A stretch of DNA of 64,000 nt. It comes from a virus. Its lineage: Duplodnaviria > Caudoviricetes. Shown here piece by piece: positions 1-64,000 of the stretch (within the stretch, counting starts at the first letter, position 1; every line of letters starts with the position of its first letter). Where the stretch lies: positions 2,386 to 66,385 of IMG/VR virus record IMGVR_UViG_3300033069_001536; one strand, given 5' to 3'. The notes below the pieces were generated by a model. The model did no database searches and was not told the DNA's origin. It saw nothing but the letters and a program-made list of their open reading frames with translations. The position numbers were made by a program, and so were the translations under genes.

Positions 1-2
1 AG

Positions 3-431
3 ATGATAGAACGCTGTAAAGTAAACTCAGAAGGATTTGTAATAGTTCCTATTGTTCCTATGGGAGCAGTTAGATTATCTTCCTCAGATCGGTGGGCAAA
101 GCGTCCAAGAGCAGTAATGTATTTTGACTGGAAGAATGAGTTTAAGTTGATTATGGCTCAGAGTGCTGAATTAAGAAAAGTTCTTGCAAATATTTTTGAG
201 AGTGGCCGTATGGAATTGCTTACTAAGCATGAACTTCCTGAAAGCTGGAGTAAAAAAAAGAAGGCCGAAAATTACGGAAAACCGATGCAATCAAAGCCAG
301 ATTGGGACAACTGTGGAAAGGGAATTTGTGACGTTGCTTTTAAAGAAGATAGTTTTATTTACCGTTGCATAGTCGAACAACGATGGTGTGATGAAGGTGA
401 AAGTCCTTGTGTAATGATTAAAGAGTGCTAA
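3..431 (+). CDS. rusA: RusA-like Holliday junction resolvase (start may lie outside window)
   Basis: KPDWDNCGKGICD..FKED matches the RusA acidic motif KPDxDNxxKxxxD; N-terminal VPMGAVR..SDRWAKRP is typical of phage RusA. Confidence 0.75.
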   Translation: MIERCKVNSEGFVIVPIVPMGAVRLSSSDRWAKRPRAVMYFDWKNEFKLIMAQSAELRKVLANIFESGRMELLTKHELPESWSKKKKAENYGKPMQSKPDWDNCGKGICDVAFKEDSFIYRCIVEQRWCDEGESPCVMIKEC

Positions 432-446
432 AAAAGAAGATCAGTT

Positions 447-809
447 ATGGATAAGCCAAAAAGATATTGCCCTTCCAATGGAACTGAAGGTGAGATGTTC
501 TTTTCTGAATTCTGTTATCAGTGTATTCATGAAAAGTTTTCGCACACGCAGAAACATGGAGACAAGCAGTGTGATATAATGAGTAATTCTTTGTTATATT
601 ATCCCAGTGAAGAAGGCTTTCCGAAAGAATGGATATATGATGAAAACAACCGGCCGACCTGCACTGCTTTTAAAAAGTGGGATTGGGGTAATGACGGAGA
701 TCCCGATGATCCGGGAAATCCAAAATACAGTCCACCGGATGATCCCAATCAATTGTGCATGCCTTTTGATATCGTAGACATTCTCAATGAAAGTGAAGTA
801 AAAGTTTAA
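447..809 (+). CDS. hypothetical Cys-containing phage protein
   Basis: 120-aa ORF with YCPSNGTEG..CYQC motif, in gene run. Confidence 0.6.
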   Translation: MDKPKRYCPSNGTEGEMFFSEFCYQCIHEKFSHTQKHGDKQCDIMSNSLLYYPSEEGFPKEWIYDENNRPTCTAFKKWDWGNDGDPDDPGNPKYSPPDDPNQLCMPFDIVDILNESEVKV

Positions 810-859
810 TTACCCGATTCTCCCCGCATCTTACCGACTAAAAACTATGGCGTAGTTAG

Positions 860-867
860 TAAATTTG
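860..867 (+). promoter_or_regulatory. Bacteroidota-type -7 promoter box upstream of replication operon
   Basis: TAAATTTG matches TAnnTTTG, intergenic. Confidence 0.5.
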
Positions 868-951
868 TATTGTTAATAAATAGTACAAAAAACTGTAGTC
901 GGCTGTTTTTATAGTATAATTTATTGCCCCACATTGCACCTGACACTCAGT

Positions 952-1053
952 ATGAAAAACATTCAACCAATTCCCCTTCCTATACATTGCCTTTCAGGAG
1001 CGTTCTGTTCCGACTGGGTGTCCTTTGTATATGGAGGGGACTTGTTGTTATGA
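952..1053 (+). CDS. 33-aa leader uORF coupled to replication initiator
   Basis: MKNIQPIPLPIHCLSGAFCSDWVSFVYGGDLLL*; its TGA overlaps the initiator ATG (ATGA at 1050-1053). Confidence 0.5.
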   Translation: MKNIQPIPLPIHCLSGAFCSDWVSFVYGGDLLL

Positions 1054-1775
1054 AGTATTATCTACACGACACCAATTCTTTTAATGACGAAAAAATTACC
1101 TTGCTGTTCCAGAAATTCGGATATGAGGGATTAGGATTATTTTATACTTTTTTAGAAAAGATCGCAGCCCAGGAGCAACCGATTAGTACTGAAGTTTTAA
1201 AGTTTCAATTAAAGGTGGGAAAGAAGCTGAATAAATGCTGGAACTTTATGGAAGAAATCGAATTAATTTCATCAAACAATGGTGAAACTTTCAACAAACA
1301 ATTGCTAAACTTTAGTGAAAAGTTCGAGATAAAAAAAGAAAAAAACAGAAACCGTGTTGCCAAATGGCGTGATAATGAGAAGAATAAGAAATCTGTAACG
1401 CATTACGAAAGCGTACGTAACGCCCCTAAAGTAAAGTTAAGTAAAGTAAATACTACAAACGATGATTGTAATGATGGGGAATCTCTAAATGACTACATAC
1501 AAATGTTCAATCAGGTCATTGGCAAATCCTTTAAACCAATTGAAAAGCTCCGGGACAAATGGTTGCTGCTTAAAAAGCAAGGTTACAGTATAGCGGATGT
1601 AAAAAAGGCACTGACCATAGCAATGAAAGATAAGTACCACCTAGAAACTCATTACAAGTACTTAACACCAGAATTCTTTACCCGAACCGACAAACTCGAC
1701 AAATGGCTTAATACTACCGAAAATACAAATAACACCTCTTATCAATCATCTGTTAATCTTTCAGGACAACTCTAA
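1050..1775 (+). CDS. phage replication initiator (DUF4373/Lin1244-like N-terminus, conserved phage C-terminal domain)
   Basis: MKYYLHDTNSFNDEKITLLFQKFGYEGLGLFYTFLEKI N-terminus, low-complexity linker, C-terminal YLTPEFFTR..KLDKWLN; directly upstream of helicase; start re-called at 1050. Confidence 0.75.
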   Translation: MKYYLHDTNSFNDEKITLLFQKFGYEGLGLFYTFLEKIAAQEQPISTEVLKFQLKVGKKLNKCWNFMEEIELISSNNGETFNKQLLNFSEKFEIKKEKNRNRVAKWRDNEKNKKSVTHYESVRNAPKVKLSKVNTTNDDCNDGESLNDYIQMFNQVIGKSFKPIEKLRDKWLLLKKQGYSIADVKKALTIAMKDKYHLETHYKYLTPEFFTRTDKLDKWLNTTENTNNTSYQSSVNLSGQL

Positions 1776-2722
1776 TGGCAAAGCACTGGTATAGCATTCA
1801 GGAGTGTATTCCGCAGGTCCAGCAGTTGTATAAAACCGGACTGACCAGAGGCGCTTATTGTGGATTTAATTCGGTAGATCCATATTACACCATAAAACCG
1901 GCAGGAACAACCTATTTGTATGGAACTCCGACATCCGGGAAAACGGAGTATTGGCTGGAAGTATTGATGTCAACTACCGAAATGTATGGATGGAACCATG
2001 TACTGTATCTTCCGGAGTCAGGATCCAAAGACGAAGTAGTAGCCGAACTGATCTCAAAATACGCAAGAAAGCCGTTTTTTAAAGATTATCAGAACCATAT
2101 TAGTCAGGATGAGCTTGACAGATATTTGCAGACACTAAACGAGCACTTTTTTATCATTGATCCAAAAGACCAATCTCTCAGCATTGAAGAGTTCTTTGAG
2201 CAGGTAGATGACATTGAAAGAGAAACCGGAAAAAAAATTGATACGACCGTAACAGATCCGTGGAACGAATTAAAGCATGATTATTCTGAGGAAGGGCGCC
2301 AGGATCTTTATATCGAAAGTCGCCTGGGATTTATTCGGGCAAATGCTATCGTTAAGAAAAGGCATAATTGCATCATTACACATTCTCGTGATCAGCATCC
2401 GGTAGAAGGAGTGGATATAAACAATAAGAAAGTGTTTTATCTGCCACCACCAACAGCCAGGGAGATTGCCGGCGGTCAGGCATGGTACCGGAAAGCAATG
2501 ATGCTTGTTTGTGTATGGAGACCACCACACAATATTATTGATCCGGGAACTGGTGCTCCGTTTGCAGATAATGAAGTTCATATCATTGTCCAGAAGTTTA
2601 AGCCAAAGGGAACAGGTAAAAAAGGAACGGCAAAATTATATTACGATATTCAACAAAACAGGTATTATGAATTCGAAAACGGAGAAAGAAGATACTCAGG
2701 AAAGAAAGCGTATCGCTATTAA
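1775..2722 (+). CDS. DnaB/Twinkle-like replicative helicase (RecA-fold domain only)
   Basis: Walker A YGTPTSGKTE, Walker B VTDPWN, ITHSR and IIVQKFK motifs; TAATG coupling to initiator. Confidence 0.8.
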   Translation: MAKHWYSIQECIPQVQQLYKTGLTRGAYCGFNSVDPYYTIKPAGTTYLYGTPTSGKTEYWLEVLMSTTEMYGWNHVLYLPESGSKDEVVAELISKYARKPFFKDYQNHISQDELDRYLQTLNEHFFIIDPKDQSLSIEEFFEQVDDIERETGKKIDTTVTDPWNELKHDYSEEGRQDLYIESRLGFIRANAIVKKRHNCIITHSRDQHPVEGVDINNKKVFYLPPPTAREIAGGQAWYRKAMMLVCVWRPPHNIIDPGTGAPFADNEVHIIVQKFKPKGTGKKGTAKLYYDIQQNRYYEFENGERRYSGKKAYRY

Positions 2723-3005
2723 GCGCGATATAACCATCAGTGAGCAGGTGATGATCACTTTTGATCCATTACGAAAAGTAAATAATGGATTGAATGAAAT
2801 GGACATTATGCAGGATTTGAATGATCTGGTGATCACTTGTCCTAAACTGATCAAGGTGTTTAATTTTCATAATGAAGTATATAACTTGGGAAAAATTGTG
2901 GGAATCCGATATGTAAAACAGAGGGAAGAGATACTATTGATGCGAAAAGAGATTGAAGAGTTAAAGGTTAAACTAAAAAACTACGAAGAATTCAATGGAG
3001 TATAG
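2667..3005 (+). CDS. hypothetical protein (start uncertain)
   Basis: ORF fills gap between helicase and next gene; coiled-coil C-terminus. Confidence 0.45.
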   Translation: MNSKTEKEDTQERKRIAIKRDITISEQVMITFDPLRKVNNGLNEMDIMQDLNDLVITCPKLIKVFNFHNEVYNLGKIVGIRYVKQREEILLMRKEIEELKVKLKNYEEFNGV

Positions 3006-3201
3006 AGATCGAGTGTTCTTACAGTTTTTGACAATGGAAGTAGGTGAGGAATTTGATTTGAGTGTCAATGTTAATCCTAAGAACATGGAATTATTTGTTG
3101 ACACCTGTAAGCAGTTAATTGACGAAGATTTGATGCCCTTGCATCAAATTGAGTTCAATGACGCTTACACAATTATAAAAAAGAAACCAAAAGTATTTTA
3201 A
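2995..3201 (+). CDS. hypothetical protein
   Basis: 68-aa ORF in tight gene run. Confidence 0.5.
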   Translation: MEYRDRVFLQFLTMEVGEEFDLSVNVNPKNMELFVDTCKQLIDEDLMPLHQIEFNDAYTIIKKKPKVF

Positions 3202-3204
3202 GAT

Positions 3205-3489
3205 ATGAGCATATTAACCATCAAAGGCAAGATCAACAAAATATTTCCTGTAGAGGGAGATAAAGATAAATTCCAGAAGCAGGTATTCTGGATGGATTAC
3301 GAGGAGAATGGATTTTTTCAAACCGTAGCATTTGAATGCTGGAAGAATAAAATGTACCTGATCCAGAACTGTGTTGTCGGTGAGACTGTAGAGGTGTATT
3401 TTAATGTGATGGGCAGAGTGCATGAAAACAAGTGCTACAATTCACTCAGGGTATGGAAGATAGTTTCAGAAGCTAATGGAAATGGATGA
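3205..3489 (+). CDS. DUF3127-family OB-fold / SSB-like protein
   Basis: TIKGKINKIF..FQKQVF..QTVAFEC..VGETVEVYFNVMGR..YNSLRVWKI pattern. Confidence 0.75.
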   Translation: MSILTIKGKINKIFPVEGDKDKFQKQVFWMDYEENGFFQTVAFECWKNKMYLIQNCVVGETVEVYFNVMGRVHENKCYNSLRVWKIVSEANGNG

Positions 3490-3760
3490 TGGAAAAGAAT
3501 AAGATATATAACATGAATTGTCTAGATGGTTTAAAACTATTGGAAGATAATTCAATTGACTGCTGTGTGACTTCTCCTCCTTACTGGGGATTGAGAGATT
3601 ATGGAAATGATGCGCAAATTGGTATGGAGGAGATTCCGGACAAATTTGTACAATCATTGGTAGATGTTTTTACCGAAGTAAAGCGTGTATTGAACTTAAT
3701 CCGGAATATATAAAGATAGCAGAGAAACGGTTGTATAAGAGTTTAGGTGCTTTTTTATGA
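3486..3760 (+). pseudogene. internally deleted N4C/N6A DNA methyltransferase
   Basis: N-terminal IDCCVTSPPYWGLRDY..EVKRV joins out of frame to C-terminal IELNPEYIKIAEKRL; SAM-binding motif absent. Confidence 0.8.
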
Positions 3761-4161
3761 AAGTAAAGATCTGTTCCAGGTGTGAAAAGCCAGTAGAGAA
3801 GTATGGAAATGCTTTTAAGAAACTTTGTGTCTTTTGCAATCGGGACCGGTTGAATGAGAATAAGCCTAAGAAGTATAGCAGTATAAAGCCGAAGTTCAAA
3901 GAAGCCAGTGGTGAAGCAGAATTATTTTTGCAGCTGTGGAAAGAACGAAAGCATGAATGTACGAACTGTGGAATATATTTGGGAGAAGAAATGAAAACTT
4001 GGTTTTTCTCACATATAAAAGGTGGCAAAGGTGGAATTCATAGTGAATTGAGACTTGATCCGACTAACATCGTTTTCCATTGTTGGGACTGCCACCACTG
4101 CTGGGGCGATCGTGGAATTGACGCATTTAACGCAAGAAAAGACATTAATAGAAAATCATGA
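3757..4161 (+). CDS. HNH/NinG-like Zn-binding nuclease
   Basis: N-terminal CxxC..CxxC, then CTNCG..SHI..LRLDPTNIVFHCWDCHH. Confidence 0.65.
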   Translation: MKVKICSRCEKPVEKYGNAFKKLCVFCNRDRLNENKPKKYSSIKPKFKEASGEAELFLQLWKERKHECTNCGIYLGEEMKTWFFSHIKGGKGGIHSELRLDPTNIVFHCWDCHHCWGDRGIDAFNARKDINRKS

Positions 4162-4455
4162 AACCGCATTCCCGGTCAGTGTAGGCTCCACTACCGGGAC
4201 TTTCACTGTGATCTCAGAGTAAAGAACTTCTACTTGGATATTGTATTTGAACTTGAAATTAAGGATTTCGCGATCAATATTTATGGGCTGGAAACAAGTA
4301 ATCATGAGATGTTGTTTTCCTGAGTGCAGGTAGGGTTGCGAGAATTTGCACATAAATCCTTTTTTTTCTGGTTTCTGAGCTTTCCCGAACTTTCTTTTGA
4401 TCCTCCAGGCGTATCCTGGAGAACCGGTGAGTAAGACACAATTAAATATTTCCAT
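4156..4455 (-). CDS. hypothetical protein
   Basis: 99-aa ORF, last of leftward run, converges on 3757..4161. Confidence 0.45.
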   Translation of the reverse strand: MEIFNCVLLTGSPGYAWRIKRKFGKAQKPEKKGFMCKFSQPYLHSGKQHLMITCFQPINIDREILNFKFKYNIQVEVLYSEITVKVPVVEPTLTGNAVS

Positions 4456-4500
4456 GTAGTGTTTCTTTGGTGTCGATGTAGTGGAGTTTGAGCATGGGGG

Positions 4501-5583
4501 TTAGATGTCTGTTTCTTGTATTGCTTTGAATATTTGAAGAGCTACTTGCGGAACGATTGCATTGCCTGCCGCCATTATGCTTTGCTCTCTCCATTTAGGA
4601 AAGGTAATTCCGTCCAGTCGGAAGGAAAGCCCATCATTTCTAAGACAAATTGGGGATTGAGTTGGGAAGTTTTCCCAGTCGTTAATTCCATTTCCGCAAT
4701 TTGATCGGTCAAATTTCCTTTGCCCCTCTTGTCCGATGTATTTCCCCTGGCTGATTGAACTGTCGGAGTGCAAAGAAATTTTACTACTCTCGTTAATTTC
4801 ATTGAGTGCATCGAACCCTCCTTTACTTGTGTGCTTTTCATTGTTGCAGTTGCATTTGTCGCATCCATTGCAGTCGGGGTTGGTATCATCCCCTTTATCA
4901 CATTGCTTAATCCCTGTTGTTTGCTTTTCGCACTTCTCCGGTCTGAGCAATCCGGAGTCGGTAAAAGTTTGTAAAACATGATTGAATCCATTATACTGTT
5001 CGGGCTGTTCTCTCCGTTCTTTCTGCTCATCATTGTTGTTGCCCCTGCCTCCAATAATCCCTCCACTCTTTCCGGATGGTCTCTTTGCACACTTGTCGGA
5101 GTAGGCAACAAACCATATTCTGTCTCTTCTGTGGGGAGCGTTGACGGCGCAAGCTGGAAGTAAAAACGGTAAGACTTCAAAGCCTTGATTTTCCAAGTCA
5201 GATTGCACCTCGTCGAATACCAACCCTCCATTCCAATTAGTGAGGCCGCGAACATTTTCGCCCAAAACGTAGCGCGGTTGAATCTCTCGAATTGCTCTAA
5301 GCATTTGCGGCCAGAGATGACGTTCATCTTCTTTGCCTTTCCGCTTTCCTGCGTTGCTGTATGGCTGACACGGGAATCCTCCGGTAAGAATGTCAATTGA
5401 TCCTCTGTGAATAGTGAAGTCTGTTGTAGTAATGTCATTATATGATGTAGCGTTAGGCCAGTAATGTTTTAATACTTTTTGTCCGAAAGGATTCCATTCA
5501 CAATGAAAAACGTTTTCCCATCCCATCCATTGAGCGGCAAGATCGAATCCACCAATACCGCTGAAGAGTGAACCGTGTCTCAT
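4501..5583 (-). CDS. dcm: C5-cytosine DNA methyltransferase, alpha polypeptide
   Basis: motif I FSGIGGF, IV GGFPCQPYS, VI ENV, VIII HRRDRIWFVA, X AGNAIVPQVA; motif IX missing in this frame. Confidence 0.9.
   Translation of the reverse strand: MRHGSLFSGIGGFDLAAQWMGWENVFHCEWNPFGQKVLKHYWPNATSYNDITTTDFTIHRGSIDILTGGFPCQPYSNAGKRKGKEDERHLWPQMLRAIREIQPRYVLGENVRGLTNWNGGLVFDEVQSDLENQGFEVLPFLLPACAVNAPHRRDRIWFVAYSDKCAKRPSGKSGGIIGGRGNNNDEQKERREQPEQYNGFNHVLQTFTDSGLLRPEKCEKQTTGIKQCDKGDDTNPDCNGCDKCNCNNEKHTSKGGFDALNEINESSKISLHSDSSISQGKYIGQEGQRKFDRSNCGNGINDWENFPTQSPICLRNDGLSFRLDGITFPKWREQSIMAAGNAIVPQVALQIFKAIQETDI
4575..5438 (-). CDS. nested alternative-frame polypeptide of C5 methyltransferase (beta chain, motif IX-like)
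   Basis: 287-aa ORF on the same strand, wholly inside dcm; repeated (L/I)PTP units and C-terminal LNPQFVLEMMGFPSDW. Confidence 0.7.
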   Translation of the reverse strand: MTLLQQTSLFTEDQLTFLPEDSRVSHTATQESGKAKKMNVISGRKCLEQFERFNRATFWAKMFAASLIGMEGWYSTRCNLTWKIKALKSYRFYFQLAPSTLPTEETEYGLLPTPTSVQRDHPERVEGLLEAGATTMMSRKNGENSPNSIMDSIMFYKLLPTPDCSDRRSAKSKQQGLSNVIKGMIPTPTAMDATNATATMKSTQVKEGSMHSMKLTRVVKFLCTPTVQSARGNTSDKRGKGNLTDQIAEMELTTGKTSQLNPQFVLEMMGFPSDWTELPFLNGESKA

Positions 5584-5702
5584 GTCCTTTCCCCCTTCTT
5601 AACCTCCCTTATCCTATACCCGTATTTTAGTAGTGATGCTTCACAGTCAGATGGCTTTAAGGGTAGCCATTTGAGGTGGAGTTTGGAGTAGTATTGTTTC
5701 AT
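5580..5702 (-). CDS. small hypothetical protein (40 aa)
   Basis: ATGA-coupled on both sides (to 5699..5914 and to dcm). Confidence 0.45.
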   Translation of the reverse strand: MKQYYSKLHLKWLPLKPSDCEASLLKYGYRIREVKKGERT

Positions 5703-5914
5703 GATGCTGTTTTAGTTAGTTCATTAATTTTTAAATCGTAAATTGCATCAAACACATCAATAAGCGTTTTTCGGTTACACTTTTTATTGTATGTATTCAT
5801 TTCGCCTCCGTATTTCATAAACAGAAAACAGGTAAAGAATACCTTGTAAGTCGAAAATACAAATACGATTCCGAATACAAATGGTAATACAATTAATCTG
5901 AGTAGGTATTTCAT
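5699..5914 (-). CDS. small membrane protein
   Basis: hydrophobic N-terminal helix LLRLIVLPFVFGIVFVF. Confidence 0.5.
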   Translation of the reverse strand: MKYLLRLIVLPFVFGIVFVFSTYKVFFTCFLFMKYGGEMNTYNKKCNRKTLIDVFDAIYDLKINELTKTAS

Positions 5915-6132
5915 TTCTCTTGTGGTTTAGATGTGAGGGATTGTTTGTAGAGGTCGAGGAGTTCGTCAAGTGGATTGTTAAGGAAATATCCTTGTTCAAA
6001 AATCCAGTTAACAAACTCCACTGCAAACTTGTCACGTGCGGAAAGGATAAGTTGTACCGCTTCCTTGACATCGTATGTATCATCCTGAAAAGTGTGATAT
6101 AGTATCTTTTCGATTTTTTCCTGTTCTGTCAT
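5911..6132 (-). CDS. hypothetical protein
   Basis: 73-aa ORF, ATGA-coupled. Confidence 0.55.
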   Translation of the reverse strand: MTEQEKIEKILYHTFQDDTYDVKEAVQLILSARDKFAVEFVNWIFEQGYFLNNPLDELLDLYKQSLTSKPQEK

Positions 6133-6163
6133 TTGTCTGATGTGTTTATAGTGGGTGAATTAT

Positions 6164-7006
6164 TTAGTTTAGTAGATTGTCTATTCTTGCTTGCAAAGAA
6201 CCGCCGCAAAATCGTTTAGATTCTTTCAGCAACTCCCTCATCTTATCTACCTCCTGCTGAAGCGATGAAAGTTTGTTGTCGCTTTCTGTTTTCCATTTTC
6301 TATATTGATTGATTCCGTTTTTAAAATAGTAATAGGAAATTTTTGCGCTTAATTCTATCCTGCTTTCTTCATCCTTATATTTATCAAAAACCTCTTTTAT
6401 TTGATCCGCAATACATTTTATGTTTTCATTATCCCCAATGATAATTTTTGAATCTATCTTCCCCTCCTCTTGCGCTTGCTGTGATAGGTCCTCTTCCTGT
6501 GCTGAAGGTGAGATGAGTTTATGTCTATATTCAATAAACTTACTTACTCTATCATAGGATAAATTAAATGATTCTAAAGGTGTTCCGTTTTTATCTGTTC
6601 TTATTGGCACATTGTACCCTTCAAAGAATTTGTATTCAATATTTATAAACGAGTCGAACAGAATACCGTCAACGCCCGCCATTGTCCAATACTCGTTTTT
6701 ATTAATCTCTTTGTTAAATTCTTTCAAGTCCTCTTCTGTCAAGCGTGAAGGCTGTGAGGTTAGGAGTTGTAAGTAGTCGGATGGGCTGACTAATTTCATT
6801 CCCGAGTTTTGATATTGCTTAAATGTCATTACACATCTACGGTTGGTATCTATAAAATAGACTGCACCACTAATTCCATTAAACGGAATGCCTACATATT
6901 TCGGGTCTCTTGACTCAAGTCTGTTTATTATTTTTAGATTTTGGTCTGCCTCGGCAGTTCCATCATATCTGAAACAAGTATTACTCAGTGTTACGTTCTC
7001 TTTCAT
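6164..7006 (-). CDS. hypothetical protein
   Basis: 280-aa ORF, coiled-coil C-terminus, no motif recognised. Confidence 0.6.
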   Translation of the reverse strand: MKENVTLSNTCFRYDGTAEADQNLKIINRLESRDPKYVGIPFNGISGAVYFIDTNRRCVMTFKQYQNSGMKLVSPSDYLQLLTSQPSRLTEEDLKEFNKEINKNEYWTMAGVDGILFDSFINIEYKFFEGYNVPIRTDKNGTPLESFNLSYDRVSKFIEYRHKLISPSAQEEDLSQQAQEEGKIDSKIIIGDNENIKCIADQIKEVFDKYKDEESRIELSAKISYYYFKNGINQYRKWKTESDNKLSSLQQEVDKMRELLKESKRFCGGSLQARIDNLLN

Positions 7007-7029
7007 TTGGTGGTGGGGTTAGAATTGGT

Positions 7030-7410
7030 TTATAATAAATTTATTTTCTGCAAATACTCAATAGCTTCAATATGATTAGATAAATAATGATGTTTCCAAA
7101 CCTTGTCCCCTTCTTCCATATATCCAGCATTAAAATATGGATAGTTGTGATATCTATCCTTTTCAATCAACTGAATCATTATTTTCTTGTTTTTCCATCC
7201 TAGCTTTACATACTCCTCATTTTTTACAGAAGTATTAAAATATATATTTACAGACTCTTCTGCATCTACACCGTGCTGATACATAAATTTTTGCCGGCTT
7301 ATCTTATCAAAAACGAAATCAAATAAATTTGACGTAGATGTTATTAATAATAGTTTAGCTACTTCTATCGCATCTTCATCGCTAATTGATTTAAGTTTGT
7401 CTTTTTTCAT
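7030..7410 (-). CDS. hypothetical protein
   Basis: 126-aa ORF in leftward run. Confidence 0.55.
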   Translation of the reverse strand: MKKDKLKSISDEDAIEVAKLLLITSTSNLFDFVFDKISRQKFMYQHGVDAEESVNIYFNTSVKNEEYVKLGWKNKKIMIQLIEKDRYHNYPYFNAGYMEEGDKVWKHHYLSNHIEAIEYLQKINLL

Positions 7411-7697
7411 ATCTGTTCCTGTTTAAATGTTTGATTGAAATACTCTTCGCCTGTTAAAACGATATTACTATTTGAGTTGAGGGTTGTGTTTATGGCATCG
7501 TCTACTGCATCCACTATATTCTGGCGTTCTTCGGATTGTTTGGATTGAAGGGAGCGAATGACTTCTTTTAATAATGACTTTTTATATCCATATAAAGCAA
7601 GCGTTGATTCTGAGAGCGTTTTTGCTTTAATGTGCTTTTCGTAAAAGTCGACTTCTTTCTGATACTCCTCGATCAGTTGTGTTGTGATTAGTTGCAT
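7407..7697 (-). CDS. hypothetical protein
   Basis: 96-aa ORF, ATGA-coupled. Confidence 0.55.
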   Translation of the reverse strand: MQLITTQLIEEYQKEVDFYEKHIKAKTLSESTLALYGYKKSLLKEVIRSLQSKQSEERQNIVDAVDDAINTTLNSNSNIVLTGEEYFNQTFKQEQI

Positions 7698-7708
7698 GGG
7701 TTAGGGGG

Positions 7709-7870
7709 TTATGATGCTTTTACATTGTAGTACTTTCCGGTTGTCGGACACTTTGCTTCAAGCATTCCATTTTCTACTAATCGCATTCCTTGAAACTGTT
7801 TAAAGTGAAGCCTTTCTTTGCAGCAAGGACAAATTAATGTTCCTTTTTTAAGTGGCAAGTCTGTTTTCAT
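7709..7870 (-). CDS. small Zn-ribbon protein (53 aa)
   Basis: MKTDLPLKKGTLICPCCKERL..AKCPTTG; fills gap, not in ORF track. Confidence 0.5.
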   Translation of the reverse strand: MKTDLPLKKGTLICPCCKERLHFKQFQGMRLVENGMLEAKCPTTGKYYNVKAS

Positions 7871-7919
7871 ATCTCTTTTATTTTTTACCCCGCAGTCGGA
7901 TTGGTTGAATGGGGAGTGA

Positions 7920-8123
7920 TTAATTAATTATTTTTTCTACTATAATTCCCGTAGGAATTAACACAATGCACATCAGCATAATTGCAGCGCAAAAACCTCT
8001 TGCGTCAGGATTCCATGTTTTAGGGCTTAAATCATATTGACCTAATGCAAACGCTAGGTAAACCATTAGTGCAACAAATATTCCTATTAGTAATCCGAGT
8101 AATGCAATTTTTAGTGTTTTCAT
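7920..8123 (-). CDS. small two-helix membrane protein
   Basis: two hydrophobic segments in 67 aa. Confidence 0.55.
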   Translation of the reverse strand: MKTLKIALLGLLIGIFVALMVYLAFALGQYDLSPKTWNPDARGFCAAIMLMCIVLIPTGIIVEKIIN

Positions 8124-8170
8124 TTTCCTTTGTGTTAAATGATTTGTTATTTGATTAAGGGGTTAGTAGA

Positions 8171-8428
8171 TTAGAATGGTAATTCTGACTTTGGTTCAAA
8201 ATAAGCCTCGACTGTTTTTAGTTCCTGAATATGATTAAACACATCGTTGAATTGACCTATTGATATTTCACAAGTTCTGTAAGTGCCATCATCGTTACGC
8301 ATTAAAAACTCTATAAATTGAACCTCGTGTCTGTGTGCAAACTTTTTGCCGTCATTTCTTCCATTCTCAATCTTTACGAAATTTGATTTTATGAAAGCGT
8401 TTGCTTTTTGATTGTAGTTTATTTCCAT
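8171..8428 (-). CDS. hypothetical protein
   Basis: 85-aa ORF ending in ELPF. Confidence 0.55.
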   Translation of the reverse strand: MEINYNQKANAFIKSNFVKIENGRNDGKKFAHRHEVQFIEFLMRNDDGTYRTCEISIGQFNDVFNHIQELKTVEAYFEPKSELPF

Positions 8429-8458
8429 CTTCTGTTCTGTTTAATTGATTAATTACGG

Positions 8459-8689
8459 TTAGAGTCTGTTACGGTGTCTTTCAATTTGAAGATCTACTTC
8501 TGAAGAGGCGATCTGGTACTTAGTAGTTTGGATGGATTGTCTTATTTTTTTCCTTATTTCCTTGTAATTTACTAGATTTTCGGTGATTGAATTGAGTTTT
8601 TCCTGTAACTCTTCTAACCTTTTTTCCCTGCGTTGTAGGGTTTTTTCGATACGCTGTACTTTAGTTAGTGAGAAATTGCGTTGTTTCAC
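8459..8689 (-). CDS. coiled-coil hypothetical protein
   Basis: 76 aa, heptad-rich. Confidence 0.55.
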   Translation of the reverse strand: MKQRNFSLTKVQRIEKTLQRREKRLEELQEKLNSITENLVNYKEIRKKIRQSIQTTKYQIASSEVDLQIERHRNRL

Positions 8690-9213
8690 AGGTCCTCCTT
8701 TTCCATTTGAGAAAGCTCTTGTTCTTTTTGGGAAAGGTAAGAAGGATTCCAGAATGCTATCGTTTCAATTTTGAGGTCTATTCGTTCACAGAGTCCTCCA
8801 TACCAATAAGCGATATCTTCATTACTCTCAATTAAGCATCCCAAGTGAATGTTAATTGCTTTGGAAGAAACTTTGATCAATTCTTTGATGATTGCGTGTT
8901 TGGAATCGAAGTCTCCTGAGAGTGCCTGTAATGCGTTTTTAAAGGCATATATCCGGTCGTAGAAATCATAGAGTTCTTGTAACTGCTTATTTATGCTGTA
9001 AACGAATTCTTTAGCTTGTGGGAGTGCTTTACCTGGGAACTGAGTATTGGTGTAATCCTTTAGATATCGGGTCTCTCCTGTGGCTGTATCTTTCACATAT
9101 ACCGTGATCAGATCATAGAGTGCTCCTGATTCTGTTACCGGTAGCAGAGCTTGCTTTCCATCTACTATGCCAAGGTCCTTGTATAGCGTAAAAATGAGTT
9201 TTAGTTTTTTCAT
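8686..9213 (-). CDS. hypothetical protein
   Basis: 175-aa ORF, ATGA-coupled. Confidence 0.6.
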   Translation of the reverse strand: MKKLKLIFTLYKDLGIVDGKQALLPVTESGALYDLITVYVKDTATGETRYLKDYTNTQFPGKALPQAKEFVYSINKQLQELYDFYDRIYAFKNALQALSGDFDSKHAIIKELIKVSSKAINIHLGCLIESNEDIAYWYGGLCERIDLKIETIAFWNPSYLSQKEQELSQMEKEDL

Positions 9214-9425
9214 GCGAAGTTTTCCTTTCCTAGTATTTGGGCTATTTCCTGTTTGTTGGAATCTTGCATGAGAAGTAGTTTTTTAGCGAGTTTCGTACAA
9301 TCTTCGTCAGCCTGATACCAGAAGTAGTCGGTAGTGAGTGATTCCCGGAGCCTGACTGCCGATCTTAGTTTTACAAGACCGGTGTAGTAATCATCGTTTC
9401 GGGTAATGTCGGTGGCGAAGGTCAT
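9210..9425 (-). CDS. hypothetical protein
   Basis: 71-aa ORF, ATGA-coupled. Confidence 0.55.
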   Translation of the reverse strand: MTFATDITRNDDYYTGLVKLRSAVRLRESLTTDYFWYQADEDCTKLAKKLLLMQDSNKQEIAQILGKENFA

Positions 9426-9826
9426 AGTGCTACCTCCTTAGACTTCTGAATTATTTCGAATGATTGCATGATTGCCGCAATGAGGCAAGAGTAGTAATCT
9501 CTGTGATCATCTTCGAATTCGATTTCCTCTTCTACAAGATCAGAAATGATGGTATATTCAAACTTTCCCGGCGTTTCGTATGATTCCAGTACAGTGATCT
9601 CAATTTTGTATTCAGTTCTCAGGAAGTCGAGGGCTTGTTGGTAGATGGGAGCATGGCAATTAGAATTTAAGTTGCTGTTATAGTCCATGGAAGTATTTTC
9701 CGGATTAAACATTACAATAACCGCTTCAGGTGGAACGTTGTTATACCATCCAAAGCATTGATTTTTAAACCCTAAATTCTTTAGGATTACTGCAATTTCA
9801 TAAGGAACAAATAAGTCTTTTAACAT
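9422..9826 (-). CDS. hypothetical protein of a recurring Bacteroidota-phage type
   Basis: FVPYEIAVILKNLGF..APIYQQALDFLR pattern. Confidence 0.6.
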   Translation of the reverse strand: MLKDLFVPYEIAVILKNLGFKNQCFGWYNNVPPEAVIVMFNPENTSMDYNSNLNSNCHAPIYQQALDFLRTEYKIEITVLESYETPGKFEYTIISDLVEEEIEFEDDHRDYYSCLIAAIMQSFEIIQKSKEVAL

Positions 9827-9888
9827 GGTGTTTGTGGTTTTTTACTGTTAGTGATTTAATGAGTTTCGTTTAACTGTAACCGGCAGAA

Positions 9889-10113
9889 CTACAGAGCTAA
9901 CTGTTGTAATTCATGATTCCAGAGGTGAGCTGTATTACCTGAGTCAAGTAATACCTGGCAGAGTGCTGTTTCATGAGTAGCCGGAACTACTTCCTGAACT
10001 TTTCCTTTCTGACCTATGATGGTCCGGTCTGCTGTGAGATCCTGAGAAGGTAGTACTTTTACTCTTGTTCCTTTACCGGGAATAATGGTTTCGTTTAAAT
10101 GGAGTTTTTTCAT
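9889..10113 (-). CDS. small SH3/KOW-like hypothetical protein
   Basis: GTRVKV..GQKGKV..CQVLLDSG beta-rich pattern. Confidence 0.5.
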   Translation of the reverse strand: MKKLHLNETIIPGKGTRVKVLPSQDLTADRTIIGQKGKVQEVVPATHETALCQVLLDSGNTAHLWNHELQQLAL

Positions 10114-10415
10114 GGGGTGGTGAGGTTAGTATTATTAACAAAAACTTCTTCGATTAGATTTTTTTCAGAAACGCCGGTTTGAAACTTGATAAGAGCATCA
10201 ATCGCTTCTTCCGGAGTGTTATGGTCTCTTGTCCAGTGTCCCGAAACATAAGCAGAGAATAGGGTTTTGCCAAATCCGTCCATTGAAACTTCTACTTTCC
10301 AATGGTTTCTCTCGTATTTTGTAGCAATATCTGCTACTGAATTAGCAAAATCACTAAGGGAGATGGTCTTTTTTCCGTAGGCAATTCTAAGTAAAAAGTT
10401 GAGTATCTTTTTCAT
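10110..10415 (-). CDS. hypothetical protein
   Basis: 101-aa ORF, ATGA-coupled. Confidence 0.55.
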   Translation of the reverse strand: MKKILNFLLRIAYGKKTISLSDFANSVADIATKYERNHWKVEVSMDGFGKTLFSAYVSGHWTRDHNTPEEAIDALIKFQTGVSEKNLIEEVFVNNTNLTTP

Positions 10416-10594
10416 TTCTTAAACTCCTCTCCATTAGGCAGGAATTCAATCTTAGAATGCCTCATTAGTTCGATAATGTAGTCTTCTGTTTCCAGTTCGA
10501 GTACGTGTTTTCGTTTAAATTCTGTGATTGCGAAGTTCTTGGCCTTGTGGCGAAGATCATCAATGGTGTGGAGCTTTATCCGGACGGTTCTCAT
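10412..10594 (-). CDS. hypothetical protein
   Basis: 60-aa ORF, ATGA-coupled. Confidence 0.55.
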   Translation of the reverse strand: MRTVRIKLHTIDDLRHKAKNFAITEFKRKHVLELETEDYIIELMRHSKIEFLPNGEEFKK

Positions 10595-10734
10595 TTGATA
10601 ATTTTTTTAAGTGTTACCGGATCAATAGTATAGCTGATACCGCTGGCTATTTTGGGGAGTGGGTTTCCGTGAATCTCTTTGGCCTTTCTTACGGCTGTGG
10701 CAAGATCGTGATTGGTGGTAAAGTTTGTGTTCAT
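10591..10734 (-). CDS. small hypothetical protein (47 aa)
   Basis: ATGA-coupled on both sides; not in ORF track. Confidence 0.5.
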   Translation of the reverse strand: MNTNFTTNHDLATAVRKAKEIHGNPLPKIASGISYTIDPVTLKKIIK

Positions 10735-10958
10735 GGTTGTTGGCTTATAATTTCGATTTCTTTTAGAATTAGCATGCGGTCGAGTTTGTTGTTGAGAATC
10801 CGTTCTTTTAACAATTTGGCAATTTCTAATCTTTCAGGGTTATAGAAGTTACGCAGATCGTCCAAAACTATTTCCATGACTTGACAATCTTTTTTTAATT
10901 GTTCAATTCGCTGCTCTCTTGATTCGATTTTGGTGTTTTTGATTTCTATTTCTTTCAC
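10731..10958 (-). CDS. coiled-coil hypothetical protein
   Basis: GTG start re-called just downstream of the TTAAACGAAAC motif. Confidence 0.5.
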   Translation of the reverse strand: MKEIEIKNTKIESREQRIEQLKKDCQVMEIVLDDLRNFYNPERLEIAKLLKERILNNKLDRMLILKEIEIISQQP

Positions 10959-10968
10959 GGTGTTTCGT

Positions 10969-11232
10969 TTAAAATAATGAGATTTGATTAGTGGGTGGCT
11001 GCAAAAGTGCTCCAATTCTTCTTTTAAAGCCCTTGAATGAAGCCGGAACCTTTTTCTCGGATCTTATCTCGTGTGCTGCTTGGCTTGCTCTTATCAGCTG
11101 CAAGCGGTGTTTTTCGGGCAGATCACCGGCTTCAATGCGTTCTTGTATCTCTTCCGGGTGTTCCAATGCCCAGGAAACGAGGCTAAGGTGCTTTCTTCGG
11201 GCTAATTCCCGGTAAGAATATTTTCTGTTCAT
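10969..11232 (-). CDS. hypothetical protein
   Basis: 87 aa ending QISLF (QL[S/D]LF-like sliding-clamp motif). Confidence 0.55.
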   Translation of the reverse strand: MNRKYSYRELARRKHLSLVSWALEHPEEIQERIEAGDLPEKHRLQLIRASQAAHEIRSEKKVPASFKGFKRRIGALLQPPTNQISLF

Positions 11233-11741
11233 AGCCCTGCGTTTCGTTTCAATTTCTCCAATTTGATTTCCAGTGCTGCAACATCTACTCTTTGCGCTGC
11301 TATCCGGTCATTCAGATAAGGTCTGAGGGTAGGTTTAATATCGGATATGGCGTCAATAAGAATTTCCAAGTGGTCCTCTGCCAGTTTCAACTTCTCCCGG
11401 ATTATGGGAATAGTTTGCTGTGCTACCTGCTTGCGTTTCTCTGTGCTGATCGGGTAGTCAATTTTCCGCAGGTCGTATGGCTGACCTCCCAGATCATAAT
11501 CAAAGGTATATCCGACTTGCTGAACTTTGGCTAAGATTCGTTCCATGTCGCGGTAATCGCCTCCATCCATCTCTCTTGCGTGCTTCTCAAGTATCTGTCT
11601 GACTTCGAAAGGGATTTGTTCCGGTGTTTCGAAAAGGTCTTTTGTAGGGGTTTCTGCTGTATTCATTGGGTGTACGGGTTTAGGTTGTGCAGGAAGTTTT
11701 GAAGCTCTGCTTTTTACTTCTTGGTAATTAGAGTTATTCAT
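11229..11741 (-). CDS. hypothetical protein
   Basis: start re-called at 11741; YTFDYDLGGQPYDLRKI segment. Confidence 0.55.
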   Translation of the reverse strand: MNNSNYQEVKSRASKLPAQPKPVHPMNTAETPTKDLFETPEQIPFEVRQILEKHAREMDGGDYRDMERILAKVQQVGYTFDYDLGGQPYDLRKIDYPISTEKRKQVAQQTIPIIREKLKLAEDHLEILIDAISDIKPTLRPYLNDRIAAQRVDVAALEIKLEKLKRNAGL

Positions 11742-11773
11742 TTGGTGTAAATTGTTTCGTTTAACTATTAGTA

Positions 11774-11953
11774 TTAAAATATCTCCCAAAGTATGTTAAC
11801 TCCATCTGATTCGACAATCTGCTGACCTTTGGTATAATCAACAATTTGTCTGGCTTGTTCTAAAGTGAACCAACTATCAAGGCCGGTGCCGGCATTTAAG
11901 AAAGTATGATCAGCGTTTCGTATCCGGTATTTGAAGGGATTGGATTTTTTCAT
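11774..11953 (-). CDS. small hypothetical protein (59 aa)
   Basis: ATGA-coupled to 11950..12450; not in ORF track. Confidence 0.5.
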   Translation of the reverse strand: MKKSNPFKYRIRNADHTFLNAGTGLDSWFTLEQARQIVDYTKGQQIVESDGVNILWEIF

Positions 11954-12450
11954 GCTTCGGTTTCGTTTACGGTAGTTAAGTCCTTTATCATTGGCAGCAC
12001 ATATTTATTCCAAGTCTCTTCAGGGAATTGCTTCCATGATCTGTAATGAACATTAAACGGTTCGCAGTCTGTTGACATCATGCCGGATCCGATTTCCTTA
12101 TAAAAGTTCTCCGTATTAGTAAAGGTCTTTGCCTTTATAATTAAATGAACATTGTTTTCTTGGGCTTTTTTGAGGAGTTTCTGTAAAAATGCCCTTGCTT
12201 GTTTTGCCTGTGCAAACCGTGTTTTGTGAATGTATTCGAAACTAAAATCATCTTTTATCCCTGAAAGTGTGGATGCACAATCAAGTCCAACATTAAAGGT
12301 ATTTCCGTTGGCGTTCTTTATTACTGCAACATTGGATATAAGTTTTCCGCAATTATTGCAGATGTCTCCACCATCTTCAAGGCTTTTATAAAATGATTCT
12401 ACTATTGAATAGGTAGTATCTATGGGCAAACTTCTTTGAATTACTTTCAT
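11950..12450 (-). CDS. Zn-binding hypothetical protein
   Basis: CNNCG..VGLDC motif; ATG re-called at 12450 downstream of the leader hairpin. Confidence 0.6.
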   Translation of the reverse strand: MKVIQRSLPIDTTYSIVESFYKSLEDGGDICNNCGKLISNVAVIKNANGNTFNVGLDCASTLSGIKDDFSFEYIHKTRFAQAKQARAFLQKLLKKAQENNVHLIIKAKTFTNTENFYKEIGSGMMSTDCEPFNVHYRSWKQFPEETWNKYVLPMIKDLTTVNETEA

Positions 12451-12470
12451 TTTGTCGTGGTCTGGTTTAA

Positions 12471-12487
12471 CGTTCTGCACCTGAACG
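12471..12487 (-). promoter_or_regulatory. conserved leader hairpin, copy 1
   Basis: minus strand CGTTC-AGGTGCA-GAACG, about 21 nt before ATG 12450. Confidence 0.7.
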
Positions 12488-12503
12488 GGTTTAAGGGTTT
12501 CGT

Positions 12504-13106
12504 TTAAAATAATGTAGGTTGAATTGAAATGCTTTGTGCTATTGGATTGTACTTTTCACCTGTTTTCAATGGAATGATCTGTAAAAAATCAAACATTTCT
12601 TTGAGGTTTTCAGCATCCTGGATATAGTTGTAGATTTTTGCTTCTGAAATATTGCCGGTGTATTTAATCGTTCTGGTTGTTTCTCTGAATACATAATATG
12701 GACCGTTGTCGGTTTGTTTTTTTAAGATGTACTTAACGGCGCTGCTCTTTAGATCCAATGAAGATAAAATGATTCTTCGGTATTCTTCTGAACGTCTGGC
12801 GGCCTGAATTGGGCAGTTATTGGAGTAGTCAGATAACCTCCATGAGATTTTTTTGTATTCCTCTGTATATTTTAATCGCTTTATGGCTGTGCTCCATTTA
12901 TTGGGTGTGCCTTCCTGAAACATTCCGTTTTCGTATTCTTTCAGAAGTTCAAAATTAAGCTCTGTTTCGCCTTTTTCCTGTAATATTTCGGTAAGGCTCT
13001 GGCAGTGCCATTCTTTGTATTCTCTTGGGCTTACGTTGTTACTTGCTGAGGTTAAAAAAACCTTGTTATCTCTAATACTAATTTTTTTGACGATCTCGTA
13101 TGACAT
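12504..13106 (-). CDS. hypothetical protein
   Basis: 200 aa ending QPTLF. Confidence 0.6.
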   Translation of the reverse strand: MSYEIVKKISIRDNKVFLTSASNNVSPREYKEWHCQSLTEILQEKGETELNFELLKEYENGMFQEGTPNKWSTAIKRLKYTEEYKKISWRLSDYSNNCPIQAARRSEEYRRIILSSLDLKSSAVKYILKKQTDNGPYYVFRETTRTIKYTGNISEAKIYNYIQDAENLKEMFDFLQIIPLKTGEKYNPIAQSISIQPTLF

Positions 13107-13127
13107 TTTGTGTGCGTCTGTTTTATG

Positions 13128-13142
13128 GTCCTGCGCCTGGAC
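13128..13142 (-). promoter_or_regulatory. conserved leader hairpin, copy 2
   Basis: minus strand GTCC-AGGCGCA-GGAC, 21 nt before ATG 13106. Confidence 0.7.
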
Positions 13143-13175
13143 GGTTTTAGATTGTTAGTATATTATTTTGAGGAT

Positions 13176-13202
13176 CCACAAACGCCACAAACGCCACAAA
13201 CA
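13176..13202. repeat. 3x 9-bp tandem repeat CCACAAAC(G/A)
   Basis: ccacaaacg ccacaaacg ccacaaaca, intergenic. Confidence 0.75.
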
Positions 13203-13372
13203 TGGGTTATTGTTGGTGTATCGCAATTACATTGCTTGCAATTTGAATAAGGCAGTTTTAATTTATTTGCAATTTTATAGACTGCTGCTGCTCCTCCTTT
13301 TTGGTAGGCGTTATAAAGTTTTTTATCAATTGCTGTCATTATTTTAGTTTTTTAGCTGGGTTTCGTTTAAAT

Positions 13373-13576
13373 TTATTGATTATCACTTATTAAAAGTGCT
13401 CCGATTGAATCGGGCGGAACTGTTCCGACAATTCTACTACCATCGTACACAGTAACACTATCAGAGTCAATAATCAACTGATACTCTGTTTCGCTTAACT
13501 TATTGCTACTGAGTAGAAAGGAGGAATAGAAGGAAATAAGGAATAAGACGATGGCGGTTTTTAGGAATTTCATCAT
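13373..13576 (-). CDS. small exported/membrane protein
   Basis: N-terminal signal-like hydrophobic segment. Confidence 0.55.
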   Translation of the reverse strand: MMKFLKTAIVLFLISFYSSFLLSSNKLSETEYQLIIDSDSVTVYDGSRIVGTVPPDSIGALLISDNQ

Positions 13577-15645
13577 ATTTGCTTGTTAAGTACTACAGTA
13601 ATAGTTTGAACACCAGTTGAACGAAAGGCAGAGAGGAAAGCGTCCGGATCATTCTTGTACATGTAGCCGTTAGATTCAACAAAGTTTCTGAAGTCCTGAA
13701 TCTTTGCCCGTTCTCCGTCTTTGTTTCCTGCCATTATTGCTACCAGTCTACCGCCTTCGTTTAAGAGACTGAATGCGTGCATAACATGGTCAATATCTTG
13801 TAAGTTTTCGAAAGGCGGATTCATAACAATACGATCGTATTTTCCTGAATGCTGTAGAAAGTCCTCGTTAACAGTATCAAAGCCTTTAATCTCCAGCACT
13901 TCTGCAAGTGAGTTGCATTGCTCAATTACTGTTAATTTATTCTCCGGGTGCGCTTCTCTGATCGACTGGGCTATGTGTCCCAATCCTGCGGAGGGTTCTA
14001 AAACTGTGTTTCCTTCTACTATTTCCGCTTCTTCAACTATTTTGCTGGCAAGGTCTTCAGGTGTTGGGAAAAATCCGTCTATTTTTTTACCTATAAAAGA
14101 TCTTTCGAGTTGTTTTAGTTTCGCTTCCTGTACTTGCTCCGGTGTTTTATCTGCTGTTAGTGAGATCATCTCACGAATAGCCGCCCGAAGTGCCGGAAGT
14201 GTATCTAAATCAAGTCTTTTTAATCTTTTGATCTCTGCCAGGCTGTTTTTATATCGCTCTGCACTCCATTTATCCCAAAGTACAGAGGTCTGACAAAATA
14301 CTGTTTCGTAGTCTTCTAACAAGCTCCATGAGTCAATAGTAAGAGTCTCTTTACTTCCCAATTTGCTTAAAATCCGATTGGAAGCTAATTTTTTGCCGTC
14401 TGTCTCCCTGCAAATGTGTAAATGTTTTAATACATTGCTTGCATAGATCACCGGATAAGGAATAGAAACGTAAATGGCGGTTTCTTCTGTTACTTCGTAG
14501 TTCTCCGATCTGATATTTTTCTCCCTCATGTGCTTGTATTTGGCTGCGCTTAATACATGTTTGAGGGTCTCCAGTTCTGTAATAGTTGACAATTTATTGA
14601 GGTGGTTAATTGTTCCGGCTTCGATTCCATTTGCAATATTTATGAGGGTTTTACCAAATGCAATTGAATTAGAGGCTTTTTGCTCTGCGCTTGCTGCCTG
14701 TGCTGCTCTTCTGTGTGTGTTGTCTTTGCGGTCCCGGTTTAACTCCTCTTGCCCGTCTTCAACTAATTTAGTGCCTTTTTCTCTTAAAATCTCGGCTCTG
14801 GTCTGTTCTTTGTGTTCAATGCGTGCTTCGACTTCCTCCTTATTACTGCCTCCGTCTATGAACTTTTCAGCACTTGATTTGTCAAGGAAAGTAAAACCGG
14901 CTATGGCTCCGCCTTTATTGTAACTGCTGTAATAGCCTCCAAATAACTTTGCACGCTGCGACAAACTTTTAAAAACATCTGATTCAACACGATTATTCAA
15001 TGAGCATACAAATAAATCGTGGCCTTTCTGGGTGTGTTTCGTTTCGTTTAATGTGAATTCTTCCCCTACCGATTGAACATTTTTGATCTGTTGTTGTTCT
15101 TTCTGGGCGTGGTGTGTGATCCCTGCAAGCTCATCATATCTTTTTAACTGTTCGGCTGTTAACTTTGCCTCACCAAAAATTCGAATAAAACTTTTGAATT
15201 CTTCTAAGGTCTCCGGATTGGTTAACATTTTCTTTCTGGCTGCAATCGCTGCTTTTTTCTCCTCTGCCCACTTTAAAAAATCCGCTTCTGTGACTGAATT
15301 CAAAACTCTTTGTTGTGCCTGATCTCCTGTTTCTGCTCCTTCTCCGTGTAAAAAATAGCCAACGGTTTTACCGACAAGGAAATAAGATTCTAGGCCGTCC
15401 AAAATATCGTCTATAAAATCCGCTTTTTTAGTAGAATACGTATAATTGAGCATCTTTTTAAGATCAACAACTTTTAACAGGTTTAACTCTGCTGTATAGG
15501 CTGCTTTGTTCTCTTTGAAGGTGTTAAAAAGTACATGATAATTGCAAAAATCGCCTTCGTGCATAGAAAATAAGGCCTTTTTGAAGTCTTGAAGATTCAA
15601 GTTTTTAAATTCTGTAGTTGATTGTAGGTTTAATTCTGCTTGCAT
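13573..15645 (-). CDS. N6-adenine DNA methyltransferase with long helical N-terminal region
   Basis: C-terminal FFPTP, VLEPSAGLGHI (motif I), IVMNPPF (motif IV), GGRLVAIM. Confidence 0.85.
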   Translation of the reverse strand: MQAELNLQSTTEFKNLNLQDFKKALFSMHEGDFCNYHVLFNTFKENKAAYTAELNLLKVVDLKKMLNYTYSTKKADFIDDILDGLESYFLVGKTVGYFLHGEGAETGDQAQQRVLNSVTEADFLKWAEEKKAAIAARKKMLTNPETLEEFKSFIRIFGEAKLTAEQLKRYDELAGITHHAQKEQQQIKNVQSVGEEFTLNETKHTQKGHDLFVCSLNNRVESDVFKSLSQRAKLFGGYYSSYNKGGAIAGFTFLDKSSAEKFIDGGSNKEEVEARIEHKEQTRAEILREKGTKLVEDGQEELNRDRKDNTHRRAAQAASAEQKASNSIAFGKTLINIANGIEAGTINHLNKLSTITELETLKHVLSAAKYKHMREKNIRSENYEVTEETAIYVSIPYPVIYASNVLKHLHICRETDGKKLASNRILSKLGSKETLTIDSWSLLEDYETVFCQTSVLWDKWSAERYKNSLAEIKRLKRLDLDTLPALRAAIREMISLTADKTPEQVQEAKLKQLERSFIGKKIDGFFPTPEDLASKIVEEAEIVEGNTVLEPSAGLGHIAQSIREAHPENKLTVIEQCNSLAEVLEIKGFDTVNEDFLQHSGKYDRIVMNPPFENLQDIDHVMHAFSLLNEGGRLVAIMAGNKDGERAKIQDFRNFVESNGYMYKNDPDAFLSAFRSTGVQTITVVLNKQI

Positions 15646-15667
15646 TTTTTATCCGCCTGGCTGTCAT

Positions 15668-15682
15668 CGGCTGCGGCTGCCG
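15668..15682 (-). promoter_or_regulatory. conserved leader hairpin, copy 3
   Basis: minus strand CGGC-AGCCGCA-GCCG, 22 nt before ATG 15645. Confidence 0.7.
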
Positions 15683-15701
15683 GGTTTTAAGTTGTTATAA
15701 A

Positions 15702-15941
15702 TTATGCGTTTTTTAATTGTCCTTTTCGGTATTCTTTCCCAGCGTGCTCAGGTAAAACAATTTGAAGTCCGGTAGTGCTGTCCATTATTGGCGCTAAGCA
15801 TGTGCCGTTATCAAAAATCATTTTGTAGGCTTGTCCCGGCTTTGATCCGTTCACTCCCATTGCAAAATATACCCCTTCCATATTTGGTTGTTCTTGCTTG
15901 CCTTTCTCGCTGTGCTCAAAATAGCATTTAGTGTTGTACAT
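15702..15941 (-). CDS. hypothetical protein
   Basis: 79-aa ORF in leftward run. Confidence 0.55.
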   Translation of the reverse strand: MYNTKCYFEHSEKGKQEQPNMEGVYFAMGVNGSKPGQAYKMIFDNGTCLAPIMDSTTGLQIVLPEHAGKEYRKGQLKNA

Positions 15942-15945
15942 GATT

Positions 15946-16143
15946 TTAGGCTTTATCGGTTAGAACTATTTTAAACTCTCTCCACCATGAGCCTATATTA
16001 TGCGGCTCTCCTTGATCGTTAACGGTTTGGCAGTCCATTAGTCCGGCTTCGGTCTTTACGTCCTTATTTACTTGATATTGACGGCCTTTAGTAAAACATT
16101 TACCTTTATTGTAAAGGTCTTTTTTTGCTTCTATTATTGTCAT
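15946..16143 (-). CDS. hypothetical protein
   Basis: 65-aa ORF preceded by leader hairpin. Confidence 0.6.
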   Translation of the reverse strand: MTIIEAKKDLYNKGKCFTKGRQYQVNKDVKTEAGLMDCQTVNDQGEPHNIGSWWREFKIVLTDKA

Positions 16144-16160
16144 TTGATCCCGTCTTTTTA

Positions 16161-16175
16161 CTTCTGCGGCTGAAG
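16161..16175 (-). promoter_or_regulatory. conserved leader hairpin, copy 4
   Basis: minus strand CTTC-AGCCGCA-GAAG, 17 nt before ATG 16143. Confidence 0.7.
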
Positions 16176-16203
16176 GGTTTTAGATTAAGTGAGTAGATAA
16201 AGA

Positions 16204-16506
16204 TTAGTTAATAGTTAATTGAAGTAAGCGCTTACATTGCTTGTCTTGTTCTTCCTTGCTGATTGAAACAGTTCTATTTATCCATGTTCCACCTTCCGGT
16301 ATGTGACAAGGCCAGCCAACAGTATTATTTATATGATTCCAAGCCAATGACATTGCCCAATCTTCTGTGATCTCCTGAACTCCAAGCCCGTAACGTCTGC
16401 AATATAGCTTACCGTCCGAACCTTTATAAACTTTGCAGTCATCCGCTTTGACATTTACCCAAGTGGTAAAAAGATAGTGTTGTGTAGGATTGATTGAAGT
16501 GTTCAT
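16204..16506 (-). CDS. hypothetical protein
   Basis: 100-aa ORF preceded by leader hairpin. Confidence 0.6.
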   Translation of the reverse strand: MNTSINPTQHYLFTTWVNVKADDCKVYKGSDGKLYCRRYGLGVQEITEDWAMSLAWNHINNTVGWPCHIPEGGTWINRTVSISKEEQDKQCKRLLQLTIN

Positions 16507-16525
16507 TGTTTGCGTGCCTGTTATA

Positions 16526-16540
16526 ACTCTGCGCCTGAGT
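16526..16540 (-). promoter_or_regulatory. conserved leader hairpin, copy 5
   Basis: minus strand ACTC-AGGCGCA-GAGT, 19 nt before ATG 16506. Confidence 0.7.
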
Positions 16541-16548
16541 GTTAAGTA

Positions 16549-16812
16549 TTAATTAATAGTAAGATACTGCTTGTAAGTATTTCCAGTCTTTGCAGAAGTC
16601 CGGACGATAAAAAACTTTCCTTTACCTGATTTGAAGATAGGATAAACAACTCCTTTTTTATCTTCAAAGGTTTTGCCGGTGTTCACTGCTTTAACAGTCT
16701 GTGAACTGTCAGAACTGATTGAATAGTGACCTTTAGAGTTGATCTTAGCGAGTTGCTGCGCTTGGCTGCTGACTGCAATAAATAAGAATAGGATTGTGAA
16801 TAGTGTTTTCAT
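16549..16812 (-). CDS. small secreted protein with signal peptide
   Basis: MKTLFTILFLFIAVSSQA|QQ SPI-type signal; start re-called at 16812. Confidence 0.65.
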   Translation of the reverse strand: MKTLFTILFLFIAVSSQAQQLAKINSKGHYSISSDSSQTVKAVNTGKTFEDKKGVVYPIFKSGKGKFFIVRTSAKTGNTYKQYLTIN

Positions 16813-16850
16813 TTTGTGGTGTATTTGTGAATGATTATCTGATACAATTA

Positions 16851-16880
16851 TACGACAACATACGACAACATACGACACTA
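16851..16880. repeat. 3x 10-bp tandem repeat in putative early promoter
   Basis: tacgacaaca tacgacaaca tacgacacta. Confidence 0.75.
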
Positions 16881-17149
16881 TAAGTAAGATTTTATTGGCT
16901 ACAATATCAATCAGTTAGCAAAAATATTCTACTTCATCAATATACAAACGCCCAAAATCACGTCAGATTTTGCTCACCCTGCAACATGATTCAATAAAAG
17001 TCATTCAATGAAACCGGCCCGAACCAAGTCCGCAGAACCAACAAAACAAACTAAACATTAAATAAGATATCCTTAGTTAACTATAAGAGCTAAAGAGTAA
17101 ATAAAGAGACAAGACAAATAAAAAAAAAGAATACAAGCAAAGAAGTAAA

Positions 17150-17632
17150 TTAAGGCTTTGCAGGAATAGAGTAATTAGGATAGTCAACTCCAAAAGAAGC
17201 TAAGAAGGATTCCATAAAAGGCATATCAACTGCGTTTCTGTTATATAAATGGGCTGAAACAACTGATTTTTTATACTTTTTCATCTTTTTAATGTGTTCC
17301 GGCATATTAGCTTCAATAGAAAAGTCTTTGTTAATCAGATCTTCAAGGTTAATACCCCAATAATAAGCCAGGTAAAACAAATAATACAACGATAAAGGCC
17401 TGTAATCATTCAATTTATTAGTCTCTAATAAGTTTATTCCATCTTTACTTGTCTTGAAACTGTATTTAGTCATTAGATCACTTACAAGGTCATCAGCACT
17501 TAAACCACAATATATCCTAATACATCTTAAATTGTGTCCTACGGGCTTTAAAAAGCGGCTATAATGGCTAAATATTATCTTTCTTAATCCTTCGTCCATT
17601 TTAACTGGGTAGAATACTTTCCTTTTAGCCAT
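17150..17632 (-). CDS. XRE-family HTH transcriptional regulator (repressor-like)
   Basis: GHNLRCIRIYCGLSADDL..INLLE..LFYLAYYWGINLEDLI HTH pattern; start re-called at 17632; TATTTTTG box at 17664-17671 (minus). Confidence 0.65.
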   Translation of the reverse strand: MAKRKVFYPVKMDEGLRKIIFSHYSRFLKPVGHNLRCIRIYCGLSADDLVSDLMTKYSFKTSKDGINLLETNKLNDYRPLSLYYLFYLAYYWGINLEDLINKDFSIEANMPEHIKKMKKYKKSVVSAHLYNRNAVDMPFMESFLASFGVDYPNYSIPAKP

Positions 17633-17842
17633 AAATTTTATATTGATTTCTATTAATATCACACAAAAATACAAACCGTTTGCATCCGATGTGAAAAAAG
17701 TTGTCTCCATGCGGTGGCGCACCCTGACTCACTGCCTGATTATCAATCAGTTATATTTTCACCTATTTTTACTATTTCCGGATCATTCAGAGTCAACCAA
17801 TACTAATTAGAATCAGTCTAAACAAGGCGAATAATACTACCT

Positions 17843-17870
17843 TTGTCCCATAACTATTATTATGTTAAGT
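17843..17870 (+). other. dif-like XerC/XerD recombination site
   Basis: TTGTCCCATAA-CTATTA-TTATGTTAAGT; 11-6-11 layout, XerD arm 10/11 identical to E. coli dif TTATGTTAAAT, CATAA inner XerC arm. Confidence 0.75.
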
Positions 17871-18223
17871 AGAAGGTATTCATTTTAGCTCAATAACAGT
17901 GATTCATTATTTATCTTATCAATATTGCCTTGCTGACTGTATTCTGATAGTGGAATAATGTTGCAATTCATTAAAGTGGAGTGAATGGATCAGTAAAAAG
18001 TTGATCCGGTTTTTCAATCCAGGATTGCAGAGAGAAGAACGGGGGGACGTTTTTAAATCGAAAGCCGGTTTCGTGGGATGGGGCGCCAACCACTCATAAA
18101 TACGCTATTTCCTATTAAGAGGTACGGGGGTAGTCTGTAATACACAGAAACAAGCCGCCTTTTGCCATACGACCTCTACCTGCCCTCTTATGCCCAAAAA
18201 GTGCTGAGTAGTGTTAAATGGCT

Positions 18224-18231
18224 TATATTTG
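18224..18231 (+). promoter_or_regulatory. -7 promoter box
   Basis: TATATTTG 17 nt upstream of ATG 18249. Confidence 0.55.
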
Positions 18232-18248
18232 CTTTAAATTAGAAAAAG

Positions 18249-18476
18249 ATGATAACAGCAGTAATTTCACATGACAATGATGTTGCCGGACTTTTTAATC
18301 TGTATTTAACAGAGGCGGCTGATAACAAGTATTACGAATTTTCGATAAAAGACGGGATTTTAGTTCGAACAGATAAAAGCGATCGGTTTTCGGTTATTAC
18401 TCCTTTGCTGAAAGGTAGTAAGGAAGATATTGAGAAAGTGACAAGTTTATTTAAGGAACCTTTTAAGTTTGAATAG
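18249..18476 (+). CDS. hypothetical protein
   Basis: 75 aa, first gene after promoter box. Confidence 0.55.
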   Translation: MITAVISHDNDVAGLFNLYLTEAADNKYYEFSIKDGILVRTDKSDRFSVITPLLKGSKEDIEKVTSLFKEPFKFE

Positions 18477-18669
18477 TATGTATCAGGTAATAGAACAGAC
18501 TTACGAGGAGAAGGTAGAAATGTACCGGAATATTGACAAGGAAGAGTTGATCAGTATGTTAATTCAGGCGAATTTGGTTATTTCTTCACTGAAGCCGGTT
18601 GTTTCTTATGTGGATGAGCCTAAGAGTTTTACTATTGGAGATTCTGGTCTTGTGTATGAATTAGTTTAA
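18469..18669 (+). CDS. hypothetical protein
   Basis: 66 aa, overlaps previous stop. Confidence 0.55.
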   Translation: MNSMYQVIEQTYEEKVEMYRNIDKEELISMLIQANLVISSLKPVVSYVDEPKSFTIGDSGLVYELV

Positions 18670-18762
18670 TTCAGTCGAATCTGACGGAATAAGGATTATC
18701 TTTGTTTTGTCTCTGAACCAGTAATTAGCTGGTGTAGGAAACGCTCTACAATCTTGCTGGAT

Positions 18763-18796
18763 AAAAGCCTTCGATATAACAATTGGAGGCTTTTTT
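18763..18796 (+). terminator. intrinsic terminator
   Basis: AAAAGCCTTCGAT / ATTGGAGGCTTTT stem with G-U pairs followed by T-run. Confidence 0.65.
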
Positions 18797-19049
18797 ATTT
18801 GGACTCATTCTAAACTGAGTTGTTACGTATTATGTAATAGGTGAAATAGTGCTTCCGCCGGTTCTGACTGATCGATTTTGATTAAAACAGAAGTGTTAAA
18901 ATTGATTTGAAAAAAGTTTTATCTGTACGATGGAACGACCGCATTTTTGAATCAGAATCGCCGCTTTTGAGTGTTTTTGGAAATGTTAAAATCGGCTATT
19001 TTTGTTGATAATTCTCCGTATGTATTCGGATATATGGTGAATAATGGTT

Positions 19050-19057
19050 TATCTTTG
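19050..19057 (+). promoter_or_regulatory. -7 promoter box with upstream TGTTGATAA
   Basis: TATCTTTG; TGTTGATAA at 19003-19011. Confidence 0.6.
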
Positions 19058-19078
19058 GGAGATAAAACCAAAAAGAAG

Positions 19079-19498
19079 ATGATCAAAGCGTCAGAATTAA
19101 GAATTGGGAATTTACTAGAGTTCTCCAATGGCATTGAGCCAGCTAAAATAGTAATGGTAGGCAGGAGATTTTTTTCATCTGCGGCAATTGAGAAGGAAGA
19201 TGGGGATTTTAATGTAACTCCTTATTATCGAGGGATTGTTCTTACCGAACATTGGCTTATCCGGTTTGGGTTTTTCAAGTACAATAATGCTTGGGTGCTG
19301 AGTACTCCGAAAAGCAATTCTATTGAATTTGAGTTTAGTATATGGCAGGATCTGAGCTATAATACCGGGGAGATCAAGCCGGAATTGAAATATGTGCATC
19401 AATTACAGAACTTTTTTTCCTCTTTGATGGGCAAAGAACTTGTCCTAGACTCAGTTCCCACCTCTTCCACTGCTCCCGACAGCACCACCGCAAAGTAA
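19079..19498 (+). CDS. hypothetical protein of a recurring Bacteroidota-phage type
   Basis: MIKASELRIGNLL..LTEHWLIRFGF..LKYVHQLQNFFSSL; start re-called at 19079. Confidence 0.65.
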   Translation: MIKASELRIGNLLEFSNGIEPAKIVMVGRRFFSSAAIEKEDGDFNVTPYYRGIVLTEHWLIRFGFFKYNNAWVLSTPKSNSIEFEFSIWQDLSYNTGEIKPELKYVHQLQNFFSSLMGKELVLDSVPTSSTAPDSTTAK

Positions 19499-19576
19499 TC
19501 TGACTAATTTTCAGTTACTTAGTACAATTGTTAATAAGATGCTTACGTATATTATCGGATAGCGTCGTGTGTGTGG

Positions 19577-19584
19577 TACATTTG
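19577..19584 (+). promoter_or_regulatory. -7 promoter box
   Basis: TACATTTG 4 nt before ATG 19589; TGTTAATAA at 19529-19537. Confidence 0.6.
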
Positions 19585-19588
19585 AGGT

Positions 19589-19933
19589 ATGGAAAACGAA
19601 GAAAGAAAGCCAAAGTATCAGGTAGGTGATCAGGTAAGAGTTGTAAATTATGGCTCTTTGATTTGGATCAGTAAGAATCAGACTCCAGAAGAACTGAAGA
19701 TGTATGAGAATATGTTGAAAAACATCTATCATGATGACGAAAAGGTGTGGTGGGTAGATATGGGTAAAGATCTTATTGGCAAAGTAGGAACGGTTGGCAC
19801 TGTTTCGGTAACTCAAGGAGTTCCGGCATATTCATTAGATGGCATTCCGGAGAAAGCATCCTGGTATCAGGAAGGACAATTAGAATTTGTTACCGGGAGA
19901 AGAGGCGGCAAGTCGAAAAAAGAAATAATTTAA
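19589..19933 (+). CDS. hypothetical protein (SH3-like)
   Basis: KYQVGDQVRVV..IGKVGTV..AYSLDG..SWY. Confidence 0.6.
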   Translation: MENEERKPKYQVGDQVRVVNYGSLIWISKNQTPEELKMYENMLKNIYHDDEKVWWVDMGKDLIGKVGTVGTVSVTQGVPAYSLDGIPEKASWYQEGQLEFVTGRRGGKSKKEII

Positions 19934-19952
19934 CTCTATAAACCATACCACC

Positions 19953-20300
19953 ATGAGACTAACCCGTTACCAGATCGATGCGATCATTTTGCAGGTCAGG
20001 AGTGATGAAAAAAAGCAAACAGCTTTAGGATTAAGTAAGATCCGCAAGCAGTATTCCGGTAATGCTAAAATTCTAGCTGCCAAGTACCACAAGTCTTTAC
20101 AACAGATTCCGGCATCAGTACGCCAATTGCTGAATATTGAGTTCTATTCCATTGGTGCTATTCAGGAAAGATTGATCAAGCAGATTGTCCCGAAAGAAAA
20201 GGCGATTTCTTATGAAGACCTCCGCCGCAAGATCATCCTGGCCTCCATCGATGCCACTACAGTAGAGGAATTAAAACGTAAACTGAATATTAAATTCTAG
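19953..20300 (+). CDS. hypothetical protein
   Basis: 115-aa ORF in rightward run. Confidence 0.55.
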   Translation: MRLTRYQIDAIILQVRSDEKKQTALGLSKIRKQYSGNAKILAAKYHKSLQQIPASVRQLLNIEFYSIGAIQERLIKQIVPKEKAISYEDLRRKIILASIDATTVEELKRKLNIKF

Positions 20301-20301
20301 G

Positions 20302-20682
20302 ATGCCGATAGACTACAAGAAATATCCCGTTAATTGGAAAACAGAAATCCGTCCTGCAATATTAAAAAGGGCGAATGATTGCTGTGAGTTTTGCGGGTTA
20401 GAAAATTATTCTATTGGATACCGAAACGAAAATAATATTTGGAGTGAAATAGAGAAATCGTTTGCCGGAGATATGATTGCTGAGGACGCAAGAGAAATGG
20501 GGTATAAGGTTATTAAAATAGTTCTCACCATCGCACATCTTGACCACGACATTACTAATAACGATTACAACAATCTCAAAGCCCTCTGTCAAAAATGCCA
20601 CCTGAATTATGACAAAGCACATCACTCAAAGAACAACAGAGTAACACGAAATTTAAAAAAAGGATTACAAAATTTATTCTAA
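20302..20682 (+). CDS. HNH endonuclease
   Basis: CEFCG..VLTIAHLDHDITNNDYNNLKALCQKCHLNYD. Confidence 0.85.
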   Translation: MPIDYKKYPVNWKTEIRPAILKRANDCCEFCGLENYSIGYRNENNIWSEIEKSFAGDMIAEDAREMGYKVIKIVLTIAHLDHDITNNDYNNLKALCQKCHLNYDKAHHSKNNRVTRNLKKGLQNLF

Positions 20683-21069
20683 ATGAAAACCTCCCTTACC
20701 CTAAAATCCATTTCCTACCAGCTTCAGACACATGATTCTTTCATGGTAGTTGATAACGATAAAAGTACGGATATAGAAACAGTGTTCAAGCCGCTGTTTG
20801 TAAAGAAAGATCTTCCGGTAGTGGAATTTACCATCCGTATCCAGACGGTAGAAAAGTTTGAAGTCTCCCGGTATTACATGGTCCACTTTGAAGGTCATGA
20901 TCACACTCCGCCGTTTGTGTTCAGAAGTATCTCAGAGGACTTATTAGAGTGTACAGGAACTCTGAATAACTTAGATTTGTATGGAATAAGCGATGCAGAA
21001 ATTTCTCCGGTAGTGACCGGTGCCGGTATCCGGGAAAGTAGTTTAACAGGTATAACAGAACATTTATAA
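20683..21069 (+). CDS. hypothetical protein
   Basis: 128-aa ORF in run. Confidence 0.55.
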   Translation: MKTSLTLKSISYQLQTHDSFMVVDNDKSTDIETVFKPLFVKKDLPVVEFTIRIQTVEKFEVSRYYMVHFEGHDHTPPFVFRSISEDLLECTGTLNNLDLYGISDAEISPVVTGAGIRESSLTGITEHL

Positions 21070-21084
21070 CTAAAAAAAATAAAA

Positions 21085-21612
21085 ATGATACTATTAGGAA
21101 TTATTATCGTGATTTTAGTCTGTATTGGAATAGCAAAGCTGATTGATAATGCAGAAAAAAGAGAGGAAGGACGCAAACTTGCAGCAGCAGATCCTCAGCA
21201 ACGTGGGCTTTATGGAGGCATAGGTTCAGGTTCATTATATCATACAATGGATACAGTTTCTATCAAAAGAGAAAAGGTGGCGAGGACTTCAACTCAGGCA
21301 GAAAGAGATGATGATGACGAAGAGCAAAGAAAAAAGAGAAGCAGAGCGTATCCAGATCCTTTAATGCCAATTGTACCTCTATATGTTGATATTCCGAATA
21401 CGGGTTATATTGCAGCAGGAGATCCGGTTGGTTCAGAATTACACTTTTCAGGTTTTGGAGGTGGCGAGTCTGGTGGAAGTGGAGCCGGCGGATCATATAG
21501 TGAAAGCGGAAGTTCAAGTTCTTCTTCCGGGTCTTCTTATTCAGACTCAGGTTCAAGTTATTCTGATTCAGGTAGCAGCAGTTCTGATTGTTCATCATCT
21601 TCATCTGACTAA
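21085..21612 (+). CDS. membrane-anchored protein with Gly/Ser-rich low-complexity tail
   Basis: N-terminal TM helix; FSGFGGGESGGSGAGGSYS..SSSSD tail. Confidence 0.65.
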   Translation: MILLGIIIVILVCIGIAKLIDNAEKREEGRKLAAADPQQRGLYGGIGSGSLYHTMDTVSIKREKVARTSTQAERDDDDEEQRKKRSRAYPDPLMPIVPLYVDIPNTGYIAAGDPVGSELHFSGFGGGESGGSGAGGSYSESGSSSSSSGSSYSDSGSSYSDSGSSSSDCSSSSSD

Positions 21613-21614
21613 TC

Positions 21615-21914
21615 ATGACCACTAACGCAACCATCGGCCTTATCAGTGCACTCTGTTTAGGACTTGTTATCCTCTGGGATTACTTCAGGAGAAAGAAAGA
21701 GAGAGTGATTTGGTTGAAGACGTATAATAAAACTCCGGATTATGGAGTGGAAGAAGGGAAGATTCATCACGTTTTTCAAAAGCCGTTCACATATATATGG
21801 CATAATGGAAATGCTCCTGAAGGCGATCTTCCCACTCACGAAAAAGTCCTCGAAGACATTAAAAAAGTAGAAAAGATCAATGACACACCACACCCTCCAC
21901 AAGATCACCGCTAA
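21615..21914 (+). CDS. membrane-anchored hypothetical protein
   Basis: N-terminal TM helix followed by RRKK. Confidence 0.5.
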   Translation: MTTNATIGLISALCLGLVILWDYFRRKKERVIWLKTYNKTPDYGVEEGKIHHVFQKPFTYIWHNGNAPEGDLPTHEKVLEDIKKVEKINDTPHPPQDHR

Positions 21915-22101
21915 GATCCGTAAACTTCGTATTGAAGCCGGTTATAGCAGCCATGTAGACTTTGCAGAAGAAGTTCCCATGAACAGAAGCTCTTACTGTA
22001 AACTGGAAGGCGCTGCTCCCAATATGACCATGAAGACTCTGCTCAGGGTGCTGGCAGTACATAATCTAACATTAAAAGAATTTTTTAACGATATAGAATA
22101 A
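21880..22101 (+). CDS. XRE/Cro-like HTH DNA-binding protein
   Basis: KIRKLRIEAGYSSHVDFAEEVPMNRSSYCKLEG..NMTMKTLLRVL. Confidence 0.8.
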   Translation: MTHHTLHKITAKIRKLRIEAGYSSHVDFAEEVPMNRSSYCKLEGAAPNMTMKTLLRVLAVHNLTLKEFFNDIE

Positions 22102-22337
22102 TGAAAACCGAAGAAAAGATCTCCGAACTTGCCCGGATCCAGCTGGCAGCACAAAAGAATAACCTGGTGGCTATTGAAGCCAATCAGTATTCCTATAACT
22201 TAGGACAAGCCATGCACAGAAGAGACGAAGAAGCTGTGAAAATGTGGGGCGAAAAACTTGAAGATGCCAGAGGTCGGCTGTTCACCGAAGAACAGATAAA
22301 AGACAATATTCTTATTCTTGAAAATATACTTAAATGA
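22101..22337 (+). CDS. hypothetical protein
   Basis: 78 aa, TAATG-coupled. Confidence 0.55.
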   Translation: MKTEEKISELARIQLAAQKNNLVAIEANQYSYNLGQAMHRRDEEAVKMWGEKLEDARGRLFTEEQIKDNILILENILK

Positions 22338-22507
22338 AACTACTCTACCTCTTATTAGTCCTTCTTACTTTTGAAGGCTGTAATTCAGATCCTGCATATA
22401 CTTTCTTGGGTATCATGCTTGGAGCTATCGGTGCTGCTGGATTATTTGTCGTTCTGTTTTTCTCGTGGCTGAATAAATGTGAAAAGGGAATGGAGGAGAA
22501 GTTATGA
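22334..22507 (+). CDS. small lipoprotein-signal + TM peptide (57 aa)
   Basis: MKLLYLLLVLLTFEGC then a second hydrophobic helix; ATGA-coupled; not in ORF track. Confidence 0.5.
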   Translation: MKLLYLLLVLLTFEGCNSDPAYTFLGIMLGAIGAAGLFVVLFFSWLNKCEKGMEEKL

Positions 22508-22686
22508 AGACAATCGAAGAAATAGTAAATCGGATTGAAGAGATACTAAAGGATGAATCTAATATTAACGGTATTTTGTTTAGTGCTGAAGAGGTAAAAA
22601 TAGTATTGGATGCACTTAAAAAAACAACTGACTAACAACTGTTAATAAAAAGCACAAAAAGTTTCAAAATGCCCTTTTTTATTCCC

Positions 22687-22694
22687 TAAGTTTG
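22687..22694 (+). promoter_or_regulatory. -7 promoter box
   Basis: TAAGTTTG; TGTTAATAA at 22640-22648. Confidence 0.6.
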
Positions 22695-22860
22695 CATAAA
22701 CCACATCACGATGTTGCAAACGGCAAGTTTTTCCACAAAAAGATTCCCGTATTTCTTTATGATAGATGCCTCTACTCCGGTAGGGGTATTTTATTATACG
22801 TACTACGCAGAGAAGCAGGAAGGATTTCAGTTTAGCATTGTTTACTACTAAAAATTCCAC

Positions 22861-23178
22861 ATGACACTATCAAATGAAATTACATGGGTGAAATTTTCCA
22901 TGGAAATTTTTAAAGGCAAAGAGATCTACAACAAGAAAACCGGAATCACTCTTCTCCGCTGGCAAGCCTATCCACTGATCAAAGACAGATGGCAACAGGT
23001 ACTTGCTCACGAAGACCTGACCTACGGATGGAGAGAGAAAGAGCAGTATGTCAACGGGGAATTTGAAGGTCAGTACGTGAAGCAGGTAAAAAGAAGAGGA
23101 AACGAATACAGAAACAAGAAAAATGTTCGAGTTAACAGCAACGATACACAAGATATTAGTACCCAAGAGGGTGAGTAA
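22861..23178 (+). CDS. hypothetical protein
   Basis: 105-aa ORF downstream of promoter. Confidence 0.45.
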   Translation: MTLSNEITWVKFSMEIFKGKEIYNKKTGITLLRWQAYPLIKDRWQQVLAHEDLTYGWREKEQYVNGEFEGQYVKQVKRRGNEYRNKKNVRVNSNDTQDISTQEGE

Positions 23179-23392
23179 TGATCATTACGTTCTTCCGGTA
23201 ATTATTGCTCACGATCTGGATGGGCGCATGCAGTACAGGTACATGCAGATAGTCAGAAGCGGAGTAAAGGAAAAGATGACCGGTTTTACCGTAGGTGACA
23301 ACGTAAAACTGAAAATCGCCCTGAAAGGGAAAGAAAAAGGATCTCAGTACTATAACCTGGACGAAATTACAGGAATTGAAAAAGTAAACTAA
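23123..23392 (+). CDS. second DUF3127-like OB-fold protein
   Basis: ELTATIHKI..FTVGDNVKLKIALKGKE..YYNLDEITGIEK resembles 3205..3489. Confidence 0.55.
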   Translation: MFELTATIHKILVPKRVSNDHYVLPVIIAHDLDGRMQYRYMQIVRSGVKEKMTGFTVGDNVKLKIALKGKEKGSQYYNLDEITGIEKVN

Positions 23393-23399
23393 AAAGAAG

Positions 23400-23774
23400 A
23401 TGATAAATGTATTGATTGTTCTATTTTTTTGCCATTGGCTGGCGGATTTTACATGGCTTTCTACAACTTGGATGTTAAATGCCAAAAGATTAGGGAAGCC
23501 ACTATTTCCAATATTTGCACATGCAGCAGTACATGCGTGGATTATGTTTTTAGCATTATTATTAATGGGATATAAAGATCCTAAAATGATATTTACTTTA
23601 TACATCATTCAATTAGCCACCCATTTTGTAATTGACGTATGGAAAGGTAGAATGAACGGTTGGTTTCCTGCGCTACAAAATCCCGCTAATAAATGGCATT
23701 GGGTTGTTTTTGGATTTGACCAATTTCTGCATGCGCTTGTAATATTATTAATGGCTAAATACTTATTTTCATGA
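23400..23774 (+). CDS. DUF3307-like multi-pass membrane protein
   Basis: FCHWLADF..HAAVH..THFVID..FDQFLH His pattern, four hydrophobic segments. Confidence 0.75.
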   Translation: MINVLIVLFFCHWLADFTWLSTTWMLNAKRLGKPLFPIFAHAAVHAWIMFLALLLMGYKDPKMIFTLYIIQLATHFVIDVWKGRMNGWFPALQNPANKWHWVVFGFDQFLHALVILLMAKYLFS

Positions 23775-24148
23775 ACTTCACCACACACCAGACGCACTAT
23801 TTCTTCGGGACAGACATTTCCTCTGTTCACTTATTTCCAATTGCAATCGGGCTAATCATACTTGCGATCATTATCATTCAAACAGATGCGTATCTGCATG
23901 AAAAGATGAATTTGCCTGTAGATTGCGTATCTCCGGAAGACAAAGTTCACTTTATTCACAAAGGAGATAATTTCACAATGACCGTAGAGCAGAAAGAGCT
24001 GTTCGATCAGATGATGCCAAAGGATAAGGATTTGTTCTGCCGTGATATGAAGAAAATGGTCAAAGCACGATTAAAGAACGAAGCAGAGATTGCTGCTAAC
24101 CTGAATAAGAATTCCAACAAAAAAGAAGATAGAATCAAGTACCTATGA
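23771..24148 (+). CDS. membrane-anchored hypothetical protein
   Basis: single TM helix, ATGA-coupled. Confidence 0.55.
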   Translation: MNFTTHQTHYFFGTDISSVHLFPIAIGLIILAIIIIQTDAYLHEKMNLPVDCVSPEDKVHFIHKGDNFTMTVEQKELFDQMMPKDKDLFCRDMKKMVKARLKNEAEIAANLNKNSNKKEDRIKYL

Positions 24149-24390
24149 AAGAAATCGAAGACACATTAACTGCCCTGCTCCCACATGGCATCACACCATC
24201 GCTGATTGTTTTAGGATTCAAGCAACAGGAAGAACTCAGGGATTACTTTCAAGACAATAAAGTAATGATGAACCTTTCCGGAGATGCAGGAGATTTTCCA
24301 TGTTTCTCGTGGAACGGTTGCACAATAGATATTGTGACCTCGGAGAAAGAAGATTACTGTAAGGCGTATGGAAATAAAACGTTTAATTAA
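24145..24390 (+). CDS. hypothetical protein
   Basis: 81 aa, ATGA-coupled. Confidence 0.55.
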   Translation: MKEIEDTLTALLPHGITPSLIVLGFKQQEELRDYFQDNKVMMNLSGDAGDFPCFSWNGCTIDIVTSEKEDYCKAYGNKTFN

Positions 24391-24404
24391 AAACCAAAAA
24401 GAAG

Positions 24405-24610
24405 ATGGAAGAAAACAAATTTTACGATCCAACCTGTATTGTTACAGGAAAATCATCAGGACTACACATGCACGCATTGAGAAATGAAAAAGGTGAAATG
24501 GTCGGGTGGATATTTGTCAACAAGGCTATTAACTTCGATTCTCCTATAACCAAGTTGGGAATTAAAAATCAACTGAAAGAGATTTATCAAAGTATTAAAG
24601 TAGAGGATTA

Positions 24611-24611
<1 letters not shown>
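24405..24611 (+). CDS. hypothetical protein
   Basis: 68 aa in run. Confidence 0.5.
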
Positions 24612-25941
<1,330 letters not shown>

Positions 25942-25945
<4 letters not shown>

Positions 25946-27828
25946 GTATTGAAATCATAAATAAGGACAACCGAAAGTGTCCTTTTATTTTTACAGGTCA
26001 TCCCAAAAACTTCAAGACTAAGTTAGAAGAGCAGAAGTATTGGGCTGAAGAGTACAAGCGCTGGCTAGAAGGGTATAATGGATTAACAGGAAGACATTAT
26101 TTCTATTTAAGTATGGGGCACCTGAAGCCAGTTCAGGGTATGCCGATTAGACCGGTATGGAGAGATGTGGATGCGATGATTTTTGAATCCGATGCAGAAA
26201 CACGCAGAATTGGTCACACACTTAATATAATAAAGCGAAGAGAGGTCGGATTGACTTCTGTTTATGGCGGTAATGAACCGATCTATAATTGTCTGACAAT
26301 GCCAGGATCAATAAACTTGATTACTTCCGCAGATAAGACAAGGGTGAAAAACCTTTTTTCAGATAAAACAATGTTCTTTTTTGATCATCTTGAGTTACCG
26401 GATTATATGATTCCGCACAAGAAGTCTGAACGTCAGGAAGGATTTTTGAACTTGGCTTCCAAAAAGAACAAAGGTGGTGTCGGTGCAGGATCTCAAGTGT
26501 ATTGTCTGGAAACTGCCGATAATGATAAAAGCGCAAAAAGATTCGAAACTTTCCGGGCAATGAGTATCTTTTTGGATGAATTATTCTTACATCCAAGAGC
26601 TGACACGGTATTTAAAAGTTCTCAGGCCTGTCTTCGTCAGTCTTTCGAAACCATCGGGCACATGGTAATTGGTGGAAGTTGTGGTGGAGAAACCGCAGAT
26701 GAAATTGCTACTCTGAAGAAAAATGCCAACATGGTTGAAGAGATGATCGGTGATGCCGATGCTCTTGATATGACTGTTGTTTTTATTCCGGGAACATTGG
26801 GGATAAATGGCGCAGATGAATTGGATGACAATGGAAGAAAGACAGGAAACCGACTTTCTTTTATGGAAAACGGTTATTCAAATGTTGAAAAAGCGAAGGA
26901 ATGGATTGAAAAGAAAAGAACAGCATTAAAAAGAGCGAAGGATCAGTCTCACTATAACAACTTTGTCAAGTCCTATCCTCTGACAATTGAAGAAGTTTTT
27001 GAAATAAATCGGGCTGGTATCATGCCTCCGGAAGTCTACGAAAATCTTCAGGCTGCGAAAATTAAGATTGAAGAGAAAGGTGGAAACAAGTTCTTTTCCA
27101 TGCGGAAAGATTCTCAGACAGAGAAATTCGAAATAAAAGAGAATCCGAAAGGTAAATTTGTGATCATTGCGGATCCGGATCCCGTTAAAACCTATTTAGC
27201 CGGGATTGATCCTATTCCTTTTAATCAATCTTCCATAGCAGACGAAGGTTCAGAATATGCTTTGATGGTGTATTGTCTGGAAGATGAAGCGCCGGTAGCG
27301 TATTATGCAGAGCGAAATCTGGACGCTGATTACTGTGTTGGTCAGGGAATTTTGCTGCAAGAACGATATAAGTCGATAGAATTTCCAGCAGGGGCACCAG
27401 CAATGATTGAAAATAATCGAGGTGAGGTGGCTATTCGTATTTACAAAGAAGAAGAAAAGTATGTTTTACTTGCTAATCGGCCTAAGAATCTGGGCTTTAT
27501 CTACGAGGAGAAAAGTGCCGGCGAAAAGAAAGGTTGGTACAGTAATGATAAAACGATTGCCAGGGCGAATACTTATGCAGTAAATATTTTAAAATCCTAC
27601 GGAGATCGAATTGGACTTCGAAGGCTCGTAGATGAAGCGGCTAGATGGCCAACAGGTAACAATGACTTGTTCGATGCACTGAAAAGTCTTGGACTATTCC
27701 GGGAAGAGTACATATTGGGAAAGAAAAAGACTCAGAAGATTGGAGTGAAATATGTAGACATTCCGTATTACGCTCCTGATAAAAGTGGTCGCATGGTTCG
27801 TCACTGGAAAAGACAGGAAATCAAATGA
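25942..27828 (+). CDS. terL: terminase large subunit
   Basis: IIKRREVGLTS Walker A-like, IFLDE Walker B, RNase H-like AGIDP and NNDLFDA; upstream of portal. Confidence 0.85.
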
Positions 27829-28157
27829 TCGATCAGGCAATTTTAGATAATCATGGCTTTTTAAGAAAGCGAACACCTAATCCGGCATATAATCAGCCGG
27901 GACTGGGACGATTTGAAGTACTGATCAATCCAGAAAAAGAGGAGTATGATTTCAAGGAGCACATCGCTATTTTGTCCGATCACTTTGACGTTATTATTCA
28001 ACACAAAAACGGAGAAGTATTGTATAGAGGAGAAGTTCGGGATGAAGCACATTTTGAGCAACTTTTAAAGAGTATGGAAGAAAAGTGTCTTGCTATCCGG
28101 ACCGCTGAAGAGGTGGCAAAGAAGAAAGATAAATTTGCTAAAAAGACGAGAAAATGA
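27825..28157 (+). CDS. hypothetical protein
   Basis: 110 aa, ATGA-coupled to TerL. Confidence 0.6.
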   Translation: MIDQAILDNHGFLRKRTPNPAYNQPGLGRFEVLINPEKEEYDFKEHIAILSDHFDVIIQHKNGEVLYRGEVRDEAHFEQLLKSMEEKCLAIRTAEEVAKKKDKFAKKTRK

Positions 28158-28651
28158 CGAAAGTGAAATTAAAGACGATTATTAGGAAGGAATATAAACC
28201 AACTGTAATCGGAACTTGGGCGGAGATAGTGGAATTTCCGGGAACCAGAGTGAATACAATCACTAATGAATTACTGGCTATCAGTCTTAATATATTTTTA
28301 GGTACTAAAGATAATTTTAAGAAATTCCTTACTTCAACTTATGATTATAAGGATTTTGGATCGAAGGCTTATCAGGCTGTATTTGTGTCTTTTGAATTTG
28401 ATGACAGAAAGTGGAACTGGATTAATATTCCCCAGATGGAGTTTACGGCTGAAGATTATGGTCTTTTTGTCCATGAACTACATCATTTTGTTCATATAGC
28501 GCTTCAGAACTGCGGTCATCGTTACGATATAGAGACTACTGAAGAACTATATGCTTCTGCTTGCGGATGGTTTATGGAAATGTCCATGCGTGCATTTGCT
28601 CAACTCAGAATATATGAAGCTGGGTTGAAAGTAAAAAAGAAGAAGAATTAA
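28154..28651 (+). CDS. zincin-like metallopeptidase domain protein
   Basis: LFVHELHHFVH HExxH plus downstream EELYA. Confidence 0.6.
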   Translation: MTKVKLKTIIRKEYKPTVIGTWAEIVEFPGTRVNTITNELLAISLNIFLGTKDNFKKFLTSTYDYKDFGSKAYQAVFVSFEFDDRKWNWINIPQMEFTAEDYGLFVHELHHFVHIALQNCGHRYDIETTEELYASACGWFMEMSMRAFAQLRIYEAGLKVKKKKN

Positions 28652-28704
28652 GCGACAAAATTTTTAATTCCTTGTTTATTTGACCATTATCCCTTGTTAT
28701 TTTG
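28650..28704 (+). promoter_or_regulatory. putative late promoter 1 (portal)
   Basis: AAGCGACAAAATTT box; TTATTTTG ends 54 nt after box start. Confidence 0.65.
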
Positions 28705-28709
28705 TGGGA

Positions 28710-30968
28710 ATGGGCTTTGAAAAAATTCCTTTAGAGGGAAGATCTGAATATTTACCGTCTCAGTTTGCAGACAAAACACCTTTATGGTGTTACGATAATG
28801 TACGCTATTTCCTTACCTACTATAATAACCGGAACAATTCCGCTTATTCTACTATGGTAGGTGACAATGCCGCAAACGGCGTGGGAAGCGGAGATCCTTT
28901 TATTACCAGACTTCCGCCGGTTCAGCACATGATCCGCATGATGCTCTATTATTTGGGCATGCAGCCCAATATGGACTATGCCTTTGTAAATGATGACCTT
29001 TCCCAGACTACCATGCAGTCCCTTTGGATCAATAACCAAACGGTGAAGGAATTTGTGGATTATTTCAAAGGAAATATGATGAGTAAGATCGTCCGGGCGA
29101 ACTGGACGGGAAAACCATTATCGGAAAGAGCCACTGCAGAACGTACTAACGCATGGAATAAGGAAATGATGGCTTACGACCTGAAACCTTATTTAAAGAA
29201 AATAGCCGAACAATTTGATGTCAATGTTAATGCCGGCCAGCAGGATTTTGAACTTCCTGAGCAGGTAGAGAAATGGATGGAAACTACCTGGAAAGAGTAC
29301 GGTGCCGAACTGGTAAGTGACATTTCCAACGGTATCTGGTTCTCGGAACAGTGGTGGAAGAAAGTGCTTCAGGCATTCATGCACATTGTCATTACTTCCC
29401 AGGGCGCCATGCACCATTATGTAGTCAACGGGAAAGCCAAGCAGGAGATCATTCCACCGTATGAACTGATCTTTGATAACCGGTCGGATGATGATTATGG
29501 TGAAGATGATCAGTTTATCGGAAGAGTCCGTTCTTTTACTCCTAACGAACTTTTTTCCCGTTATCCAGAACTGACCAAAGCCCAACGAAAAGAAATTGAA
29601 AATACTCTTGCCTCCGGAGAACTGAGAGGCGCTTATAATACAGCCCCAAATATCCTTTGGTGGGGAACTCGGCCGAAAAGAAATACCGTTTCCGTAGTTG
29701 AAATGTACTGGCGGACCAAGCGGAAGACCAATAAACGCATGGTCGTAACCGATACCGGAGAAGAAAAGCTGGCAAAAGCCGAAGATGATGATCCGACACA
29801 ATTCATTCATGATGATGTGTATCAGACTACGGTAATCGGGAATATGTTTGCCGGAAGAATGGGCTACATCAGTAATTTAGTTGAAGATTTTGATGATTCT
29901 TCAAAACCTTTGATGCCGATCATTCGCTTCCGTCCGAACACTTTAATGGGAGAATCGATCAGTGAAGTATCGCGGATTGCTAAAATTGTGGATGAAGTGG
30001 ATTACCTGGATTACAAAATCCGGGAAATGGTGGGAAAGGCAAAAGGGAAAGTGTATTGGATCAACGGAGAGCGTTTTGATGAAGCATCCGGATTCCGTGG
30101 CTTTTTGGAGAACATCAATGCCATGGGTATCCATGTGGGTATGCCGTCCGGAGAAGACGAAAAAGCCGGTAATGCAGTGGAATTAATTGACTGGACGCTG
30201 GATCCGAACATCGATAAACTCTGGAATCTGACCAAAGAAAAGGAAGAGCGCATGAAAAAGATCATGAGCACCTCTGATATTTCCATGGGTCAGCAGCAGA
30301 CCTATACCGGTTATAAAACCACTCAAAGTACAATTGCCCAGAACTCACTCGGTACCGCTTACCTGTTCGATGGAACAATGGAGTGGATCGTATTAAATAT
30401 GAGGTATGCGGCCAATGTGCAGAAAAACATCTTCTGTGCAAATGATGATCTGGAAGCATCGATTGTAGTAGGTGATAGAGGAGTAGTTCAGTTAAAACTG
30501 TGGGAAGGTCTTTCTTTCGAACAGTTATATGTAGAACTCAATGTCAATGACCGTTTTGACGAAGAGCAGAAAAAGGCACTTTCAGATGTGGCTTTAGCCA
30601 ATGCTCAGAATAAAGAGATCACGATGCTAGATTGGATCAAGATCATGAAAGCAGATTCACTTACTGTTGCCGAAGACATTATGGAGCAATCCTTAAAAGA
30701 AACAGAAGTACGGAAAGAAAAAGAAGCGGCAATGGCCAATCAAGGAGCTACCAGTCAGATACAGGCTCAGGGTATGGTAGAAGCGGAACTTCAGCAATTG
30801 AAAGATGACAATGCCAATTTCAGGACCGTGTTCACGGAATTGAGCAAAAGTATGGCTCAGACGCAAGAAATGGTAATGCAAATCTTGCAAAGTCAGCCAC
30901 CGGCTTCTCCACTTCAGGGACAGATGGCGGGTGCCGATCAGCAACAAAGTGCCCCAATTCCTCAATAA
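28710..30968 (+). CDS. portal protein (crAss-like podovirus type)
   Basis: about 750 aa, follows TerL, Gln-rich coiled C-terminus; start re-called at ATG 28710. Confidence 0.75.
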   Translation: MGFEKIPLEGRSEYLPSQFADKTPLWCYDNVRYFLTYYNNRNNSAYSTMVGDNAANGVGSGDPFITRLPPVQHMIRMMLYYLGMQPNMDYAFVNDDLSQTTMQSLWINNQTVKEFVDYFKGNMMSKIVRANWTGKPLSERATAERTNAWNKEMMAYDLKPYLKKIAEQFDVNVNAGQQDFELPEQVEKWMETTWKEYGAELVSDISNGIWFSEQWWKKVLQAFMHIVITSQGAMHHYVVNGKAKQEIIPPYELIFDNRSDDDYGEDDQFIGRVRSFTPNELFSRYPELTKAQRKEIENTLASGELRGAYNTAPNILWWGTRPKRNTVSVVEMYWRTKRKTNKRMVVTDTGEEKLAKAEDDDPTQFIHDDVYQTTVIGNMFAGRMGYISNLVEDFDDSSKPLMPIIRFRPNTLMGESISEVSRIAKIVDEVDYLDYKIREMVGKAKGKVYWINGERFDEASGFRGFLENINAMGIHVGMPSGEDEKAGNAVELIDWTLDPNIDKLWNLTKEKEERMKKIMSTSDISMGQQQTYTGYKTTQSTIAQNSLGTAYLFDGTMEWIVLNMRYAANVQKNIFCANDDLEASIVVGDRGVVQLKLWEGLSFEQLYVELNVNDRFDEEQKKALSDVALANAQNKEITMLDWIKIMKADSLTVAEDIMEQSLKETEVRKEKEAAMANQGATSQIQAQGMVEAELQQLKDDNANFRTVFTELSKSMAQTQEMVMQILQSQPPASPLQGQMAGADQQQSAPIPQ

Positions 30969-31022
30969 AGCGACAAAATTTTTAATTGCGTGTTACAGAA
31001 GTGTAAGACGAACATAAATTCG
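30968..31022 (+). promoter_or_regulatory. putative late promoter 2 (scaffold/capsid)
   Basis: AAGCGACAAAATTTTTAATT (20-bp identity with 28650-28669); TAAATTCG ends at +54. Confidence 0.65.
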
Positions 31023-31040
31023 TAAAAAAAAGAAGATAAA

Positions 31041-32204
31041 ATGTTAGTACCAGAGACAAACAAGATTCAGGAACGTCAGGTTTCTGAGCAAATGCCAAGT
31101 GATCCAAGTAAGATCATGGAGACATTAATACAAGGATTACCGGTAGATGATGAAAAGAAAGAAGAAGAGCCGGTAATTGAAAAACAAGATGATGATGTTC
31201 CGGCGGAATTAGAGGATAAGCCCAAAAAACAGCCGAAAAAGACTAAAAAGGCAGAAAACGAAGAGAAGAAGGAAGAGACGCCGGTAGTAAAAGAAGAGAA
31301 TAAAGAGGGGGATGACGATCTTTCGGATGCTGACAAAGCATTCATAGCAGAAATGGAAGCGGATACTCCTGCGGGAGAAACAACCACAACCACTACTGCT
31401 ACCGATAAAAAGGAAAAGACAGAGGAGAAACGAACTCCTACTGAAAAAGAAGTGGCTTATGATCGTGCGGTGAGCAATCCGTTCATCAAAGCAGCACTGA
31501 CGTTCTTTGAAAATGGAGGCAATAACCCGAAAGATCTTATTAAAGAGCTGGGGTTAATGGAAACTCCAAAAACGATTGAAGATTACATCCGTCAGGAAGC
31601 AATAGATGCCGGTATCAGTGGCGAAGCACTGGACAAAGCGATCGCTGAAGAGATGGATGAATACGAAACTCTGACTTCAGTACAGAAAGCCAAAGCCCTG
31701 AAAAGATATCAGGAAACGGACAAACAGTTGCTGGACAAGAAGTTCGAAAATTATATTGTTGACAAATCAAAAGAGAGAGAAGTGATTCAGAAAATACAGA
31801 CTGAGGCTACTTCCCGCTTACAAGAAATAGTGAAGGATAAAGTCGGCCAAAAGATAGCTGGTGAGCTTATAGATGAACCTATGGCTCAGGAGATATTGAA
31901 CCGGGCTGCACTGACTGCCATTCCAATATATGATGACAAGGGAAATCTTGCTGGTTACGATGATCTTGAAAACTCAGTAGAAGATGCCATTTTTACCTTA
32001 TTCCGCAAACGGATACGTAAATATGACTATCAACTGGGATTCAAACAAGGAGCCAAGAAGCATTTGTCTGAAAGGCATCGCCCATCCGATAATACGGTAA
32101 CAGATGCGTCTCCTATCTTGAATGAATCGAAAGATGAAGAAAAAGAGCAGGTGGATACACTGATAAAGAATATGGGTTCGGGGATGCGTGCAAAAAGTAA
32201 TTAA
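31041..32204 (+). CDS. acidic scaffolding-like protein
   Basis: E/K/D-rich disordered N-terminus; lies between portal and capsid. Confidence 0.6.
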   Translation: MLVPETNKIQERQVSEQMPSDPSKIMETLIQGLPVDDEKKEEEPVIEKQDDDVPAELEDKPKKQPKKTKKAENEEKKEETPVVKEENKEGDDDLSDADKAFIAEMEADTPAGETTTTTTATDKKEKTEEKRTPTEKEVAYDRAVSNPFIKAALTFFENGGNNPKDLIKELGLMETPKTIEDYIRQEAIDAGISGEALDKAIAEEMDEYETLTSVQKAKALKRYQETDKQLLDKKFENYIVDKSKEREVIQKIQTEATSRLQEIVKDKVGQKIAGELIDEPMAQEILNRAALTAIPIYDDKGNLAGYDDLENSVEDAIFTLFRKRIRKYDYQLGFKQGAKKHLSERHRPSDNTVTDASPILNESKDEEKEQVDTLIKNMGSGMRAKSN

Positions 32205-32226
32205 CTAACTAATTTAAAAAAAACTA

Positions 32227-33594
32227 ATGGCAACTCCAAATCAAGTAGCAGTCAATTTTGAGAATAACGCTATTCTCAATGCGCTGAACCGACCTGATAA
32301 GTCGAGTGTGGTTTATGACCTTTCAGGAGGTTATAACTTTATTGACACTATCGTAACGAAAAACACTTCCCCAAGATCGGTAAACGGTCTGGAAGGTAAA
32401 TTTGAAAAACCGATCATCGGCCGTTCTGACACCGGAACACTGGTAGCATCGAACTCTTTATCAGGAACTAACCTGATCATCACATTCTCTGATCCTACAT
32501 TCTTAGGATATCGCGAAACAGAAGTAATTTCTGATGGTACTGCAGCTAACAACCAGGGACGTATCGTATCGGTATCTCCGGGAACAGTTACTGTTGAACC
32601 AATTGGTGGTGCTACTACCATGGCTACCACTCAATTCCCTGCAGGATCGTATGCGGCACGTATGTTCCAGTTATCCATTAACCGTGGATCGACCGGTATC
32701 ACATCGCTATACGAAGAACCGTTCTATGTATATAACTATACATCGATCTCCCGTGATTCAGTAGACTTCTACCGCCGTGACTTCTTCCAGACTTACCCGC
32801 TTTACAATGGTAAATACTGGATGTATGCTCAGGAAAAAGTAATGATGGATCGTTTTGCCCGTGGTATCGAAAGAAAAGCTCTTTTAGGTAAACGTGGTCA
32901 GAACATCACAACTGCATCAGGTGGTGGTAAATTCAATTCATCTCAGGGTCTTCGTGATGCTATCCTTGATCCGGATCGTGGTGGAACGTACCTGTCTTTG
33001 TCCAACGTGATGACTCAGGGACAATTTGAAGCCTTCTTAGGTCAGATCGCCGATCGTAAAAACGCATCTAAATACAAGATTCAGTTAGGTGTAGGTCGTG
33101 GTGCATTGAATGCAATCCAGAACTTTGTTCGTCCTTATATCCAGTATGCCGGTTCACAGAACACTTTTGGTGGTCAATCAGTGAAAGGTGTGGATGTAAT
33201 GTACTATGCACTCAATGGTATCGAAGTGGAAATGGCAATGATCCCGCTATTCAATGACAGAGAGCAATTCCCTGCCATGAGTACAATTCCGGGAACAGCC
33301 GCCTTCACCCGTATGCAGTACACGATGATCGCTTTTGATATGGATAATTATCCGACAAAAGGTGGTGGTGTGGCTCCTGCAATGGAGAAAGTGTACTTCG
33401 GAAACGAAGAGATGGTTTATGGTTACTTACCGGGAATGGTAGGTTCTGCAGCACAGCAAATGGCTTCAGGAGAATTCAGAACATCAGGAAACATTGCGGT
33501 TTCTGATCGTGACGGATCTTCAATTCAGCTTTACTCTGATTTCGCATTTGACTTTATGCCGTACCGTATGGGATGGGCTGAAATGTCTTCTTAA
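32227..33594 (+). CDS. major capsid protein (HK97 fold, crAss-like)
   Basis: 455 aa; position; YNYTSISRDS..ERKALLG..GLRDAI capsid-like segments; biased codon usage. Confidence 0.75.
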   Translation: MATPNQVAVNFENNAILNALNRPDKSSVVYDLSGGYNFIDTIVTKNTSPRSVNGLEGKFEKPIIGRSDTGTLVASNSLSGTNLIITFSDPTFLGYRETEVISDGTAANNQGRIVSVSPGTVTVEPIGGATTMATTQFPAGSYAARMFQLSINRGSTGITSLYEEPFYVYNYTSISRDSVDFYRRDFFQTYPLYNGKYWMYAQEKVMMDRFARGIERKALLGKRGQNITTASGGGKFNSSQGLRDAILDPDRGGTYLSLSNVMTQGQFEAFLGQIADRKNASKYKIQLGVGRGALNAIQNFVRPYIQYAGSQNTFGGQSVKGVDVMYYALNGIEVEMAMIPLFNDREQFPAMSTIPGTAAFTRMQYTMIAFDMDNYPTKGGGVAPAMEKVYFGNEEMVYGYLPGMVGSAAQQMASGEFRTSGNIAVSDRDGSSIQLYSDFAFDFMPYRMGWAEMSS

Positions 33595-33625
33595 TCATTC
33601 ACAATCTAAAAAAAAACAAAAAACC

Positions 33626-34417
33626 ATGTCAAATTTCAATTATAATTTCTCGTTAGGATCGGCTGGTACGGTGACTGCTGCTGCGGCAGATATCACTGTC
33701 AACAACCACATCTTAACTATTGGAGCAACAACACTTGCTCCACTTCCGGGAAGACAGCAAATTGATGTTCGTATGATCGAAAAGGCGGCGCTTGTGACTG
33801 CAGTAGCAGAAACTTCAGCCGTATGGACGATCACTCCGACAGCAGCAGCTTCTCAGGAATTCTCGATCCTGATCACTCAGATCATCAATGGAACGGCTCG
33901 TCAGATGGTAGCAACTGCCTACTCACTGGCTTCCGGATCAACAGCGACAACGATCTGTAATGATCTTCGTGCTCAGATCAATGCCAACACAACGATGAAG
34001 ATCACGGCTACAGGAACAACAACGTTGATCCTTACAGCTCAGTCAACGTATCCGATCATCGCTTCGGTGTCTCAGGTATCTCTTGGGTCCACTCCGGGTG
34101 TGTTTGCATCGATTACTAATACGACTCCTGGTGTAGCTGCCAGAGGTACGTATGCACAGTTGATCGCTCAGGGCGTAGATTCTACGATCATCGTTGCCGG
34201 TCAGTCGTACACGAACTTCCGTTTGCTTTACAGAGCAGCCTCTGTAAATGATCCGGCAGGAAATGTATCCCAGATGAGAATCGGGTTGAATCTCTATATC
34301 AATGCAGGTGCTACCAATTATGCAGCCCTTGCTACACGATTAGGAGAGATCATCGATGGATTCGGTGCTGCTGTAACTACCGCAGATCCAGAATTCCTGG
34401 CTCTTGCAGGTAATTAA
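33626..34417 (+). CDS. auxiliary capsid/decoration protein
   Basis: A/T/S-rich 263 aa directly after MCP and before a strong terminator; start re-called at 33626. Confidence 0.55.
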   Translation: MSNFNYNFSLGSAGTVTAAAADITVNNHILTIGATTLAPLPGRQQIDVRMIEKAALVTAVAETSAVWTITPTAAASQEFSILITQIINGTARQMVATAYSLASGSTATTICNDLRAQINANTTMKITATGTTTLILTAQSTYPIIASVSQVSLGSTPGVFASITNTTPGVAARGTYAQLIAQGVDSTIIVAGQSYTNFRLLYRAASVNDPAGNVSQMRIGLNLYINAGATNYAALATRLGEIIDGFGAAVTTADPEFLALAGN

Positions 34418-34430
34418 CAATTAACCAATT

Positions 34431-34463
34431 AGTGAGGCAGAGAAATCTGCCTCACTTTATTTT
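34431..34463 (+). terminator. intrinsic terminator
   Basis: perfect 10-bp stem AGTGAGGCAG/CTGCCTCACT followed by TTATTTT. Confidence 0.85.
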
Positions 34464-34492
34464 ATAAAAAGAAGAAAAACAAAAAAAAGAAG

Positions 34493-35581
34493 ATGAAAAG
34501 AGAAATTAAAGTATTGCCGACACTCTTCACAGACTGTCTGTTTCCGGGATCATACATCCACAGAGGCGTAAAAAGAGTTCTGATCAGTGAATATGAATTC
34601 AAGGAATTCCCTGCCAACACACCATTAAAAGACATTCCCGATGAAGTGAATTTTTCATTCGGAAAGAAAAGAGCACAGATGATTCTTTCATGGGAAACCA
34701 AAGAAGATGGAACTGCGCTTGATCCATGGAATGACGGAAAACGAAATACCGTAGAACGCTTTTATATGGAGCACCCTTCTACGATGATCAACGGAAAGTT
34801 CCATAAATATTCCATTCCTAATCAGGGGCTTTATTTTGACCTTGTGGATGTGAACATGAAAGTGGTCACTGACTACCAGGAGTGGGAAACCAAAAACAAA
34901 ATTGCCGGATTCTTAAATGAGCAGTCTTTTGAAAAGATCCGCGACATCGCTTATTTCTACAGTGTGATTCCAACCGGAAAAACACAACGACAACTGGTGC
35001 TGGAACTGGCGGATTTCAACAAAGGAAAACTGTTCGTAAAAGACATCAACCAGAACTCATTGGCCGACAACTTTGTATCGATCTGGATCAAAGAAGATCA
35101 GGGCGATAAGAACTATGTGGTCAATGTCAAGAAAGCGATTTCTCTGAACATCATCGAACAGCGAATGAAAGATGGTGTAACGGCTTATTATGTAGGTACC
35201 GATCTGGTCGGAACTTCTGAAACCGATGTAGTGAAATTCTGCAAGCTGAATCTGGATGTGTATGAAAAAGTGATCGTTCCGGGTATCCGCGACTATGACA
35301 ATTTCTCTTCGGAAGAAGCAGCCTCAGAAACAGAAAAGAATATGGTCAACATCGTTCCTTCTGATATGGCACAGATCATCCGCAAAAGAAGTCACGCACT
35401 TGATTTGTATGATGAACTGTTCAAGAGCAAAGCCAATGGCGGATTAGGTCTTGGAACAGCGGTAAAAGTAAAGCGTAAACTGATTGAACGTCCGGATATC
35501 AGTATTGCCAAACTGGATGAATTCATTCAGACCATGGAAATACAGAAAGCGGAAATCCTTCAGGAAAGAGCAGAAGCATAA
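34493..35581 (+). CDS. conserved hypothetical head-module protein
   Basis: 362-aa ORF after capsid genes, as in crAss-like gene order. Confidence 0.55.
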   Translation: MKREIKVLPTLFTDCLFPGSYIHRGVKRVLISEYEFKEFPANTPLKDIPDEVNFSFGKKRAQMILSWETKEDGTALDPWNDGKRNTVERFYMEHPSTMINGKFHKYSIPNQGLYFDLVDVNMKVVTDYQEWETKNKIAGFLNEQSFEKIRDIAYFYSVIPTGKTQRQLVLELADFNKGKLFVKDINQNSLADNFVSIWIKEDQGDKNYVVNVKKAISLNIIEQRMKDGVTAYYVGTDLVGTSETDVVKFCKLNLDVYEKVIVPGIRDYDNFSSEEAASETEKNMVNIVPSDMAQIIRKRSHALDLYDELFKSKANGGLGLGTAVKVKRKLIERPDISIAKLDEFIQTMEIQKAEILQERAEA

Positions 35582-35605
35582 TAAATTAACTTTTAAAAAA
35601 GAAAA

Positions 35606-35854
35606 TTGATGAATAAGCAAGAAGCAATCAACAGCCTTCCGAAAAAAGAAGATCTGTATAATGACCTACCGGGAGCCGCTGCCGCATGGCAGAATGTGCC
35701 GGATGAGGTAAAGTTCGAACTGATCAAAGATGGTTCGGTCAGTGTTGATCATGTGACTTTACCCGGTCAGACGATCGTGTATCTGTCAGATGCAGCAGAA
35801 ACAAGTCAAATAACGTCTAAAAAGTCTTCCAAGAAAGCTAAAGACGAAGAATAG
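35606..35854 (+). CDS. small hypothetical protein
   Basis: 82 aa, followed by terminator. Confidence 0.55.
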   Translation: MMNKQEAINSLPKKEDLYNDLPGAAAAWQNVPDEVKFELIKDGSVSVDHVTLPGQTIVYLSDAAETSQITSKKSSKKAKDEE

Positions 35855-35879
35855 TGATTCATGTGGTGTGAATTTTATA

Positions 35880-35914
35880 AGTCCCGTTCTCTTTTAAAAG
35901 AAGCGGGACTTTTT
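35880..35914 (+). terminator. intrinsic terminator
   Basis: AGTCCCG..CGGGACT stem followed by T-run. Confidence 0.75.
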
Positions 35915-35924
35915 ACTATTTACC

Positions 35925-35979
35925 AAGCGATGAAAATTCACTGTTTGTGTAAAAATCACTGACTTTTCGGTTTACTTTG
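35925..35979 (+). promoter_or_regulatory. putative late promoter 3 (tail ring genes)
   Basis: AAGCGATGAAAATT variant box right after terminator; TTACTTTG ends at +54. Confidence 0.55.
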
Positions 35980-35984
35980 TAGTT

Positions 35985-37067
35985 ATGACAAGTGGCCTTG
36001 AACTAAGAAAATACTTCGAGAACAAAATTGACAAGAGCTATTCCAAGTTTGTAGACAACATCAAGCTGAATCGCATCTTCAAGATGGCGCTTTCCAATCT
36101 CTCGGAGAAAAAGTATATGGGACTCCAAACCCAGAAAGAGTATGATGAGATGCGTTTTGCCATTCATACGGAAATGGTGTTCCCGATCAGCAACAATAAG
36201 ATCTCTATTGCTCCGCTGATGATAACTAATATTACTACTGCCGGATTTATTGTTACTATCACCACACTCACCGATCACAATCTGGATGTCAATCAAGTGG
36301 TGAATATTTCAGGTGTGCAGGGACTCACCACTACTCCCAATATCAATGGAGAGATCACGGTCTACAACATCTCTTCTCCCAATACCTTTTCATTCATTGC
36401 TACGTTCATTGGTGGTACGTACACTGCTGATACCGGCATCATCACGCATAACCGGATGATCGATGATTATCTCCACTTGTTTGCCGTAAAATGCAAGACA
36501 AAAGAAAATATCAGAGGTCTGCAAGTGGCTCAGTGCTTAAACCGTACTCCGGTGATCATCATTTTCAATAAGCACAACAACCTGGCAACAGGAGAAAAAA
36601 TTGTCATCTCAGATCATCCGAACAACGATATCAACGGCACGTTTTACTATGAAGCAATTACTAGCAAAAAAGGAAGATTGTGGATGGATGAAACACGACT
36701 TCTTCCTGTAAGAGCAGCAGACAGCAATACGGCCGGCGGAAGTGTATCCAGAGTGTACTATGAATATGCAGAACCTCTGTATTCTGACCGTAAGATCAGT
36801 GCTTTCGAAGTCTCTACTCCGAATTCTCCAAAGGTCCAGACTGCCGATGCTTTTTTAAAGTTCTCTCCGGAAACAACAGAGATCACCATCGATTATTTCT
36901 CTTCCAATATTGCTCAGGTGGATGTGAGTAACAACACATTTGATCTTGAACTGGTCTATCCGTTCAAGCTCTTAATGAGACTGGTGGATGAGGCGATCAT
37001 GATCTATACTTCTCCTTCACGGGATGTTTTGCTGAACAACTTAACTGAAAGGGGCACTACTCCATGA
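35985..37067 (+). CDS. tail ring/adaptor protein with inserted beta-barrel domains
   Basis: MT..ELRKYFENKIDK..KLNRIF ring-protein-like N-terminus; two internal HNL..G..V.I segments. Confidence 0.55.
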   Translation: MTSGLELRKYFENKIDKSYSKFVDNIKLNRIFKMALSNLSEKKYMGLQTQKEYDEMRFAIHTEMVFPISNNKISIAPLMITNITTAGFIVTITTLTDHNLDVNQVVNISGVQGLTTTPNINGEITVYNISSPNTFSFIATFIGGTYTADTGIITHNRMIDDYLHLFAVKCKTKENIRGLQVAQCLNRTPVIIIFNKHNNLATGEKIVISDHPNNDINGTFYYEAITSKKGRLWMDETRLLPVRAADSNTAGGSVSRVYYEYAEPLYSDRKISAFEVSTPNSPKVQTADAFLKFSPETTEITIDYFSSNIAQVDVSNNTFDLELVYPFKLLMRLVDEAIMIYTSPSRDVLLNNLTERGTTP

Positions 37068-37714
37068 AAACATTAAGACAAATTATAGAGAGTGCGATTT
37101 CCAGTGTAAGTGGTGGATTATTTGTTGACGATCGCAATATTTCGTCTGAACAAATAGAATACAAAGCTGATGAAGGTCGTTCTCTTTGGTGTATTGATTA
37201 CTATGCAAAAACAGGAACAATCCATCCCGACTGGATTCAACGGTTTTATCCGGAATACGATTCAGAGATGCAGGAATCAAAGTGTATGACAACATTCTAT
37301 TGTCCACATATACTCGCCTTCATGGATGGAACTGACGGTTTAAGATACTTCGGAGCCAAAGATGGGTATGCAGATAACTTTACACGGATTCAAAGCAGAG
37401 CGCAACTAGCGGCAATGATGAATCACAATATCATGCGTATTGGAAGAAGAAATTATGTCCTTTATCAAAATGGTATTGGAGAGGCATATACAAAAACAAA
37501 AATAAATGATCCGATGATGGAAGGTGTTTTTGCCAGACCAACAGAACTGCCTACCTTTAATAAAGACAAAAGCAATTATCCACTAGACAGTGCTGGGGTG
37601 GACTACCTAGAAAAGTATCTTACTCAGACAGTATTGAAGATGGAAATTTCTACGCCTAGTGATTCCCGCAGCGATGGAGTTGATTCTAATAAATTACCAA
37701 GAGCAGTTAAATGA
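37064..37714 (+). CDS. tail ring (tubular) protein
   Basis: TLRQII..SGG..DDRNIS.EQI N-terminus typical of crAss-like ring proteins. Confidence 0.6.
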   Translation: MKTLRQIIESAISSVSGGLFVDDRNISSEQIEYKADEGRSLWCIDYYAKTGTIHPDWIQRFYPEYDSEMQESKCMTTFYCPHILAFMDGTDGLRYFGAKDGYADNFTRIQSRAQLAAMMNHNIMRIGRRNYVLYQNGIGEAYTKTKINDPMMEGVFARPTELPTFNKDKSNYPLDSAGVDYLEKYLTQTVLKMEISTPSDSRSDGVDSNKLPRAVK

Positions 37715-38466
37715 GCAACACAACCGGATATAATAGCACAATTTCAATCGATCAAGTAATTTCATCGGTTCAGGCTGACTTGGGTATAATGGGAGATAAT
37801 TCTTACTCGATTGTTATTGAAAAATGGATTAATGAAGCGATAAGGCACACAGGGACAAATCAGTTGTTTGTAAAGCGTCCGGCAATTCTTACTCTTCAGG
37901 ATGGCAGAGCATGTTTGCCAGTTGGATTCAGAAAACTACTTGGTATAAGAGCAAAAGCTCCTTACACGATTACTACTCCGGGAGGAACGGAAGAGCAACG
38001 GATTCGGTATTTGCCGATGCTATATCTTGATACGCCATTTTTAAATGAGTGTGGGGTGACAGTAACCGAAACCAACGAGCAACACGGATTAGGTTACAGA
38101 AATTACTTGTCTTCTTTTCAGATAGTTGGTAATGATATTGTGGCGAATGGGGCTATTCCTGATGGAACTGAGATTCAGATATCATACTTAGGATTTTCTG
38201 TGGACGAAGATTGCATGCTAATCATACATTCGGATTTTGAAAGAGCATTAAGTGCTTATGCACGCTATAAATTCTGGACGGCTTTTCCTGAACGAAAGCC
38301 ACAATTCTCAATGACTTTGATGCAGGACGCGAAGCGTGAATGGATCAATCAGAAGAAGTGGTTAAAAGGACTGGCTACGTCACAAGAATTTAATGATAAC
38401 AAATACATGATCAGACAGTTAAGTAAGGCCTGGTTTGTCGCACAATCAGTTAATCAACCATCATAA
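37711..38466 (+). CDS. tail ring (tubular) protein
   Basis: SIDQVI..IEKWINEAIRH..DGRACLP pattern; position before muzzle. Confidence 0.6.
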   Translation: MSNTTGYNSTISIDQVISSVQADLGIMGDNSYSIVIEKWINEAIRHTGTNQLFVKRPAILTLQDGRACLPVGFRKLLGIRAKAPYTITTPGGTEEQRIRYLPMLYLDTPFLNECGVTVTETNEQHGLGYRNYLSSFQIVGNDIVANGAIPDGTEIQISYLGFSVDEDCMLIIHSDFERALSAYARYKFWTAFPERKPQFSMTLMQDAKREWINQKKWLKGLATSQEFNDNKYMIRQLSKAWFVAQSVNQPS

Positions 38467-38470
38467 TAAT

Positions 38471-39103
38471 ATGGCAAAAATAAAATGGAGCAAAGAACGA
38501 AAAATTGGAGTTTACAAAATATTCTTTGATAAATCTCCCGAATTTTATATTGGATCTTCTTATGATTTGTATGGAAGATTTGTAAGACATACAAAATTAT
38601 TTAAACGCGGTATTCACACTAAAAAAATACAGGAAGCGTATAATAAAAACGGCGATTATAGTGTTGAGATTTTAACTTTTTGCAAAAAAGAAGAAATAAA
38701 AGACATTGAACAAAAATATCTGGATGAAAATAAAAGCAACCCAAATTTATGCAATATAGCTCTTGATTCAAGAGCTTCCCTTAAAGGTTTAAAAAGAAGC
38801 CCACAAGCAATAGAGAAGTTAAAAAAATGGATTAGTCAGAATAAAAGTTATTATATAGAAAGGTCTATTGGCAAGAATAATCCAAGAGCTAAAAAAGTCA
38901 TTAATATAAAAACAGGAAAAGTGTATGGATGCGCTAAGGATGTAGCAAACGAAATAGGAATGGTTGTTACTACTTTTAGGTCTAAGTTATGTAATACTGG
39001 CGGATGTATCCAAGATACAGACTATATGTATTTAGATGATTATTTATCTAATAAGGATTGCAGTATGGATGATTTTTTAGCAAATAGAGCAAAAGCGGCA
39101 TGA
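38471..39103 (+). CDS. free-standing GIY-YIG homing endonuclease with NUMOD-type C-terminus
   Basis: IGVYKI..FYIGSS, R..H, EQKYL..LCNI; NNPRAKKVINIKTGKVY; AT-rich. Confidence 0.85.
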   Translation: MAKIKWSKERKIGVYKIFFDKSPEFYIGSSYDLYGRFVRHTKLFKRGIHTKKIQEAYNKNGDYSVEILTFCKKEEIKDIEQKYLDENKSNPNLCNIALDSRASLKGLKRSPQAIEKLKKWISQNKSYYIERSIGKNNPRAKKVINIKTGKVYGCAKDVANEIGMVVTTFRSKLCNTGGCIQDTDYMYLDDYLSNKDCSMDDFLANRAKAA

Positions 39104-42100
39104 AGAAGACAATAGGCGCATTTCAAAATATGGATTTAGAAAACGATCCCTTGGCTATTAGGCCATCGGATTATCGTTCAGCGCTTGATATTTCTCTTTT
39201 GTCAGATGGTAATGGAGTCACTCAGTCAGTTGAGCCGGTTATAGGAAATGAATTTACCGAAGAAATGGGATTTGTTTCTGCTCAGACTAAAATCATGAGG
39301 ATTAAATTGGCAACGGGTTCTGGAAGCTATAATCTTATTTTTAAAAGACTTAACTATATTGTTTTAGGCACAATTACAATTGCTCAAAATGCGAGTGCGG
39401 CAACAACTATTGCCAATGCAATTGCAGCAATAAATGCTGGTGTAACCGATGCAGTTATTGTTGGGTCAAGTATTTCTGATTTGACGGTAGATTTAATGAT
39501 TTCCAATACAACCATTGCTGATTATGCCGAATGGGAGATTTATAATAATAGTACTACAATAGCTGAATTTATTACTATTCAGGAAGCAATTGATTTTGGT
39601 GCTGTTGGAGTTTTCAAGCCGATAGGATCATTTGATCTTCTTGGAGACTTATTTAAGTGGGGAGCTAGTGTTGCAGACATTCCATCTGAACTGAATGTAT
39701 TATCTGTATCAAATGATTCCGGACTCGTTAAGTTAGAAGTGTTAAATCACGGGCTGGTAAATGGACAAGCAATATTTTTAAGTGGAATAGTAGATAACTC
39801 AGGAAACGCATTAAATGGTGAATGGATTGTGCAATCGGTTGCAAATGCTTTTGGGGTAATCGATGCTGATCATATAACATTATTTGGAAGTACTTATGAC
39901 GCTCCATATACTTTAAATAATCCTAAGATTACGATAAACGTATATTCAATGGGACGTATCCAGGTGTCACAAGAAGATGTGATTGCCGGAACAATAAACA
40001 CAACAATTCTTCTAACGTCCAAACAACTTAATTTAAGAGTAAAGCGACAAATTGATTGTTACTGCGAATTTAACTCCCAATACAGAGCTTTATATTTTAC
40101 GGATGGTTATAATCCGATCCGTGTTCTTTATTACTACGGACCGTATGTAACAGATGGATTTTTAAATACCTACAGTTACGGAACGATCGGTCAGCAAAGC
40201 AGACTTCTTTTACAGGATACCAATGTCACGCTTACTTACAACTCTACTGTCAATGGAATCGGTCAGTTAAAGAGTGGTGATTACAGGTATGCGGTTCGCT
40301 TTGTAACAGCCAATGAAGGAGCAACCGGATGGTCGCAACTTTCCAATGTGATCAATATTTATGCAGGTCCATTACTGGTAGGAGATATCGATGGAACGAT
40401 TACTTCCAAAGCGAATGTTTTTGACGTAACCGGAATTCCTACGGGACTTTTTAAATACATTGAACTGGCGTATGTGATCTATCAGGGAGAAGCCAATATT
40501 TCTTTTCTTGCCAGCCGGACGGTGATCACCGGACCTTCCATGCAGTTAACGCATACAGGATTCGGAGTAGAGACAGAAGTGGATCTGGGAACACTGCAGA
40601 GTGTGTATGCCGGATACGAGACCGCAAAAAGCATCGATGTTTTAAATAACAAGATGATCATCTCCAATCTGACCACTACTCAGATCAGGGATTTCTCTGC
40701 TTTTGCTGAAAGTTTAACGCACTCACTCGAACATGAACTGATTCCCAATGTAGGAATCAGCGCTACTACGGCATTTGATAATTATAAGTACGGAGAATAT
40801 TTTGATCCTTCCAGCACTTATAACAAAAAGACATTTGTGCATAATGAGACGTATCGGTTTGCCATGCAGGTAAAACTGAAGAACGGTCCATTATTAAGTA
40901 ATAACTTTTGGATTGATGATATTCGTATTGATACCAGGGCCAATAACAACTTAGCGGATCCGACTTCCAACCGTAGAACTGCAGGACTTCCGGATTACCG
41001 GTTAGTGGATTTTGCAGGAACGGGAAATGCGTATGTGACGAAAGTGGTTTTTGGAAATATTGACTGGAATTTTCCGATCGATGGTGTACGGATGATTGAT
41101 CTGGTAGAGCGTATTTACATCAATCAGGTGGAAATGACTTCTCAGTACAAAGAGATACTGGGAACAGGACTTTGTGTATATTTTGGAAGAGCCTCTGAGA
41201 ATGCAGCCACTACCGGAAATGATTTTGGTGCTGCTGCTGCCAATTGTCAGGTGCCTACAGGATGGGCAAGCGGAGGATTAGTAGGAGAATTCAACTGGTT
41301 CAGTCGGAACTCAGAACTGATCAACGGTACAGCAGCCGGTACTTTTCCGAATCAATACAATGATGCAAGGGTAGTAAAGACACAAGGAATCAAGTATGTT
41401 TCTTTCTACTCTCCGGATGATTATTTCAATAACGAATCTTTTGATTACAGGTCCGGCGATCGCATGCTGCAGTTTGTCTCTCAGGACAGAAGCATTATTG
41501 ACAGCAATCAGACTACTCAGGGCTATGAAGAAAATGCGTTCAAAGGCAAGTACCTGGAACTTTTAGGAAGTACAGGAAGTACAGATCCGCTTGGAACGGC
41601 AGCTGATATTTTACTCAATGATGTGCAACAGGTGGCTACCGGCGCAACACTGGCCTTTGGTGCCGTAGGTGTTAGCGTAGTAAAAAGCAGTTATATCTCA
41701 TGGGAAGATAATAACCTTGTTGCCTACACCGAAACATGGAATGCTCCATCTTCTCCGGTGTGCTATGCCCAAAGTGGATTTTTAGCAACTTCTACCGGTC
41801 ACAACTATGGTCAGTACTACCGTCCGAAAGAATTTTATGTCAAATTCGGCGATAAAGTAGAAAGCAAATATGTTCCAACAGGAGCCTATATAGATGCTCC
41901 TACTATTGGAGTAATTGATACAGTAGAAGTGTTTGGAGATTCTTTTACTCAGAGTTCGCTTTACAAATTACGTGCTCCCAATACACAGTACACTCCTTTT
42001 GGAGATCCGTCTGCTCCGGTGATCAATCACTTTTACTTAAACGGATGGGGTTTCCAGACGATGTTCTACGGACAGAACCGGGTGAATTCCCAGATGCGCT

Positions 42101-43566
42101 ATCCGGTAACAGGACAAGCGATCAGTATTACGCCGTACATATCGATCGATCAGTGGAACAACTCTTCTTCCTTTGATAGTATTACTACGGCTTATACAGC
42201 AAGTTTTACTCCAAGAAATCAGGTCAATGTACTTCCGGCATACAATCCGAATGCGCTGGATACGACTAAGTTTCCTACACGGATTGCTTATTCGCAGACC
42301 AAACCCAATGGAAGTATCACCGATGAATACCGGGATTTTAAGCCACTGGACTTCCGTGATCTGGATATGGTGGCAGGAGAAATCATCCATCATGAAATTT
42401 CCAACGGCGAATTACTCACCTGGCAGCAGAGAAGTTTTCAAAGACAGTATTTTAATGATACCGGTGCCCTTGTCTCCTCTGACGGAAGTGAAGTGATCTT
42501 AGGTGATGGCGGTGCGCTGACCAGAAGAGGAGTAACACTTTCTTCCCTTGGAACGACTCACAAATGGAGTATTGTCAAAGGAGTAAGCAAAGGCGGCAAT
42601 GATGTGATGGCATGGTGGAACACGGAATACGGATATGTGATCCGGTTCGGTTATGATGGCGTGAATCCGATCTCCTATGTGCATAACATCAATGGCTTTG
42701 TCGATAAGAATACCAAGTGGGTAGATCTTCGTCACACGCCGGCAGATGATGAAGGAATTCGTGGTGTGTGGAATGATGAACGGAAAGAATACATCTGGAC
42801 CATCCGTGGTTTTAAAACAAATCGTGAACGTTTCAATCCTCGTAAATACTACGCAGCAGGAGATAGTGTCTGGGTGTACGAAGGATTTCAGCAAACTCCG
42901 AATATCTATAAGGCACTCCAGCAAACTTCTCAGGTGCAGGGTGGTGTTACTGTTCCGGTACCGATAGATAATGTAGCGTATTGGGAACTGCAGGATAGTC
43001 CGGTAAATAAAAATGCGTACACGCTTGCGTTCTCAGAATTCAAGAATGGTTTTTCATGTTACTACTCGTTCTTGCCACTTTTTTATGCCAAGTGGAAAAA
43101 GAGTTATGAGTCGAGCAGTCCGTTTATCCAACAGAATATCTATATCCATAACAGAGGTGCTTACAGCAGATGGTATGGAGGATTTTTGATCAGCCAGCCG
43201 TATATCATGGCGGTGATGAATGAGAATCCGAATGATAAAAAGAGTTTCAATAAATTAGAATTGAATAGCATGCTTGCTCCGAACAGCAACGGAAGGGCTA
43301 TGGAGTTTTGGACCGAACAGCATTTTAGCTATTTAGATGCGGCAGATTTTGATTCTGATGAATTGCATGATATCATGCGAGCATCATGGATAAAGAACGA
43401 TGCTACTGTGTCGGCTGAAAATCCAAGTGGACTGAATGATATTGATACTTCAGAGTTATTCGGAGAGTATCTGCTCTTGAAATTCTACTTCACTCCTGAA
43501 CTGTATAACAAGATGTTTGCAATGACAGTGGGTTATGAGATGAGAAGCAGGATGAATAATACTTAA
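39100..43566 (+). CDS. tail stabilisation/muzzle protein (P22 gp10-like, crAss type)
   Basis: 1488 aa; FQNMDLENDP..DYRSALDI N-terminus; TLAFSE..FSCYYSFLP C-terminal motif. Confidence 0.7.
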   Translation: MKKTIGAFQNMDLENDPLAIRPSDYRSALDISLLSDGNGVTQSVEPVIGNEFTEEMGFVSAQTKIMRIKLATGSGSYNLIFKRLNYIVLGTITIAQNASAATTIANAIAAINAGVTDAVIVGSSISDLTVDLMISNTTIADYAEWEIYNNSTTIAEFITIQEAIDFGAVGVFKPIGSFDLLGDLFKWGASVADIPSELNVLSVSNDSGLVKLEVLNHGLVNGQAIFLSGIVDNSGNALNGEWIVQSVANAFGVIDADHITLFGSTYDAPYTLNNPKITINVYSMGRIQVSQEDVIAGTINTTILLTSKQLNLRVKRQIDCYCEFNSQYRALYFTDGYNPIRVLYYYGPYVTDGFLNTYSYGTIGQQSRLLLQDTNVTLTYNSTVNGIGQLKSGDYRYAVRFVTANEGATGWSQLSNVINIYAGPLLVGDIDGTITSKANVFDVTGIPTGLFKYIELAYVIYQGEANISFLASRTVITGPSMQLTHTGFGVETEVDLGTLQSVYAGYETAKSIDVLNNKMIISNLTTTQIRDFSAFAESLTHSLEHELIPNVGISATTAFDNYKYGEYFDPSSTYNKKTFVHNETYRFAMQVKLKNGPLLSNNFWIDDIRIDTRANNNLADPTSNRRTAGLPDYRLVDFAGTGNAYVTKVVFGNIDWNFPIDGVRMIDLVERIYINQVEMTSQYKEILGTGLCVYFGRASENAATTGNDFGAAAANCQVPTGWASGGLVGEFNWFSRNSELINGTAAGTFPNQYNDARVVKTQGIKYVSFYSPDDYFNNESFDYRSGDRMLQFVSQDRSIIDSNQTTQGYEENAFKGKYLELLGSTGSTDPLGTAADILLNDVQQVATGATLAFGAVGVSVVKSSYISWEDNNLVAYTETWNAPSSPVCYAQSGFLATSTGHNYGQYYRPKEFYVKFGDKVESKYVPTGAYIDAPTIGVIDTVEVFGDSFTQSSLYKLRAPNTQYTPFGDPSAPVINHFYLNGWGFQTMFYGQNRVNSQMRYPVTGQAISITPYISIDQWNNSSSFDSITTAYTASFTPRNQVNVLPAYNPNALDTTKFPTRIAYSQTKPNGSITDEYRDFKPLDFRDLDMVAGEIIHHEISNGELLTWQQRSFQRQYFNDTGALVSSDGSEVILGDGGALTRRGVTLSSLGTTHKWSIVKGVSKGGNDVMAWWNTEYGYVIRFGYDGVNPISYVHNINGFVDKNTKWVDLRHTPADDEGIRGVWNDERKEYIWTIRGFKTNRERFNPRKYYAAGDSVWVYEGFQQTPNIYKALQQTSQVQGGVTVPVPIDNVAYWELQDSPVNKNAYTLAFSEFKNGFSCYYSFLPLFYAKWKKSYESSSPFIQQNIYIHNRGAYSRWYGGFLISQPYIMAVMNENPNDKKSFNKLELNSMLAPNSNGRAMEFWTEQHFSYLDAADFDSDELHDIMRASWIKNDATVSAENPSGLNDIDTSELFGEYLLLKFYFTPELYNKMFAMTVGYEMRSRMNNT

Positions 43567-44297
43567 TCGCTGGAATCGTATTTCCAATAGATTTTACACA
43601 CTGGACAACTTACGGTATTCTCTGATCCTCTTCCATTATGAGAAACTTCTATAAGCTGATGTTTTTGTTCGATACAGTTACCGTATTCAGGATAGTCCTC
43701 TTTTGTGTAACCGAATGATGCTCTTTTTTTAGGGTCATCTGTTACATTGTGATCTTTATCAAAATACACATGCTTCCAGCTATTCTGCCAGCCTAAGAAT
43801 TTATATCCATTAGCTGCATAATTGTAAGAAGCATCTTTCTTGTGCGTTTCTTTAAACTCCTGCTCCATTTTATGCTTCATAGTTTTTACTGCAGATAATC
43901 TGTTAGCCTGGTCAGAAGTATATACAAAGTCTCTTCCGTTGTCATTTTTAAAAGGATGGAAACAGCTACTTGAAGTATATCCGTCACCTCGTTCTTTGTA
44001 AGCGAACAAAATGTCTTCTTTGGCAAGTTCCCTGTTTTCTTCCAGATATTTTACAACTTTTTCAATGTCTTTATTAGTTGGCTTGTCTATGCTTGGAGAG
44101 AGGTAAATATAGCTTCCGTTAAATATTCTTTGTATGCTGGCTCCGGTAATTTCAATTCTTGACGTTTTTCCGGTAGGATACACAATGAACATTCTTTCAG
44201 GAATTTTAGGTACATGCTGCTTTATGAAATCATTATCTCTCTTTGAGATCAGACTCATGTAGTGGTTATACTTTTCTAAATTGGTTTTCATGGTCAT
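43563..44297 (-). CDS. hypothetical protein with C-terminal Cys/His cluster
   Basis: NC..KH..SCPVCKIYWKYDSSD; stop overlaps muzzle stop (TTAA). Confidence 0.6.
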   Translation of the reverse strand: MTMKTNLEKYNHYMSLISKRDNDFIKQHVPKIPERMFIVYPTGKTSRIEITGASIQRIFNGSYIYLSPSIDKPTNKDIEKVVKYLEENRELAKEDILFAYKERGDGYTSSSCFHPFKNDNGRDFVYTSDQANRLSAVKTMKHKMEQEFKETHKKDASYNYAANGYKFLGWQNSWKHVYFDKDHNVTDDPKKRASFGYTKEDYPEYGNCIEQKHQLIEVSHNGRGSENTVSCPVCKIYWKYDSSD

Positions 44298-44484
44298 ACG
44301 GAATTACTTTTACTGTATTATTTGGGTGCATTTTAAATCCAAGCCAAGCAAGGAATCTTCTCCATCTTGTGTTTCTATACACTTTGATAATTTTAACTCT
44401 TTTGAACGAGCCGTATTCGGTTAATATTTCACCTTCTTTAAAAGAGCAATAATCATTAAAATACAGGTGAAAAGGCTTCTCCAT
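44266..44484 (-). CDS. hypothetical protein
   Basis: 72 aa in inverted cassette. Confidence 0.5.
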   Translation of the reverse strand: MEKPFHLYFNDYCSFKEGEILTEYGSFKRVKIIKVYRNTRWRRFLAWLGFKMHPNNTVKVIPYDHENQFRKV

Positions 44485-44485
44485 C

Positions 44486-44578
44486 TTAGTATATTATCAC
44501 ACATACCTTCCATGCCAGATAGATCATTCCCATAATGACAAGAAAGGCTAGGACTTGGAAGGGTGTTGGTTTTTTCAC
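44486..44578 (-). CDS. 30-aa single-TM peptide
   Basis: GTG start overlapping NTase stop; MKKPTPFQVLAFLVIMGMIYLAWKVCVIIY. Confidence 0.4.
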   Translation of the reverse strand: MKKPTPFQVLAFLVIMGMIYLAWKVCVIIY

Positions 44579-45642
44579 ATTTTTCTTATTTGAAGTAACA
44601 ATTCATTTACAACATCCATATTAACGGAAGCAGGGAGATCACTTTTCTCATATACTTCATTAAGAAGTAATATGTCGGATTCCGCTTTTTCAATAATCTC
44701 ATCAAGTGGAACTTCGCCTCTTCTGATTTGTAAAAGATATTCAGCATTTGGACGAAATACTTTTATAGTTTTCTCCTGAGCAATTTCAATAGCCATATCA
44801 AGAAGTCTCCGGCAATGAAGCATGTTCTTTCCGTCAATCTTCTGGTCGTGTCCTTCGAGGTCTACGTAACGCTGGGTATTCCTGTTCTCCATCCATGTTG
44901 TGTAGTCTTTAAAATCCTTACAGTGCATGGAATAACCATCTTTATTGTAGTACATGATGGTTTCAGATGGAATGTTTTCAGGAACCGATGATAACCGGAT
45001 ACTATTGCCTTCATCTATTGAAATCCCTCTGAATATGGTTTTAGAAGTTTGTTTTCTGTCTCCTGTTCCTCCGTAATGTCCACTGTAATCATAGTAAAGA
45101 GCATAACAGTCCTTGAAATGATTAAGGGCAACCAATCCACAATGTTCCGGCTTTTTCTTTTCTGATTGAAGCCATTTTTCAAGAGGCATTGTTTTTCCGT
45201 CAGCATAGGTATAACAGAAATCAAAAGGAGTTTTGCGTTCAATTCTTTTTTTCTCCCAATTCATTTTTTTGTCTAATCCTCTTGCCTTTTTGATCTGAGC
45301 AACCGCATATCCGCCGAATGAATGAGCGCATTTTTTGGTAAGGAAAAGATGTCTGTGGTATTGAAGGTATTTGAATGCCGGCGATGACTGAACAATAAAC
45401 TTTTCATCCATGAATAGCATTTCAAGAATAGTTGGATTGGCAGATTGTGCTAATTGTAAGAACCTGCGGATCTCATAATAACACTCGTCTTTCCCAACTT
45501 CTATCTGTTCGTTATACCGGAAAGAGAGAATGTCTTCGTCTTTCTGCTTGTAGATGCCTTTATAATCCACATCAGAAGTAGGAATAGATGTTCCGTAGGC
45601 TTGTGAGCCAACAACGCATTTATATAAAAGTGTTTCTTTCAT
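44575..45642 (-). CDS. Pol-beta superfamily nucleotidyltransferase (Nuc-transf/RlaP-like)
   Basis: VVGSQAYG..SDVDYKG GS/DxD motif, NPTILEMLF, GYAVAQI, KNMLHCRRLL. Confidence 0.85.
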   Translation of the reverse strand: MKETLLYKCVVGSQAYGTSIPTSDVDYKGIYKQKDEDILSFRYNEQIEVGKDECYYEIRRFLQLAQSANPTILEMLFMDEKFIVQSSPAFKYLQYHRHLFLTKKCAHSFGGYAVAQIKKARGLDKKMNWEKKRIERKTPFDFCYTYADGKTMPLEKWLQSEKKKPEHCGLVALNHFKDCYALYYDYSGHYGGTGDRKQTSKTIFRGISIDEGNSIRLSSVPENIPSETIMYYNKDGYSMHCKDFKDYTTWMENRNTQRYVDLEGHDQKIDGKNMLHCRRLLDMAIEIAQEKTIKVFRPNAEYLLQIRRGEVPLDEIIEKAESDILLLNEVYEKSDLPASVNMDVVNELLLQIRKM

Positions 45643-46175
45643 AAATCAATGTTCATTTCTTTACACTTATCTGTTACAAGATTCAGTGCACGTTCGTACA
45701 AGTTAAAATCTCCTTCTTTACACACGAGTATGGTTTTGTAAACTTCTCTCAAATAAACACGGGAAAAGTTCGGATCATGTTTTGTGATTGAGTCCGTATT
45801 GTCAATAATATCTGCCAACTTAATTGTTTTGGCTTCCGGGCTTGCACTTGCTGTATGCTCTAAATCGATCTGCTTTCTTATTTTCCTGTTTCCGTCAGAT
45901 GGTTTACTTACATCAGAAAGATCACTTACTAATTCGGCTACTTTATCTCCAAACTTTTCTTTTATGGTTTCGATGGAAACTCCGCAATCTTCAACAACAT
46001 CGTGTAGCCATGCAGCACATAGCATTTCAGGAGTATAAGGAACGGTTTTAACAATCAACGATACTGCTCTTGGGTGGACAATGTATCCTTCACCTGTGTA
46101 TTTTCGCTTTTGTCCATGGTGCGATTCCATAGCAAAAAGTGCTGCATCTATTTCAATAGGTGGTGTGGTTTTCAT
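45639..46175 (-). CDS. HD-domain hydrolase, Mesh1/SpoT small alarmone hydrolase-like
   Basis: H.GQKRK..YIVHP, AAWLHDVVED, IKLAD.IDN; start re-called at 46175. Confidence 0.85.
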   Translation of the reverse strand: MKTTPPIEIDAALFAMESHHGQKRKYTGEGYIVHPRAVSLIVKTVPYTPEMLCAAWLHDVVEDCGVSIETIKEKFGDKVAELVSDLSDVSKPSDGNRKIRKQIDLEHTASASPEAKTIKLADIIDNTDSITKHDPNFSRVYLREVYKTILVCKEGDFNLYERALNLVTDKCKEMNIDL

Positions 46176-46182
46176 AACACTA

Positions 46183-46237
46183 CAAACATACGACACTATC
46201 CGATACTGTACGCAATTACCTTTAAAAGTTATTAACA
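46183..46237 (-). promoter_or_regulatory. promoter of inverted cassette
   Basis: minus strand TGTTAATAA..TTGCG..TATGTTTG, then 7 nt to ATG 46175. Confidence 0.6.
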
Positions 46238-46247
46238 GGTTGTGGGT

Positions 46248-46302
46248 AAGAGACAAAATTTGACGGAACTTCTCTCAAACAACTCAAAAGAAACTAAATT
46301 TG
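46248..46302 (+). promoter_or_regulatory. putative late promoter 4 (ejection proteins)
   Basis: AAGAGACAAAATTT; TAAATTTG ends at +54. Confidence 0.6.
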
Positions 46303-46319
46303 GGACAAATCCATTAAAG

Positions 46320-47111
46320 ATGATCCCACTAATTCCTCTTGCGGTAATGGCCTTCAATGTTGTTCATGGACTTGTTCAACAGAATAAGGCGAGAAAAGGC
46401 TTAAATTCCCTTGTTAAACCACAAGGATACAATACTACTCCCGAACAACAACAGTCGTATGAGCGTGCTCAGAAAGATGCCATGAGTGGTTATTCTGCTC
46501 AGGAAAGGGCTGCGTACCTTTCCAATCTGGCATCGAGAAACAATGCCGGTTATTCCAGAGCAATGAAATTCGGTGGCAACGGACTTGCAGGAGCAATTCA
46601 GGCAGGAGTCAACTACGGAAATTCCAAGGCGCTGAATGACTTTGCTGCTAACGATGCACAGCTTCGCAGAAGTAATGTCCGGTATGCAGATAGCCGTGGT
46701 GATGTGATCTTAGGTCAGCGGAACAGAAATACTCAGCTGAAAAATCAGGAATACAATCAGGCAGCACAAGCCTACGGTGCAGCGATCAAAGCAGGAAAAG
46801 AAAATGTTTTCAATGCTGTTAATTCGTTTTCTGCATCAAATCCAAAGGCACTTGGCGGTATTGGTGGCGGAGGAAACAGAATGGCCGGTGGTGCTGCTTC
46901 AGCCCAAATGCCGGATGAAATACCCGATGCAGGAATGGGAGATGGCGCAGATGCAGGATATGTAGAAAGTCAGGGCTTTAATCCATCTGCAGTTCCCGGA
47001 CTTGGTGCAAGTGCACCGATCGGTACTAACTGGTCCGGAGGTAACGCATGGGGAGCACCGAATCCTGATTACGGAATGAACAGATTTCCACCTTATCAAA
47101 GAACTCGTTAA
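46320..47111 (+). CDS. internal virion/ejection protein 1
   Basis: hydrophobic N-terminus, Gly/Ala/Asn/Gln-rich; first of three TAATG-coupled genes; start re-called at 46320. Confidence 0.6.
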   Translation: MIPLIPLAVMAFNVVHGLVQQNKARKGLNSLVKPQGYNTTPEQQQSYERAQKDAMSGYSAQERAAYLSNLASRNNAGYSRAMKFGGNGLAGAIQAGVNYGNSKALNDFAANDAQLRRSNVRYADSRGDVILGQRNRNTQLKNQEYNQAAQAYGAAIKAGKENVFNAVNSFSASNPKALGGIGGGGNRMAGGAASAQMPDEIPDAGMGDGADAGYVESQGFNPSAVPGLGASAPIGTNWSGGNAWGAPNPDYGMNRFPPYQRTR

Positions 47112-48805
47112 TGGCAGCAGGAATAGGAGAAGCAATCGGTTTACAGGATAAGCCCAATTTATTTGCAGGACAAGCAGCGGGAGCACTTGCCAGACTATCT
47201 GCGGAAGAATCTGCAAGAGAAGCAGCACGAAGAAAAGCTCAGGAAAAAGATGAAGCAGATACCAAAAAGGTAATTTCCGATGCGGATATTTACTCTAAGA
47301 ATACTACGTGGCATAAGATGTATGCTCCGGCAGTTCAGCGGGAAATGGCTGATTTTGCCAATGACTATATTAAATACAAGTCAGAAAATCCGAATGCTCC
47401 TAGAAATGGCGCCTATGCAGTAACCAGATTACAGGAACTTCAGAGCAGGTTAAATCGTCTCAAGCAAAATAACGATGCTTTTAAAGACTTTGAAAAAGGT
47501 GTGCAGGAAGGAAAGTACTATGCAGATCCGAATTTGTTCAAGAAAATATACGAGACCGATTTTACAAAGAAATTGTACCGCGATGAAAATGGAAGAGTAG
47601 TCAGTGGAGATTGGGCGGCATTAAAGCCGGATGAACGCTACGGCGCCATGATCGATGCCAATGGAGATTTTATTTCCAATCCGGTCAAGAAATTTGATTT
47701 TCAGAATAAGATTGGTGGGTTTATGAATAACCAAAATGTCTGGACAGAAAAATCACTGATCACTCAAAGACAGAAAAAAGGTGTTCCGGGAATGTTCGAA
47801 GATATTTCTGTAAAAGAAGTCGATCCATTACAACGGGAATCTTTTGTCGATGAAATGGTGAGTAATCCGGATGCAGTTCGTGCATGGCAAATTGAGAACA
47901 AAGATCGGATTGATGGAGAACTTGCTAAAAATCCTTCGTTAAAAGATCCACGAAATTATTCTCAGTTCGTACAGGAAACGATGGCGGAAGATGTGAGATT
48001 AAAAACTTCCGGAAGGAAAGAAGATCGTGTAGGAAGACACATTGCTCCTCCGAAACCACCGAAGGCAGCAAAACCAAAAGGGCCGTCACTGGATGCAAGT
48101 TTTGATGATCTGAAAGACACCATTACAGAAACGGATACATTCAGTGCTCCGATGGGTAAACAGGTATCTGAGAAGGAAGACCTTGAAAAACTTCGTCAGC
48201 AAGTCAAGAAAGATGAGATTGATGCGAAAGAGTATGCTTTGAGTGAAACAGATAAGAAAGCGGCTGCTAAACGGAAAAAGCAATTGGAAGATCAGGAAAA
48301 GGCGTATGGAAAAGAAGGCGCTACTGACGTTAAATACAGTTATCCCACTACATTAAAAACTGCAAATCAGCCGACTGTAGTTAATTTAGGTCCGGATGTA
48401 ATTGACTTAAAAACAAATACAGCTCCGAATGAATCCAATCAATTGAAGTTTATTCCTCGTAAAATAGGAATGCTGAAGGTGAAAGGTAAGTGGGGAGCTT
48501 ATGTATTTGGAGAAAGTTACGACAAAGCAGCAGCAACTGATTCTGATGGAAATGTTCGTAGTGATCAAACTACTTCCGGCGATTTTGCTATTCCATTAAG
48601 CAAAGTGGAAGCGTTCTTAAATCAACAAGGAACTCCTACTAAATGGACAAGTGAAGCATTGCAAAAATTGAAAGGTGCTTCTCCAAAAGAAACAAAATCT
48701 GAAGACAAGGCTTATACTCGTGAAGAGTTAAAAGCGATGAGTCCTAATTATACAGATGCAGTAATTGATGCGGCAGTAGCCGCAGGTAAAATCAAATTAA
48801 AATAA
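47111..48805 (+). CDS. internal virion/ejection protein 2
   Basis: 564 aa, helical and charged, typical position. Confidence 0.55.
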   Translation: MAAGIGEAIGLQDKPNLFAGQAAGALARLSAEESAREAARRKAQEKDEADTKKVISDADIYSKNTTWHKMYAPAVQREMADFANDYIKYKSENPNAPRNGAYAVTRLQELQSRLNRLKQNNDAFKDFEKGVQEGKYYADPNLFKKIYETDFTKKLYRDENGRVVSGDWAALKPDERYGAMIDANGDFISNPVKKFDFQNKIGGFMNNQNVWTEKSLITQRQKKGVPGMFEDISVKEVDPLQRESFVDEMVSNPDAVRAWQIENKDRIDGELAKNPSLKDPRNYSQFVQETMAEDVRLKTSGRKEDRVGRHIAPPKPPKAAKPKGPSLDASFDDLKDTITETDTFSAPMGKQVSEKEDLEKLRQQVKKDEIDAKEYALSETDKKAAAKRKKQLEDQEKAYGKEGATDVKYSYPTTLKTANQPTVVNLGPDVIDLKTNTAPNESNQLKFIPRKIGMLKVKGKWGAYVFGESYDKAAATDSDGNVRSDQTTSGDFAIPLSKVEAFLNQQGTPTKWTSEALQKLKGASPKETKSEDKAYTREELKAMSPNYTDAVIDAAVAAGKIKLK

Positions 48806-51800
48806 TGGCTGGCAACGATCCACTTGGGATTTTAGGTGAAACTGCAAGCGGTGATCCATTGGGATTGCTGGATGCTCCTGTACAAGAAAAAGTTACAGAA
48901 ACCGTTACAGAAACTCCATCTGAAACCTCTATTCCTACTGTTACCATGGATGCCAATGATGGACTTGTTCCTGAAGGTAGCGGTGAATTCGATATTAAAA
49001 ATCCTACTAAAGCTACCGGTGTAATTAATATTCCAAAAGGAGGCGTGACCTCTGTTGCTCTTCAGGTAGAACAGGATAAATTGGCGAATAACCAAAGTGA
49101 GTATGTAAAGAATGCCAAGAACGAAATTCGGAAACTAGCAATCAATACAGATTTCTCTGCTCCACCGGTAGATCCGATGGAAGGTCAGCAGCAGCAATTG
49201 ATAGAAGGTGGAACTCCGGATGCAGCAGTAGCTCCAAAAGTTACGGATTACGAACAGGCTCTCAATTACATTATCAATCCTGAGAACACTCCCGAAAATC
49301 AGATACAGTTATCAGATACCGACAAGGAAGATCTTGCTAAGTATGCTCAGGTAGCAGCACAAAGTGCACCGGCAATCCAGCAGTTATCAAAACAACTGGA
49401 ACAAAATCCTGATGATGTAAAGACATTGAATGATCTTGCCGATGTGTTATCGCACACCGATGATACTGCTCAGGCTCTCTCATTATACAGTAAAGCGAAT
49501 GCTATTCAAGAGAACGGTCAGTCATTGATGGGACTTGGTAATACGTTTCTGAAAGCGGGAGATAATAAGAATGCAAGAAATGCTTTTGAAGATGCTTACT
49601 ATAAAGACAAAAATCCTGATGCGTTAGTAAAAGCAGCGTATGCGGAGTCAGCTTTAGGAAATACGGCGGCTTCATTGGAAATGATTGACAATATCAAAGA
49701 AGAGTTTCCAAACTACTCTTATGGTTATGCGTTATCGGCTTACAACAACGAAAAGTTAGGCGATAAATCTGCTGCTGCAGTAGATAATGCTACTTACGAA
49801 ATCCTCCGTCAGCAGGAAATGTTGCCCGAATCCGTAAATGCTGATGACCCGAACTCTGATTATGCCAAAGAGCGTGCATCTCAGGCAGCAAGATTGGGTG
49901 CAATACATGATGCTATTGCTGCACCGATCAATTTCTTTGGGGAGATGGAGATGGGGACGATCGAAGGCGGTATTCATGGATTAAAGAATTTCGTCGAGGG
50001 CGGAGCGGGATTGCAAATGGGTGGAGACAAGATTGGCTCTGTGTTAAATATCTTGAATGGTGCAGCAGAGACGGCGTTCTCAGGAGCAATGGCAATGGCA
50101 CCGGTAACAAATGCCGGATTTCACATGCTTCCTGAATCCGTGAATAAAGTACTGATGCAGCCACTTAATGTGGTTAGCGGCTTATCTGACAAGGAAATAG
50201 CTCAGATGAGTGGCAATAAGCAAGCATTACTAGCTCTTGGAAATACGCTCGGATCAATTGCGGTGCTCGGTGCCGTCCATAAAGGCAAAGGTGGTTTTTC
50301 AGAAAAAGAGAATGAAGCGATCTTAAATATTGTCAAAGGTGAATCCATCGATTCAGAAGGTCTTTCCTTAAAAGGCATTGTTGATAAAGCAAAGAAAGTA
50401 CTGGAAGATTCCAAACTCACCGACTATCAGCAAGCAGAACAGGTATGGAAGAGCATCCCGGAAGATCTGTCTATCCAGGATAAAATGACTGCTATTCCTG
50501 ATCTTATCAAACGTGAACGCTTACAGGAAGAAATGGCAAAAGCATCTCCTGCTTTTAAAAACTACTTTAAAGAGAAGATCGATAAGGTCGATGAAGATAT
50601 CAATGCTAAACTTTCTATCAATTTAGGATTAAAAGAACAGGCAGCAGAGAAGACAAAATCGGCGGAAGCGCCACCTAAAACCATAACCAATGAAACAGTC
50701 AAAACCAGTAAAGTCGAAGAAGGTAGTGGTAGTAAGCAAGCCGAAGTCATCCGGAAAGATGAAGTCGGGCAAGAAGTGCTGATACCAGAGTACAGTGAAA
50801 AGCTAAAAGATGTTTCACCTGAAACCAAGGTTGTGGACCTTCCTGATGGAATATCAGTGGAGTTCAATGGCGAGAAGGGAACGATTGGGAGATCGGAGAC
50901 GGGTGAAACACTTTTTATTAATGCAGAAGGAAAAGAAACAATTGTCGGTGGTGGTGGAGATGTGTCTACACTAGCAGAAAAGGGAATTTCCCGTACTGAA
51001 GGAACTTATTCAGATAAGCGTGGAGATTATTATGTGAAGGATGGGCGGGTATTTGAAGTTACCAAAGATGGGCTGAAGCCTGTTTACGAAGGAGAGAAAG
51101 CCAATGTAGAACGGAAAGAAGCGATTATTCGTAAAGCTCTTAATCCGGAGAAGCCGAAAGAGAAAATTGTTGAACCGGTAGTTGAAGAGAAACCAATTGA
51201 AGTTAAACTTGAAGAAATAAAAACTGAACCGGTAGCAGAAACAGTAAAAGTAGCAGATGCTCCTAGTTCCAGACCGATAGAAAAATTTGAATCGGAAGTA
51301 GCTTTTGAAGAAGCGGGATCAGGTCATAATGTTTTATTTACCGATAAAGACGGAAAGAAAAGTGTAGTAGGGAAAGTATTTGGAACAGAAGGAAAAACAG
51401 GAGCAGAATTTGATTCGTGGGTAAAACCACAGATTGAAGCAATCCATTACAAAGAAGTAGTAAAAGCTGTTGAGCGAGGAGATGTTGTTCCAAAAGAAGT
51501 TCTTGACCATTATTTATCTTCTAAAATAGAAGGTGATTACAATGGAATGTTAGCTGAAGCAATTAAATCGGTAAAAGAGAATGGTCCGAAAAAAGAAATT
51601 TTCAGCGAACAGGAGATTGGTGAAGTAATGGACAAAAGAGCTGAGGAGCTTTCTCAAATGAAACGAACGAAGGATTATGTGTTTCAGCTCATTCACGATA
51701 ATTTCGATGGCATCAGTTTAGCAGACTGGACTCGTTACGGAGATGCCAACTGGCTGAAAGGGAAAGAAGGTCGGGCATTTAAAAAGAAATACATTAAGGA

Positions 51801-54800
51801 AAATGGACTGACTAACTTAGAGGAGAATGTAGTTAAAATGTCCGAAGAGGCGAATATTGATATTCAGCCGCAGGATGTAATTGATTACATTATGGACCGG
51901 GAGATGAATCCTAAGAAGTATGACGGAAGGTTAAAACAATGGAACGATGCAGCGAGTATTCCTAAAAAAGACGTACCTTCATTATTAAGTGGTGATGATG
52001 CAATGGTATTAAGTATTGCAGAATCTAACCGTGGATTGGGAATGACCGATCTGGAAGTGGATACAATCAAAAGATACGTAGAAAGCAAAGCAAAAAATGA
52101 AGCAAGAGCGAAAAATACCAAGCCAAGATCAGCAGAAAGCGCACCAAAAGGTGAGGGAACTGTTGCAAAGAGCGAACGAGTGGGACGAAAGCCAGGAGAA
52201 AAAGCTCAGAAAAAGAAGGATGAAGCTAAAAGTGTAAAGGCTGAAGAGAATAAGTATGTCGGAGCGGAAAAGAAAATTACTAAAATCTTTGATACACTTC
52301 GAGCAAAACTGATTGCTGATCTTCCGGAAGGAACAAAGAAAAGTGGTGTTGGAGCGAAAGAAGTGCTGGACGCTGCGGAGAAAATTGTGAAGGCTGCGCT
52401 GAAAGCCGGGGAAGCGATTGAAAAAGCTATTCAGAAAGGCAAGGATTACATTAATGAGAATTGGAAGAAGGAGTTTGGTGATATTGAAAATATTATTGGG
52501 AAAGAATCAGAGGTTAAGCCAAAAGGATTAAACCAAGATCAATTAAAAATTGCCGAGTCTAAAGATTTTAAAGAATGGTTTGGTGATTGGGAGAAAAAAG
52601 AAGGAAGTGTAAGCAAAGTCATAAATAAAGATGGAGAGCCATTAGTTGTATATCACGGCTCTCCAAAAATCTTCAGCGACTTTAATTCAAACAAATTAGG
52701 AGAATATACTGGTGCAGATTTATCAAAGGAAGGGTTTTTCTTTTCTGATAAAAAGAGTGTATCAGAAACATACAGGAAAGCGGCAGTTTTAGATAGTCCT
52801 AATTTAAGCAAATTGAATAATGCTTTAGGAAAGCTGACTGATAAAAAATTAATAAAGCTACTAAATAAAGTATTTGGTTATGGAGAAAGCCAATTTGAGG
52901 GGACATCTAAAAAAGATTTAATAGAAGAAATTTTTAGGGATGTCGAAATTGATTCAGAGGGGGTTTATTCGGATAGGCGAAAATATATTGAGGGTGTTTC
53001 TGAATTCTTAAAAAAAGAAGGTATTGAGTTTAATCCGTATAAAGATATAGGTAGCACGAATAGTGTTTTTTTAAATATGAAAAAACCATTCACTCTTGAT
53101 GCGAAGGGTGAAGATGTTCAACAATTAGAATTATCTGATATATTTAAGAAAATCAAGAAAGAGGGACACGATGGAGTTATTATAAAAAACGCTTATGATG
53201 CAGTAGTTTTTGAAGAAAAAGGGTTTGATAATATAAAGTCTAATTTATATATTATTTTTAAGCCAGACCAGGCGAAGATTATTAATAGTGCAAATCGTGT
53301 TTTCGAAAAAGATAACCTATCAAAATATTATGGTGCAGAGAAGTCGGTTAAAGCGGCATTTGAAAAGCTCCGTGAAAAACTAATTCCCAGGTTACCGGAA
53401 GGTACAGAGAAAATGGGTCTTGGCATGGAAGACTTACTCAATGCGGCAGAGAAAGTGATCATCGGTGCAATTCGTGCAGGAGAGAAGATCGATGTAGCAA
53501 TCAGCAAAGGTCTTGATCACTTAAAAGAAAAGTGGGATGATTCCTTTGGTGAATTCCCAGAGAAAGAACTGCGTGATATTTTAAAGGAAAACGGAGAAAT
53601 TCAACTCTCTCACGAAAAAACAGATGCTTTAAGGGAAAAATATGGAATGGAAGAACGGGAGATCAACGATCCTGTTTCTACTGAAAAGACTCGTGCTGAA
53701 GCACAAAAGATAATTAAAAAAGGTTTTGATGTTATAAAACTTGCTAATGAGGTTATAAAAAAAGAGCGAACAATCACTCCGGTAGAACGTGCAATCTTGG
53801 CTGAACGTGTTGCTATTTTAGATAAAGAACTTTTGGAAGGCGATACCACTTCTCCTGAGTATGCTAAGAAAATGGAGGAGCAGAATAAATTGATCAAAGC
53901 CTCTGAAATTTCCGCTTCTCAGGCGGGTTCTTCATTAGGATCAATTGCACATATTAAAGTTGTAGCAGATGAATCTTTATCCGGATATTTTCAGGAACAG
54001 CGAAGAGTCAACAAAGAAGGTGCACTTACTGAAAAGCAGACTGCTACCAACAAGAAGGAGTTTGAAGAAATTACGAAAGTAAAAGAAGCCTACGAGAAAC
54101 GAATTGCTAAAATTCAGGAAGAGAATAACCGGTTAAAAGCCGAAAAGCAACTTGAAAAACTTGCTAAGAAAACTTCCAAGCGAACAGCCAAAGAAAAGCT
54201 GGATGAGGATTTTGATCTACTTGCAAAAGAATTCTCTTCCATTGCAAAGAACACACTGAATGCCGGTATCAATCCGGAACTGATTCCGGTTGTCTTAAAA
54301 ATGGTGAAAAACCGTGTAGAGAAAGGTGTGATCACACTCTCAGAAGTAGTGGATGCAGTGCATGAGAAAGTAGGCGAATTCGGTATTTCCAAAGAGGATA
54401 TCATTGCTGCCATTGCCGGAAAGCATGGTCCGGAAAGAACGCGGTCAGATGCAGCCAAGAATTTATATGAGTTAAAGCAGGAAGCCAAGTTAGTACAGAA
54501 GCTAACAGATCTTCAGAATGGGAAGGAGCCAAGTTCAGAAAGAGGGAAAGTTCAGAAAAATGCCCGTTTGGAAGAACTACGCAAACAGATCAAAGAACAT
54601 GATTTGACTAAAACGGCGGAATACAAAAAGAGACTCGATGCTCAGATTGCAGAAGTGGAAAGAGAGCTTGCTACCGGTGATTTTGCAGTAGAAGAAAAGA
54701 AAGAGCCGTTAAAACTTGATAAAGAGACACTGGAACTTCAGGACAAGTACATGCAATTAAGTATGGAACGGGAAGCTCGTCTTTTGAGAGAAGAATATGC

Positions 54801-56115
54801 TCAGAGGTCAATGGGAGAGAAGGCCGCCGATATTGGTATGTCGATCATGAATGCTCCGATGACATTAATGAGTAGCGGTGACTTGTCAGCAGTGTTACGT
54901 CAGGGATTGGTTGCTTCTACTTCACATCCGATACTTGCAGCAAGAGCAAGTAAGCGCATGCTGAAATTCTTTAAATCGCAGAAAGATTTTGACCGTTGGC
55001 ATTTTGAAACAAAGAATGATCCCCGTTACCTGCAAGTAAAAGAAGCCGGACTTGCTATTGTGGATCCGCATGATCCGAAACTTGCAGCCAGGGAAGAGGC
55101 CTTTATGGGAAATATCGTAGAGAAAATTCCTATTTATGGTAGCGGTATCCGGCTTGCAAAGATCAAGGACGGGAAATTGGTACGGACAGAAGGTGAATAT
55201 GGAGGACTCGTAAAAGCCAGTGAACGAGCCTATGTTGGCTTCCTGAATAAAATGCGCTGGGATGTGTATAATTTACTCTCAGAGAGACTTGAAAAACAAG
55301 GAATCACATTTGAGAATAATCCTACATTATATAAGGAGTTGGCAAGTCATGTGAATAATATTACCGGAAGAGGGAATATTCCTAAAAAAATGGAACGTCT
55401 TTCTCCGGCACTGAATGCTGCGTTCTTCTCGCCTCGTTTGTGGGCATCTCGTCTGAAATTACTATCTAATTGGGCAAATCCATTATGGTATAAAAAAGTG
55501 CCGAAAGAAGTCCGTAGGTTCTATTGGGAAGATATGGGCAAGTTTGCTGCAGCTGCCTCTATTGCTTACTTATTATCAAGCGCAGGTGGAGCAGATGTGG
55601 AAACCGATATCCGATCATCCGACTTTTTAAAGATCAGAAACGGAAAGAAACGTTATGATATTCTTGGAGGTTTTCAACAGCCAATCAGAACACTTGGTCA
55701 ATATGCAACAGGACAGAAAAAAGATATCGATTCAGGGGAAATTACAGAATTGACCGATTCGGACAAGTCACTTCCAAATCGATTGCTAGAACAAAAACGT
55801 TTGGCGGTATTATTACAGCACATTAGAGGAAAACTTTCTCCAGTGCCGGCGGCATTTACCGATTTTGGTATGGGACGGATGATGGATTATTCAGAACCTA
55901 CGGTAGAGAAAGAAATTATGCGTATGATTGTTCCTCTTGCATGGCAGGATATAACATCTGCTTATGGAGAAGAAGGTGCAAAGTCTTTTGTGACAACAGC
56001 GCTTCCTACTATCTTAGGTGTGAGTAACAGTATCTACAAAGATCCTGAGCCGGAACCGAAAGAAAAGCCAAAGAAAGCATCTAAGCCAAAGAAAAAGAGA
56101 CGGGTTTTCGAATAA
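48805..56115 (+). CDS. giant polyvalent internal virion protein (TPR repeats, ADP-ribosyltransferase-like domain, coiled coils)
   Basis: 2436 aa; TPR-like repeats about 49430-49810; FKEWFGDW..EPLVVYHGS..GFFFS..DGVII..IIFKPDQ about 52560-53290; no RNAP DxDGD motif seen. Confidence 0.7.
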   Translation: MAGNDPLGILGETASGDPLGLLDAPVQEKVTETVTETPSETSIPTVTMDANDGLVPEGSGEFDIKNPTKATGVINIPKGGVTSVALQVEQDKLANNQSEYVKNAKNEIRKLAINTDFSAPPVDPMEGQQQQLIEGGTPDAAVAPKVTDYEQALNYIINPENTPENQIQLSDTDKEDLAKYAQVAAQSAPAIQQLSKQLEQNPDDVKTLNDLADVLSHTDDTAQALSLYSKANAIQENGQSLMGLGNTFLKAGDNKNARNAFEDAYYKDKNPDALVKAAYAESALGNTAASLEMIDNIKEEFPNYSYGYALSAYNNEKLGDKSAAAVDNATYEILRQQEMLPESVNADDPNSDYAKERASQAARLGAIHDAIAAPINFFGEMEMGTIEGGIHGLKNFVEGGAGLQMGGDKIGSVLNILNGAAETAFSGAMAMAPVTNAGFHMLPESVNKVLMQPLNVVSGLSDKEIAQMSGNKQALLALGNTLGSIAVLGAVHKGKGGFSEKENEAILNIVKGESIDSEGLSLKGIVDKAKKVLEDSKLTDYQQAEQVWKSIPEDLSIQDKMTAIPDLIKRERLQEEMAKASPAFKNYFKEKIDKVDEDINAKLSINLGLKEQAAEKTKSAEAPPKTITNETVKTSKVEEGSGSKQAEVIRKDEVGQEVLIPEYSEKLKDVSPETKVVDLPDGISVEFNGEKGTIGRSETGETLFINAEGKETIVGGGGDVSTLAEKGISRTEGTYSDKRGDYYVKDGRVFEVTKDGLKPVYEGEKANVERKEAIIRKALNPEKPKEKIVEPVVEEKPIEVKLEEIKTEPVAETVKVADAPSSRPIEKFESEVAFEEAGSGHNVLFTDKDGKKSVVGKVFGTEGKTGAEFDSWVKPQIEAIHYKEVVKAVERGDVVPKEVLDHYLSSKIEGDYNGMLAEAIKSVKENGPKKEIFSEQEIGEVMDKRAEELSQMKRTKDYVFQLIHDNFDGISLADWTRYGDANWLKGKEGRAFKKKYIKENGLTNLEENVVKMSEEANIDIQPQDVIDYIMDREMNPKKYDGRLKQWNDAASIPKKDVPSLLSGDDAMVLSIAESNRGLGMTDLEVDTIKRYVESKAKNEARAKNTKPRSAESAPKGEGTVAKSERVGRKPGEKAQKKKDEAKSVKAEENKYVGAEKKITKIFDTLRAKLIADLPEGTKKSGVGAKEVLDAAEKIVKAALKAGEAIEKAIQKGKDYINENWKKEFGDIENIIGKESEVKPKGLNQDQLKIAESKDFKEWFGDWEKKEGSVSKVINKDGEPLVVYHGSPKIFSDFNSNKLGEYTGADLSKEGFFFSDKKSVSETYRKAAVLDSPNLSKLNNALGKLTDKKLIKLLNKVFGYGESQFEGTSKKDLIEEIFRDVEIDSEGVYSDRRKYIEGVSEFLKKEGIEFNPYKDIGSTNSVFLNMKKPFTLDAKGEDVQQLELSDIFKKIKKEGHDGVIIKNAYDAVVFEEKGFDNIKSNLYIIFKPDQAKIINSANRVFEKDNLSKYYGAEKSVKAAFEKLREKLIPRLPEGTEKMGLGMEDLLNAAEKVIIGAIRAGEKIDVAISKGLDHLKEKWDDSFGEFPEKELRDILKENGEIQLSHEKTDALREKYGMEEREINDPVSTEKTRAEAQKIIKKGFDVIKLANEVIKKERTITPVERAILAERVAILDKELLEGDTTSPEYAKKMEEQNKLIKASEISASQAGSSLGSIAHIKVVADESLSGYFQEQRRVNKEGALTEKQTATNKKEFEEITKVKEAYEKRIAKIQEENNRLKAEKQLEKLAKKTSKRTAKEKLDEDFDLLAKEFSSIAKNTLNAGINPELIPVVLKMVKNRVEKGVITLSEVVDAVHEKVGEFGISKEDIIAAIAGKHGPERTRSDAAKNLYELKQEAKLVQKLTDLQNGKEPSSERGKVQKNARLEELRKQIKEHDLTKTAEYKKRLDAQIAEVERELATGDFAVEEKKEPLKLDKETLELQDKYMQLSMEREARLLREEYAQRSMGEKAADIGMSIMNAPMTLMSSGDLSAVLRQGLVASTSHPILAARASKRMLKFFKSQKDFDRWHFETKNDPRYLQVKEAGLAIVDPHDPKLAAREEAFMGNIVEKIPIYGSGIRLAKIKDGKLVRTEGEYGGLVKASERAYVGFLNKMRWDVYNLLSERLEKQGITFENNPTLYKELASHVNNITGRGNIPKKMERLSPALNAAFFSPRLWASRLKLLSNWANPLWYKKVPKEVRRFYWEDMGKFAAAASIAYLLSSAGGADVETDIRSSDFLKIRNGKKRYDILGGFQQPIRTLGQYATGQKKDIDSGEITELTDSDKSLPNRLLEQKRLAVLLQHIRGKLSPVPAAFTDFGMGRMMDYSEPTVEKEIMRMIVPLAWQDITSAYGEEGAKSFVTTALPTILGVSNSIYKDPEPEPKEKPKKASKPKKKRRVFE

Positions 56116-56120
56116 AAATC

Positions 56121-56175
56121 AAGCGACAAAATTTGTAAAGGGTTGTAATTTCAAAAGTCTTTGAATATACATTTG
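56121..56175 (+). promoter_or_regulatory. putative late promoter 5 (tail/adhesin genes)
   Basis: AAGCGACAAAATTT; TACATTTG ends at +54, 5 nt before ATG. Confidence 0.65.
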
Positions 56176-56180
56176 TTCAA

Positions 56181-56798
56181 ATGGCATTAGAAATAGACTT
56201 CCAAATAGTAGAATCACCTGAATCAGATGCGATCTGGGTCTATGATACTACCGGATTTTATCACTCTACCAATAATCCTACGGGATGGGGAGGCGTAAAT
56301 CCTTCCATAGCAGATGTAAGTACTTGCAGTATTGTAGTTACGCTGCCTGATCCTGCCACTCGTCAGGTGTCTACCGATCCGGCACTTCGGTTTACACTAA
56401 CAGGTTCTCCGCTTCCAAATCTTATTGGCAACAAGCGAATTATACCAAATACCTCTCTTGGAATTGATGCGGATATTGATCTGATCGATGGGAACTATCA
56501 ATTTGATATCACCATTACCGGTGTCTTTAACGCAGTGGCTTTTACTCAGACTTTTTCTACCGTACAGTGCTTTTATGGTCAGCTGAGATGCTGTTCTGAA
56601 AAAGCAACCGTCAATGCGGATATGAGTGATGTGAATTGTGCTCCGTGTCGTGAAAAGTTCTATAAGATCATGCTGATCAATTTGGGACTTGAAGGAGTGA
56701 TTGCCAATAATGAATGTGGAAAGCCAAATAAAGCCCTTGAAATATTAAAAACAGCAACAGGACTCTGCGAAGATTGCGGATGTGCAGGTTGTAACTAA
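56181..56798 (+). CDS. tail-associated structural protein with Cys-rich C-terminus
   Basis: beta-rich N-terminus, VYDTTG..NPTGWG; C-terminal CC..CxxC..C..CxxCxCxxC. Confidence 0.55.
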   Translation: MALEIDFQIVESPESDAIWVYDTTGFYHSTNNPTGWGGVNPSIADVSTCSIVVTLPDPATRQVSTDPALRFTLTGSPLPNLIGNKRIIPNTSLGIDADIDLIDGNYQFDITITGVFNAVAFTQTFSTVQCFYGQLRCCSEKATVNADMSDVNCAPCREKFYKIMLINLGLEGVIANNECGKPNKALEILKTATGLCEDCGCAGCN

Positions 56799-56812
56799 AA
56801 ACGAAATAAGAA

Positions 56813-57436
56813 ATGTGTGCAACAGGAACATGCGATGATTGCCTTCGGAATGTAACGGTGTTAACAGGGCTGCCCGGTCGAAATGGTATCGATGGAAATC
56901 GGATCCAGATCGGAACAGGTGATCCAGATCCCGCTAACTTCAGCGATGACGATTACTATATAGATAGAAATGCTCCACTGAACTTTTATCATAAAGAAGC
57001 GGGGGTGTGGGTATTGATTGGTCGCTTGCAGGGATTGGATGGAAATGGATTTTTATATTCAGAAAGTACATTGGTTACTTCTTCTCAGCTTTTAAATTCC
57101 ATGGCCACTCCACCAATTATTACACAAGCACCTCCTGCCGGATATGCGATCATTCCAATATCTATCACAGGATCGCTTCATTACGATTCCATTCCTTATC
57201 AGGCATCACAAGGACTTTCTGTGCGGTATAATGATAATGCGAATACATTCCTGGCTAACTGGAGTGCTGCTTTTATTCAGTCCAATACAAGCGGAATTGC
57301 CATGGCGGGTATTTCACCACCTCCATTTGCTATTCCTGGTGTAGCATTGAATATAAAACCTTCTATCGCCGGAGTGATCACAACAGGTAATTCAGATTTA
57401 CTTGTACGAGTAATTTACTACATAACACCTCTTTAA
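56813..57436 (+). CDS. tail fibre-associated protein
   Basis: Cys-rich start, short collagen-like GxxGxxGxxG, DDYYID..W fibre motif. Confidence 0.55.
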   Translation: MCATGTCDDCLRNVTVLTGLPGRNGIDGNRIQIGTGDPDPANFSDDDYYIDRNAPLNFYHKEAGVWVLIGRLQGLDGNGFLYSESTLVTSSQLLNSMATPPIITQAPPAGYAIIPISITGSLHYDSIPYQASQGLSVRYNDNANTFLANWSAAFIQSNTSGIAMAGISPPPFAIPGVALNIKPSIAGVITTGNSDLLVRVIYYITPL

Positions 57437-57439
57437 TCT

Positions 57440-60400
57440 GTGGGAAAAGCACCGGATAAGATACAGTTAATTGCAATGTATGGGTCCAAAGCCTTTACAT
57501 CAGCATCTACCAATACGTTCAGTTCCAATTATATTGGAAATTCAGCGGCGGAGGATCAGCGCATTGCGTTGTGGAAAGCCCGTGGTAACAATTTGGTGTA
57601 TCTTACCAATACCAATTTTATTTCTACGGGTGGTTTTATGGGTAGTACTTATACTACTGCCGGAAAAGCCAAACTGAAGGCTTTCATCAAGAAATGTTAT
57701 GATCAGGGAATCACTATTGGTGTGGTGGGTGGAATTGCTTATTCTACCGGCCCTGCTTATGGGGATGCAGCCTACAATCCCGGACCTGCCCAGCGGGTAG
57801 TGAACTACAATGCGGGAGTAGCATTTGATGAAAAGATTCAAAACTTTTTAATAGAAGAAGAATACTGGAGAGAGATTGCCGGAAATATGACGTTTGCTCA
57901 GTTTAAAACTGCGTGTCAGGCAACGTATAATATCCTTCATCCTGCAGGAGTCTCTAATGACGTTTATTACGTAAGGAATGCTCCGGGAGAAGCAGCACAA
58001 CTTGCTCCTTATATCGACATCTGGTGGATGACCATGTACTTGTCTGCTGCCAGTGGAGATAATCAGATCAGATATGACAAGATCCGTCCATGGATACAGG
58101 AATTAGCAGCAACATTACCTGCTACTCCGATTAAAGTCGGTGGACTGATCTCCCTTGAAAGCTATTCTTATAATAAAACAGGTGGCAATGATGCTGCCTC
58201 CAACTTTGTTGGTTATCAAGCGGAAGGTCGCAGGATCGGTGCTCCATTTGTTAATCCGCAGCCAATTGTCACTTCTGCTAAAAACTATAATCAGTTAGCC
58301 GACAAGATCACTCACAACGGTACCGTGGGTCTTCCTCCTATTGACTTCAATTCAGAGCCGGCATCGGTGACGGATTATATCAACTGGATGGGAATACAGG
58401 TATTTGATGATGACCTTAACCCTAATTTACCTCGGATCTTAGATGCTAATACCAATCAGGTGTTTGCTTTTGGTGACGGTTCTCCGCAGGATGCAGCAGA
58501 ATTTACAATAGCCCAGCAGGTAGCGGGACTTGTGCCTCAGAATGCAGCACGTTTCCTTTATTTGGGAGATGTGTATAATACCGGAACACAGGCTGAATTT
58601 ATCCAGAATACTTTTTCTTTTGATAAATTATACGGAACACAGAGTTCTCACAACTTACTGATCTTAACTTCTGCTACTCCAGGACAGCGGGAATGGGCGA
58701 ACAGATCAGTCGGTTATGATCCGTATTGGAATGGATCACTTGCAGGAGTAGGCTCTGTACAACCGAACTGGGATGGAGATCGAACGATCACCAATCCTCA
58801 CTATTACTCTTTTTATCTTCCTGCTGACGATGGCACACTGTGGAAATTTATCTCTATCAATTCGATGGAAGATGGTTTTCCCAATGGTGGTGTTACCGTA
58901 GGAAGTACAATGTATAACTGGCTGGTGAATGAATTAAATGATTCATCAGTAGGAAGACGGAAAATTGTTTTCTGTCATCACCCACGGTTCTCTTCTGACG
59001 GCACCTATGGCGATAATGCCAATATGCAACCGGTATGGGATGCCATGCAGAATAAGGCGATGATCTTGTTATCTGGTCGTGTTCATAACTATCAGCGGAT
59101 GAACATGCGTGATTCCGGTGGTAATGTGGTAGTGGGAGGTGGAGTGTATCAGGTGATCTCCGGAACAGGAGGAACAGCCACTTTTGGTTTTGCCGCAAGT
59201 TATTTAGCAGGAGCAATTGGATACAGAGCGACTAACAATGGAGCAACCCGGTTAACATTATATAATGATCACGTTGATGTATGCTTTGTCAGAAATGACG
59301 GAGTGGTGCTTGACTGTGCTTCTTTACCGGTAGCAACTACTATTCCTCCTATTGTCTATGCGGGACCCGATCAATCGATCACTCTTCCGGCACTGGCTAC
59401 TATGGCAGGAACGGCAACGGATACCAATACACCTTCCCTTACGTTAACGAATATCTGGACAAAGACTTCCGGACCGGGAACAGTAGTGTTCACTGATCCG
59501 AATTCTCTGACTACTACGGTAAGTTTTTCTGCTGCGGGAACGTATGTTTTAAGACTTACTTCTAATAACGGACAAAATTCATCTTTTGATGAAATGACGG
59601 TTACAGTAGGTACTGCTGCTGCTACGAAATTAGTGATCGTTCAATCGACTCCGGTGGGAGTAACGATTGCCATGAGCATTACTGATATCAGTGGTAATGG
59701 TAATGGAGTAACGAATTTCTCACGGACGTATTTACAGGCATCGACACCTGCATTAACAGCACCTTCTACTTTTGGTAGTTATGTGTTCATCAAATGGCTG
59801 AAAGATGGAGTAGATTTTTCCTATGGACTAACTATTACAGCAAGTGATACGATCAACCGTAGTTATACTGCTATTTATGCACTGACTCCGAATGTGGGGT
59901 ATGTGGTAACAATTAACAGTACTCCAAATGCGGGAGTAACAGTTGGTGGAACCTTCCCTGGCTTTCTTCCGCAATCAGGATATGTGATAGGTGGAGATAC
60001 GGTCACTCTTTCTGCTCCTGCTACTTTTAACGGGAACGCCTTTGTAGAATGGCAAAAGAACGGAGTGACTTTATCGGCAAGTCGGAATACAACGAATGTT
60101 GTTACAGCTGATTCTACCTATACTGCAGTTTATGCTCCGGGTGTAACAGGATATGCGGCGGTTTTTTATGCAACTTATGGTGCTACCTATTTTGATCCGG
60201 TAAAAGTGACCTATGTGGGGTCGGAAAACTCTTATATTAATATCTCTACCGGACTTCCTAGTACTTCGCTGAATTATGAACGGTCAACACTTGCCGGAGT
60301 TGGAGTGGACTTTTTTGTAGAATGTGGTCAGATTTATATAATTACAGGAAATGGGGATGGTAGCGGAAACGTATTCTCCTCTGTTCTTTCAGTTCCTTTT

Positions 60401-62680
60401 AAAGCGCTTCCTTCTGCTCAGATACAGATTACTCAGCCTACTGTTATTGGTGGTACAGGGCAATATATTATTTCTTCTCCGGGAGCTACGCCTTATAACG
60501 TTGTTCCGCTTGGTCAGGGAACGGCTGCGGGTGTGCTTTATACCTCAGCAGCACTGGTAGCGGGAAGTTACTCTCATGTAGTGGGATTAACAGCGATTGA
60601 AAGTGCAATTTTAACGAACTTAATTATTGACGGCGATCTTGCAACAGATCCGTTTACACTAGCAGTTCCATGGACAACTACAGGAACAGCAGCGTATGAT
60701 TTGACTTATCAGACGGTGGTTATTCCGGCGGCTTCTGCAGAATCCATTACGATTCCTATTAATACTTCTACAAGTCCTGCTTCAACAGTGAGGTGGCTGG
60801 TAGGTGTCTGGTATGGAGATGAAGGTGGTAGCGCAATTGCAGCGGGTGCGGTAGAGATTTTCTATAATGGAGTACTGGTCGTTAGTTCTATTAATATAAT
60901 GACACAATTTTTATCGGCAGTAATTACTCCGATAGCAGGATTGTATAATTTTCAAGTCGTATTTGATGGAACAGCAGCAGTAGATGTAAGTATTTACAGA
61001 GCAGTTGTATATGAATATGATGTTACGTTTGATGCAGTACTTGTAGATCCGGCATCGGTAACAGCAACAGAGGTAATTACCAATGTGACTTGTAATGGCG
61101 GAGCAGATGGTCAAATTGCATTGACTACTACCGGTGGTGTTGGTCCTTATACTTATCTGTGGACAAAAACAGGATTCCCTTCCAATGTTTATCCTAATAC
61201 AGCAACACTAACTGCTCTTGATGCAGGAACGTATAATGTTACTATCACAGATAATAACGGAGATACTTTTACAGATAGTTATGTAGTTACTCAGCCGGCG
61301 GCAATTATCGTCAATGTAACTACTACCAATGTTACTTGTAATGGATCAGGAAACGGAACATCTACTTTTGCAGCCAGCGGAGGAACAGCACCTTATACTT
61401 ATATTGTAGATGGTGTAACTCAGGCAAGCAATGTGGTCAGCAATATCGGTGTAGGCACACACACTTATCTGGTGATCGATTCCAATGGATGTACTTCTCC
61501 GGGAAGTTTCTCGATCACTCAGCCGACAGCAGTGACTTCTTCTTTAGCCATTACCGATGCACTTTGCTATGGTGGTTCTACAGGGCAGGTGGTGGTTACG
61601 GCCGGTGGCGGTGTGGCTCCTTATACGTACTCGTATGATGGGGCAGGATATATTTCCAGCAATACCAAGACAGGTCTTTTGGCCGGAGCACATACAGTCA
61701 TTGTAAAAGATGCCAATGGATGTTTAAAGTCTACGGATTATGCCGTAGGACAGCCGGCAGACATTGCGGTAGTAAAGACAGTGGTGAATCCAAGTTATAT
61801 CGGAGCTTCGGATGGTTCGATCGGTTTGGCAATTACAGGCGGGACATTCCCGATGGTTATTACCTGGACGGATGGAACGATCTTTAACTTAGCTTCTGCG
61901 GGAAGTATATTGTATGATGGACTTTCTGCGGCTACTTATACCGCTACGGTAGTAGATGCACACAACTGCTCAAAGAATGTATCTCAGGCATTGGTAGATC
62001 CACCGGATGTGCCACCGGTAAATCCACCGGATGATGTGGATGTAGATCGGTTTTCAGTACTTGCTAATTGTTGTCTGGGTGATAAGATCTATGAAGTATT
62101 TAAAGGTTATGCAAATGGGCATGCGGCACTGGAATGTTTGGCATATCCTGCGATGTTACTGAGTGAAAAGGTGAGTTTATTAAGAAAATGGTATTCACTG
62201 GGCCAGACATTAGGTGGAGCAAAAGGCATTTTTGTCTTTACCGTTTCTACGATTACGGGATTTAATAACCGCAGGTTTGTAGTGAGCTTATCGGGATTTA
62301 CTGCGGTAACATACAATGGAGATTCCAACATCAGTTATTCAGCGAACATGACAGCGTTTGTGGCTGCTCTGGATGCTGCAGGATATGATGTGGACTACGA
62401 AGTATCTTCCGGTTATATCTTTATTTATTCCCCAATGAACAGTTTTTACAATGGTATTGTGGTCAGTGTTGTGGTAACAGTTCAGCCTTCTGGAGCACCA
62501 ACAAAATCAGGTGTGATCTCTTCTACCGGATTCATGGGTGCAGTGACTCCATGTGTGACCAGTGAAAAGTTTACGCCGAATTGTTTATCGGTAACAGACA
62601 AGAATTTATTGATCGAACAGATCCGTATAGCATGCGATTCATGTTTGTGCGGAGGATATAAAATTAAAGACACGATATAA
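57440..62680 (+). CDS. multidomain tail/adhesin protein (metallophosphoesterase-like, PKD, B-repeat-like, SprB-like repeats)
   Basis: FGD/GDVY/HHP motifs; YAGPDQSI..AGTYVLRLT PKD; repeated TNVTCNG..G.I....GG..PYTY; Cys-rich C-terminus. Confidence 0.75.
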   Translation: MGKAPDKIQLIAMYGSKAFTSASTNTFSSNYIGNSAAEDQRIALWKARGNNLVYLTNTNFISTGGFMGSTYTTAGKAKLKAFIKKCYDQGITIGVVGGIAYSTGPAYGDAAYNPGPAQRVVNYNAGVAFDEKIQNFLIEEEYWREIAGNMTFAQFKTACQATYNILHPAGVSNDVYYVRNAPGEAAQLAPYIDIWWMTMYLSAASGDNQIRYDKIRPWIQELAATLPATPIKVGGLISLESYSYNKTGGNDAASNFVGYQAEGRRIGAPFVNPQPIVTSAKNYNQLADKITHNGTVGLPPIDFNSEPASVTDYINWMGIQVFDDDLNPNLPRILDANTNQVFAFGDGSPQDAAEFTIAQQVAGLVPQNAARFLYLGDVYNTGTQAEFIQNTFSFDKLYGTQSSHNLLILTSATPGQREWANRSVGYDPYWNGSLAGVGSVQPNWDGDRTITNPHYYSFYLPADDGTLWKFISINSMEDGFPNGGVTVGSTMYNWLVNELNDSSVGRRKIVFCHHPRFSSDGTYGDNANMQPVWDAMQNKAMILLSGRVHNYQRMNMRDSGGNVVVGGGVYQVISGTGGTATFGFAASYLAGAIGYRATNNGATRLTLYNDHVDVCFVRNDGVVLDCASLPVATTIPPIVYAGPDQSITLPALATMAGTATDTNTPSLTLTNIWTKTSGPGTVVFTDPNSLTTTVSFSAAGTYVLRLTSNNGQNSSFDEMTVTVGTAAATKLVIVQSTPVGVTIAMSITDISGNGNGVTNFSRTYLQASTPALTAPSTFGSYVFIKWLKDGVDFSYGLTITASDTINRSYTAIYALTPNVGYVVTINSTPNAGVTVGGTFPGFLPQSGYVIGGDTVTLSAPATFNGNAFVEWQKNGVTLSASRNTTNVVTADSTYTAVYAPGVTGYAAVFYATYGATYFDPVKVTYVGSENSYINISTGLPSTSLNYERSTLAGVGVDFFVECGQIYIITGNGDGSGNVFSSVLSVPFKALPSAQIQITQPTVIGGTGQYIISSPGATPYNVVPLGQGTAAGVLYTSAALVAGSYSHVVGLTAIESAILTNLIIDGDLATDPFTLAVPWTTTGTAAYDLTYQTVVIPAASAESITIPINTSTSPASTVRWLVGVWYGDEGGSAIAAGAVEIFYNGVLVVSSINIMTQFLSAVITPIAGLYNFQVVFDGTAAVDVSIYRAVVYEYDVTFDAVLVDPASVTATEVITNVTCNGGADGQIALTTTGGVGPYTYLWTKTGFPSNVYPNTATLTALDAGTYNVTITDNNGDTFTDSYVVTQPAAIIVNVTTTNVTCNGSGNGTSTFAASGGTAPYTYIVDGVTQASNVVSNIGVGTHTYLVIDSNGCTSPGSFSITQPTAVTSSLAITDALCYGGSTGQVVVTAGGGVAPYTYSYDGAGYISSNTKTGLLAGAHTVIVKDANGCLKSTDYAVGQPADIAVVKTVVNPSYIGASDGSIGLAITGGTFPMVITWTDGTIFNLASAGSILYDGLSAATYTATVVDAHNCSKNVSQALVDPPDVPPVNPPDDVDVDRFSVLANCCLGDKIYEVFKGYANGHAALECLAYPAMLLSEKVSLLRKWYSLGQTLGGAKGIFVFTVSTITGFNNRRFVVSLSGFTAVTYNGDSNISYSANMTAFVAALDAAGYDVDYEVSSGYIFIYSPMNSFYNGIVVSVVVTVQPSGAPTKSGVISSTGFMGAVTPCVTSEKFTPNCLSVTDKNLLIEQIRIACDSCLCGGYKIKDTI

Positions 62681-63196
62681 ATGGCAGAGGTAACAGCAAA
62701 ACAGCAGGTATTTAATGGTGCGTATGCACTGAGTAGTTCTACGCAACCGGTACTTGGAATCGATGTTTTCAGGGCGCTAGCTCCGATAACGGGCATTACC
62801 AGTATCCAGGAACTAAAGGTGACGTTGACAGCTGATGTATTACGTGGCATGGCTACCGGACCTTATACGCTTGTTGCATCACAGGGTGCAGGAACGGCGA
62901 TTCAGGTGATCTCAGCATCGGCACGAGTACGTTTTTCCGGAGATGTGTATGATAAGGGGGCAGATCTTGCAATTGTTTCTTATTCTCAGCTAGTGGCACA
63001 ATTCAAATGTCCGGATATCTTACAGGCAACACACAATGGAATATGGGTATTTAATCCGCTTGCTACTGCAGATACACACGAAGATGCATTAGAAGAAAAA
63101 ACGCAATTGGTGATCTATGATCCTACCGGTACGGATTCCACACAAGGAGATTCTGAAATTGATATTTATTTATCTTACAAAATAATTACGCTATAA
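62681..63196 (+). CDS. tail-associated protein, paralogous to C-terminal domain of 56813..57436
   Basis: shared pattern T.T...L..M..P.........G.AI..IS and G.S.....Y.I..L end. Confidence 0.5.
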   Translation: MAEVTAKQQVFNGAYALSSSTQPVLGIDVFRALAPITGITSIQELKVTLTADVLRGMATGPYTLVASQGAGTAIQVISASARVRFSGDVYDKGADLAIVSYSQLVAQFKCPDILQATHNGIWVFNPLATADTHEDALEEKTQLVIYDPTGTDSTQGDSEIDIYLSYKIITL

Positions 63197-63199
63197 AAA

Positions 63200-64000
63200 A
63201 TGAGTGCTCAACAGACAATATATGACCGTATAAAAGGTGACTTGCAGGATGACAAGATCCTACAGAATGTGACCCTGGAACGGTTGTGGTATTATTTTGA
63301 AGTAATAAAAGATATTACAGGTTCTGGCGGAGCTAACTTTTCTTATGGAACAGGAGAGCCAAGCGGAGGAAGTGATGGAGATTACTATATTCGGACGGAT
63401 GCTTTACAGATCTGGTATAACAACGGTGGTACGTGGGAAGTGGTTTTATCTCCTACGCCTATTCCATTAACAGGAGATCAGTTCAAAGCATTGATCGATG
63501 CTCCTTCCGGAATTATTAATGGGCAGCTATATGATGTAACGCAAGATGGAGGGGATGCTTATCAATTACCGGTCAGTATCACCGGAATGTATGTTACAGG
63601 TGGAAATAATCAATTTCTATCAGGAGTATTGGCTAAAATAACGCTCACCGGAAAATTAGAGTATGCTACTTACTACACTTCTGATAATGATATTTTTCAG
63701 AATAGTATTGCTACCATGTCGGTAGATTTAGCTCAAGCATATTTTACAGGAAACGATATTCAAAATTCTACTGTAATTGTCAATACGGATTATATTATTG
63801 ATAATTCAGGTGCAACTCAACTTCCTACTGGAATATCCAGAATAAAAGGGAGGGCGGTACTTGATCCATCAGGGAATGTAGTATGGGACAAAGCAAATTG
63901 TGAAGCATGGGTAACAGCCCTTTCTACCTATGTTCCTTGTACGTATGATGTGGCAACGAATAAAGTTTTCTGCAAGTACATCGCATGGGCAGGTAATATT
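63200..64000 (+). CDS. tail fibre-like protein (3'-truncated by window)
   Basis: open frame to the window end; GTGEPSGGSDGDYYIRTD..W motif; not in ORF track. Confidence 0.6.
   Translation, partial: MSAQQTIYDRIKGDLQDDKILQNVTLERLWYYFEVIKDITGSGGANFSYGTGEPSGGSDGDYYIRTDALQIWYNNGGTWEVVLSPTPIPLTGDQFKALIDAPSGIINGQLYDVTQDGGDAYQLPVSITGMYVTGGNNQFLSGVLAKITLTGKLEYATYYTSDNDIFQNSIATMSVDLAQAYFTGNDIQNSTVIVNTDYIIDNSGATQLPTGISRIKGRAVLDPSGNVVWDKANCEAWVTALSTYVPCTYDVATNKVFCKYIAWAGNI

Follow-up and report, generated by a model that had tools for sequence, protein, structure and literature searches.

To our knowledge, M.EcoHK31I is the only enzyme shown to work as a nested two-frame methyltransferase, and it belongs to a restriction-modification system. 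The Bacillus phage enzymes M.SPRI, M.Phi3TI, M.Rho11sI and M.H2I, studied in the Trautner laboratory, are reportedly multispecific C5 methyltransferases, whose variable region is said to contain tandem recognition modules of about 40 residues that are exchangeable and each set one target sequence. M.EcoHK31I of E. coli HK31 (YGGCCR; Lee, Kam and Shaw 1995) is a two-polypeptide C5 methyltransferase in which beta is encoded entirely inside the alpha gene in another frame; the target-recognition domain is on alpha in that enzyme, and motif IX is all that beta carries (PMC2836561, PMC3404938). M.AquI (CYCGRG; Karreman and de Waard 1990), another C5 methyltransferase, has two subunits, with the break between them inside the variable region; PMC3404938 gives no description of the subunits as nested.

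In this study, we analysed a gene in the window, that is, the whole stretch of 64,000 nucleotides of phage DNA. Two overlapping frames of this gene very probably yield two proteins, one catalytic and the other modular and concerned with DNA recognition, and comparison of its relatives suggests that it probably encodes a heterodimeric C5 cytosine DNA methyltransferase, composed of a catalytic alpha chain and a nested modular beta chain. The two genes are as follows.

4501..5583, minus strand: alpha gene, frame A, 360 aa and 1083 nt; large catalytic domain of a C5 DNA methyltransferase, long linker and motif X helix
4575..5438, minus strand: beta gene, frame B, 287 aa; +1 relative to frame A and wholly nested in alpha

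The initial annotation had given both open reading frames at these positions, without their strand, and had estimated that about 860 nt would be coding in two frames. The two genes overlap by 864 nt, which is 80% of gene A, and over this stretch both frames are open and under purifying selection. The beta ATG is located 145 nt after the alpha start in the window, which yields the +1 frame. Beta lies entirely within alpha, in a different frame of the same strand, as in the M.EcoHK31I type. The phage is 66 kb long, and the gene belongs to its replication module, where no nuclease partner adjoins it.

The alpha chain has the following features.

5548..5565, minus strand: motif I, FSGIGG, residues 7-12, AdoMet binding; invariant in 63 sequences
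5356..5379, minus strand: motif IV, GFPCQPYS, residues 69-76, with catalytic Cys72; G69, F70, P71, C72, Q73, P74 and S76 invariant
5251..5259, minus strand: motif VI, ENV, residues 109-111; invariant
5113..5133, minus strand: motif VIII, HRRDRIW, residues 151-157; H151, R153, R155 and W157 invariant
4684..5088, minus strand: linker ("filler"), residues 166-300; hydrophilic, unconserved and kept only stop-free
4573..4677, minus strand: pre-motif-X segment W.NFPTQSPIC..DG....LDGITFPKWR.QSI, residues 303-337; conserved and family-specific, with selection in both frames
4543..4566, minus strand: motif X, GNAIVPQV, residues 340-347, just downstream of the beta stop; G340, N341, A342, P345 and Q346 invariant

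All five motifs that had been read in the 360-aa frame (I, IV, VI, VIII and X) are thus present with invariant key residues. Alpha matched Pfam PF00145 with 152.8 bits (E 1.9e-44; cut-off 22) and M.HhaI residues 14-172 with E 1e-19 in phmmer, and its model matched M.HaeIII and M.HhaI in Foldseek (E 7e-13, about 170 columns). Motifs I, IV, VI and VIII, the profile score and the large-domain fold all place alpha in PF00145. This chain does not, however, combine motifs IX and X with a target-recognition domain; its missing motif IX, which the initial annotation had pointed out, has a canonical-looking counterpart (MMGFPSDW) in frame B. When alpha was folded alone (AF2), pLDDT was about 90 at residues 1-170 and 82-87 at 341-360, with a confident motif X helix at 341-359, and the model was not confident elsewhere. 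Residues 166-300 had pLDDT of 27-45, contained 16% hydrophobic residues compared with 40% in the rest of alpha, and showed no consensus residue in most alignment columns, so that the description of the variable region as filler is borne out. The pre-motif-X segment that follows has the invariant residues F306, P307, C313, D317, G318, L323, T327, F328, K330, W331, R332 and S335.

The beta chain consists of an N-terminal part, four modules and a C-terminal motif.

5109..5438, minus strand: beta residues 1-110, overprinted on the alpha catalytic core (alpha 49-158); ATG position conserved
4965..5108, minus strand: module 1, residues 111-158, LPTPTSVQRDHPERVE..., type D; 14 members, elsewhere at index 1, 3 or 7
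4887..4964, minus strand: module 2, residues 159-184, LPTPDCSDRRSAKSKQQGLSNV, type R by module clustering; at a different position in L052
4776..4886, minus strand: module 3, residues 185-221, IPTPTAMDATNATATMKSTQVKEGSMHSMKL, type A, the most frequent type; 56 members, which occupy index 1, 2, 3, 4 or 6
4665..4775, minus strand: module 4, residues 222-258, LCTPTVQSARGNTSDKRGKGNLTDQIAEM..., type F; always the last module in the loci examined
4590..4664, minus strand: motif IX-like segment, QLNPQFVLEMMGFPSDWTELPFLNG, residues 259-283; shares nucleotides with alpha 307-332

Frame B ends in QLNPQFVLEMMGFPSDWTELPF, in agreement with the proposal that the nested frame terminates in a motif IX-like sequence, and the MMGFPSDW segment, which was identified as motif IX by sequence pattern, is highly conserved (L260, F264, V265, E267, M268, M269, G270, F271, P272, W275, P279 and F280 invariant). 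The first beta ATG follows the start of alpha by 130-145 nt in the majority of 73 loci (range 70-184); in the window it is at +145 nt rather than the commoner +142 and falls in the next alpha codon. Constraint is weak at beta residues 2-52. G109 is invariant and T113 is at least 90% conserved; this first GLLPTP anchor region is encoded by the same nucleotides as alpha motif VIII. Beta matched phrog_1008, a "DNA methyltransferase" family, with E 1e-24, and had no match in Pfam. Its homologues form 2123 protein clusters, and none of the 120 matches listed has a Pfam domain; the C-terminal half has 1919 representatives at 50% identity. Single-sequence and profile searches of PDB sequences gave only chance matches (ankyrin repeats, E 0.09; PI3-kinase domain, E 0.07), and a search of the ESM Atlas gave no usable match. 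The beta model folded alone (AF2, pLDDT 53) was too poor for a fold search. From the motif resemblance, the position and the co-fold described below, beta would take the role of the small domain.

Four (L/I)(P/C)TP(T/D) units had been noticed in the nested frame, and they are found at beta 111 (LPTP), 159 (LPTP), 185 (IPTP) and 222 (LCTP). They had been regarded as repeated units, which does not hold: the four xPTP modules, of 26-48 aa each, are of distinct types that have only the xPTP anchor in common. The types recur at other positions in relatives, and clustering sorted the modules of 139 proteins into 39 types, which are arranged in 113 orders; it was done without the shared anchor and with strict coverage, since nearly all modules merged when the anchor was included. 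The modules may be separate target-recognition domains that confer multispecific anti-restriction, as the initial annotation had suggested, and the shuffled module orders fit this idea without proving it. We tentatively propose, as a possibility somewhat short of even, that the xPTP modules are interchangeable recognition units, that each order gives a different methylated set, and that they can be swapped by recombination with alpha unharmed. Because the alpha frame over the modules needs only to be stop-free, module swaps between phages would leave the catalytic chain intact. If this is true, the two-frame layout is a means by which multispecific anti-restriction methylation can evolve quickly.

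The same nesting, always at +1, was found in 73 of 85 viral loci and in 55 of 80 species-representative loci from bacterial genomes, and most of the remaining loci were truncated at contig ends or escaped the motif patterns used. Conservation of the frame in homologues had been named as a check, with stops in the nested frame of close homologues as the adverse outcome; +1 nesting is kept in these 128 further loci, and no intact homologue inspected has a stop in the nested frame. The hosts are mostly Bacteroidota. Paenibacillus phages, with 28% beta identity to the window, also have the nesting: TADHANA_54 and TADHANA_55 of a Paenibacillus larvae phage (MG727700.1) are nested "DNA-cytosine methyltransferase" CDSs with the same +1 offset. 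The P. larvae phage genome paper gives two methyltransferase genes and passes over their nesting (PMC6070908). In one relative, L086 (protein P0123), motif X is in the beta frame and alpha is only 201 aa long, ending directly behind motif VIII; in P0123 the alpha pre-motif-X segment and the beta motif IX sit consecutively in one frame. L086 thereby serves as a natural control. Single-chain forms of such enzymes are said to exist in actinophages. Beta-based searches did not confirm an actinophage-type single chain: a search for longer proteins gave five, none of which has PF00145, and the ten longest of the best 150 beta representatives have no Pfam domain, so no fused form was found there. L091, a candidate single-frame relative, was rejected as an artefact of a masked N run. 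A megablast search of phage records with a 20-kb part of the window gave no match, and no paper describing the two-frame family was found in the literature.

Both frames are maintained without stops, and purifying selection acts on each. In synonymous shuffles, which preserve the amino-acid sequence and codon content, 3.7 stops were expected in frame B over the alpha core and none was observed in 53 loci (P of none, 0.008 per locus); over the module region, 5.9 stops per locus were expected in frame A, and again none was observed in 53 loci (P 0.0026). In the window itself, shuffling of A left frame B without a stop across the catalytic core in 1.5% of cases, and none of 200 shuffles of B left frame A without a stop across the module region. 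The codon-position signature switches along the gene from A-type at both ends to B-type in the modules. Module 3 has diversities of 0.22, 0.20 and 0.52 at the three codon positions, as expected of selection on frame B only, and in the motif IX overlap diversity is suppressed at all three. Synonymous diversity of alpha goes from 0.50-0.52 to 0.42 and 0.33 where beta overlaps the core (p 0.008 and 5e-5) and is 0.115 in the pre-motif-X segment (303-337; p 3e-8); opposite this segment, that of beta is 0.255 compared with 0.52 (p 7e-5). Alpha residue 121 has no majority residue, and the co-encoded beta Trp73 is invariant. The same nucleotides encode invariant HRRDRIWFVAY of alpha and conserved GLLPTP of beta; alpha 306-332 and beta 258-284 are likewise co-encoded, each under its own selection.

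One may suppose that frame B or the frame-A linker is untranslated, with its openness a side effect of composition or of the constraint on the other frame. In the catalytic core, most of the frame B conservation does follow frame A, and the second codon position of B is the most variable there. However, shuffles that hold amino acids and codon content fixed still predict the 3.7 and 5.9 stops given above, the module region has a clean frame-B signature, synonymous variation of alpha is reduced at precisely those places at which B is conserved, and Trp73 is invariant opposite a variable alpha residue. We consider an untranslated frame extremely improbable.

A single chain made by programmed frameshifting, from A at +1 into B after motif VIII and back to A before motif X, or by one shift only, seems very unlikely to us. 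The motifs and their spacing look canonical when read in the order A, B, A, with MMGFPSDW about 15 residues before GNAIVP, and in L086 one +1 shift gives a complete chain. In all intact loci, however, frame A is stop-free through about 135-220 codons that such a chain would leave unused, and frame B through about 115 (shuffle P 0.003 and 0.008). There is also no room for junctions: at HRRDRIWFVAY/GLLPTP and at alpha 306-332/beta 258-284 the co-encoded conserved segments are each separately selected, and therefore no single chain could hold both. The beta stop is 47-164 nt before the alpha stop, and a spacing that varies so much implies no fixed return site. Inspection of the beta end in the window revealed no obvious slippery heptamer. 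Nor is each frame needed only on its own side of a shift site, since both are open far beyond any junction.

The results are better accounted for by two chains, and the predicted heterodimer suggests how they may fit together. In this prediction, another of the checks named at the outset, alpha and beta co-folded with ipSAE 0.88, compared with 0.00 for the best of three controls; 58 of 80 solved complexes attain this value, as do 2 of 110 mismatched pairs. At least 61% of contacts were common to the runs, with partner pLDDT of 54. The motif IX segment of beta contacts alpha residues 15, 37, 149 and 344-346, which are motif I and motif X residues, and beta 57-98 is within the predicted interface. 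The tightest contacts, of alpha 139-143 with beta 93-96, are between residues whose coding nucleotides are nearly the same ones, and shared-nucleotide covariation could be their source if the alignments were paired. The co-fold may also be in part the model's memory of single-chain methyltransferases.

It is conceivable, although unlikely, that both chains are made and act separately, alpha as a working short-type methyltransferase and beta in another role such as regulation or other DNA binding. Alpha has its own conserved LDGITFPKWR before motif X, which could serve as a degenerate motif IX, and homology of beta to solved methyltransferases was not detected. Against this, alpha has no conserved sequence at the recognition-domain position, and the sole canonical-looking motif IX is on beta, where the co-fold sets it against alpha motifs I and X. 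The alpha-beta pair is co-inherited across phyla, and the fusion of beta to motif X in L086 ties beta to the enzyme.

We therefore favour a heterodimer of the two chains as a working model, in which translation of both chains, their binding and their function are what we infer. Frame A would give alpha, with the AdoMet-binding and catalytic domain (motifs I-VIII), a disordered linker of about 135 residues, a conserved segment of about 35 residues and the motif X helix; the sole requirement on the linker would be the absence of a stop codon. Frame B would give beta by an independent start at the conserved ATG about 145 nt into alpha, and beta would consist of about 110 N-terminal residues over the alpha core, the four xPTP modules at the target-recognition position and the canonical-looking motif IX. 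Mainly through motif IX and residues 57-98, beta would dock onto three parts of alpha, namely the helix of motif X, the region of motif I and the strand that precedes motif VIII, and together the chains would rebuild the usual two-domain enzyme. Its role is most likely methylation of phage DNA against host restriction, because the gene is in a phage replication module without an adjoining nuclease partner.

If both chains are made, this is among the longest conserved same-strand overlaps in a DNA phage (864 nt, 80%), occurring across bacterial phyla, and the 1995 precedent of M.EcoHK31I becomes the standard design of a family with about 1900-2100 protein clusters. The family is a natural system for two proteins evolving on one sequence, with some conserved segments co-encoded. 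Gene callers retain one frame, so databases hold a methyltransferase without a recognition domain or a "hypothetical protein": beta alone was called in both metagenome contigs inspected, and alpha alone in Bacteroides phage BKO1-TP3. Methylation-specificity predictions from the annotated chain would therefore be wrong, provided that both chains are made.

Among known systems, the P. larvae phage pair TADHANA_54/TADHANA_55 and phrog_1008 are homologous to the window gene, and the pair is nested with the same +1 offset; they are known by annotation only, with 28% beta identity to the window. The Bacillus phage multispecific enzymes, likened here by module layout alone, are reportedly also phage orphans with several short modules in tandem in the variable region, but they are single chains. 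L086 has nearly the same division as M.AquI, with motifs I-VIII on alpha and the modules, IX and X on beta; the window gene is not split in this way, since its motif X is on alpha and 864 nt are dual-coding. The initial annotation had equated the locus with the M.EcoHK31I architecture. By the published description, the likeness in two frames stands, with motifs I-VIII and X on alpha and motif IX on a nested beta, whereas in the window gene it is beta that has the modules at the recognition position, where alpha has only filler; the sole conserved sequence between motifs VIII and IX is that of beta. The N-terminal residues of beta, about 110, also overprint the alpha catalytic core, and the window gene is a phage orphan whereas M.EcoHK31I is part of a restriction-modification system. 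On the best reading of these sequences, what sets the gene apart from M.EcoHK31I would be the placement of recognition-position modules on the nested chain.

At the C5 DNA methyltransferase locus of the window, the presence of two nested ORFs was confirmed. The initial annotation had assigned motifs I, IV, VI, VIII and X to a 360-aa frame and had placed a 287-aa ORF in another frame of the same strand; all five motifs were located in alpha, and beta was found inside it.

The two reading frames and their motifs
4501-5583, minus strand: frame A (alpha, P0001), 360 aa
alpha residues 7-12: FSGIGG
alpha residues 69-76: GFPCQPYS, with the catalytic Cys72 inside
alpha residues 109-111: ENV
alpha residues 151-155: HRRDR
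alpha residues 340-347: GNAIVPQV
4575-5438, minus strand: frame B (beta, P0002), 287 aa
beta residues 111, 159, 185 and 222: anchors LPTP, LPTP, IPTP and LCTP, respectively

Alpha matched Pfam PF00145 with 152.8 bits, and its first 162 residues align with residues 14-172 of M.HhaI. Since beta starts 145 nt past the alpha start, it is in the +1 frame; it ends 74 nt short of the alpha end with QLNPQFVLEMMGFPSDWTELPF. Beta matched phrog_1008 'DNA methyltransferase' (E 1e-24), and a Pfam search with it gave no match. Both frames are open across 864 nt (80% of gene A), in agreement with the estimate of about 860 nt coding in two frames.

Homologues of beta formed 2123 clusters at E ≤ 0.001, and none of the 120 matches listed carried a Pfam domain; the C-terminal half by itself found 1919 representatives at 50% identity. 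Frame conservation in homologues, proposed earlier as a check, was assessed by a strict test that required B to lie within A, a stop to close each frame, and the motifs to be found. The test was passed by 73 of 85 loci (80 on viral contigs, three in phage records and two on metagenome contigs). Among species-representative bacterial genomes, 55 of 80 loci passed it, and these come mostly from Bacteroidota, for example Flavobacterium, Pedobacter, Mucilaginibacter and Alistipes. B was always offset by +1 relative to A. The same nesting, with both CDSs annotated and beta 28% identical, occurs in about 54 Paenibacillus larvae phages. On two metagenome contigs the gene caller retained frame B alone and left a gap at the alpha start, and the full alpha frame is present around beta.

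Inspected failures had variant motifs (L057, L103) or masked N (L091), other failing loci are truncated by contig ends, and in two, L052 and L119, alpha is broken and beta intact. In the viral locus L052 (1236-2447), six bases, TAA CTT, lie in frame between GGFP and CQPYS and put a stop ahead of the catalytic cysteine, while the 316-aa beta frame is unbroken; alpha may have been inactivated here, or the contig may be misassembled. In L119 (1344-2369, a Flagellimonas MAG), alpha is in two parts, an N-terminal ORF of 134 aa and a detached C-terminal piece, beside an intact 265-aa beta, which is either a second instance of beta outliving alpha or a long-read sequencing error. In L005 (2871-4841), the alpha frame extends to 656 aa across a separately called downstream gene (4302-4841) and appears to have lost its usual stop.

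In most loci the first ATG of beta lies one to a few codons (in a few, up to ~33) past the nearest upstream frame-B stop and 130-145 nt downstream of the alpha start, with smaller groups at 70 and 166-184 nt. The ATG in the window, at +145 nt, spans the alpha Asn-Asp codons (AAT GAC), whereas +142 nt is the commoner position among relatives; therefore, the start has been retained although its codon shifted.

Nucleotide diversity by frame-A codon position showed the usual coding pattern at alpha 1-47 (0.20/0.15/0.49) and 337-355 (0.13/0.12/0.55). At beta 183-217 the pattern is that of frame B (0.22/0.20/0.52), and in the motif IX overlap diversity is low at all three positions.

Synonymous codon diversity
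alpha alone: 0.50-0.52 (reference)
alpha over beta 2-52: 0.42 (p 0.008)
alpha over beta 53-114: 0.33 (p 5e-5)
alpha over beta 255-286: 0.115 (p 3e-8)
beta over alpha filler: 0.52 (reference)
beta over conserved alpha 303-334: 0.255 (p 7e-5)

Thus, the gene has four zones: one of alpha only; one in which alpha is dominant and beta constrained; one of beta only, where alpha is stop-free filler; and one of roughly 90 nt (about 4580-4670) in which both proteins are conserved on shared nucleotides. The filler (alpha 166-300), already suspected from the sequence, has a hydrophobic share of 16% versus 40% in the remaining alpha, and its pLDDT is 27-45 in an AF2 model that is confident at residues 1-170 and 341-360.

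Within the catalytic core, permuting the synonymous codons of A predicted 3.7 stops across ~116 codons of frame B (P of no stop, 0.008 per locus), and permuting those of B over the module region predicted 5.9 stops across ~149 codons of frame A (P of no stop, 0.0026). The initial annotation had regarded stops in the nested frame of close homologues, together with activity of alpha alone, as evidence against its reading; none was observed in either stretch in 53 loci. Locus L086 (2323-4483) is a natural control that points the same way. Its alpha has just 201 aa (motifs I-VIII) and ends right behind motif VIII, and the motif X segment, FPTQSPV...GNAICPQV, is encoded in the beta frame instead, past motif IX. 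This beta (P0123) has 660 aa and ten xPTP anchors by the module split, and the ORFs overlap by 428 nt. Therefore, frame A stays open across the modules only when motif X must be reached.

When 139 beta proteins were cut at the xPTP anchors and the module bodies clustered without the anchor, 419 modules were obtained, with 1 to 10 per protein, 39 types of at least three members and 113 distinct orders. In the window the modules run D-R-A-F. Type D (LPTPTSVQRDHPERVE...), which leads there, takes third place in L005 and seventh place in L086, and type A (TAMDSTNATATMKSSQVKEGSMHS) is placed at index 1, 2, 3, 4 or 6. Because module types recur in differing orders and numbers, the four units are not repeats, as had been thought, but different cassettes with a common anchor. 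Multispecific Bacillus phage enzymes carry tandem recognition modules. The array fits such an arrangement, and multispecificity through these candidate recognition modules may reasonably be proposed, though at less than even odds. In two beta relatives, P0124 and P0125 (560 and 610 aa), an insert of ~110 residues without an xPTP anchor (...LANKPMLKRT.LPPQ.EFVEWIR...HWFR.DAKGFSHPSI..W...) lies between modules and looks like an extra domain put into the array.

The main rival is frameshifting, in which the ribosome would read A, B and A again into one chain with the canonical motif order. However, both frames are open well past the portion a shift would use, and the beta stop varies from 47 to 164 nt ahead of the alpha stop. 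At the first junction, the conserved segments HRRDRIWFVAY of alpha and GLLPTP of beta overlap on the same nucleotides, and at the second, alpha 306-332 overlaps beta 258-284, both conserved. Each of these segments is separately selected; therefore no single chain can hold both, and on these grounds frameshifting very probably fails.

For two polypeptides, structure prediction of the heterodimer, another check suggested earlier, gave a positive result. The best of three controls scored 0.00, and co-folding of alpha and beta, each with its alignment (A1, A2), gave an ipSAE of 0.88 (runs 0.89, 0.88, 0.88); among solved complexes 58 of 80 attained this mark, and among mismatched pairs 2 of 110. 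The runs had at least 61% of contacts in common, with a partner pLDDT of 54; beta folded by itself was poor (pLDDT 53), and a search found no PDB sequence relative of it. In the models, beta motif IX (258-283) contacts alpha 10-15, 33-41, 149 and 344-346, which lie around motifs I and X, whereas beta 57-70 contacts the last alpha helix (350-358), and beta 87-98 is paired with alpha 138-152. Resemblance to single-chain methyltransferases of solved structure may lie behind this score. Residues in the contacts between alpha 139-143 and beta 93-96 share almost identical coding nucleotides, so these contacts could come from shared-nucleotide covariation if the alignments were paired; the contacts of motif IX and of the helix join residues that have no coding nucleotides in common. 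Taken with the comparative evidence, these predictions support well the view that alpha and beta very probably form a two-polypeptide enzyme.

The parent IMG/VR record (66,385 bases, estimated 92% complete) has a single C5 methyltransferase gene, whose nearest named relatives come from the Bacteroides phages BKO1-TP3 and BS-TP4. It sits among replication-type genes, with an initiator-like ORF and a primase/helicase-like ORF upstream, and no restriction nuclease adjoining it was identified. Converging on its end is a Cys/His-rich 134-aa ORF (3757-4161, plus strand) with weak matches to the NinG/Rap junction endonuclease phrog_5034 (E 6e-5) and the HNH endonuclease phrog_144 (E 4e-4). This ORF directly follows an N6/N4 DNA methyltransferase remnant (3477-3760, plus strand), which comprises a 75-aa ORF with an SPPY motif (PF01555, E 2.7e-4, under the family cut-off) and an out-of-frame piece (3611-3760) that ends in ...IELNPEYIKIAEKRL and resembles the usual C-terminus of such enzymes; because its middle is absent, it is probably a decayed gene. 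The 690-aa product of 13573-15645 (minus strand), in the phage early arm, is a second methyltransferase unrelated to the C5 one, its C-terminal ~150 residues matching SAM-dependent families (Methyltransf_23, E 4e-7).

Our full-text literature search aimed at such a layout found no description of this family. A Paenibacillus phage genome paper gives two methyltransferase genes and leaves their nesting uncommented (PMC6070908), and only M.AquI and M.EcoHK31I are named as two-polypeptide C5 methyltransferases (PMC3404938). The beta chain of M.EcoHK31I has motif IX only and is encoded inside alpha in another frame, and the recognition domain is on alpha (PMC2836561). The likeness to M.EcoHK31I drawn by the initial annotation holds for the nesting of beta in another frame but needs correcting: here beta carries the modules that occupy the recognition position, and part of it is overprinted on the catalytic core.

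Follow-up and report, generated by a model that had tools for sequence, protein, structure and literature searches.

A repeated leader predicted to fold into an H-type pseudoknot precedes early genes of an uncultured phage

The hairpin promoters of phage N4, which have a 5- to 7-bp stem and a 3-nt loop with a central purine and need the virion RNA polymerase, and the boxB hairpin of lambda nut sites, a GNRA-like pentaloop found once per operon near the promoter, are short early hairpins with variable stems and conserved loops, each serving one phage reader. In the preQ1-I and guanidine-III riboswitches, the 3' strand of the second pseudoknot helix occupies the ribosome-binding position. T4 RegA and RegB each act on many early mRNAs via a short element in the initiation region, and the T4 gene 32 operator opens with an H-type pseudoknot, followed downstream by an A/U-rich start region (PMC3014915). 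The same kind of pseudoknot 5' of a start codon is known from the Escherichia coli tisB standby site, where it is essential and aids mRNA capture by the 30S subunit and protein S1 without a normal SD interaction, and from S1 SELEX pseudoknots; S1 binds H-type pseudoknots with nanomolar affinity (PMC7708055). T4-type PeSL cassettes are repeated regulatory elements, each an early promoter with a terminator-like stem-loop, which flank small variable early genes and mark where close relatives have gained or lost genes (PMC2839356, PMC4122927).

We analyzed a 64-kb stretch (the window) of an uncultured 66-kb phage that is distantly crAss-like, with a muzzle domain (PF25731). As a sequence-only reading of this DNA had described, five minus-strand hairpins lie at early genes, with perfectly paired stems that differ in sequence (ACTC/GAGT, CTTC/GAAG, CGGC/GCCG, GTCC/GGAC, and (C)GTTC/GAAC(G)), a conserved 7-nt loop that conforms to AGSYGCA in every copy, and 3' ends 17 to 22 nt before an ATG (5/5). 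The A-rich tract noted on their 5' side proved to be a UAAAACC-like flank, and a downstream AG(A/G)C box was likewise confirmed. Restriction to the leftward early genes also held, with all five elements located between genes of the leftward arm, on its coding strand, within a span of 4.1 kb. The core CAGSYGCAG occurs eight times in the window against 0.99 expected, a count that 0 of 100 shuffles reached; the remaining three matches lie within coding sequence and lack a stem. With a covariance model run over the 64 kb with filters off, the five copies scored 47.7 to 57.4 bits, and the rest of the window scored no more than 13.9 bits.

Loop bases 3 to 5 (N-Y-G) of these hairpins are complementary to a C-R-N triplet whose 3' end lies 5 to 9 nt before the ATG. 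Therefore, the (CA)G(A/G)C element of the sequence-only reading, although real, is not free-standing but holds the far strand of a second helix. Judged by its sequence, the element is a compact H-type pseudoknot and not a plain hairpin, so that the earlier view of a structure-defined, covarying cis element stands and its simple-hairpin form does not, the second helix covarying with the loop. The predicted leader of ~45 nt comprises a first helix (S1) of 3 to 5 bp, AG as L1, a second helix (S2) of 3 bp, CA as L2, and an A-rich L3 of 7 to 12 nt that mostly ends in AGA. The closing C-G pair of S1, which had been called conserved, is nearly invariant, being replaced by U-A at the g5 site of two related contigs (L082 and L246).

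Both helices are supported by covariation, and the two helices and loop-to-downstream pairing that define an H-type pseudoknot are all found at the sequence level. S1 was paired in 100% of 19 sequences, with changes on both sides at 4 of 4 pairs. For S2, an exact complement of loop nucleotides 3 to 5 was found at -8 to -12 in 16 of 20 distinct elements, whereas other loop registers gave 5, 2, 0, and 0 matches and shuffled spacers gave a mean of 1.1; permutation of loops among elements gave a p of <1e-5 (an earlier permutation test on 11 copies, p = 2e-5). Five S2 pair types were observed (GCG/CGC, CCG/CGG, GUG/CAC, CUG/CAG, and ACG/CGU). The four elements with imperfect S2 were the GTC-stem site before g3 in three relatives, where the required CGC is replaced by AGC, and L252-722, which carries a single mismatch. 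A generic pseudoknot-geometry scan of 1.9 Mb returned 1.9 chance matches per 10 kb, and at no other locus in that scan was a loop common to several sites. S1 alone is weak (-1.1 to -6.1 kcal/mol) and S2 has only 3 bp, so folding probably requires a partner. Because all pairs are Watson-Crick, identical helices could arise in the complementary strand or in DNA, and we assigned the strand solely from gene context. An alternative hairpin in which the 3' strand of S2 sequesters the AUG was found at the g8 and g5 sites only, and we rejected it as a general feature.

All five leaders are on the minus strand. Leader 1 (16504..16548; 48.9 bits) precedes the 100-aa g2; its flank UACUUAAC (16548-16541) is followed by S1, formed by 16540-16537 with 16529-16526 around the loop AGGCGCA (16536-16530), and S2 joins loop GCG (16534-16532) to CGC (16514-16512) ahead of the ATG at 16506-16504. 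In leader 2 (16141..16182; 47.8 bits), before the 65-aa g3, the flank UAAAACC (16182-16176) adjoins an S1 of CTTC (16175-16172) and GAAG (16164-16161), the loop is AGCCGCA (16171-16165), and S2 pairs CCG (16169-16167) with CGG (16152-16150), with the ATG at 16143-16141. Leader 3 (15643..15689; 47.7 bits), before the 690-aa methyltransferase-domain gene g5, has the same flank (UAAAACC, 15689-15683) and loop (AGCCGCA, 15678-15672), with CGGC (15682-15679) paired to GCCG (15671-15668) in S1, CCG (15676-15674) paired to CGG (15655-15653) in S2, and the ATG at 15645-15643; its S2 can be extended to 4 bp via C15673-G15656. The highest-scoring copy, leader 4 (13104..13149; 57.4 bits), lies before the 200-aa g8 and consists of UAAAACC (13149-13143), an S1 of GTCC (13142-13139) with GGAC (13131-13128), the loop AGGCGCA (13138-13132), and an S2 of GCG (13136-13134) with CGC (13116-13114), followed by the ATG at 13106-13104. 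Leader 5 (12448..12494; 49.4 bits), before the 166-aa g9, carries the flank UUAAACC (12494-12488), an S1 of CGTTC (12487-12483) with GAACG (12475-12471), the loop AGGUGCA (12482-12476), and an S2 of GUG (12480-12478) with CAC (12459-12457), with the ATG at 12450-12448. A copy of TTAAACGAAAC is found at 12507-12497, immediately 5' of leader 5.

Six related metagenomic contigs contributed 18 further copies, which strengthened the earlier claim of compensatory covariation within one genome. Both helices covary among contigs, including at orthologous sites: at the g5 site, S2 is CCG/CGG in the window and GCG/CGC in contig L083, and at the g8 site, a GTCC stem with GCG/CGC in the window corresponds to a CGTTC stem with ACG/CGU in contig L252. 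Accessory genes vary between these relatives, each carrying its own copy of the element, and elements with the same stem (CTTC, CGTTC, GTC, or CTC) precede different genes in different contigs. The small protein g3 is present in every contig covering that position; its AlphaFold model (pLDDT, 54) was too poor for a structure search.

The element is confined to one phage clade. A regular-expression search of ~160 loci with homologues (≤47% identity) of the 690-aa protein found no copy, the covariance model gave no convincing match on 98 of these and other related loci, and more distant g8-bearing phages (L247 to L251 and L253) have plain A/T-rich spacers at the site. Searching IMG/VR with g8 or the portal protein as single queries gave no match, and no relative of either protein was found in GenBank phages. 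A scan of IMG/VR with the pattern TAAAACCNNNCAGSYGCAG gave 81 single matches, which we dismissed as chance because none has a paired stem at the motif.

Consistent with the earlier statement that the motif has no recognizable name, a search of Rfam (release 15) with the elements yielded no match at an E of ≤10, either over 15 kb or over a 441-nt stretch with two copies. The only Rfam match overlapping an element in contig L252 was DUF805 RNA, at chance level (18 bits versus a gathering threshold of 51; E = 5). In dimensions, the element matches the preQ1-I, guanidine-III, and luteovirus (BWYV) pseudoknots, in which S1 has 3 to 5 bp, L1 has 2 nt, S2 has 3 bp, and the A-rich L3, of 6 to 12 nt, can line the S1 minor groove. 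It differs from them in having no sequence or model match to them, a 2-nt CA at the junction, and several copies before unrelated genes. Unlike at BWYV frameshift sites, no slippery site lies upstream. We also rejected stimulation of stop-codon read-through or frameshifting, as the next ATG stands in no consistent frame relative to the upstream ORF and is separated from it by in-frame stops. RegA and RegB recognize sequence motifs without structure, whereas covarying helices define the five copies here, and gene 32 has only one pseudoknot, which serves autoregulation and lies farther from its AUG than these elements do. Similarly, the tisB pseudoknot is a single case ~100 nt from a sequestered ribosome-binding site, whereas the element here lies directly against the start region, recurs within one operon, and shows conserved bases in its loops.

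The arrangement of the operon indicates how the element may be used. A host-type (Bacteroidota) -7 box, TATTTTTG (16919..16926, minus strand), heads the leftward operon containing all five elements. Upstream of the elements on this strand, intergenic TAnnTTTG occurs only at 16926 and at 17671, before an XRE-like gene, with TTG motifs at a -33-like distance from the -7 box, and TAnnTTTG is absent from the five intercistronic spacers. The host is probably a member of the Bacteroidota; scanning GTDB with g8 did not yield an informative host. Spacing from S2 to the start codon is tight (5 to 9 nt), and spacing to the upstream stop codon is loose (8 to 28 nt). Furthermore, the coupled genes g4 (5-nt gap) and g6 (ATGA overlap) have no element, so that elements are confined to junctions at which the following cistron must be initiated anew.

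The start-codon register, the operon behind a host-type promoter, and the lack of a detectable phage RNA polymerase in the large virion proteins and other ORFs searched together favor a role in translation or at the RNA level and disfavor the single-stranded DNA hairpin promoter and the boxB-like site that had been proposed alongside it. The location of S2 at the position of an SD duplex and the occurrence of the element only at uncoupled junctions argue further for translation-initiation control. Because the helices vary and the unpaired bases and UAAAACC flank are constant, the data also point to a single reader of shape and a few bases. We consider it about an even chance (roughly 0.5) that the element is an RNA that controls translation initiation and is read by one factor. 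The leader inside the polycistronic early mRNA would fold into a compact H-type pseudoknot, its reader would be a phage protein, with the element as operator, or else the host 30S subunit together with protein S1, in standby or recruitment, and the pseudoknot-bound reader would set the initiation frequency of the downstream early cistron. Neither Pfam nor PHROGs provided a candidate reader protein among the early ORFs, and no homologue of RegA, RegB, or gp32 was found here. The regulon with one structure-reading factor suggested by the sequence-only reading thus keeps its foundation, a structure-defined cis element common to several early genes, but the mechanisms that were listed for it are unequally likely.

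Ribosomes of Bacteroidota do not use SD sequences; their initiation is adjusted through structure and the bases upstream (PMC6847099, PMC7797042). A more specific idea, which we regard as something of a long shot, is that the pseudoknot is a cis-acting stand-in for the SD/anti-SD duplex in the platform chamber of the Bacteroidota 30S subunit. The S2 mini-helix, 5 to 9 nt before the AUG and hence at classical SD spacing, would dock with the help of protein S1 in a chamber left empty by sequestration of the 16S 3' tail by bS21, bS18, and bS6. If true, early phage mRNAs would gain a private high-affinity entry to SD-ignoring ribosomes. Pairing of the AGCCGCA loop with 16S helix 45 was considered and dropped because the variable loop bases are not fixed but covary with the mRNA triplet.

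The main rival to translation-initiation control, which we judge unlikely, is an RNA processing or stability site, where a host or phage endoribonuclease would read the pseudoknot and UAAAACC and cut the polycistronic early mRNA into monocistronic units, each with a defined and structured 5' leader. RNase III cuts the T7 early operon at five sites, and the elements here are intercistronic, with five in 4 kb of one operon, a conserved single-stranded flank adjoining the structured element, and a copy accompanying every accessory gene. However, the stems are far too short for RNase III, for which a duplex of ~20 bp is expected: S1 has 3 to 5 bp, S2 has 3 bp, and minimum free energy folds of the spacers contain no longer helix. 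In addition, the register follows the start codon and not the end of the upstream gene, and no nuclease family was found among the early ORFs with Pfam or PHROGs.

Less probable still is a minimal-pseudoknot riboswitch, in which a small molecule would stack where S1 meets S2, touch the conserved AG, CA, and A-rich L3, stabilize S2, and alter access to the start region. Size and architecture resemble those of the preQ1-I and guanidine-III aptamers, the conserved bases fall exactly at the junction and in the loops, and S2 is too weak for stability on its own. Against this, no Rfam riboswitch model matched even at an E of ≤10 on the 441-nt stretch; specifically, no match to preQ1-I (RF00522) and no association with queuosine or preQ1 genes was found. 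Moreover, S1 may be only 3 bp, and the five copies precede unrelated ORFs of unknown function and a methyltransferase-domain protein, unlike any known riboswitch regulon.

We assign the same low standing to a DNA-level promoter, in which a hairpin extruded in single-stranded or supercoiled DNA would be read by a phage polymerase or sigma factor in the manner of N4, making each early gene its own transcription unit. A structure-conserved, sequence-variable hairpin at a fixed short distance before each gene fits this arrangement, and early promoters of crAss-like phages are still undefined (10.1101/2020.03.07.982082). Yet Pfam and PHROGs gave no RNA polymerase signal in the 2436-, 1746-, 1488-, and 564-aa virion proteins, nor did PDB-sequence or ESM Atlas searches with the 2436-aa protein, although a very divergent polymerase could escape these searches. 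In the 2436-aa protein, which lacks a DFDxD motif, the searches showed TPR, ART-PolyVal, and LPD38/39 polyvalent features; it resembles a polyvalent ART/TPR cargo protein. A host-type promoter already heads the operon, stems here are 3 to 5 bp with a loop that is always 7 nt instead of the 3 nt of N4, and the covariation between loop and downstream triplet has no role in known hairpin promoters.

It is very improbable that the elements lack a regulatory function of their own and are boundary sequences kept, like PeSLs, for recombinational shuffling of early-gene cassettes. The accessory genes that differ among relatives, each with its own copy, and the same-stem elements before different genes have a precedent in PeSLs (PMC2839356, PMC4122927), but the elements here have no host-type promoter box (TAnnTTTG being absent from all five spacers) and no sense-strand U-tract, and their covariation is that of a pseudoknot. 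For recombination, identical sequence is required and preserved pairing is not, and the compensatory changes seen in S1 and S2 show that the fold is under selection; cassette shuffling is better seen as a side effect. Weakest of all is boxA-boxB processive antitermination, in which UAAAACC and the nascent-RNA hairpin would recruit a factor to RNA polymerase: the layout fits, with a linear box ahead of a short conserved-loop hairpin, but the five start-codon-tied copies in 4.1 kb are not one per operon near the promoter, the 7-nt loop is engaged in S2 pairing as in neither boxB nor N4 promoters, sense-strand terminators between copies are not evident, and no N-like gene was detected here. Nor do the elements resemble intrinsic terminators, which have a GC-rich stem of at least 5 bp followed by a U-tract: the sense strand has no U-tract, and stems of 3 to 4 bp are too weak. 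Antisense termination was rejected; the flank reads GGUUUUA on that strand and one copy (15667-15683, plus strand) passed a lax scan, but the terminator-like total equaled the shuffled expectation.

If translation-initiation control is the correct reading, the element bears on the competition of phage mRNAs for host ribosomes, which begins in the first minute of infection. Being compact, multicopy, supported by covariation in both helices, and placed at the SD-equivalent position of early cistrons, it would be a ready-made probe for the open question of start-site choice by Bacteroidota ribosomes in the absence of SD pairing. Its 45 nt can be transferred to reporters, mutated in a compensatory manner, and used as bait for its reader. 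The element would be a new class of phage regulatory RNA, absent from Rfam, and in this phage clade it delimits the sites where small early genes have been acquired or dropped.

We observed five perfect hairpins on the minus strand, all intergenic and all carrying the 7-nt loop AGSYGCA, at 16540-16526, 16175-16161, 15682-15668, 13142-13128, and 12487-12471 (leaders 1 to 5, preceding the early genes g2, g3, g5, g8, and g9 of the leftward arm, respectively). Across the window, CAGSYGCAG occurred 8 times against 0.99 expected, with stems at only the five copies, and a covariance model run with filters off scored these copies at 47.7 to 57.4 bits and the rest of the window at 13.9 bits or less. 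The hairpins described by the sequence-only reading were thus correct in all details. On its own strand, the leftward arm contained only two intergenic TAnnTTTG boxes, one at 17671 upstream of an XRE-like gene and one at 16926 (16926-16919; both minus strand) upstream of g1, the first small gene (ATG at 16812). Because all five elements are intercistronic and lie 3' of the 16926 box, a single mRNA should carry all of them. The elements occupied the g1/g2, g2/g3, g4/g5, g7/g8, and g8/g9 junctions, and none was found at g3/g4 (5-nt gap) or g5/g6 (ATGA overlap). The distance from the stop codon of the upstream gene to the stem varied from 8 to 28 nt, and that from the element to the start codon was tight. 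We also observed three tandem 10-nt repeats (TAGTGTCGTA, TGTTGTCGTA, and TGTTGTCGTA; 16851-16880, minus strand) between the 16926-16919 box and the g1 ATG, a candidate operator for the neighboring XRE-like protein or a candidate 5'-UTR element.

In the aligned copies, loop bases 3 to 5 were perfectly complementary, in antiparallel orientation, to a triplet 8 to 12 nt upstream of the A of the ATG, pairing GCG with CGC in leaders 1 and 4, CCG with CGG in leaders 2 and 3, and GUG with CAC in leader 5, with an A-rich spacer of 5 to 9 nt between the triplet and the ATG. The predicted topology is that of a classical H-type pseudoknot, composed of helix 1 (3 to 5 bp), loop 1 (AG), helix 2 (3 bp, or 4 bp in some copies), loop 2 (CA), and loop 3 (7 to 12 nt). 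A "(CA)G(A/G)C element" reported earlier downstream of the hairpins is present but is not a separate feature, as its AGA or AGG belongs to the A-rich loop 3 and its C begins helix 2. At the g8 site (13098-13118, minus strand), the 3' strand of helix 2 can alternatively pair with the start-codon region (GACG with UGUC). At the g8 site of the related contig L252 (83-105), this alternative helix extends to 5 bp (GACGU with AUGUC), and the same C-to-U change both strengthens it and compensates helix 2. Such pairing was absent at most other sites and could constitute a two-state switch at g8 alone.

Homologues of the 690-aa g5 and the 200-aa g8 led us to six metagenomic contigs, each from a different sample (L082, which is the same contig as L085; L083; L245; L246; L252; and L255), with 67 to 97% protein identity to the window. 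These relatives contributed 18 additional copies, giving 23 in total and 20 distinct sequences, and the new loop types CUG and ACG were each accompanied by their complementary triplets, CAG and CGU, respectively. We detected double compensation at two orthologous sites. Before g5, CGGC with CCG/CGG in the window corresponds to CGGU with ACCG in L082 and L246, where the closing pair changed from C-G to U-A, and to CGC with GCG/CGC in L083. Before g8, GTCC with GCG/CGC in the window corresponds to CGTTC with ACG/CGU in L252. Helix 2 differences were also compensated where the same stem precedes different genes, with CTTC accompanied by CCG/CGG or GCG/CGC and CTC by CUG/CAG or GUG/CAC.

In a MAFFT alignment of 19 sequences, helix 1 was 100% paired with changes on both sides at 4 of 4 pairs, and helix 2 in fixed columns was 74% paired with two such pairs, against 27 to 52% for slid controls. 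Allowing the observed register play of 0 to 2 nt, helix 2 was perfect in 16 of the 20 distinct elements; other loop registers gave 5, 2, 0, and 0, shuffled spacers gave a mean of 1.1, and permuting loops among elements reached 16 in none of 100,000 trials. The exceptions were of two kinds, the orthologous g3 site in three relatives (AGC instead of CGC, keeping two of three pairs) and one L252 copy with a single terminal mismatch. Because the copies share descent, these counts exaggerate how many events were independent. The case for covariation rests mainly on the compensations at orthologous sites and the five pair types.

The covariance model detected the element in one narrow clade only; it was absent from the other related loci searched with the model (98 loci, 0.95 Mb in all). 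A regular expression found zero copies in approximately 160 loci whose g5 homologues are more distant, phages with a g8 of 58% identity or less lacked the element, and Rfam gave no match. Judged by these searches, the element fits no named family. We regard it as a genuine and new pseudoknot motif of phage early-gene leaders, supported by covariation. In L247, L248, L250, and L251, phages without the pseudoknot (g8 identity, 56 to 58%), many genes carry AAGACA, or a sequence close to it (TAAGACA, CAAGACAA), immediately 5' of the ATG, which recalls the AGAC box ahead of helix 2 in the pseudoknot clade.

The window covers 64 kb of a virus record that consists of one contig of 66,385 bp. Among its products are a portal protein, a crAss-type muzzle-domain protein (PF25731), a weak crAss capsid match, and a 1746-aa protein with SprB repeats. 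No relative of the portal protein or of g8 was found among GenBank phages. Due to the promoter-like TAnnTTTG -7 boxes of Bacteroidota type and the A-rich spacers upstream of start codons, we treated the phage as having a Bacteroidota host. A 2436-aa polyvalent protein (48805-56115, plus strand) lies where crAss-like phages encode the virion RNA polymerase; it gave no polymerase signal, contained TPR repeats (approximately residues 185 to 310) and an ART-PolyVal ADP-ribosyltransferase domain (from approximately residue 1274), and had LPD38/LPD39 polyvalent phage proteins as its closest Atlas clusters.

Bacteroidota ribosomes do not use Shine-Dalgarno (SD) pairing and rely instead on local structure and upstream bases (PMC6847099, PMC7797042). 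The 3' end of helix 2 lies 5 to 9 nt upstream of the start codon, the spacing of an SD duplex, and the element is limited to cistrons needing fresh initiation. Together, this SD independence, start-codon register, and placement suggest that the element most likely controls translation initiation. The unpaired AG, CA, A-rich loop 3, and UAAAACC flank are constant among copies whose helices vary freely, a pattern that indicates a single specific reader. Plausibly, this would be the 30S subunit with S1, which binds H-type pseudoknots tightly, a pseudoknot being needed at the tisB standby site (PMC7708055). A phage-encoded repressor or activator is also plausible by analogy with T4 RegA, RegB, and gp32 (PMC3014915); no candidate was found among the early ORFs, which lacked informative family matches, and the conserved 65-aa g3 yielded no reliable fold prediction.

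An RNA processing site resembling the T7 RNase III sites would suit the intercistronic placement, but the short helices and start-codon register do not fit it. Likewise, the architecture resembles preQ1-I and guanidine-III riboswitches, but gene content and model searches do not fit a riboswitch. We disfavor an N4-kind hairpin promoter: all pairs are Watson-Crick, so a DNA fold is compatible with the sequence alone, but no RNA polymerase was detectable in the large virion proteins or the other ORFs searched, the operon already has a host-type promoter upstream, and loop-to-downstream pairing would serve no purpose. Antitermination, antisense termination, and read-through signals fit poorly. 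On the antisense strand, GGUUUUA follows the short hairpin of every element; one copy (15667-15683, plus strand) passed a lax terminator scan, but such stems are too weak, and the total number of hits equaled the shuffled expectation.

A second strand-specific motif, (TT)AAACGAAAC, occurred at 9863-15051 on the minus strand (AAACGAAAC, 10 minus versus 0 plus; TTAAACGAAAC, 7 exact copies). Most copies lie 3 to 37 nt 5' of the start codons of later leftward genes, with a few in coding sequence and one immediately 5' of pseudoknot 5. Conservation, again strand specific, extends to L245 (10 versus 0), L246, L252, L255, and L082, and the motif may represent a second class of intercistronic operator or enhancer.

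The early arm (window 12448-16812) is a mosaic that varied in small-gene content relative to L245, L246, L082, and L083. The 94%-identical L245 lacks the accessory genes g2, g7, and g9 found in the window and has a 332-aa gene, and at the positions of these genes other small genes occur in L246 (66, 192, and 77 aa) and L082 (136 aa). Several but not all accessory genes are immediately preceded by a copy of their own (g2, g9, the 66-aa and 192-aa genes of L246, and the 136-aa gene of L082), and identical stems precede different genes. The boundaries of modules are thus marked by the elements, which in this respect resemble the PeSL cassettes of T4-type phages (PMC2839356, PMC4122927). Since the compensatory changes show that selection acts on the putative fold itself, gene shuffling would be a by-product of these elements rather than their function.

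Follow-up and report, generated by a model that had tools for sequence, protein, structure and literature searches.

The divergent switch and the site it holds

The stretch of DNA analysed (the window; 64,000 nucleotides) comprises bases 2386-66385 of one linear IMG/VR virus record, IMGVR_UViG_3300033069_001536, which is 66,385 bp long, has a CheckV completeness of 92% and showed no terminal repeats. A non-coding region from which genes diverge on the two strands holds a 28-mer at 17843-17870, TTGTCCCATAA-CTATTA-TTATGTTAAGT, present in one copy in the whole record. The 28-mer has an 11-6-11 layout, with two 11-bp arms around a 6-bp centre and an inner inverted repeat, CATAA/TTATG. The features of the site, the switch and the replication genes are listed below in window coordinates.

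3-431: RusA, just upstream of the replication module
924-2722, plus strand: replication module, with an initiator-like protein (Lin1244_N, phrog_2562) and a helicase-like protein (phrog_5482, phrog_239)
17150-17632, minus strand: P0124, the first leftward gene, 160 aa, with a predicted XRE-like helix-turn-helix fold (AlphaFold model, mean pLDDT 69)
17633-18248, no strand: 616-bp non-coding divergent switch region holding the site, without a credible open reading frame
17838-17845, plus strand: TACCTTTG box lying over the left arm; variant contigs from each of the four runs have G at 17839
17843-17853, plus strand: XerC-type arm TTGTCCCATAA, with the same letters as the left arm of the single-copy chromosomal site in each of 12 Bacteroidota genomes
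17854-17859, plus strand: 6-bp central region CTATTA, unlike the chromosomal spacers paired with the same arms
17860-17870, plus strand: XerD-type arm TTATGTTAAGT, 11/11 with the predicted dif arm of Pedobacter heparinus and matching 12 Bacteroidota genomes
18038-18130, plus strand: G-run element ACGGGGGGAC ... ATTTCCTATTAAG..CGGGGG, right of the site, shared with positions 2345-2440 of the related contig L188
18249-18476, plus strand: first rightward gene, 75 aa, no family match

The switch region is bounded by the leftward gene starting at 17632 and the rightward gene starting at 18249, and is the sole divergent switch in the genome. Rightward genes run from 18249 to the record end and then from the record start to window position 4161, and the leftward arm runs from 17632 down to 4156. 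A preliminary description of this DNA, made from the letters alone, had reported a dif-like 11-6-11 site in an unintegrated state at the strand-switch of a phage; the placement at the switch was borne out, as was the unintegrated state, with phage genes flanking the site on both sides. The window held no other match to the 28-mer with up to three mismatches allowed, shuffled sequences gave zero matches, and no second full or half site was found in the phage. The GC and AT skews revealed no origin or terminus and tracked the direction of transcription only. Repeats within the non-coding region were short matches of two copies each. A reading of the switch region as RNA was rejected, since there were no Rfam or tRNA matches and the predicted fold was no better than that of shuffles (z = 0.16).

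The identity of the phage was assessed from its structural and replication genes. The portal protein matched phrog_6547, and the sole named matches of the large terminase (TerL) were crAss-like phages at 22-24% identity (E-values 1e-9 to 2e-6); TerL is to this extent distantly crAss-like, and the affiliation first proposed may hold as a distant one. The phage encodes two DNA methyltransferases and a junction-endonuclease-like gene. An initiator-like and a helicase-like protein are both present, in keeping with the initiator/DnaB replicon that had been described, and this gene content suggests a host-polymerase-dependent replicon that passes through circular forms. Tyrosine integrase (PF00589), serine recombinase (PF00239) and rve transposase (PF00665) domains were all absent from the 66,385-bp record (92% complete), which extends to the whole record the earlier remark that no integrase was in view; PF00589 was likewise absent from three distant relatives. 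No ParA (CbiA/ParA), ParB (ParB_N) or XafT-like factor was found in the record. Because partition genes are missing, stable plasmid-like carriage, which had been put forward as a plasmid-like prophage, is unsupported.

The top fold matches of the P0124 model were all XRE-family DNA-binding domains (BldD, C.BclI, CylR2, ComR and TP901-1 CI), with target TM-scores of about 0.64-0.76 (mostly 0.72-0.76) and E-values of at least 0.17. P0124 had no Pfam or PHROG match and no significant sequence match to a solved structure, and only four homologues were found, every one on a short contig. These weak scores suggest that P0124 may be an XRE-type helix-turn-helix protein, and to that extent the predicted structure agrees with the XRE repressor that had been placed beside the site.

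Match of the site to the chromosomal dif of Bacteroidota

The dif predictions of Kono et al. 2011 for non-Bacteroidia Bacteroidetes were used as a reference (PMC3025954, supplement); the predicted Robiginitalea dif is TTGTCCTATAA-TTTATA-TTATGTTAAAT and the predicted Pedobacter dif is TAGTCACATAA-TTAATA-TTATGTTAAGT. The phage site agreed with each of these at 20/22 arm positions, and its XerC-type arm shared 10/11 bases with the Robiginitalea arm (PMC3025954). With the same references, the runner-up position in the 66-kb phage genome reached 16/22, and the maxima of 300 Markov-1 simulated genomes lay between 15 and 19 and never exceeded 19. A chance origin of the dif match is thus excluded. Against the arms of Escherichia coli dif, the site scored 16/22, with 10/11 bases shared in the XerD arm, and E. 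coli is the wrong yardstick.

In a scan covering one genome per prokaryote species, the exact arms with a free centre were found in 55 stretches of bacterial genomes, mostly Bacteroidota, with the centres TTTATA, TTAATA or TTTACA. In 12/12 Bacteroidota genomes tested (2.3-8.1 Mb; three Saprospiraceae, a Chitinophaga and a Chitinophagaceae among them) the exact arms occurred once per genome even when two mismatches were allowed, and a reversed control gave 0. Occurrence once in each genome is characteristic of chromosomal dif. The resemblance is therefore stronger than first stated: not just the XerD arm, which had been called near-canonical, but both arms are identical (22/22) to these single-copy chromosomal sites. 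Five of the genomes with the same arms each encode an XerD-like protein (317-350 bits) and a second, lower-scoring paralogue detected with the XerD model (244-267 bits), which we read as a probable XerC. Collectively, these data indicate that the 28-mer is, by sequence, a dif-type XerC/XerD core site.

The centre and the surroundings of the phage site are its own. The chromosomal spacers paired with the same arms in the 12 genomes were TTTATA, TTAATA, TTTACG and TTTGCA, and CTATTA was not found as a centre in the bacterial genomes carrying these arms. Relative to TTTATA and TTAATA, the centres of a host dif that is itself only deduced, CTATTA is mismatched at the first base on the XerC side and matched at the two bases beside the XerD arm. 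The flanks of the phage site showed no likeness to host dif flanks. The phage hosts are probably environmental Bacteroidota with the same dif arms. Several of the same-arm genomes are presumably from activated sludge or lakes, going by the isolate names of these metagenome-assembled genomes (MAGs), which fits the habitats of the phage.

Several bacterial loci found in these searches carried additional arms or sites. In an Acidimicrobiia MAG (L043, positions 2500-2570) TTGTCCCATAAGATATATTACGGG stood directly upstream of a dif site; at L047 (2920-2985) a lone TTATGTTAAGT stood 17 bases upstream of the bacterial dif site; and L040 likewise had a partial second arm or site a few bases from dif. 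These partial copies may be scars of earlier Xer-mediated insertions. Four Prevotellaceae MAGs of 2.1-2.6 Mb (G737-G740; loci including L001, L009, L012 and L048) held 19-36 dif-like sites each, with 0 for the reversed control. The repeated form was TTGTCC[CT]ATAA-TTTACA-TTATGTTAA[GCT]T, mostly in inverted pairs with starts 129 bp apart, and in each of these MAGs a single further site, centred on TTTATA or TATATA, has the appearance of the true dif. The pairs recall the pdif modules of Acinetobacter and seem to form a small repeated unit of about 157 bp with inverted Xer sites at its two ends.

Occurrence in other viruses, relatives and strains

Viral contigs were surveyed with a degenerate Bacteroidota form of dif, TTGTNNNATAA-N6-TTATGTTAAR. 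At least 120 contigs matched, as against 3 in the whole collection for the reversed pattern. Many of the matches were elements of 4-7 kb, which were taken as small phages of the type already thought to use Xer (PMC3091885). Thirty of the matches listed were in contigs of 40-287 kb, most with typical dif centres. Of these 30 large records, 29 were searchable, with 19 at least 90% complete and 9 bearing terminal repeats; PF00589 was found in 0/29, a figure that has no matched control set and so does not amount to depletion. None of ten large dif-bearing viral records shared a TerL with the phage studied here.

Among the matches listed from contigs of 40-287 kb, 23/30 sites lay outside any open reading frame of at least 80 aa, where about 9 were expected. 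The gaps that held a site were divergent in 10/20 cases, compared with 10% of other gaps, and had a median length of 616 bp compared with 29 bp for other gaps. Thus, the site in the window is one case of a recurrent feature of large phages.

Two groups stood out among these contigs. In about 13 related viral contigs among the matches listed, several of them from 61-64-kb records, the dif-like site adjoins the same gene set, including a protein of 250-535 aa without a Pfam family (L058, L060, L078, L093, L096, L109, L111, L116, L117 and L120 among them). The dif-like site is syntenically conserved in that phage group. Four jumbo records of 176-287 kb that are 92-100% complete (L066, L094, L106 and L142) carry canonical Bacteroidota dif-like sites with the centres TTTGTA, TTTACA and TTTATG, and no tyrosine integrase was found in them.

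One L199-L167 pair apart, no neighbour gene was found to be common to this phage and other dif-bearing phages, and the neighbour genes belonged to no Pfam family. The exact arms of the phage site were not found in other viral contigs, a blastn search of the site region against the phage collection returned no match, and single-protein scans of viral contigs returned no relative.

Relatives were recognized by their terminase and portal proteins. L188, with a TerL 66% identical, has an ortholog of the P0124 regulator and a syntenic non-coding region of about 840 bp, in which the best score was only 15/22. In three IMG/VR relatives, whose portals are 32-45% identical and one of which is 94% complete, no site rose above the control level. 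The absence of the site from the L188 region and from these three relatives means that the clade can do without it. L199 belongs to a 74-kb contig whose TerL is 34% identical, and carries TTGTCCTATAA-TTACTA-TTATGTTAAAT between genes of its leftward arm, in a gap of 222 bp. The closest relative compared, L187 (TerL 95% identical), begins about 1.4 kb right of the site, and this comparison stops short of the site region. Conservation in relatives, named at the outset as a gauge of the site, is therefore divided: the site is kept in strain variants and has a counterpart in L199, and is missing from L188 and three others.

Two further observations came from these comparisons. The only non-coding parts of the switch common with L188 were the two G-run blocks, ACGGGGGGAC..TTTT and ATTTCCT.TTAAG..CGGGGG, separated by about 70 bp; this element had no Rfam match and its fold was not unusual, and it could be an origin element or a small RNA. 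In L187, the TerL match at 7974-10723 spans 2750 bases as against 1884, and a short second match, to window positions 26062-26126, lies about 800 bases upstream of the main TerL match; the extra match may be a duplicated N-terminal piece or an insertion.

Nine studies of river, freshwater, wastewater and anaerobic-digester habitats yielded metagenomes that contain DNA near-identical to the phage. Assembled Logan contigs of four runs were aligned to window positions 14000-22000, and the best-supported differences are reported here. Three variant haplotypes from the four runs had zero listed changes between 17840 and 17871. To the right of the site there were 14 changes within the next 70 bases, and to its left the sequence was changed or replaced; variant contigs departed from the window at 17839 and again from 17872 on. 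One contig (X16, record 22) had 14 differences in total, all listed between 17872 and 17942, and another that spans the site (X4, record 30) had nine listed differences at 17710-17839 and the next at 17906. Two contigs start at 17840 and 17842. In two runs a joint leaves the window at 17676 and resumes at 17842, so that some strains carry other sequence in place of the 165 bases left of the site. The 28-mer thus stays unchanged while the sequence on either side is swapped or diverges by about 7-20%, and left and right flanks are combined differently around it across the four runs. No loose end or phage-host junction inside the site was listed in the four runs, for which assembled contigs offer weak evidence.

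Beyond the immediate flanks, contigs of several runs depart into unrelated sequence at 17622-17636, 16088-16130 and 20302-20688. These departures indicate that the gene left of 17636 and several small early genes are replaced in other strains, and point to a mosaic early region.

Strain variation also bears on the promoter box that the preliminary description had placed over the left arm. The TACCTTTG box is indeed present at 17838-17845, yet its overlap with the site is not conserved: the A at 17839 is a G in strain variants that retain the site. Since this position varies while the site is kept, the box is not the conserved element. The motif TANNTTTG is also not enriched in the window (43 found and 65 expected), and better-placed -7-like boxes for the flanking genes lie at 17664-17671 (minus strand) and 18224-18231 (plus strand).

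These observations allow us to weigh the explanation that the resemblance to dif is incidental, the palindrome being an operator of the XRE-like protein, a promoter component or a neutral remnant of host DNA. The site does lie between divergent early promoters, adjoins a gene for a predicted helix-turn-helix protein and is overlapped by a -7-like box, and the nearest syntenic relative, L188, has the regulator without the site. However, a 22/22 arm match to a single-copy chromosomal dif cannot be chance, the site is present in one copy only where operators are usually repeated, and it is conserved where the box is not. The same dif form recurs in the survey of viral contigs far above its control (at least 120 against 3), and the flanks are unlike host flanks. 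We consider an incidental resemblance very improbable.

A further proposal is that the site serves exchange or protein loading, and neither resolution nor lysogeny. In the first version, recombination by host XerCD at a fixed module boundary would exchange the left and right genome arms of related co-infecting phages; in the second, bound XerCD would act as a roadblock or unloading point for FtsK or for SMC-type complexes, a role described for XerD sites in Bacillus. Consistent with these proposals are the varied left and right combinations around an unchanged 28-mer in four runs, the preference of large-phage sites for divergent switch points, which are module boundaries, and the patchy distribution in the clade. 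Phages of every size carry such sites, including jumbo phages, in which neither lysogeny nor circle resolution is expected. However, both versions are purely inferential and had no precedent in the literature searched; homologous recombination can also reassort flanks, and contigs may break at any conserved island that has variable sequence on both sides. A role in exchange or loading therefore seems unlikely, although it is less so than an incidental resemblance.

Possible uses of the site and known Xer systems

The preliminary description had further suggested that the phage integrates at the host dif. In such a lysogeny, of the type of integrative mobile elements exploiting Xer (IMEX), the site would serve as an attP for insertion of the circular phage genome at chromosomal dif by host XerCD, and maintenance of the prophage would fall to the XRE-like regulator. 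The perfect host-type arms, the absence of a recombinase from the record and the position of an XRE-fold regulator beside the site at the early switch all fit this proposal, as does the centre unlike that of host dif. In known IMEX attP sites, such as those of the VGJ and TLC phages, a centre differing from host dif is typical. Bacteroidetes microviruses, too, are thought to integrate at dif via Xer (PMC3091885).

Searches for an integrated copy gave no support to this proposal. Neither portal nor TerL patterns picked out a relative of the phage among 185,579 species genomes, nor did a portal profile among 702 Bacteroidota genomes (301 Saprospiraceae and 401 Bacteroidota). The longest contigs of TerL relatives were at most 78 kb, the length of the contig that encodes a 91% identical TerL (P0028), and those of portal relatives were phage-sized except for one of 107 kb. 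Each of the 12 same-arm genomes has one site, so that the hybrid second site is absent from all of them. No junction or loose end inside the site was seen in the four runs, although these were assembled contigs and the evidence is weak. In addition, every candidate host dif has T where the centre begins with C, at the point where XerC would exchange strands; L188 has the XRE-like gene but not the site; such sites are also carried by jumbo phages; and no XafT-like activator was found in the record. Thus, integration at host dif is possible but unsupported by the genomes and contigs searched, and we regard it as fairly unlikely.

In our preferred reading, the 28-mer is a true core site for XerC/XerD that copies the chromosomal dif of Bacteroidota hosts, and the phage lineage would keep it in the non-coding region at its divergent early switch. 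Judging from identity with dif, the left arm would be bound by host XerC and the right arm by host XerD. Because the phage arms are identical to host dif, host XerC and XerD very probably can cut and rejoin phage DNA; that they act on the site in some way is, in our estimate, likely. As the phage has no recombinase and the centre CTATTA is unlike any known host dif, full homology is offered only by another copy of the phage's own site, which points to recombination between phage genomes. Recombination between phage copies would therefore be the most likely use of the site, with an outcome such as dimer resolution or unlinking of daughter circles in a circular replicative form or a non-integrated carrier-state form. 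The replicon so served would rely on the phage initiator and helicase and on the host polymerase. Site-specific exchange between co-infecting relatives could be another outcome, in keeping with the reassorted flanks and the preference for module boundaries.

Several observations count in favor of this reading. The identity of the arms, the uniqueness of the site, its conservation among strains and the absence of a recombinase from the record were observed directly, and we infer Xer binding, catalysis and a biological role from them. The initiator, helicase, RusA and junction-endonuclease-like genes, the spacer unlike that of the host, the site in L199 and the recurrence in viral contigs also speak for it. 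Against it stand the absence of partition genes, the patchy presence of the site in the clade and a record that is linear and 92% complete; nor would a phage packaging from concatemers have an obvious need to resolve dimers. Jumbo phages of up to 287 kb carry such sites too, and circle resolution is a weak rationale there. A bare dif core, such as E. coli dif on plasmids, recombines between as well as within molecules, and the phage core is bare and dif-like rather than of the cer/psi type with fixed accessory sequences. Such a core would not by itself favor monomers. The reading as a genuine Xer core site acting on circular phage DNA, its role in resolution or unlinking included, is accordingly held tentatively, at somewhat short of an even chance.

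A broader proposal would extend to Bacteroidota tailed dsDNA phages in general, from 40 kb to jumbo size. These may routinely borrow host XerCD through a copy of dif at a divergent switch or in another long non-coding region, either for integrase-free lysogeny at dif or for site-specific arm exchange between co-infecting phages; at present we consider this doubtful. The literature searched describes Xer exploitation in inoviruses, microviruses, double jelly-roll phages, plasmids and islands and yielded no report for tailed phages, a limited search that does not prove absence. What the phage carries is an exact copy of the host dif arms that stays intact among diverging strains, and at least 120 sites of this kind occur in viral contigs, this one among them. 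If host XerCD do act on these genomes, tailed phages would have a recombination route that costs them no gene, and lysogeny without an integrase, resolution of circular forms or swapping of arms would be possible. The dif arms of a phage would then also name its host group, giving a new handle for host prediction.

Three known systems can be compared with the site. IMEX elements include the CTX, VGJ and TLC phages of Vibrio, the Bacteroidetes microvirus proviruses (PMC3091885) and dif-type double jelly-roll phages (PMC12715192). Like the phage studied here, these are integrase-less viruses with a dif-like site whose centre does not equal that of host dif. Those described are small ssDNA or tailless phages, or islands, integrated at dif, whereas the carrier here is a large tailed dsDNA phage. 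Unlike them, the phage has one plain duplex site, with no folded hairpin, second site or XafT-like factor, and no integrated copy of it was found in the genomes searched.

In its working, the phage site would come closest to a plasmid Xer site. The plasmid multimer-resolution sites cer of ColE1 and psi of pSC101, on which host XerCD act, resemble the phage site in being dif-like cores on an extrachromosomal replicon without its own recombinase, with a centre that differs from dif; the natural partner is for that reason the sister copy. Both cer and psi depend on host proteins that bind an accessory sequence of about 180 bp beside the XerC arm. In the phage, the XerC-side flank is replaced (the joint from 17676 to 17842) or diverged among strains while the core is unchanged, and this non-conserved flank speaks against a resolution site of the cer/psi type. 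The carrier also differs, being a 66-kb tailed phage without partition genes.

The third system is the chromosomal dif of Bacteroidota itself (PMC3025954). The phage site differs from it in lying on a phage instead of at a chromosome terminus and in having the centre CTATTA in place of TTTATA or TTAATA, and shares with it the 11-6-11 layout, the inner CATAA/TTATG palindrome and identical arms.
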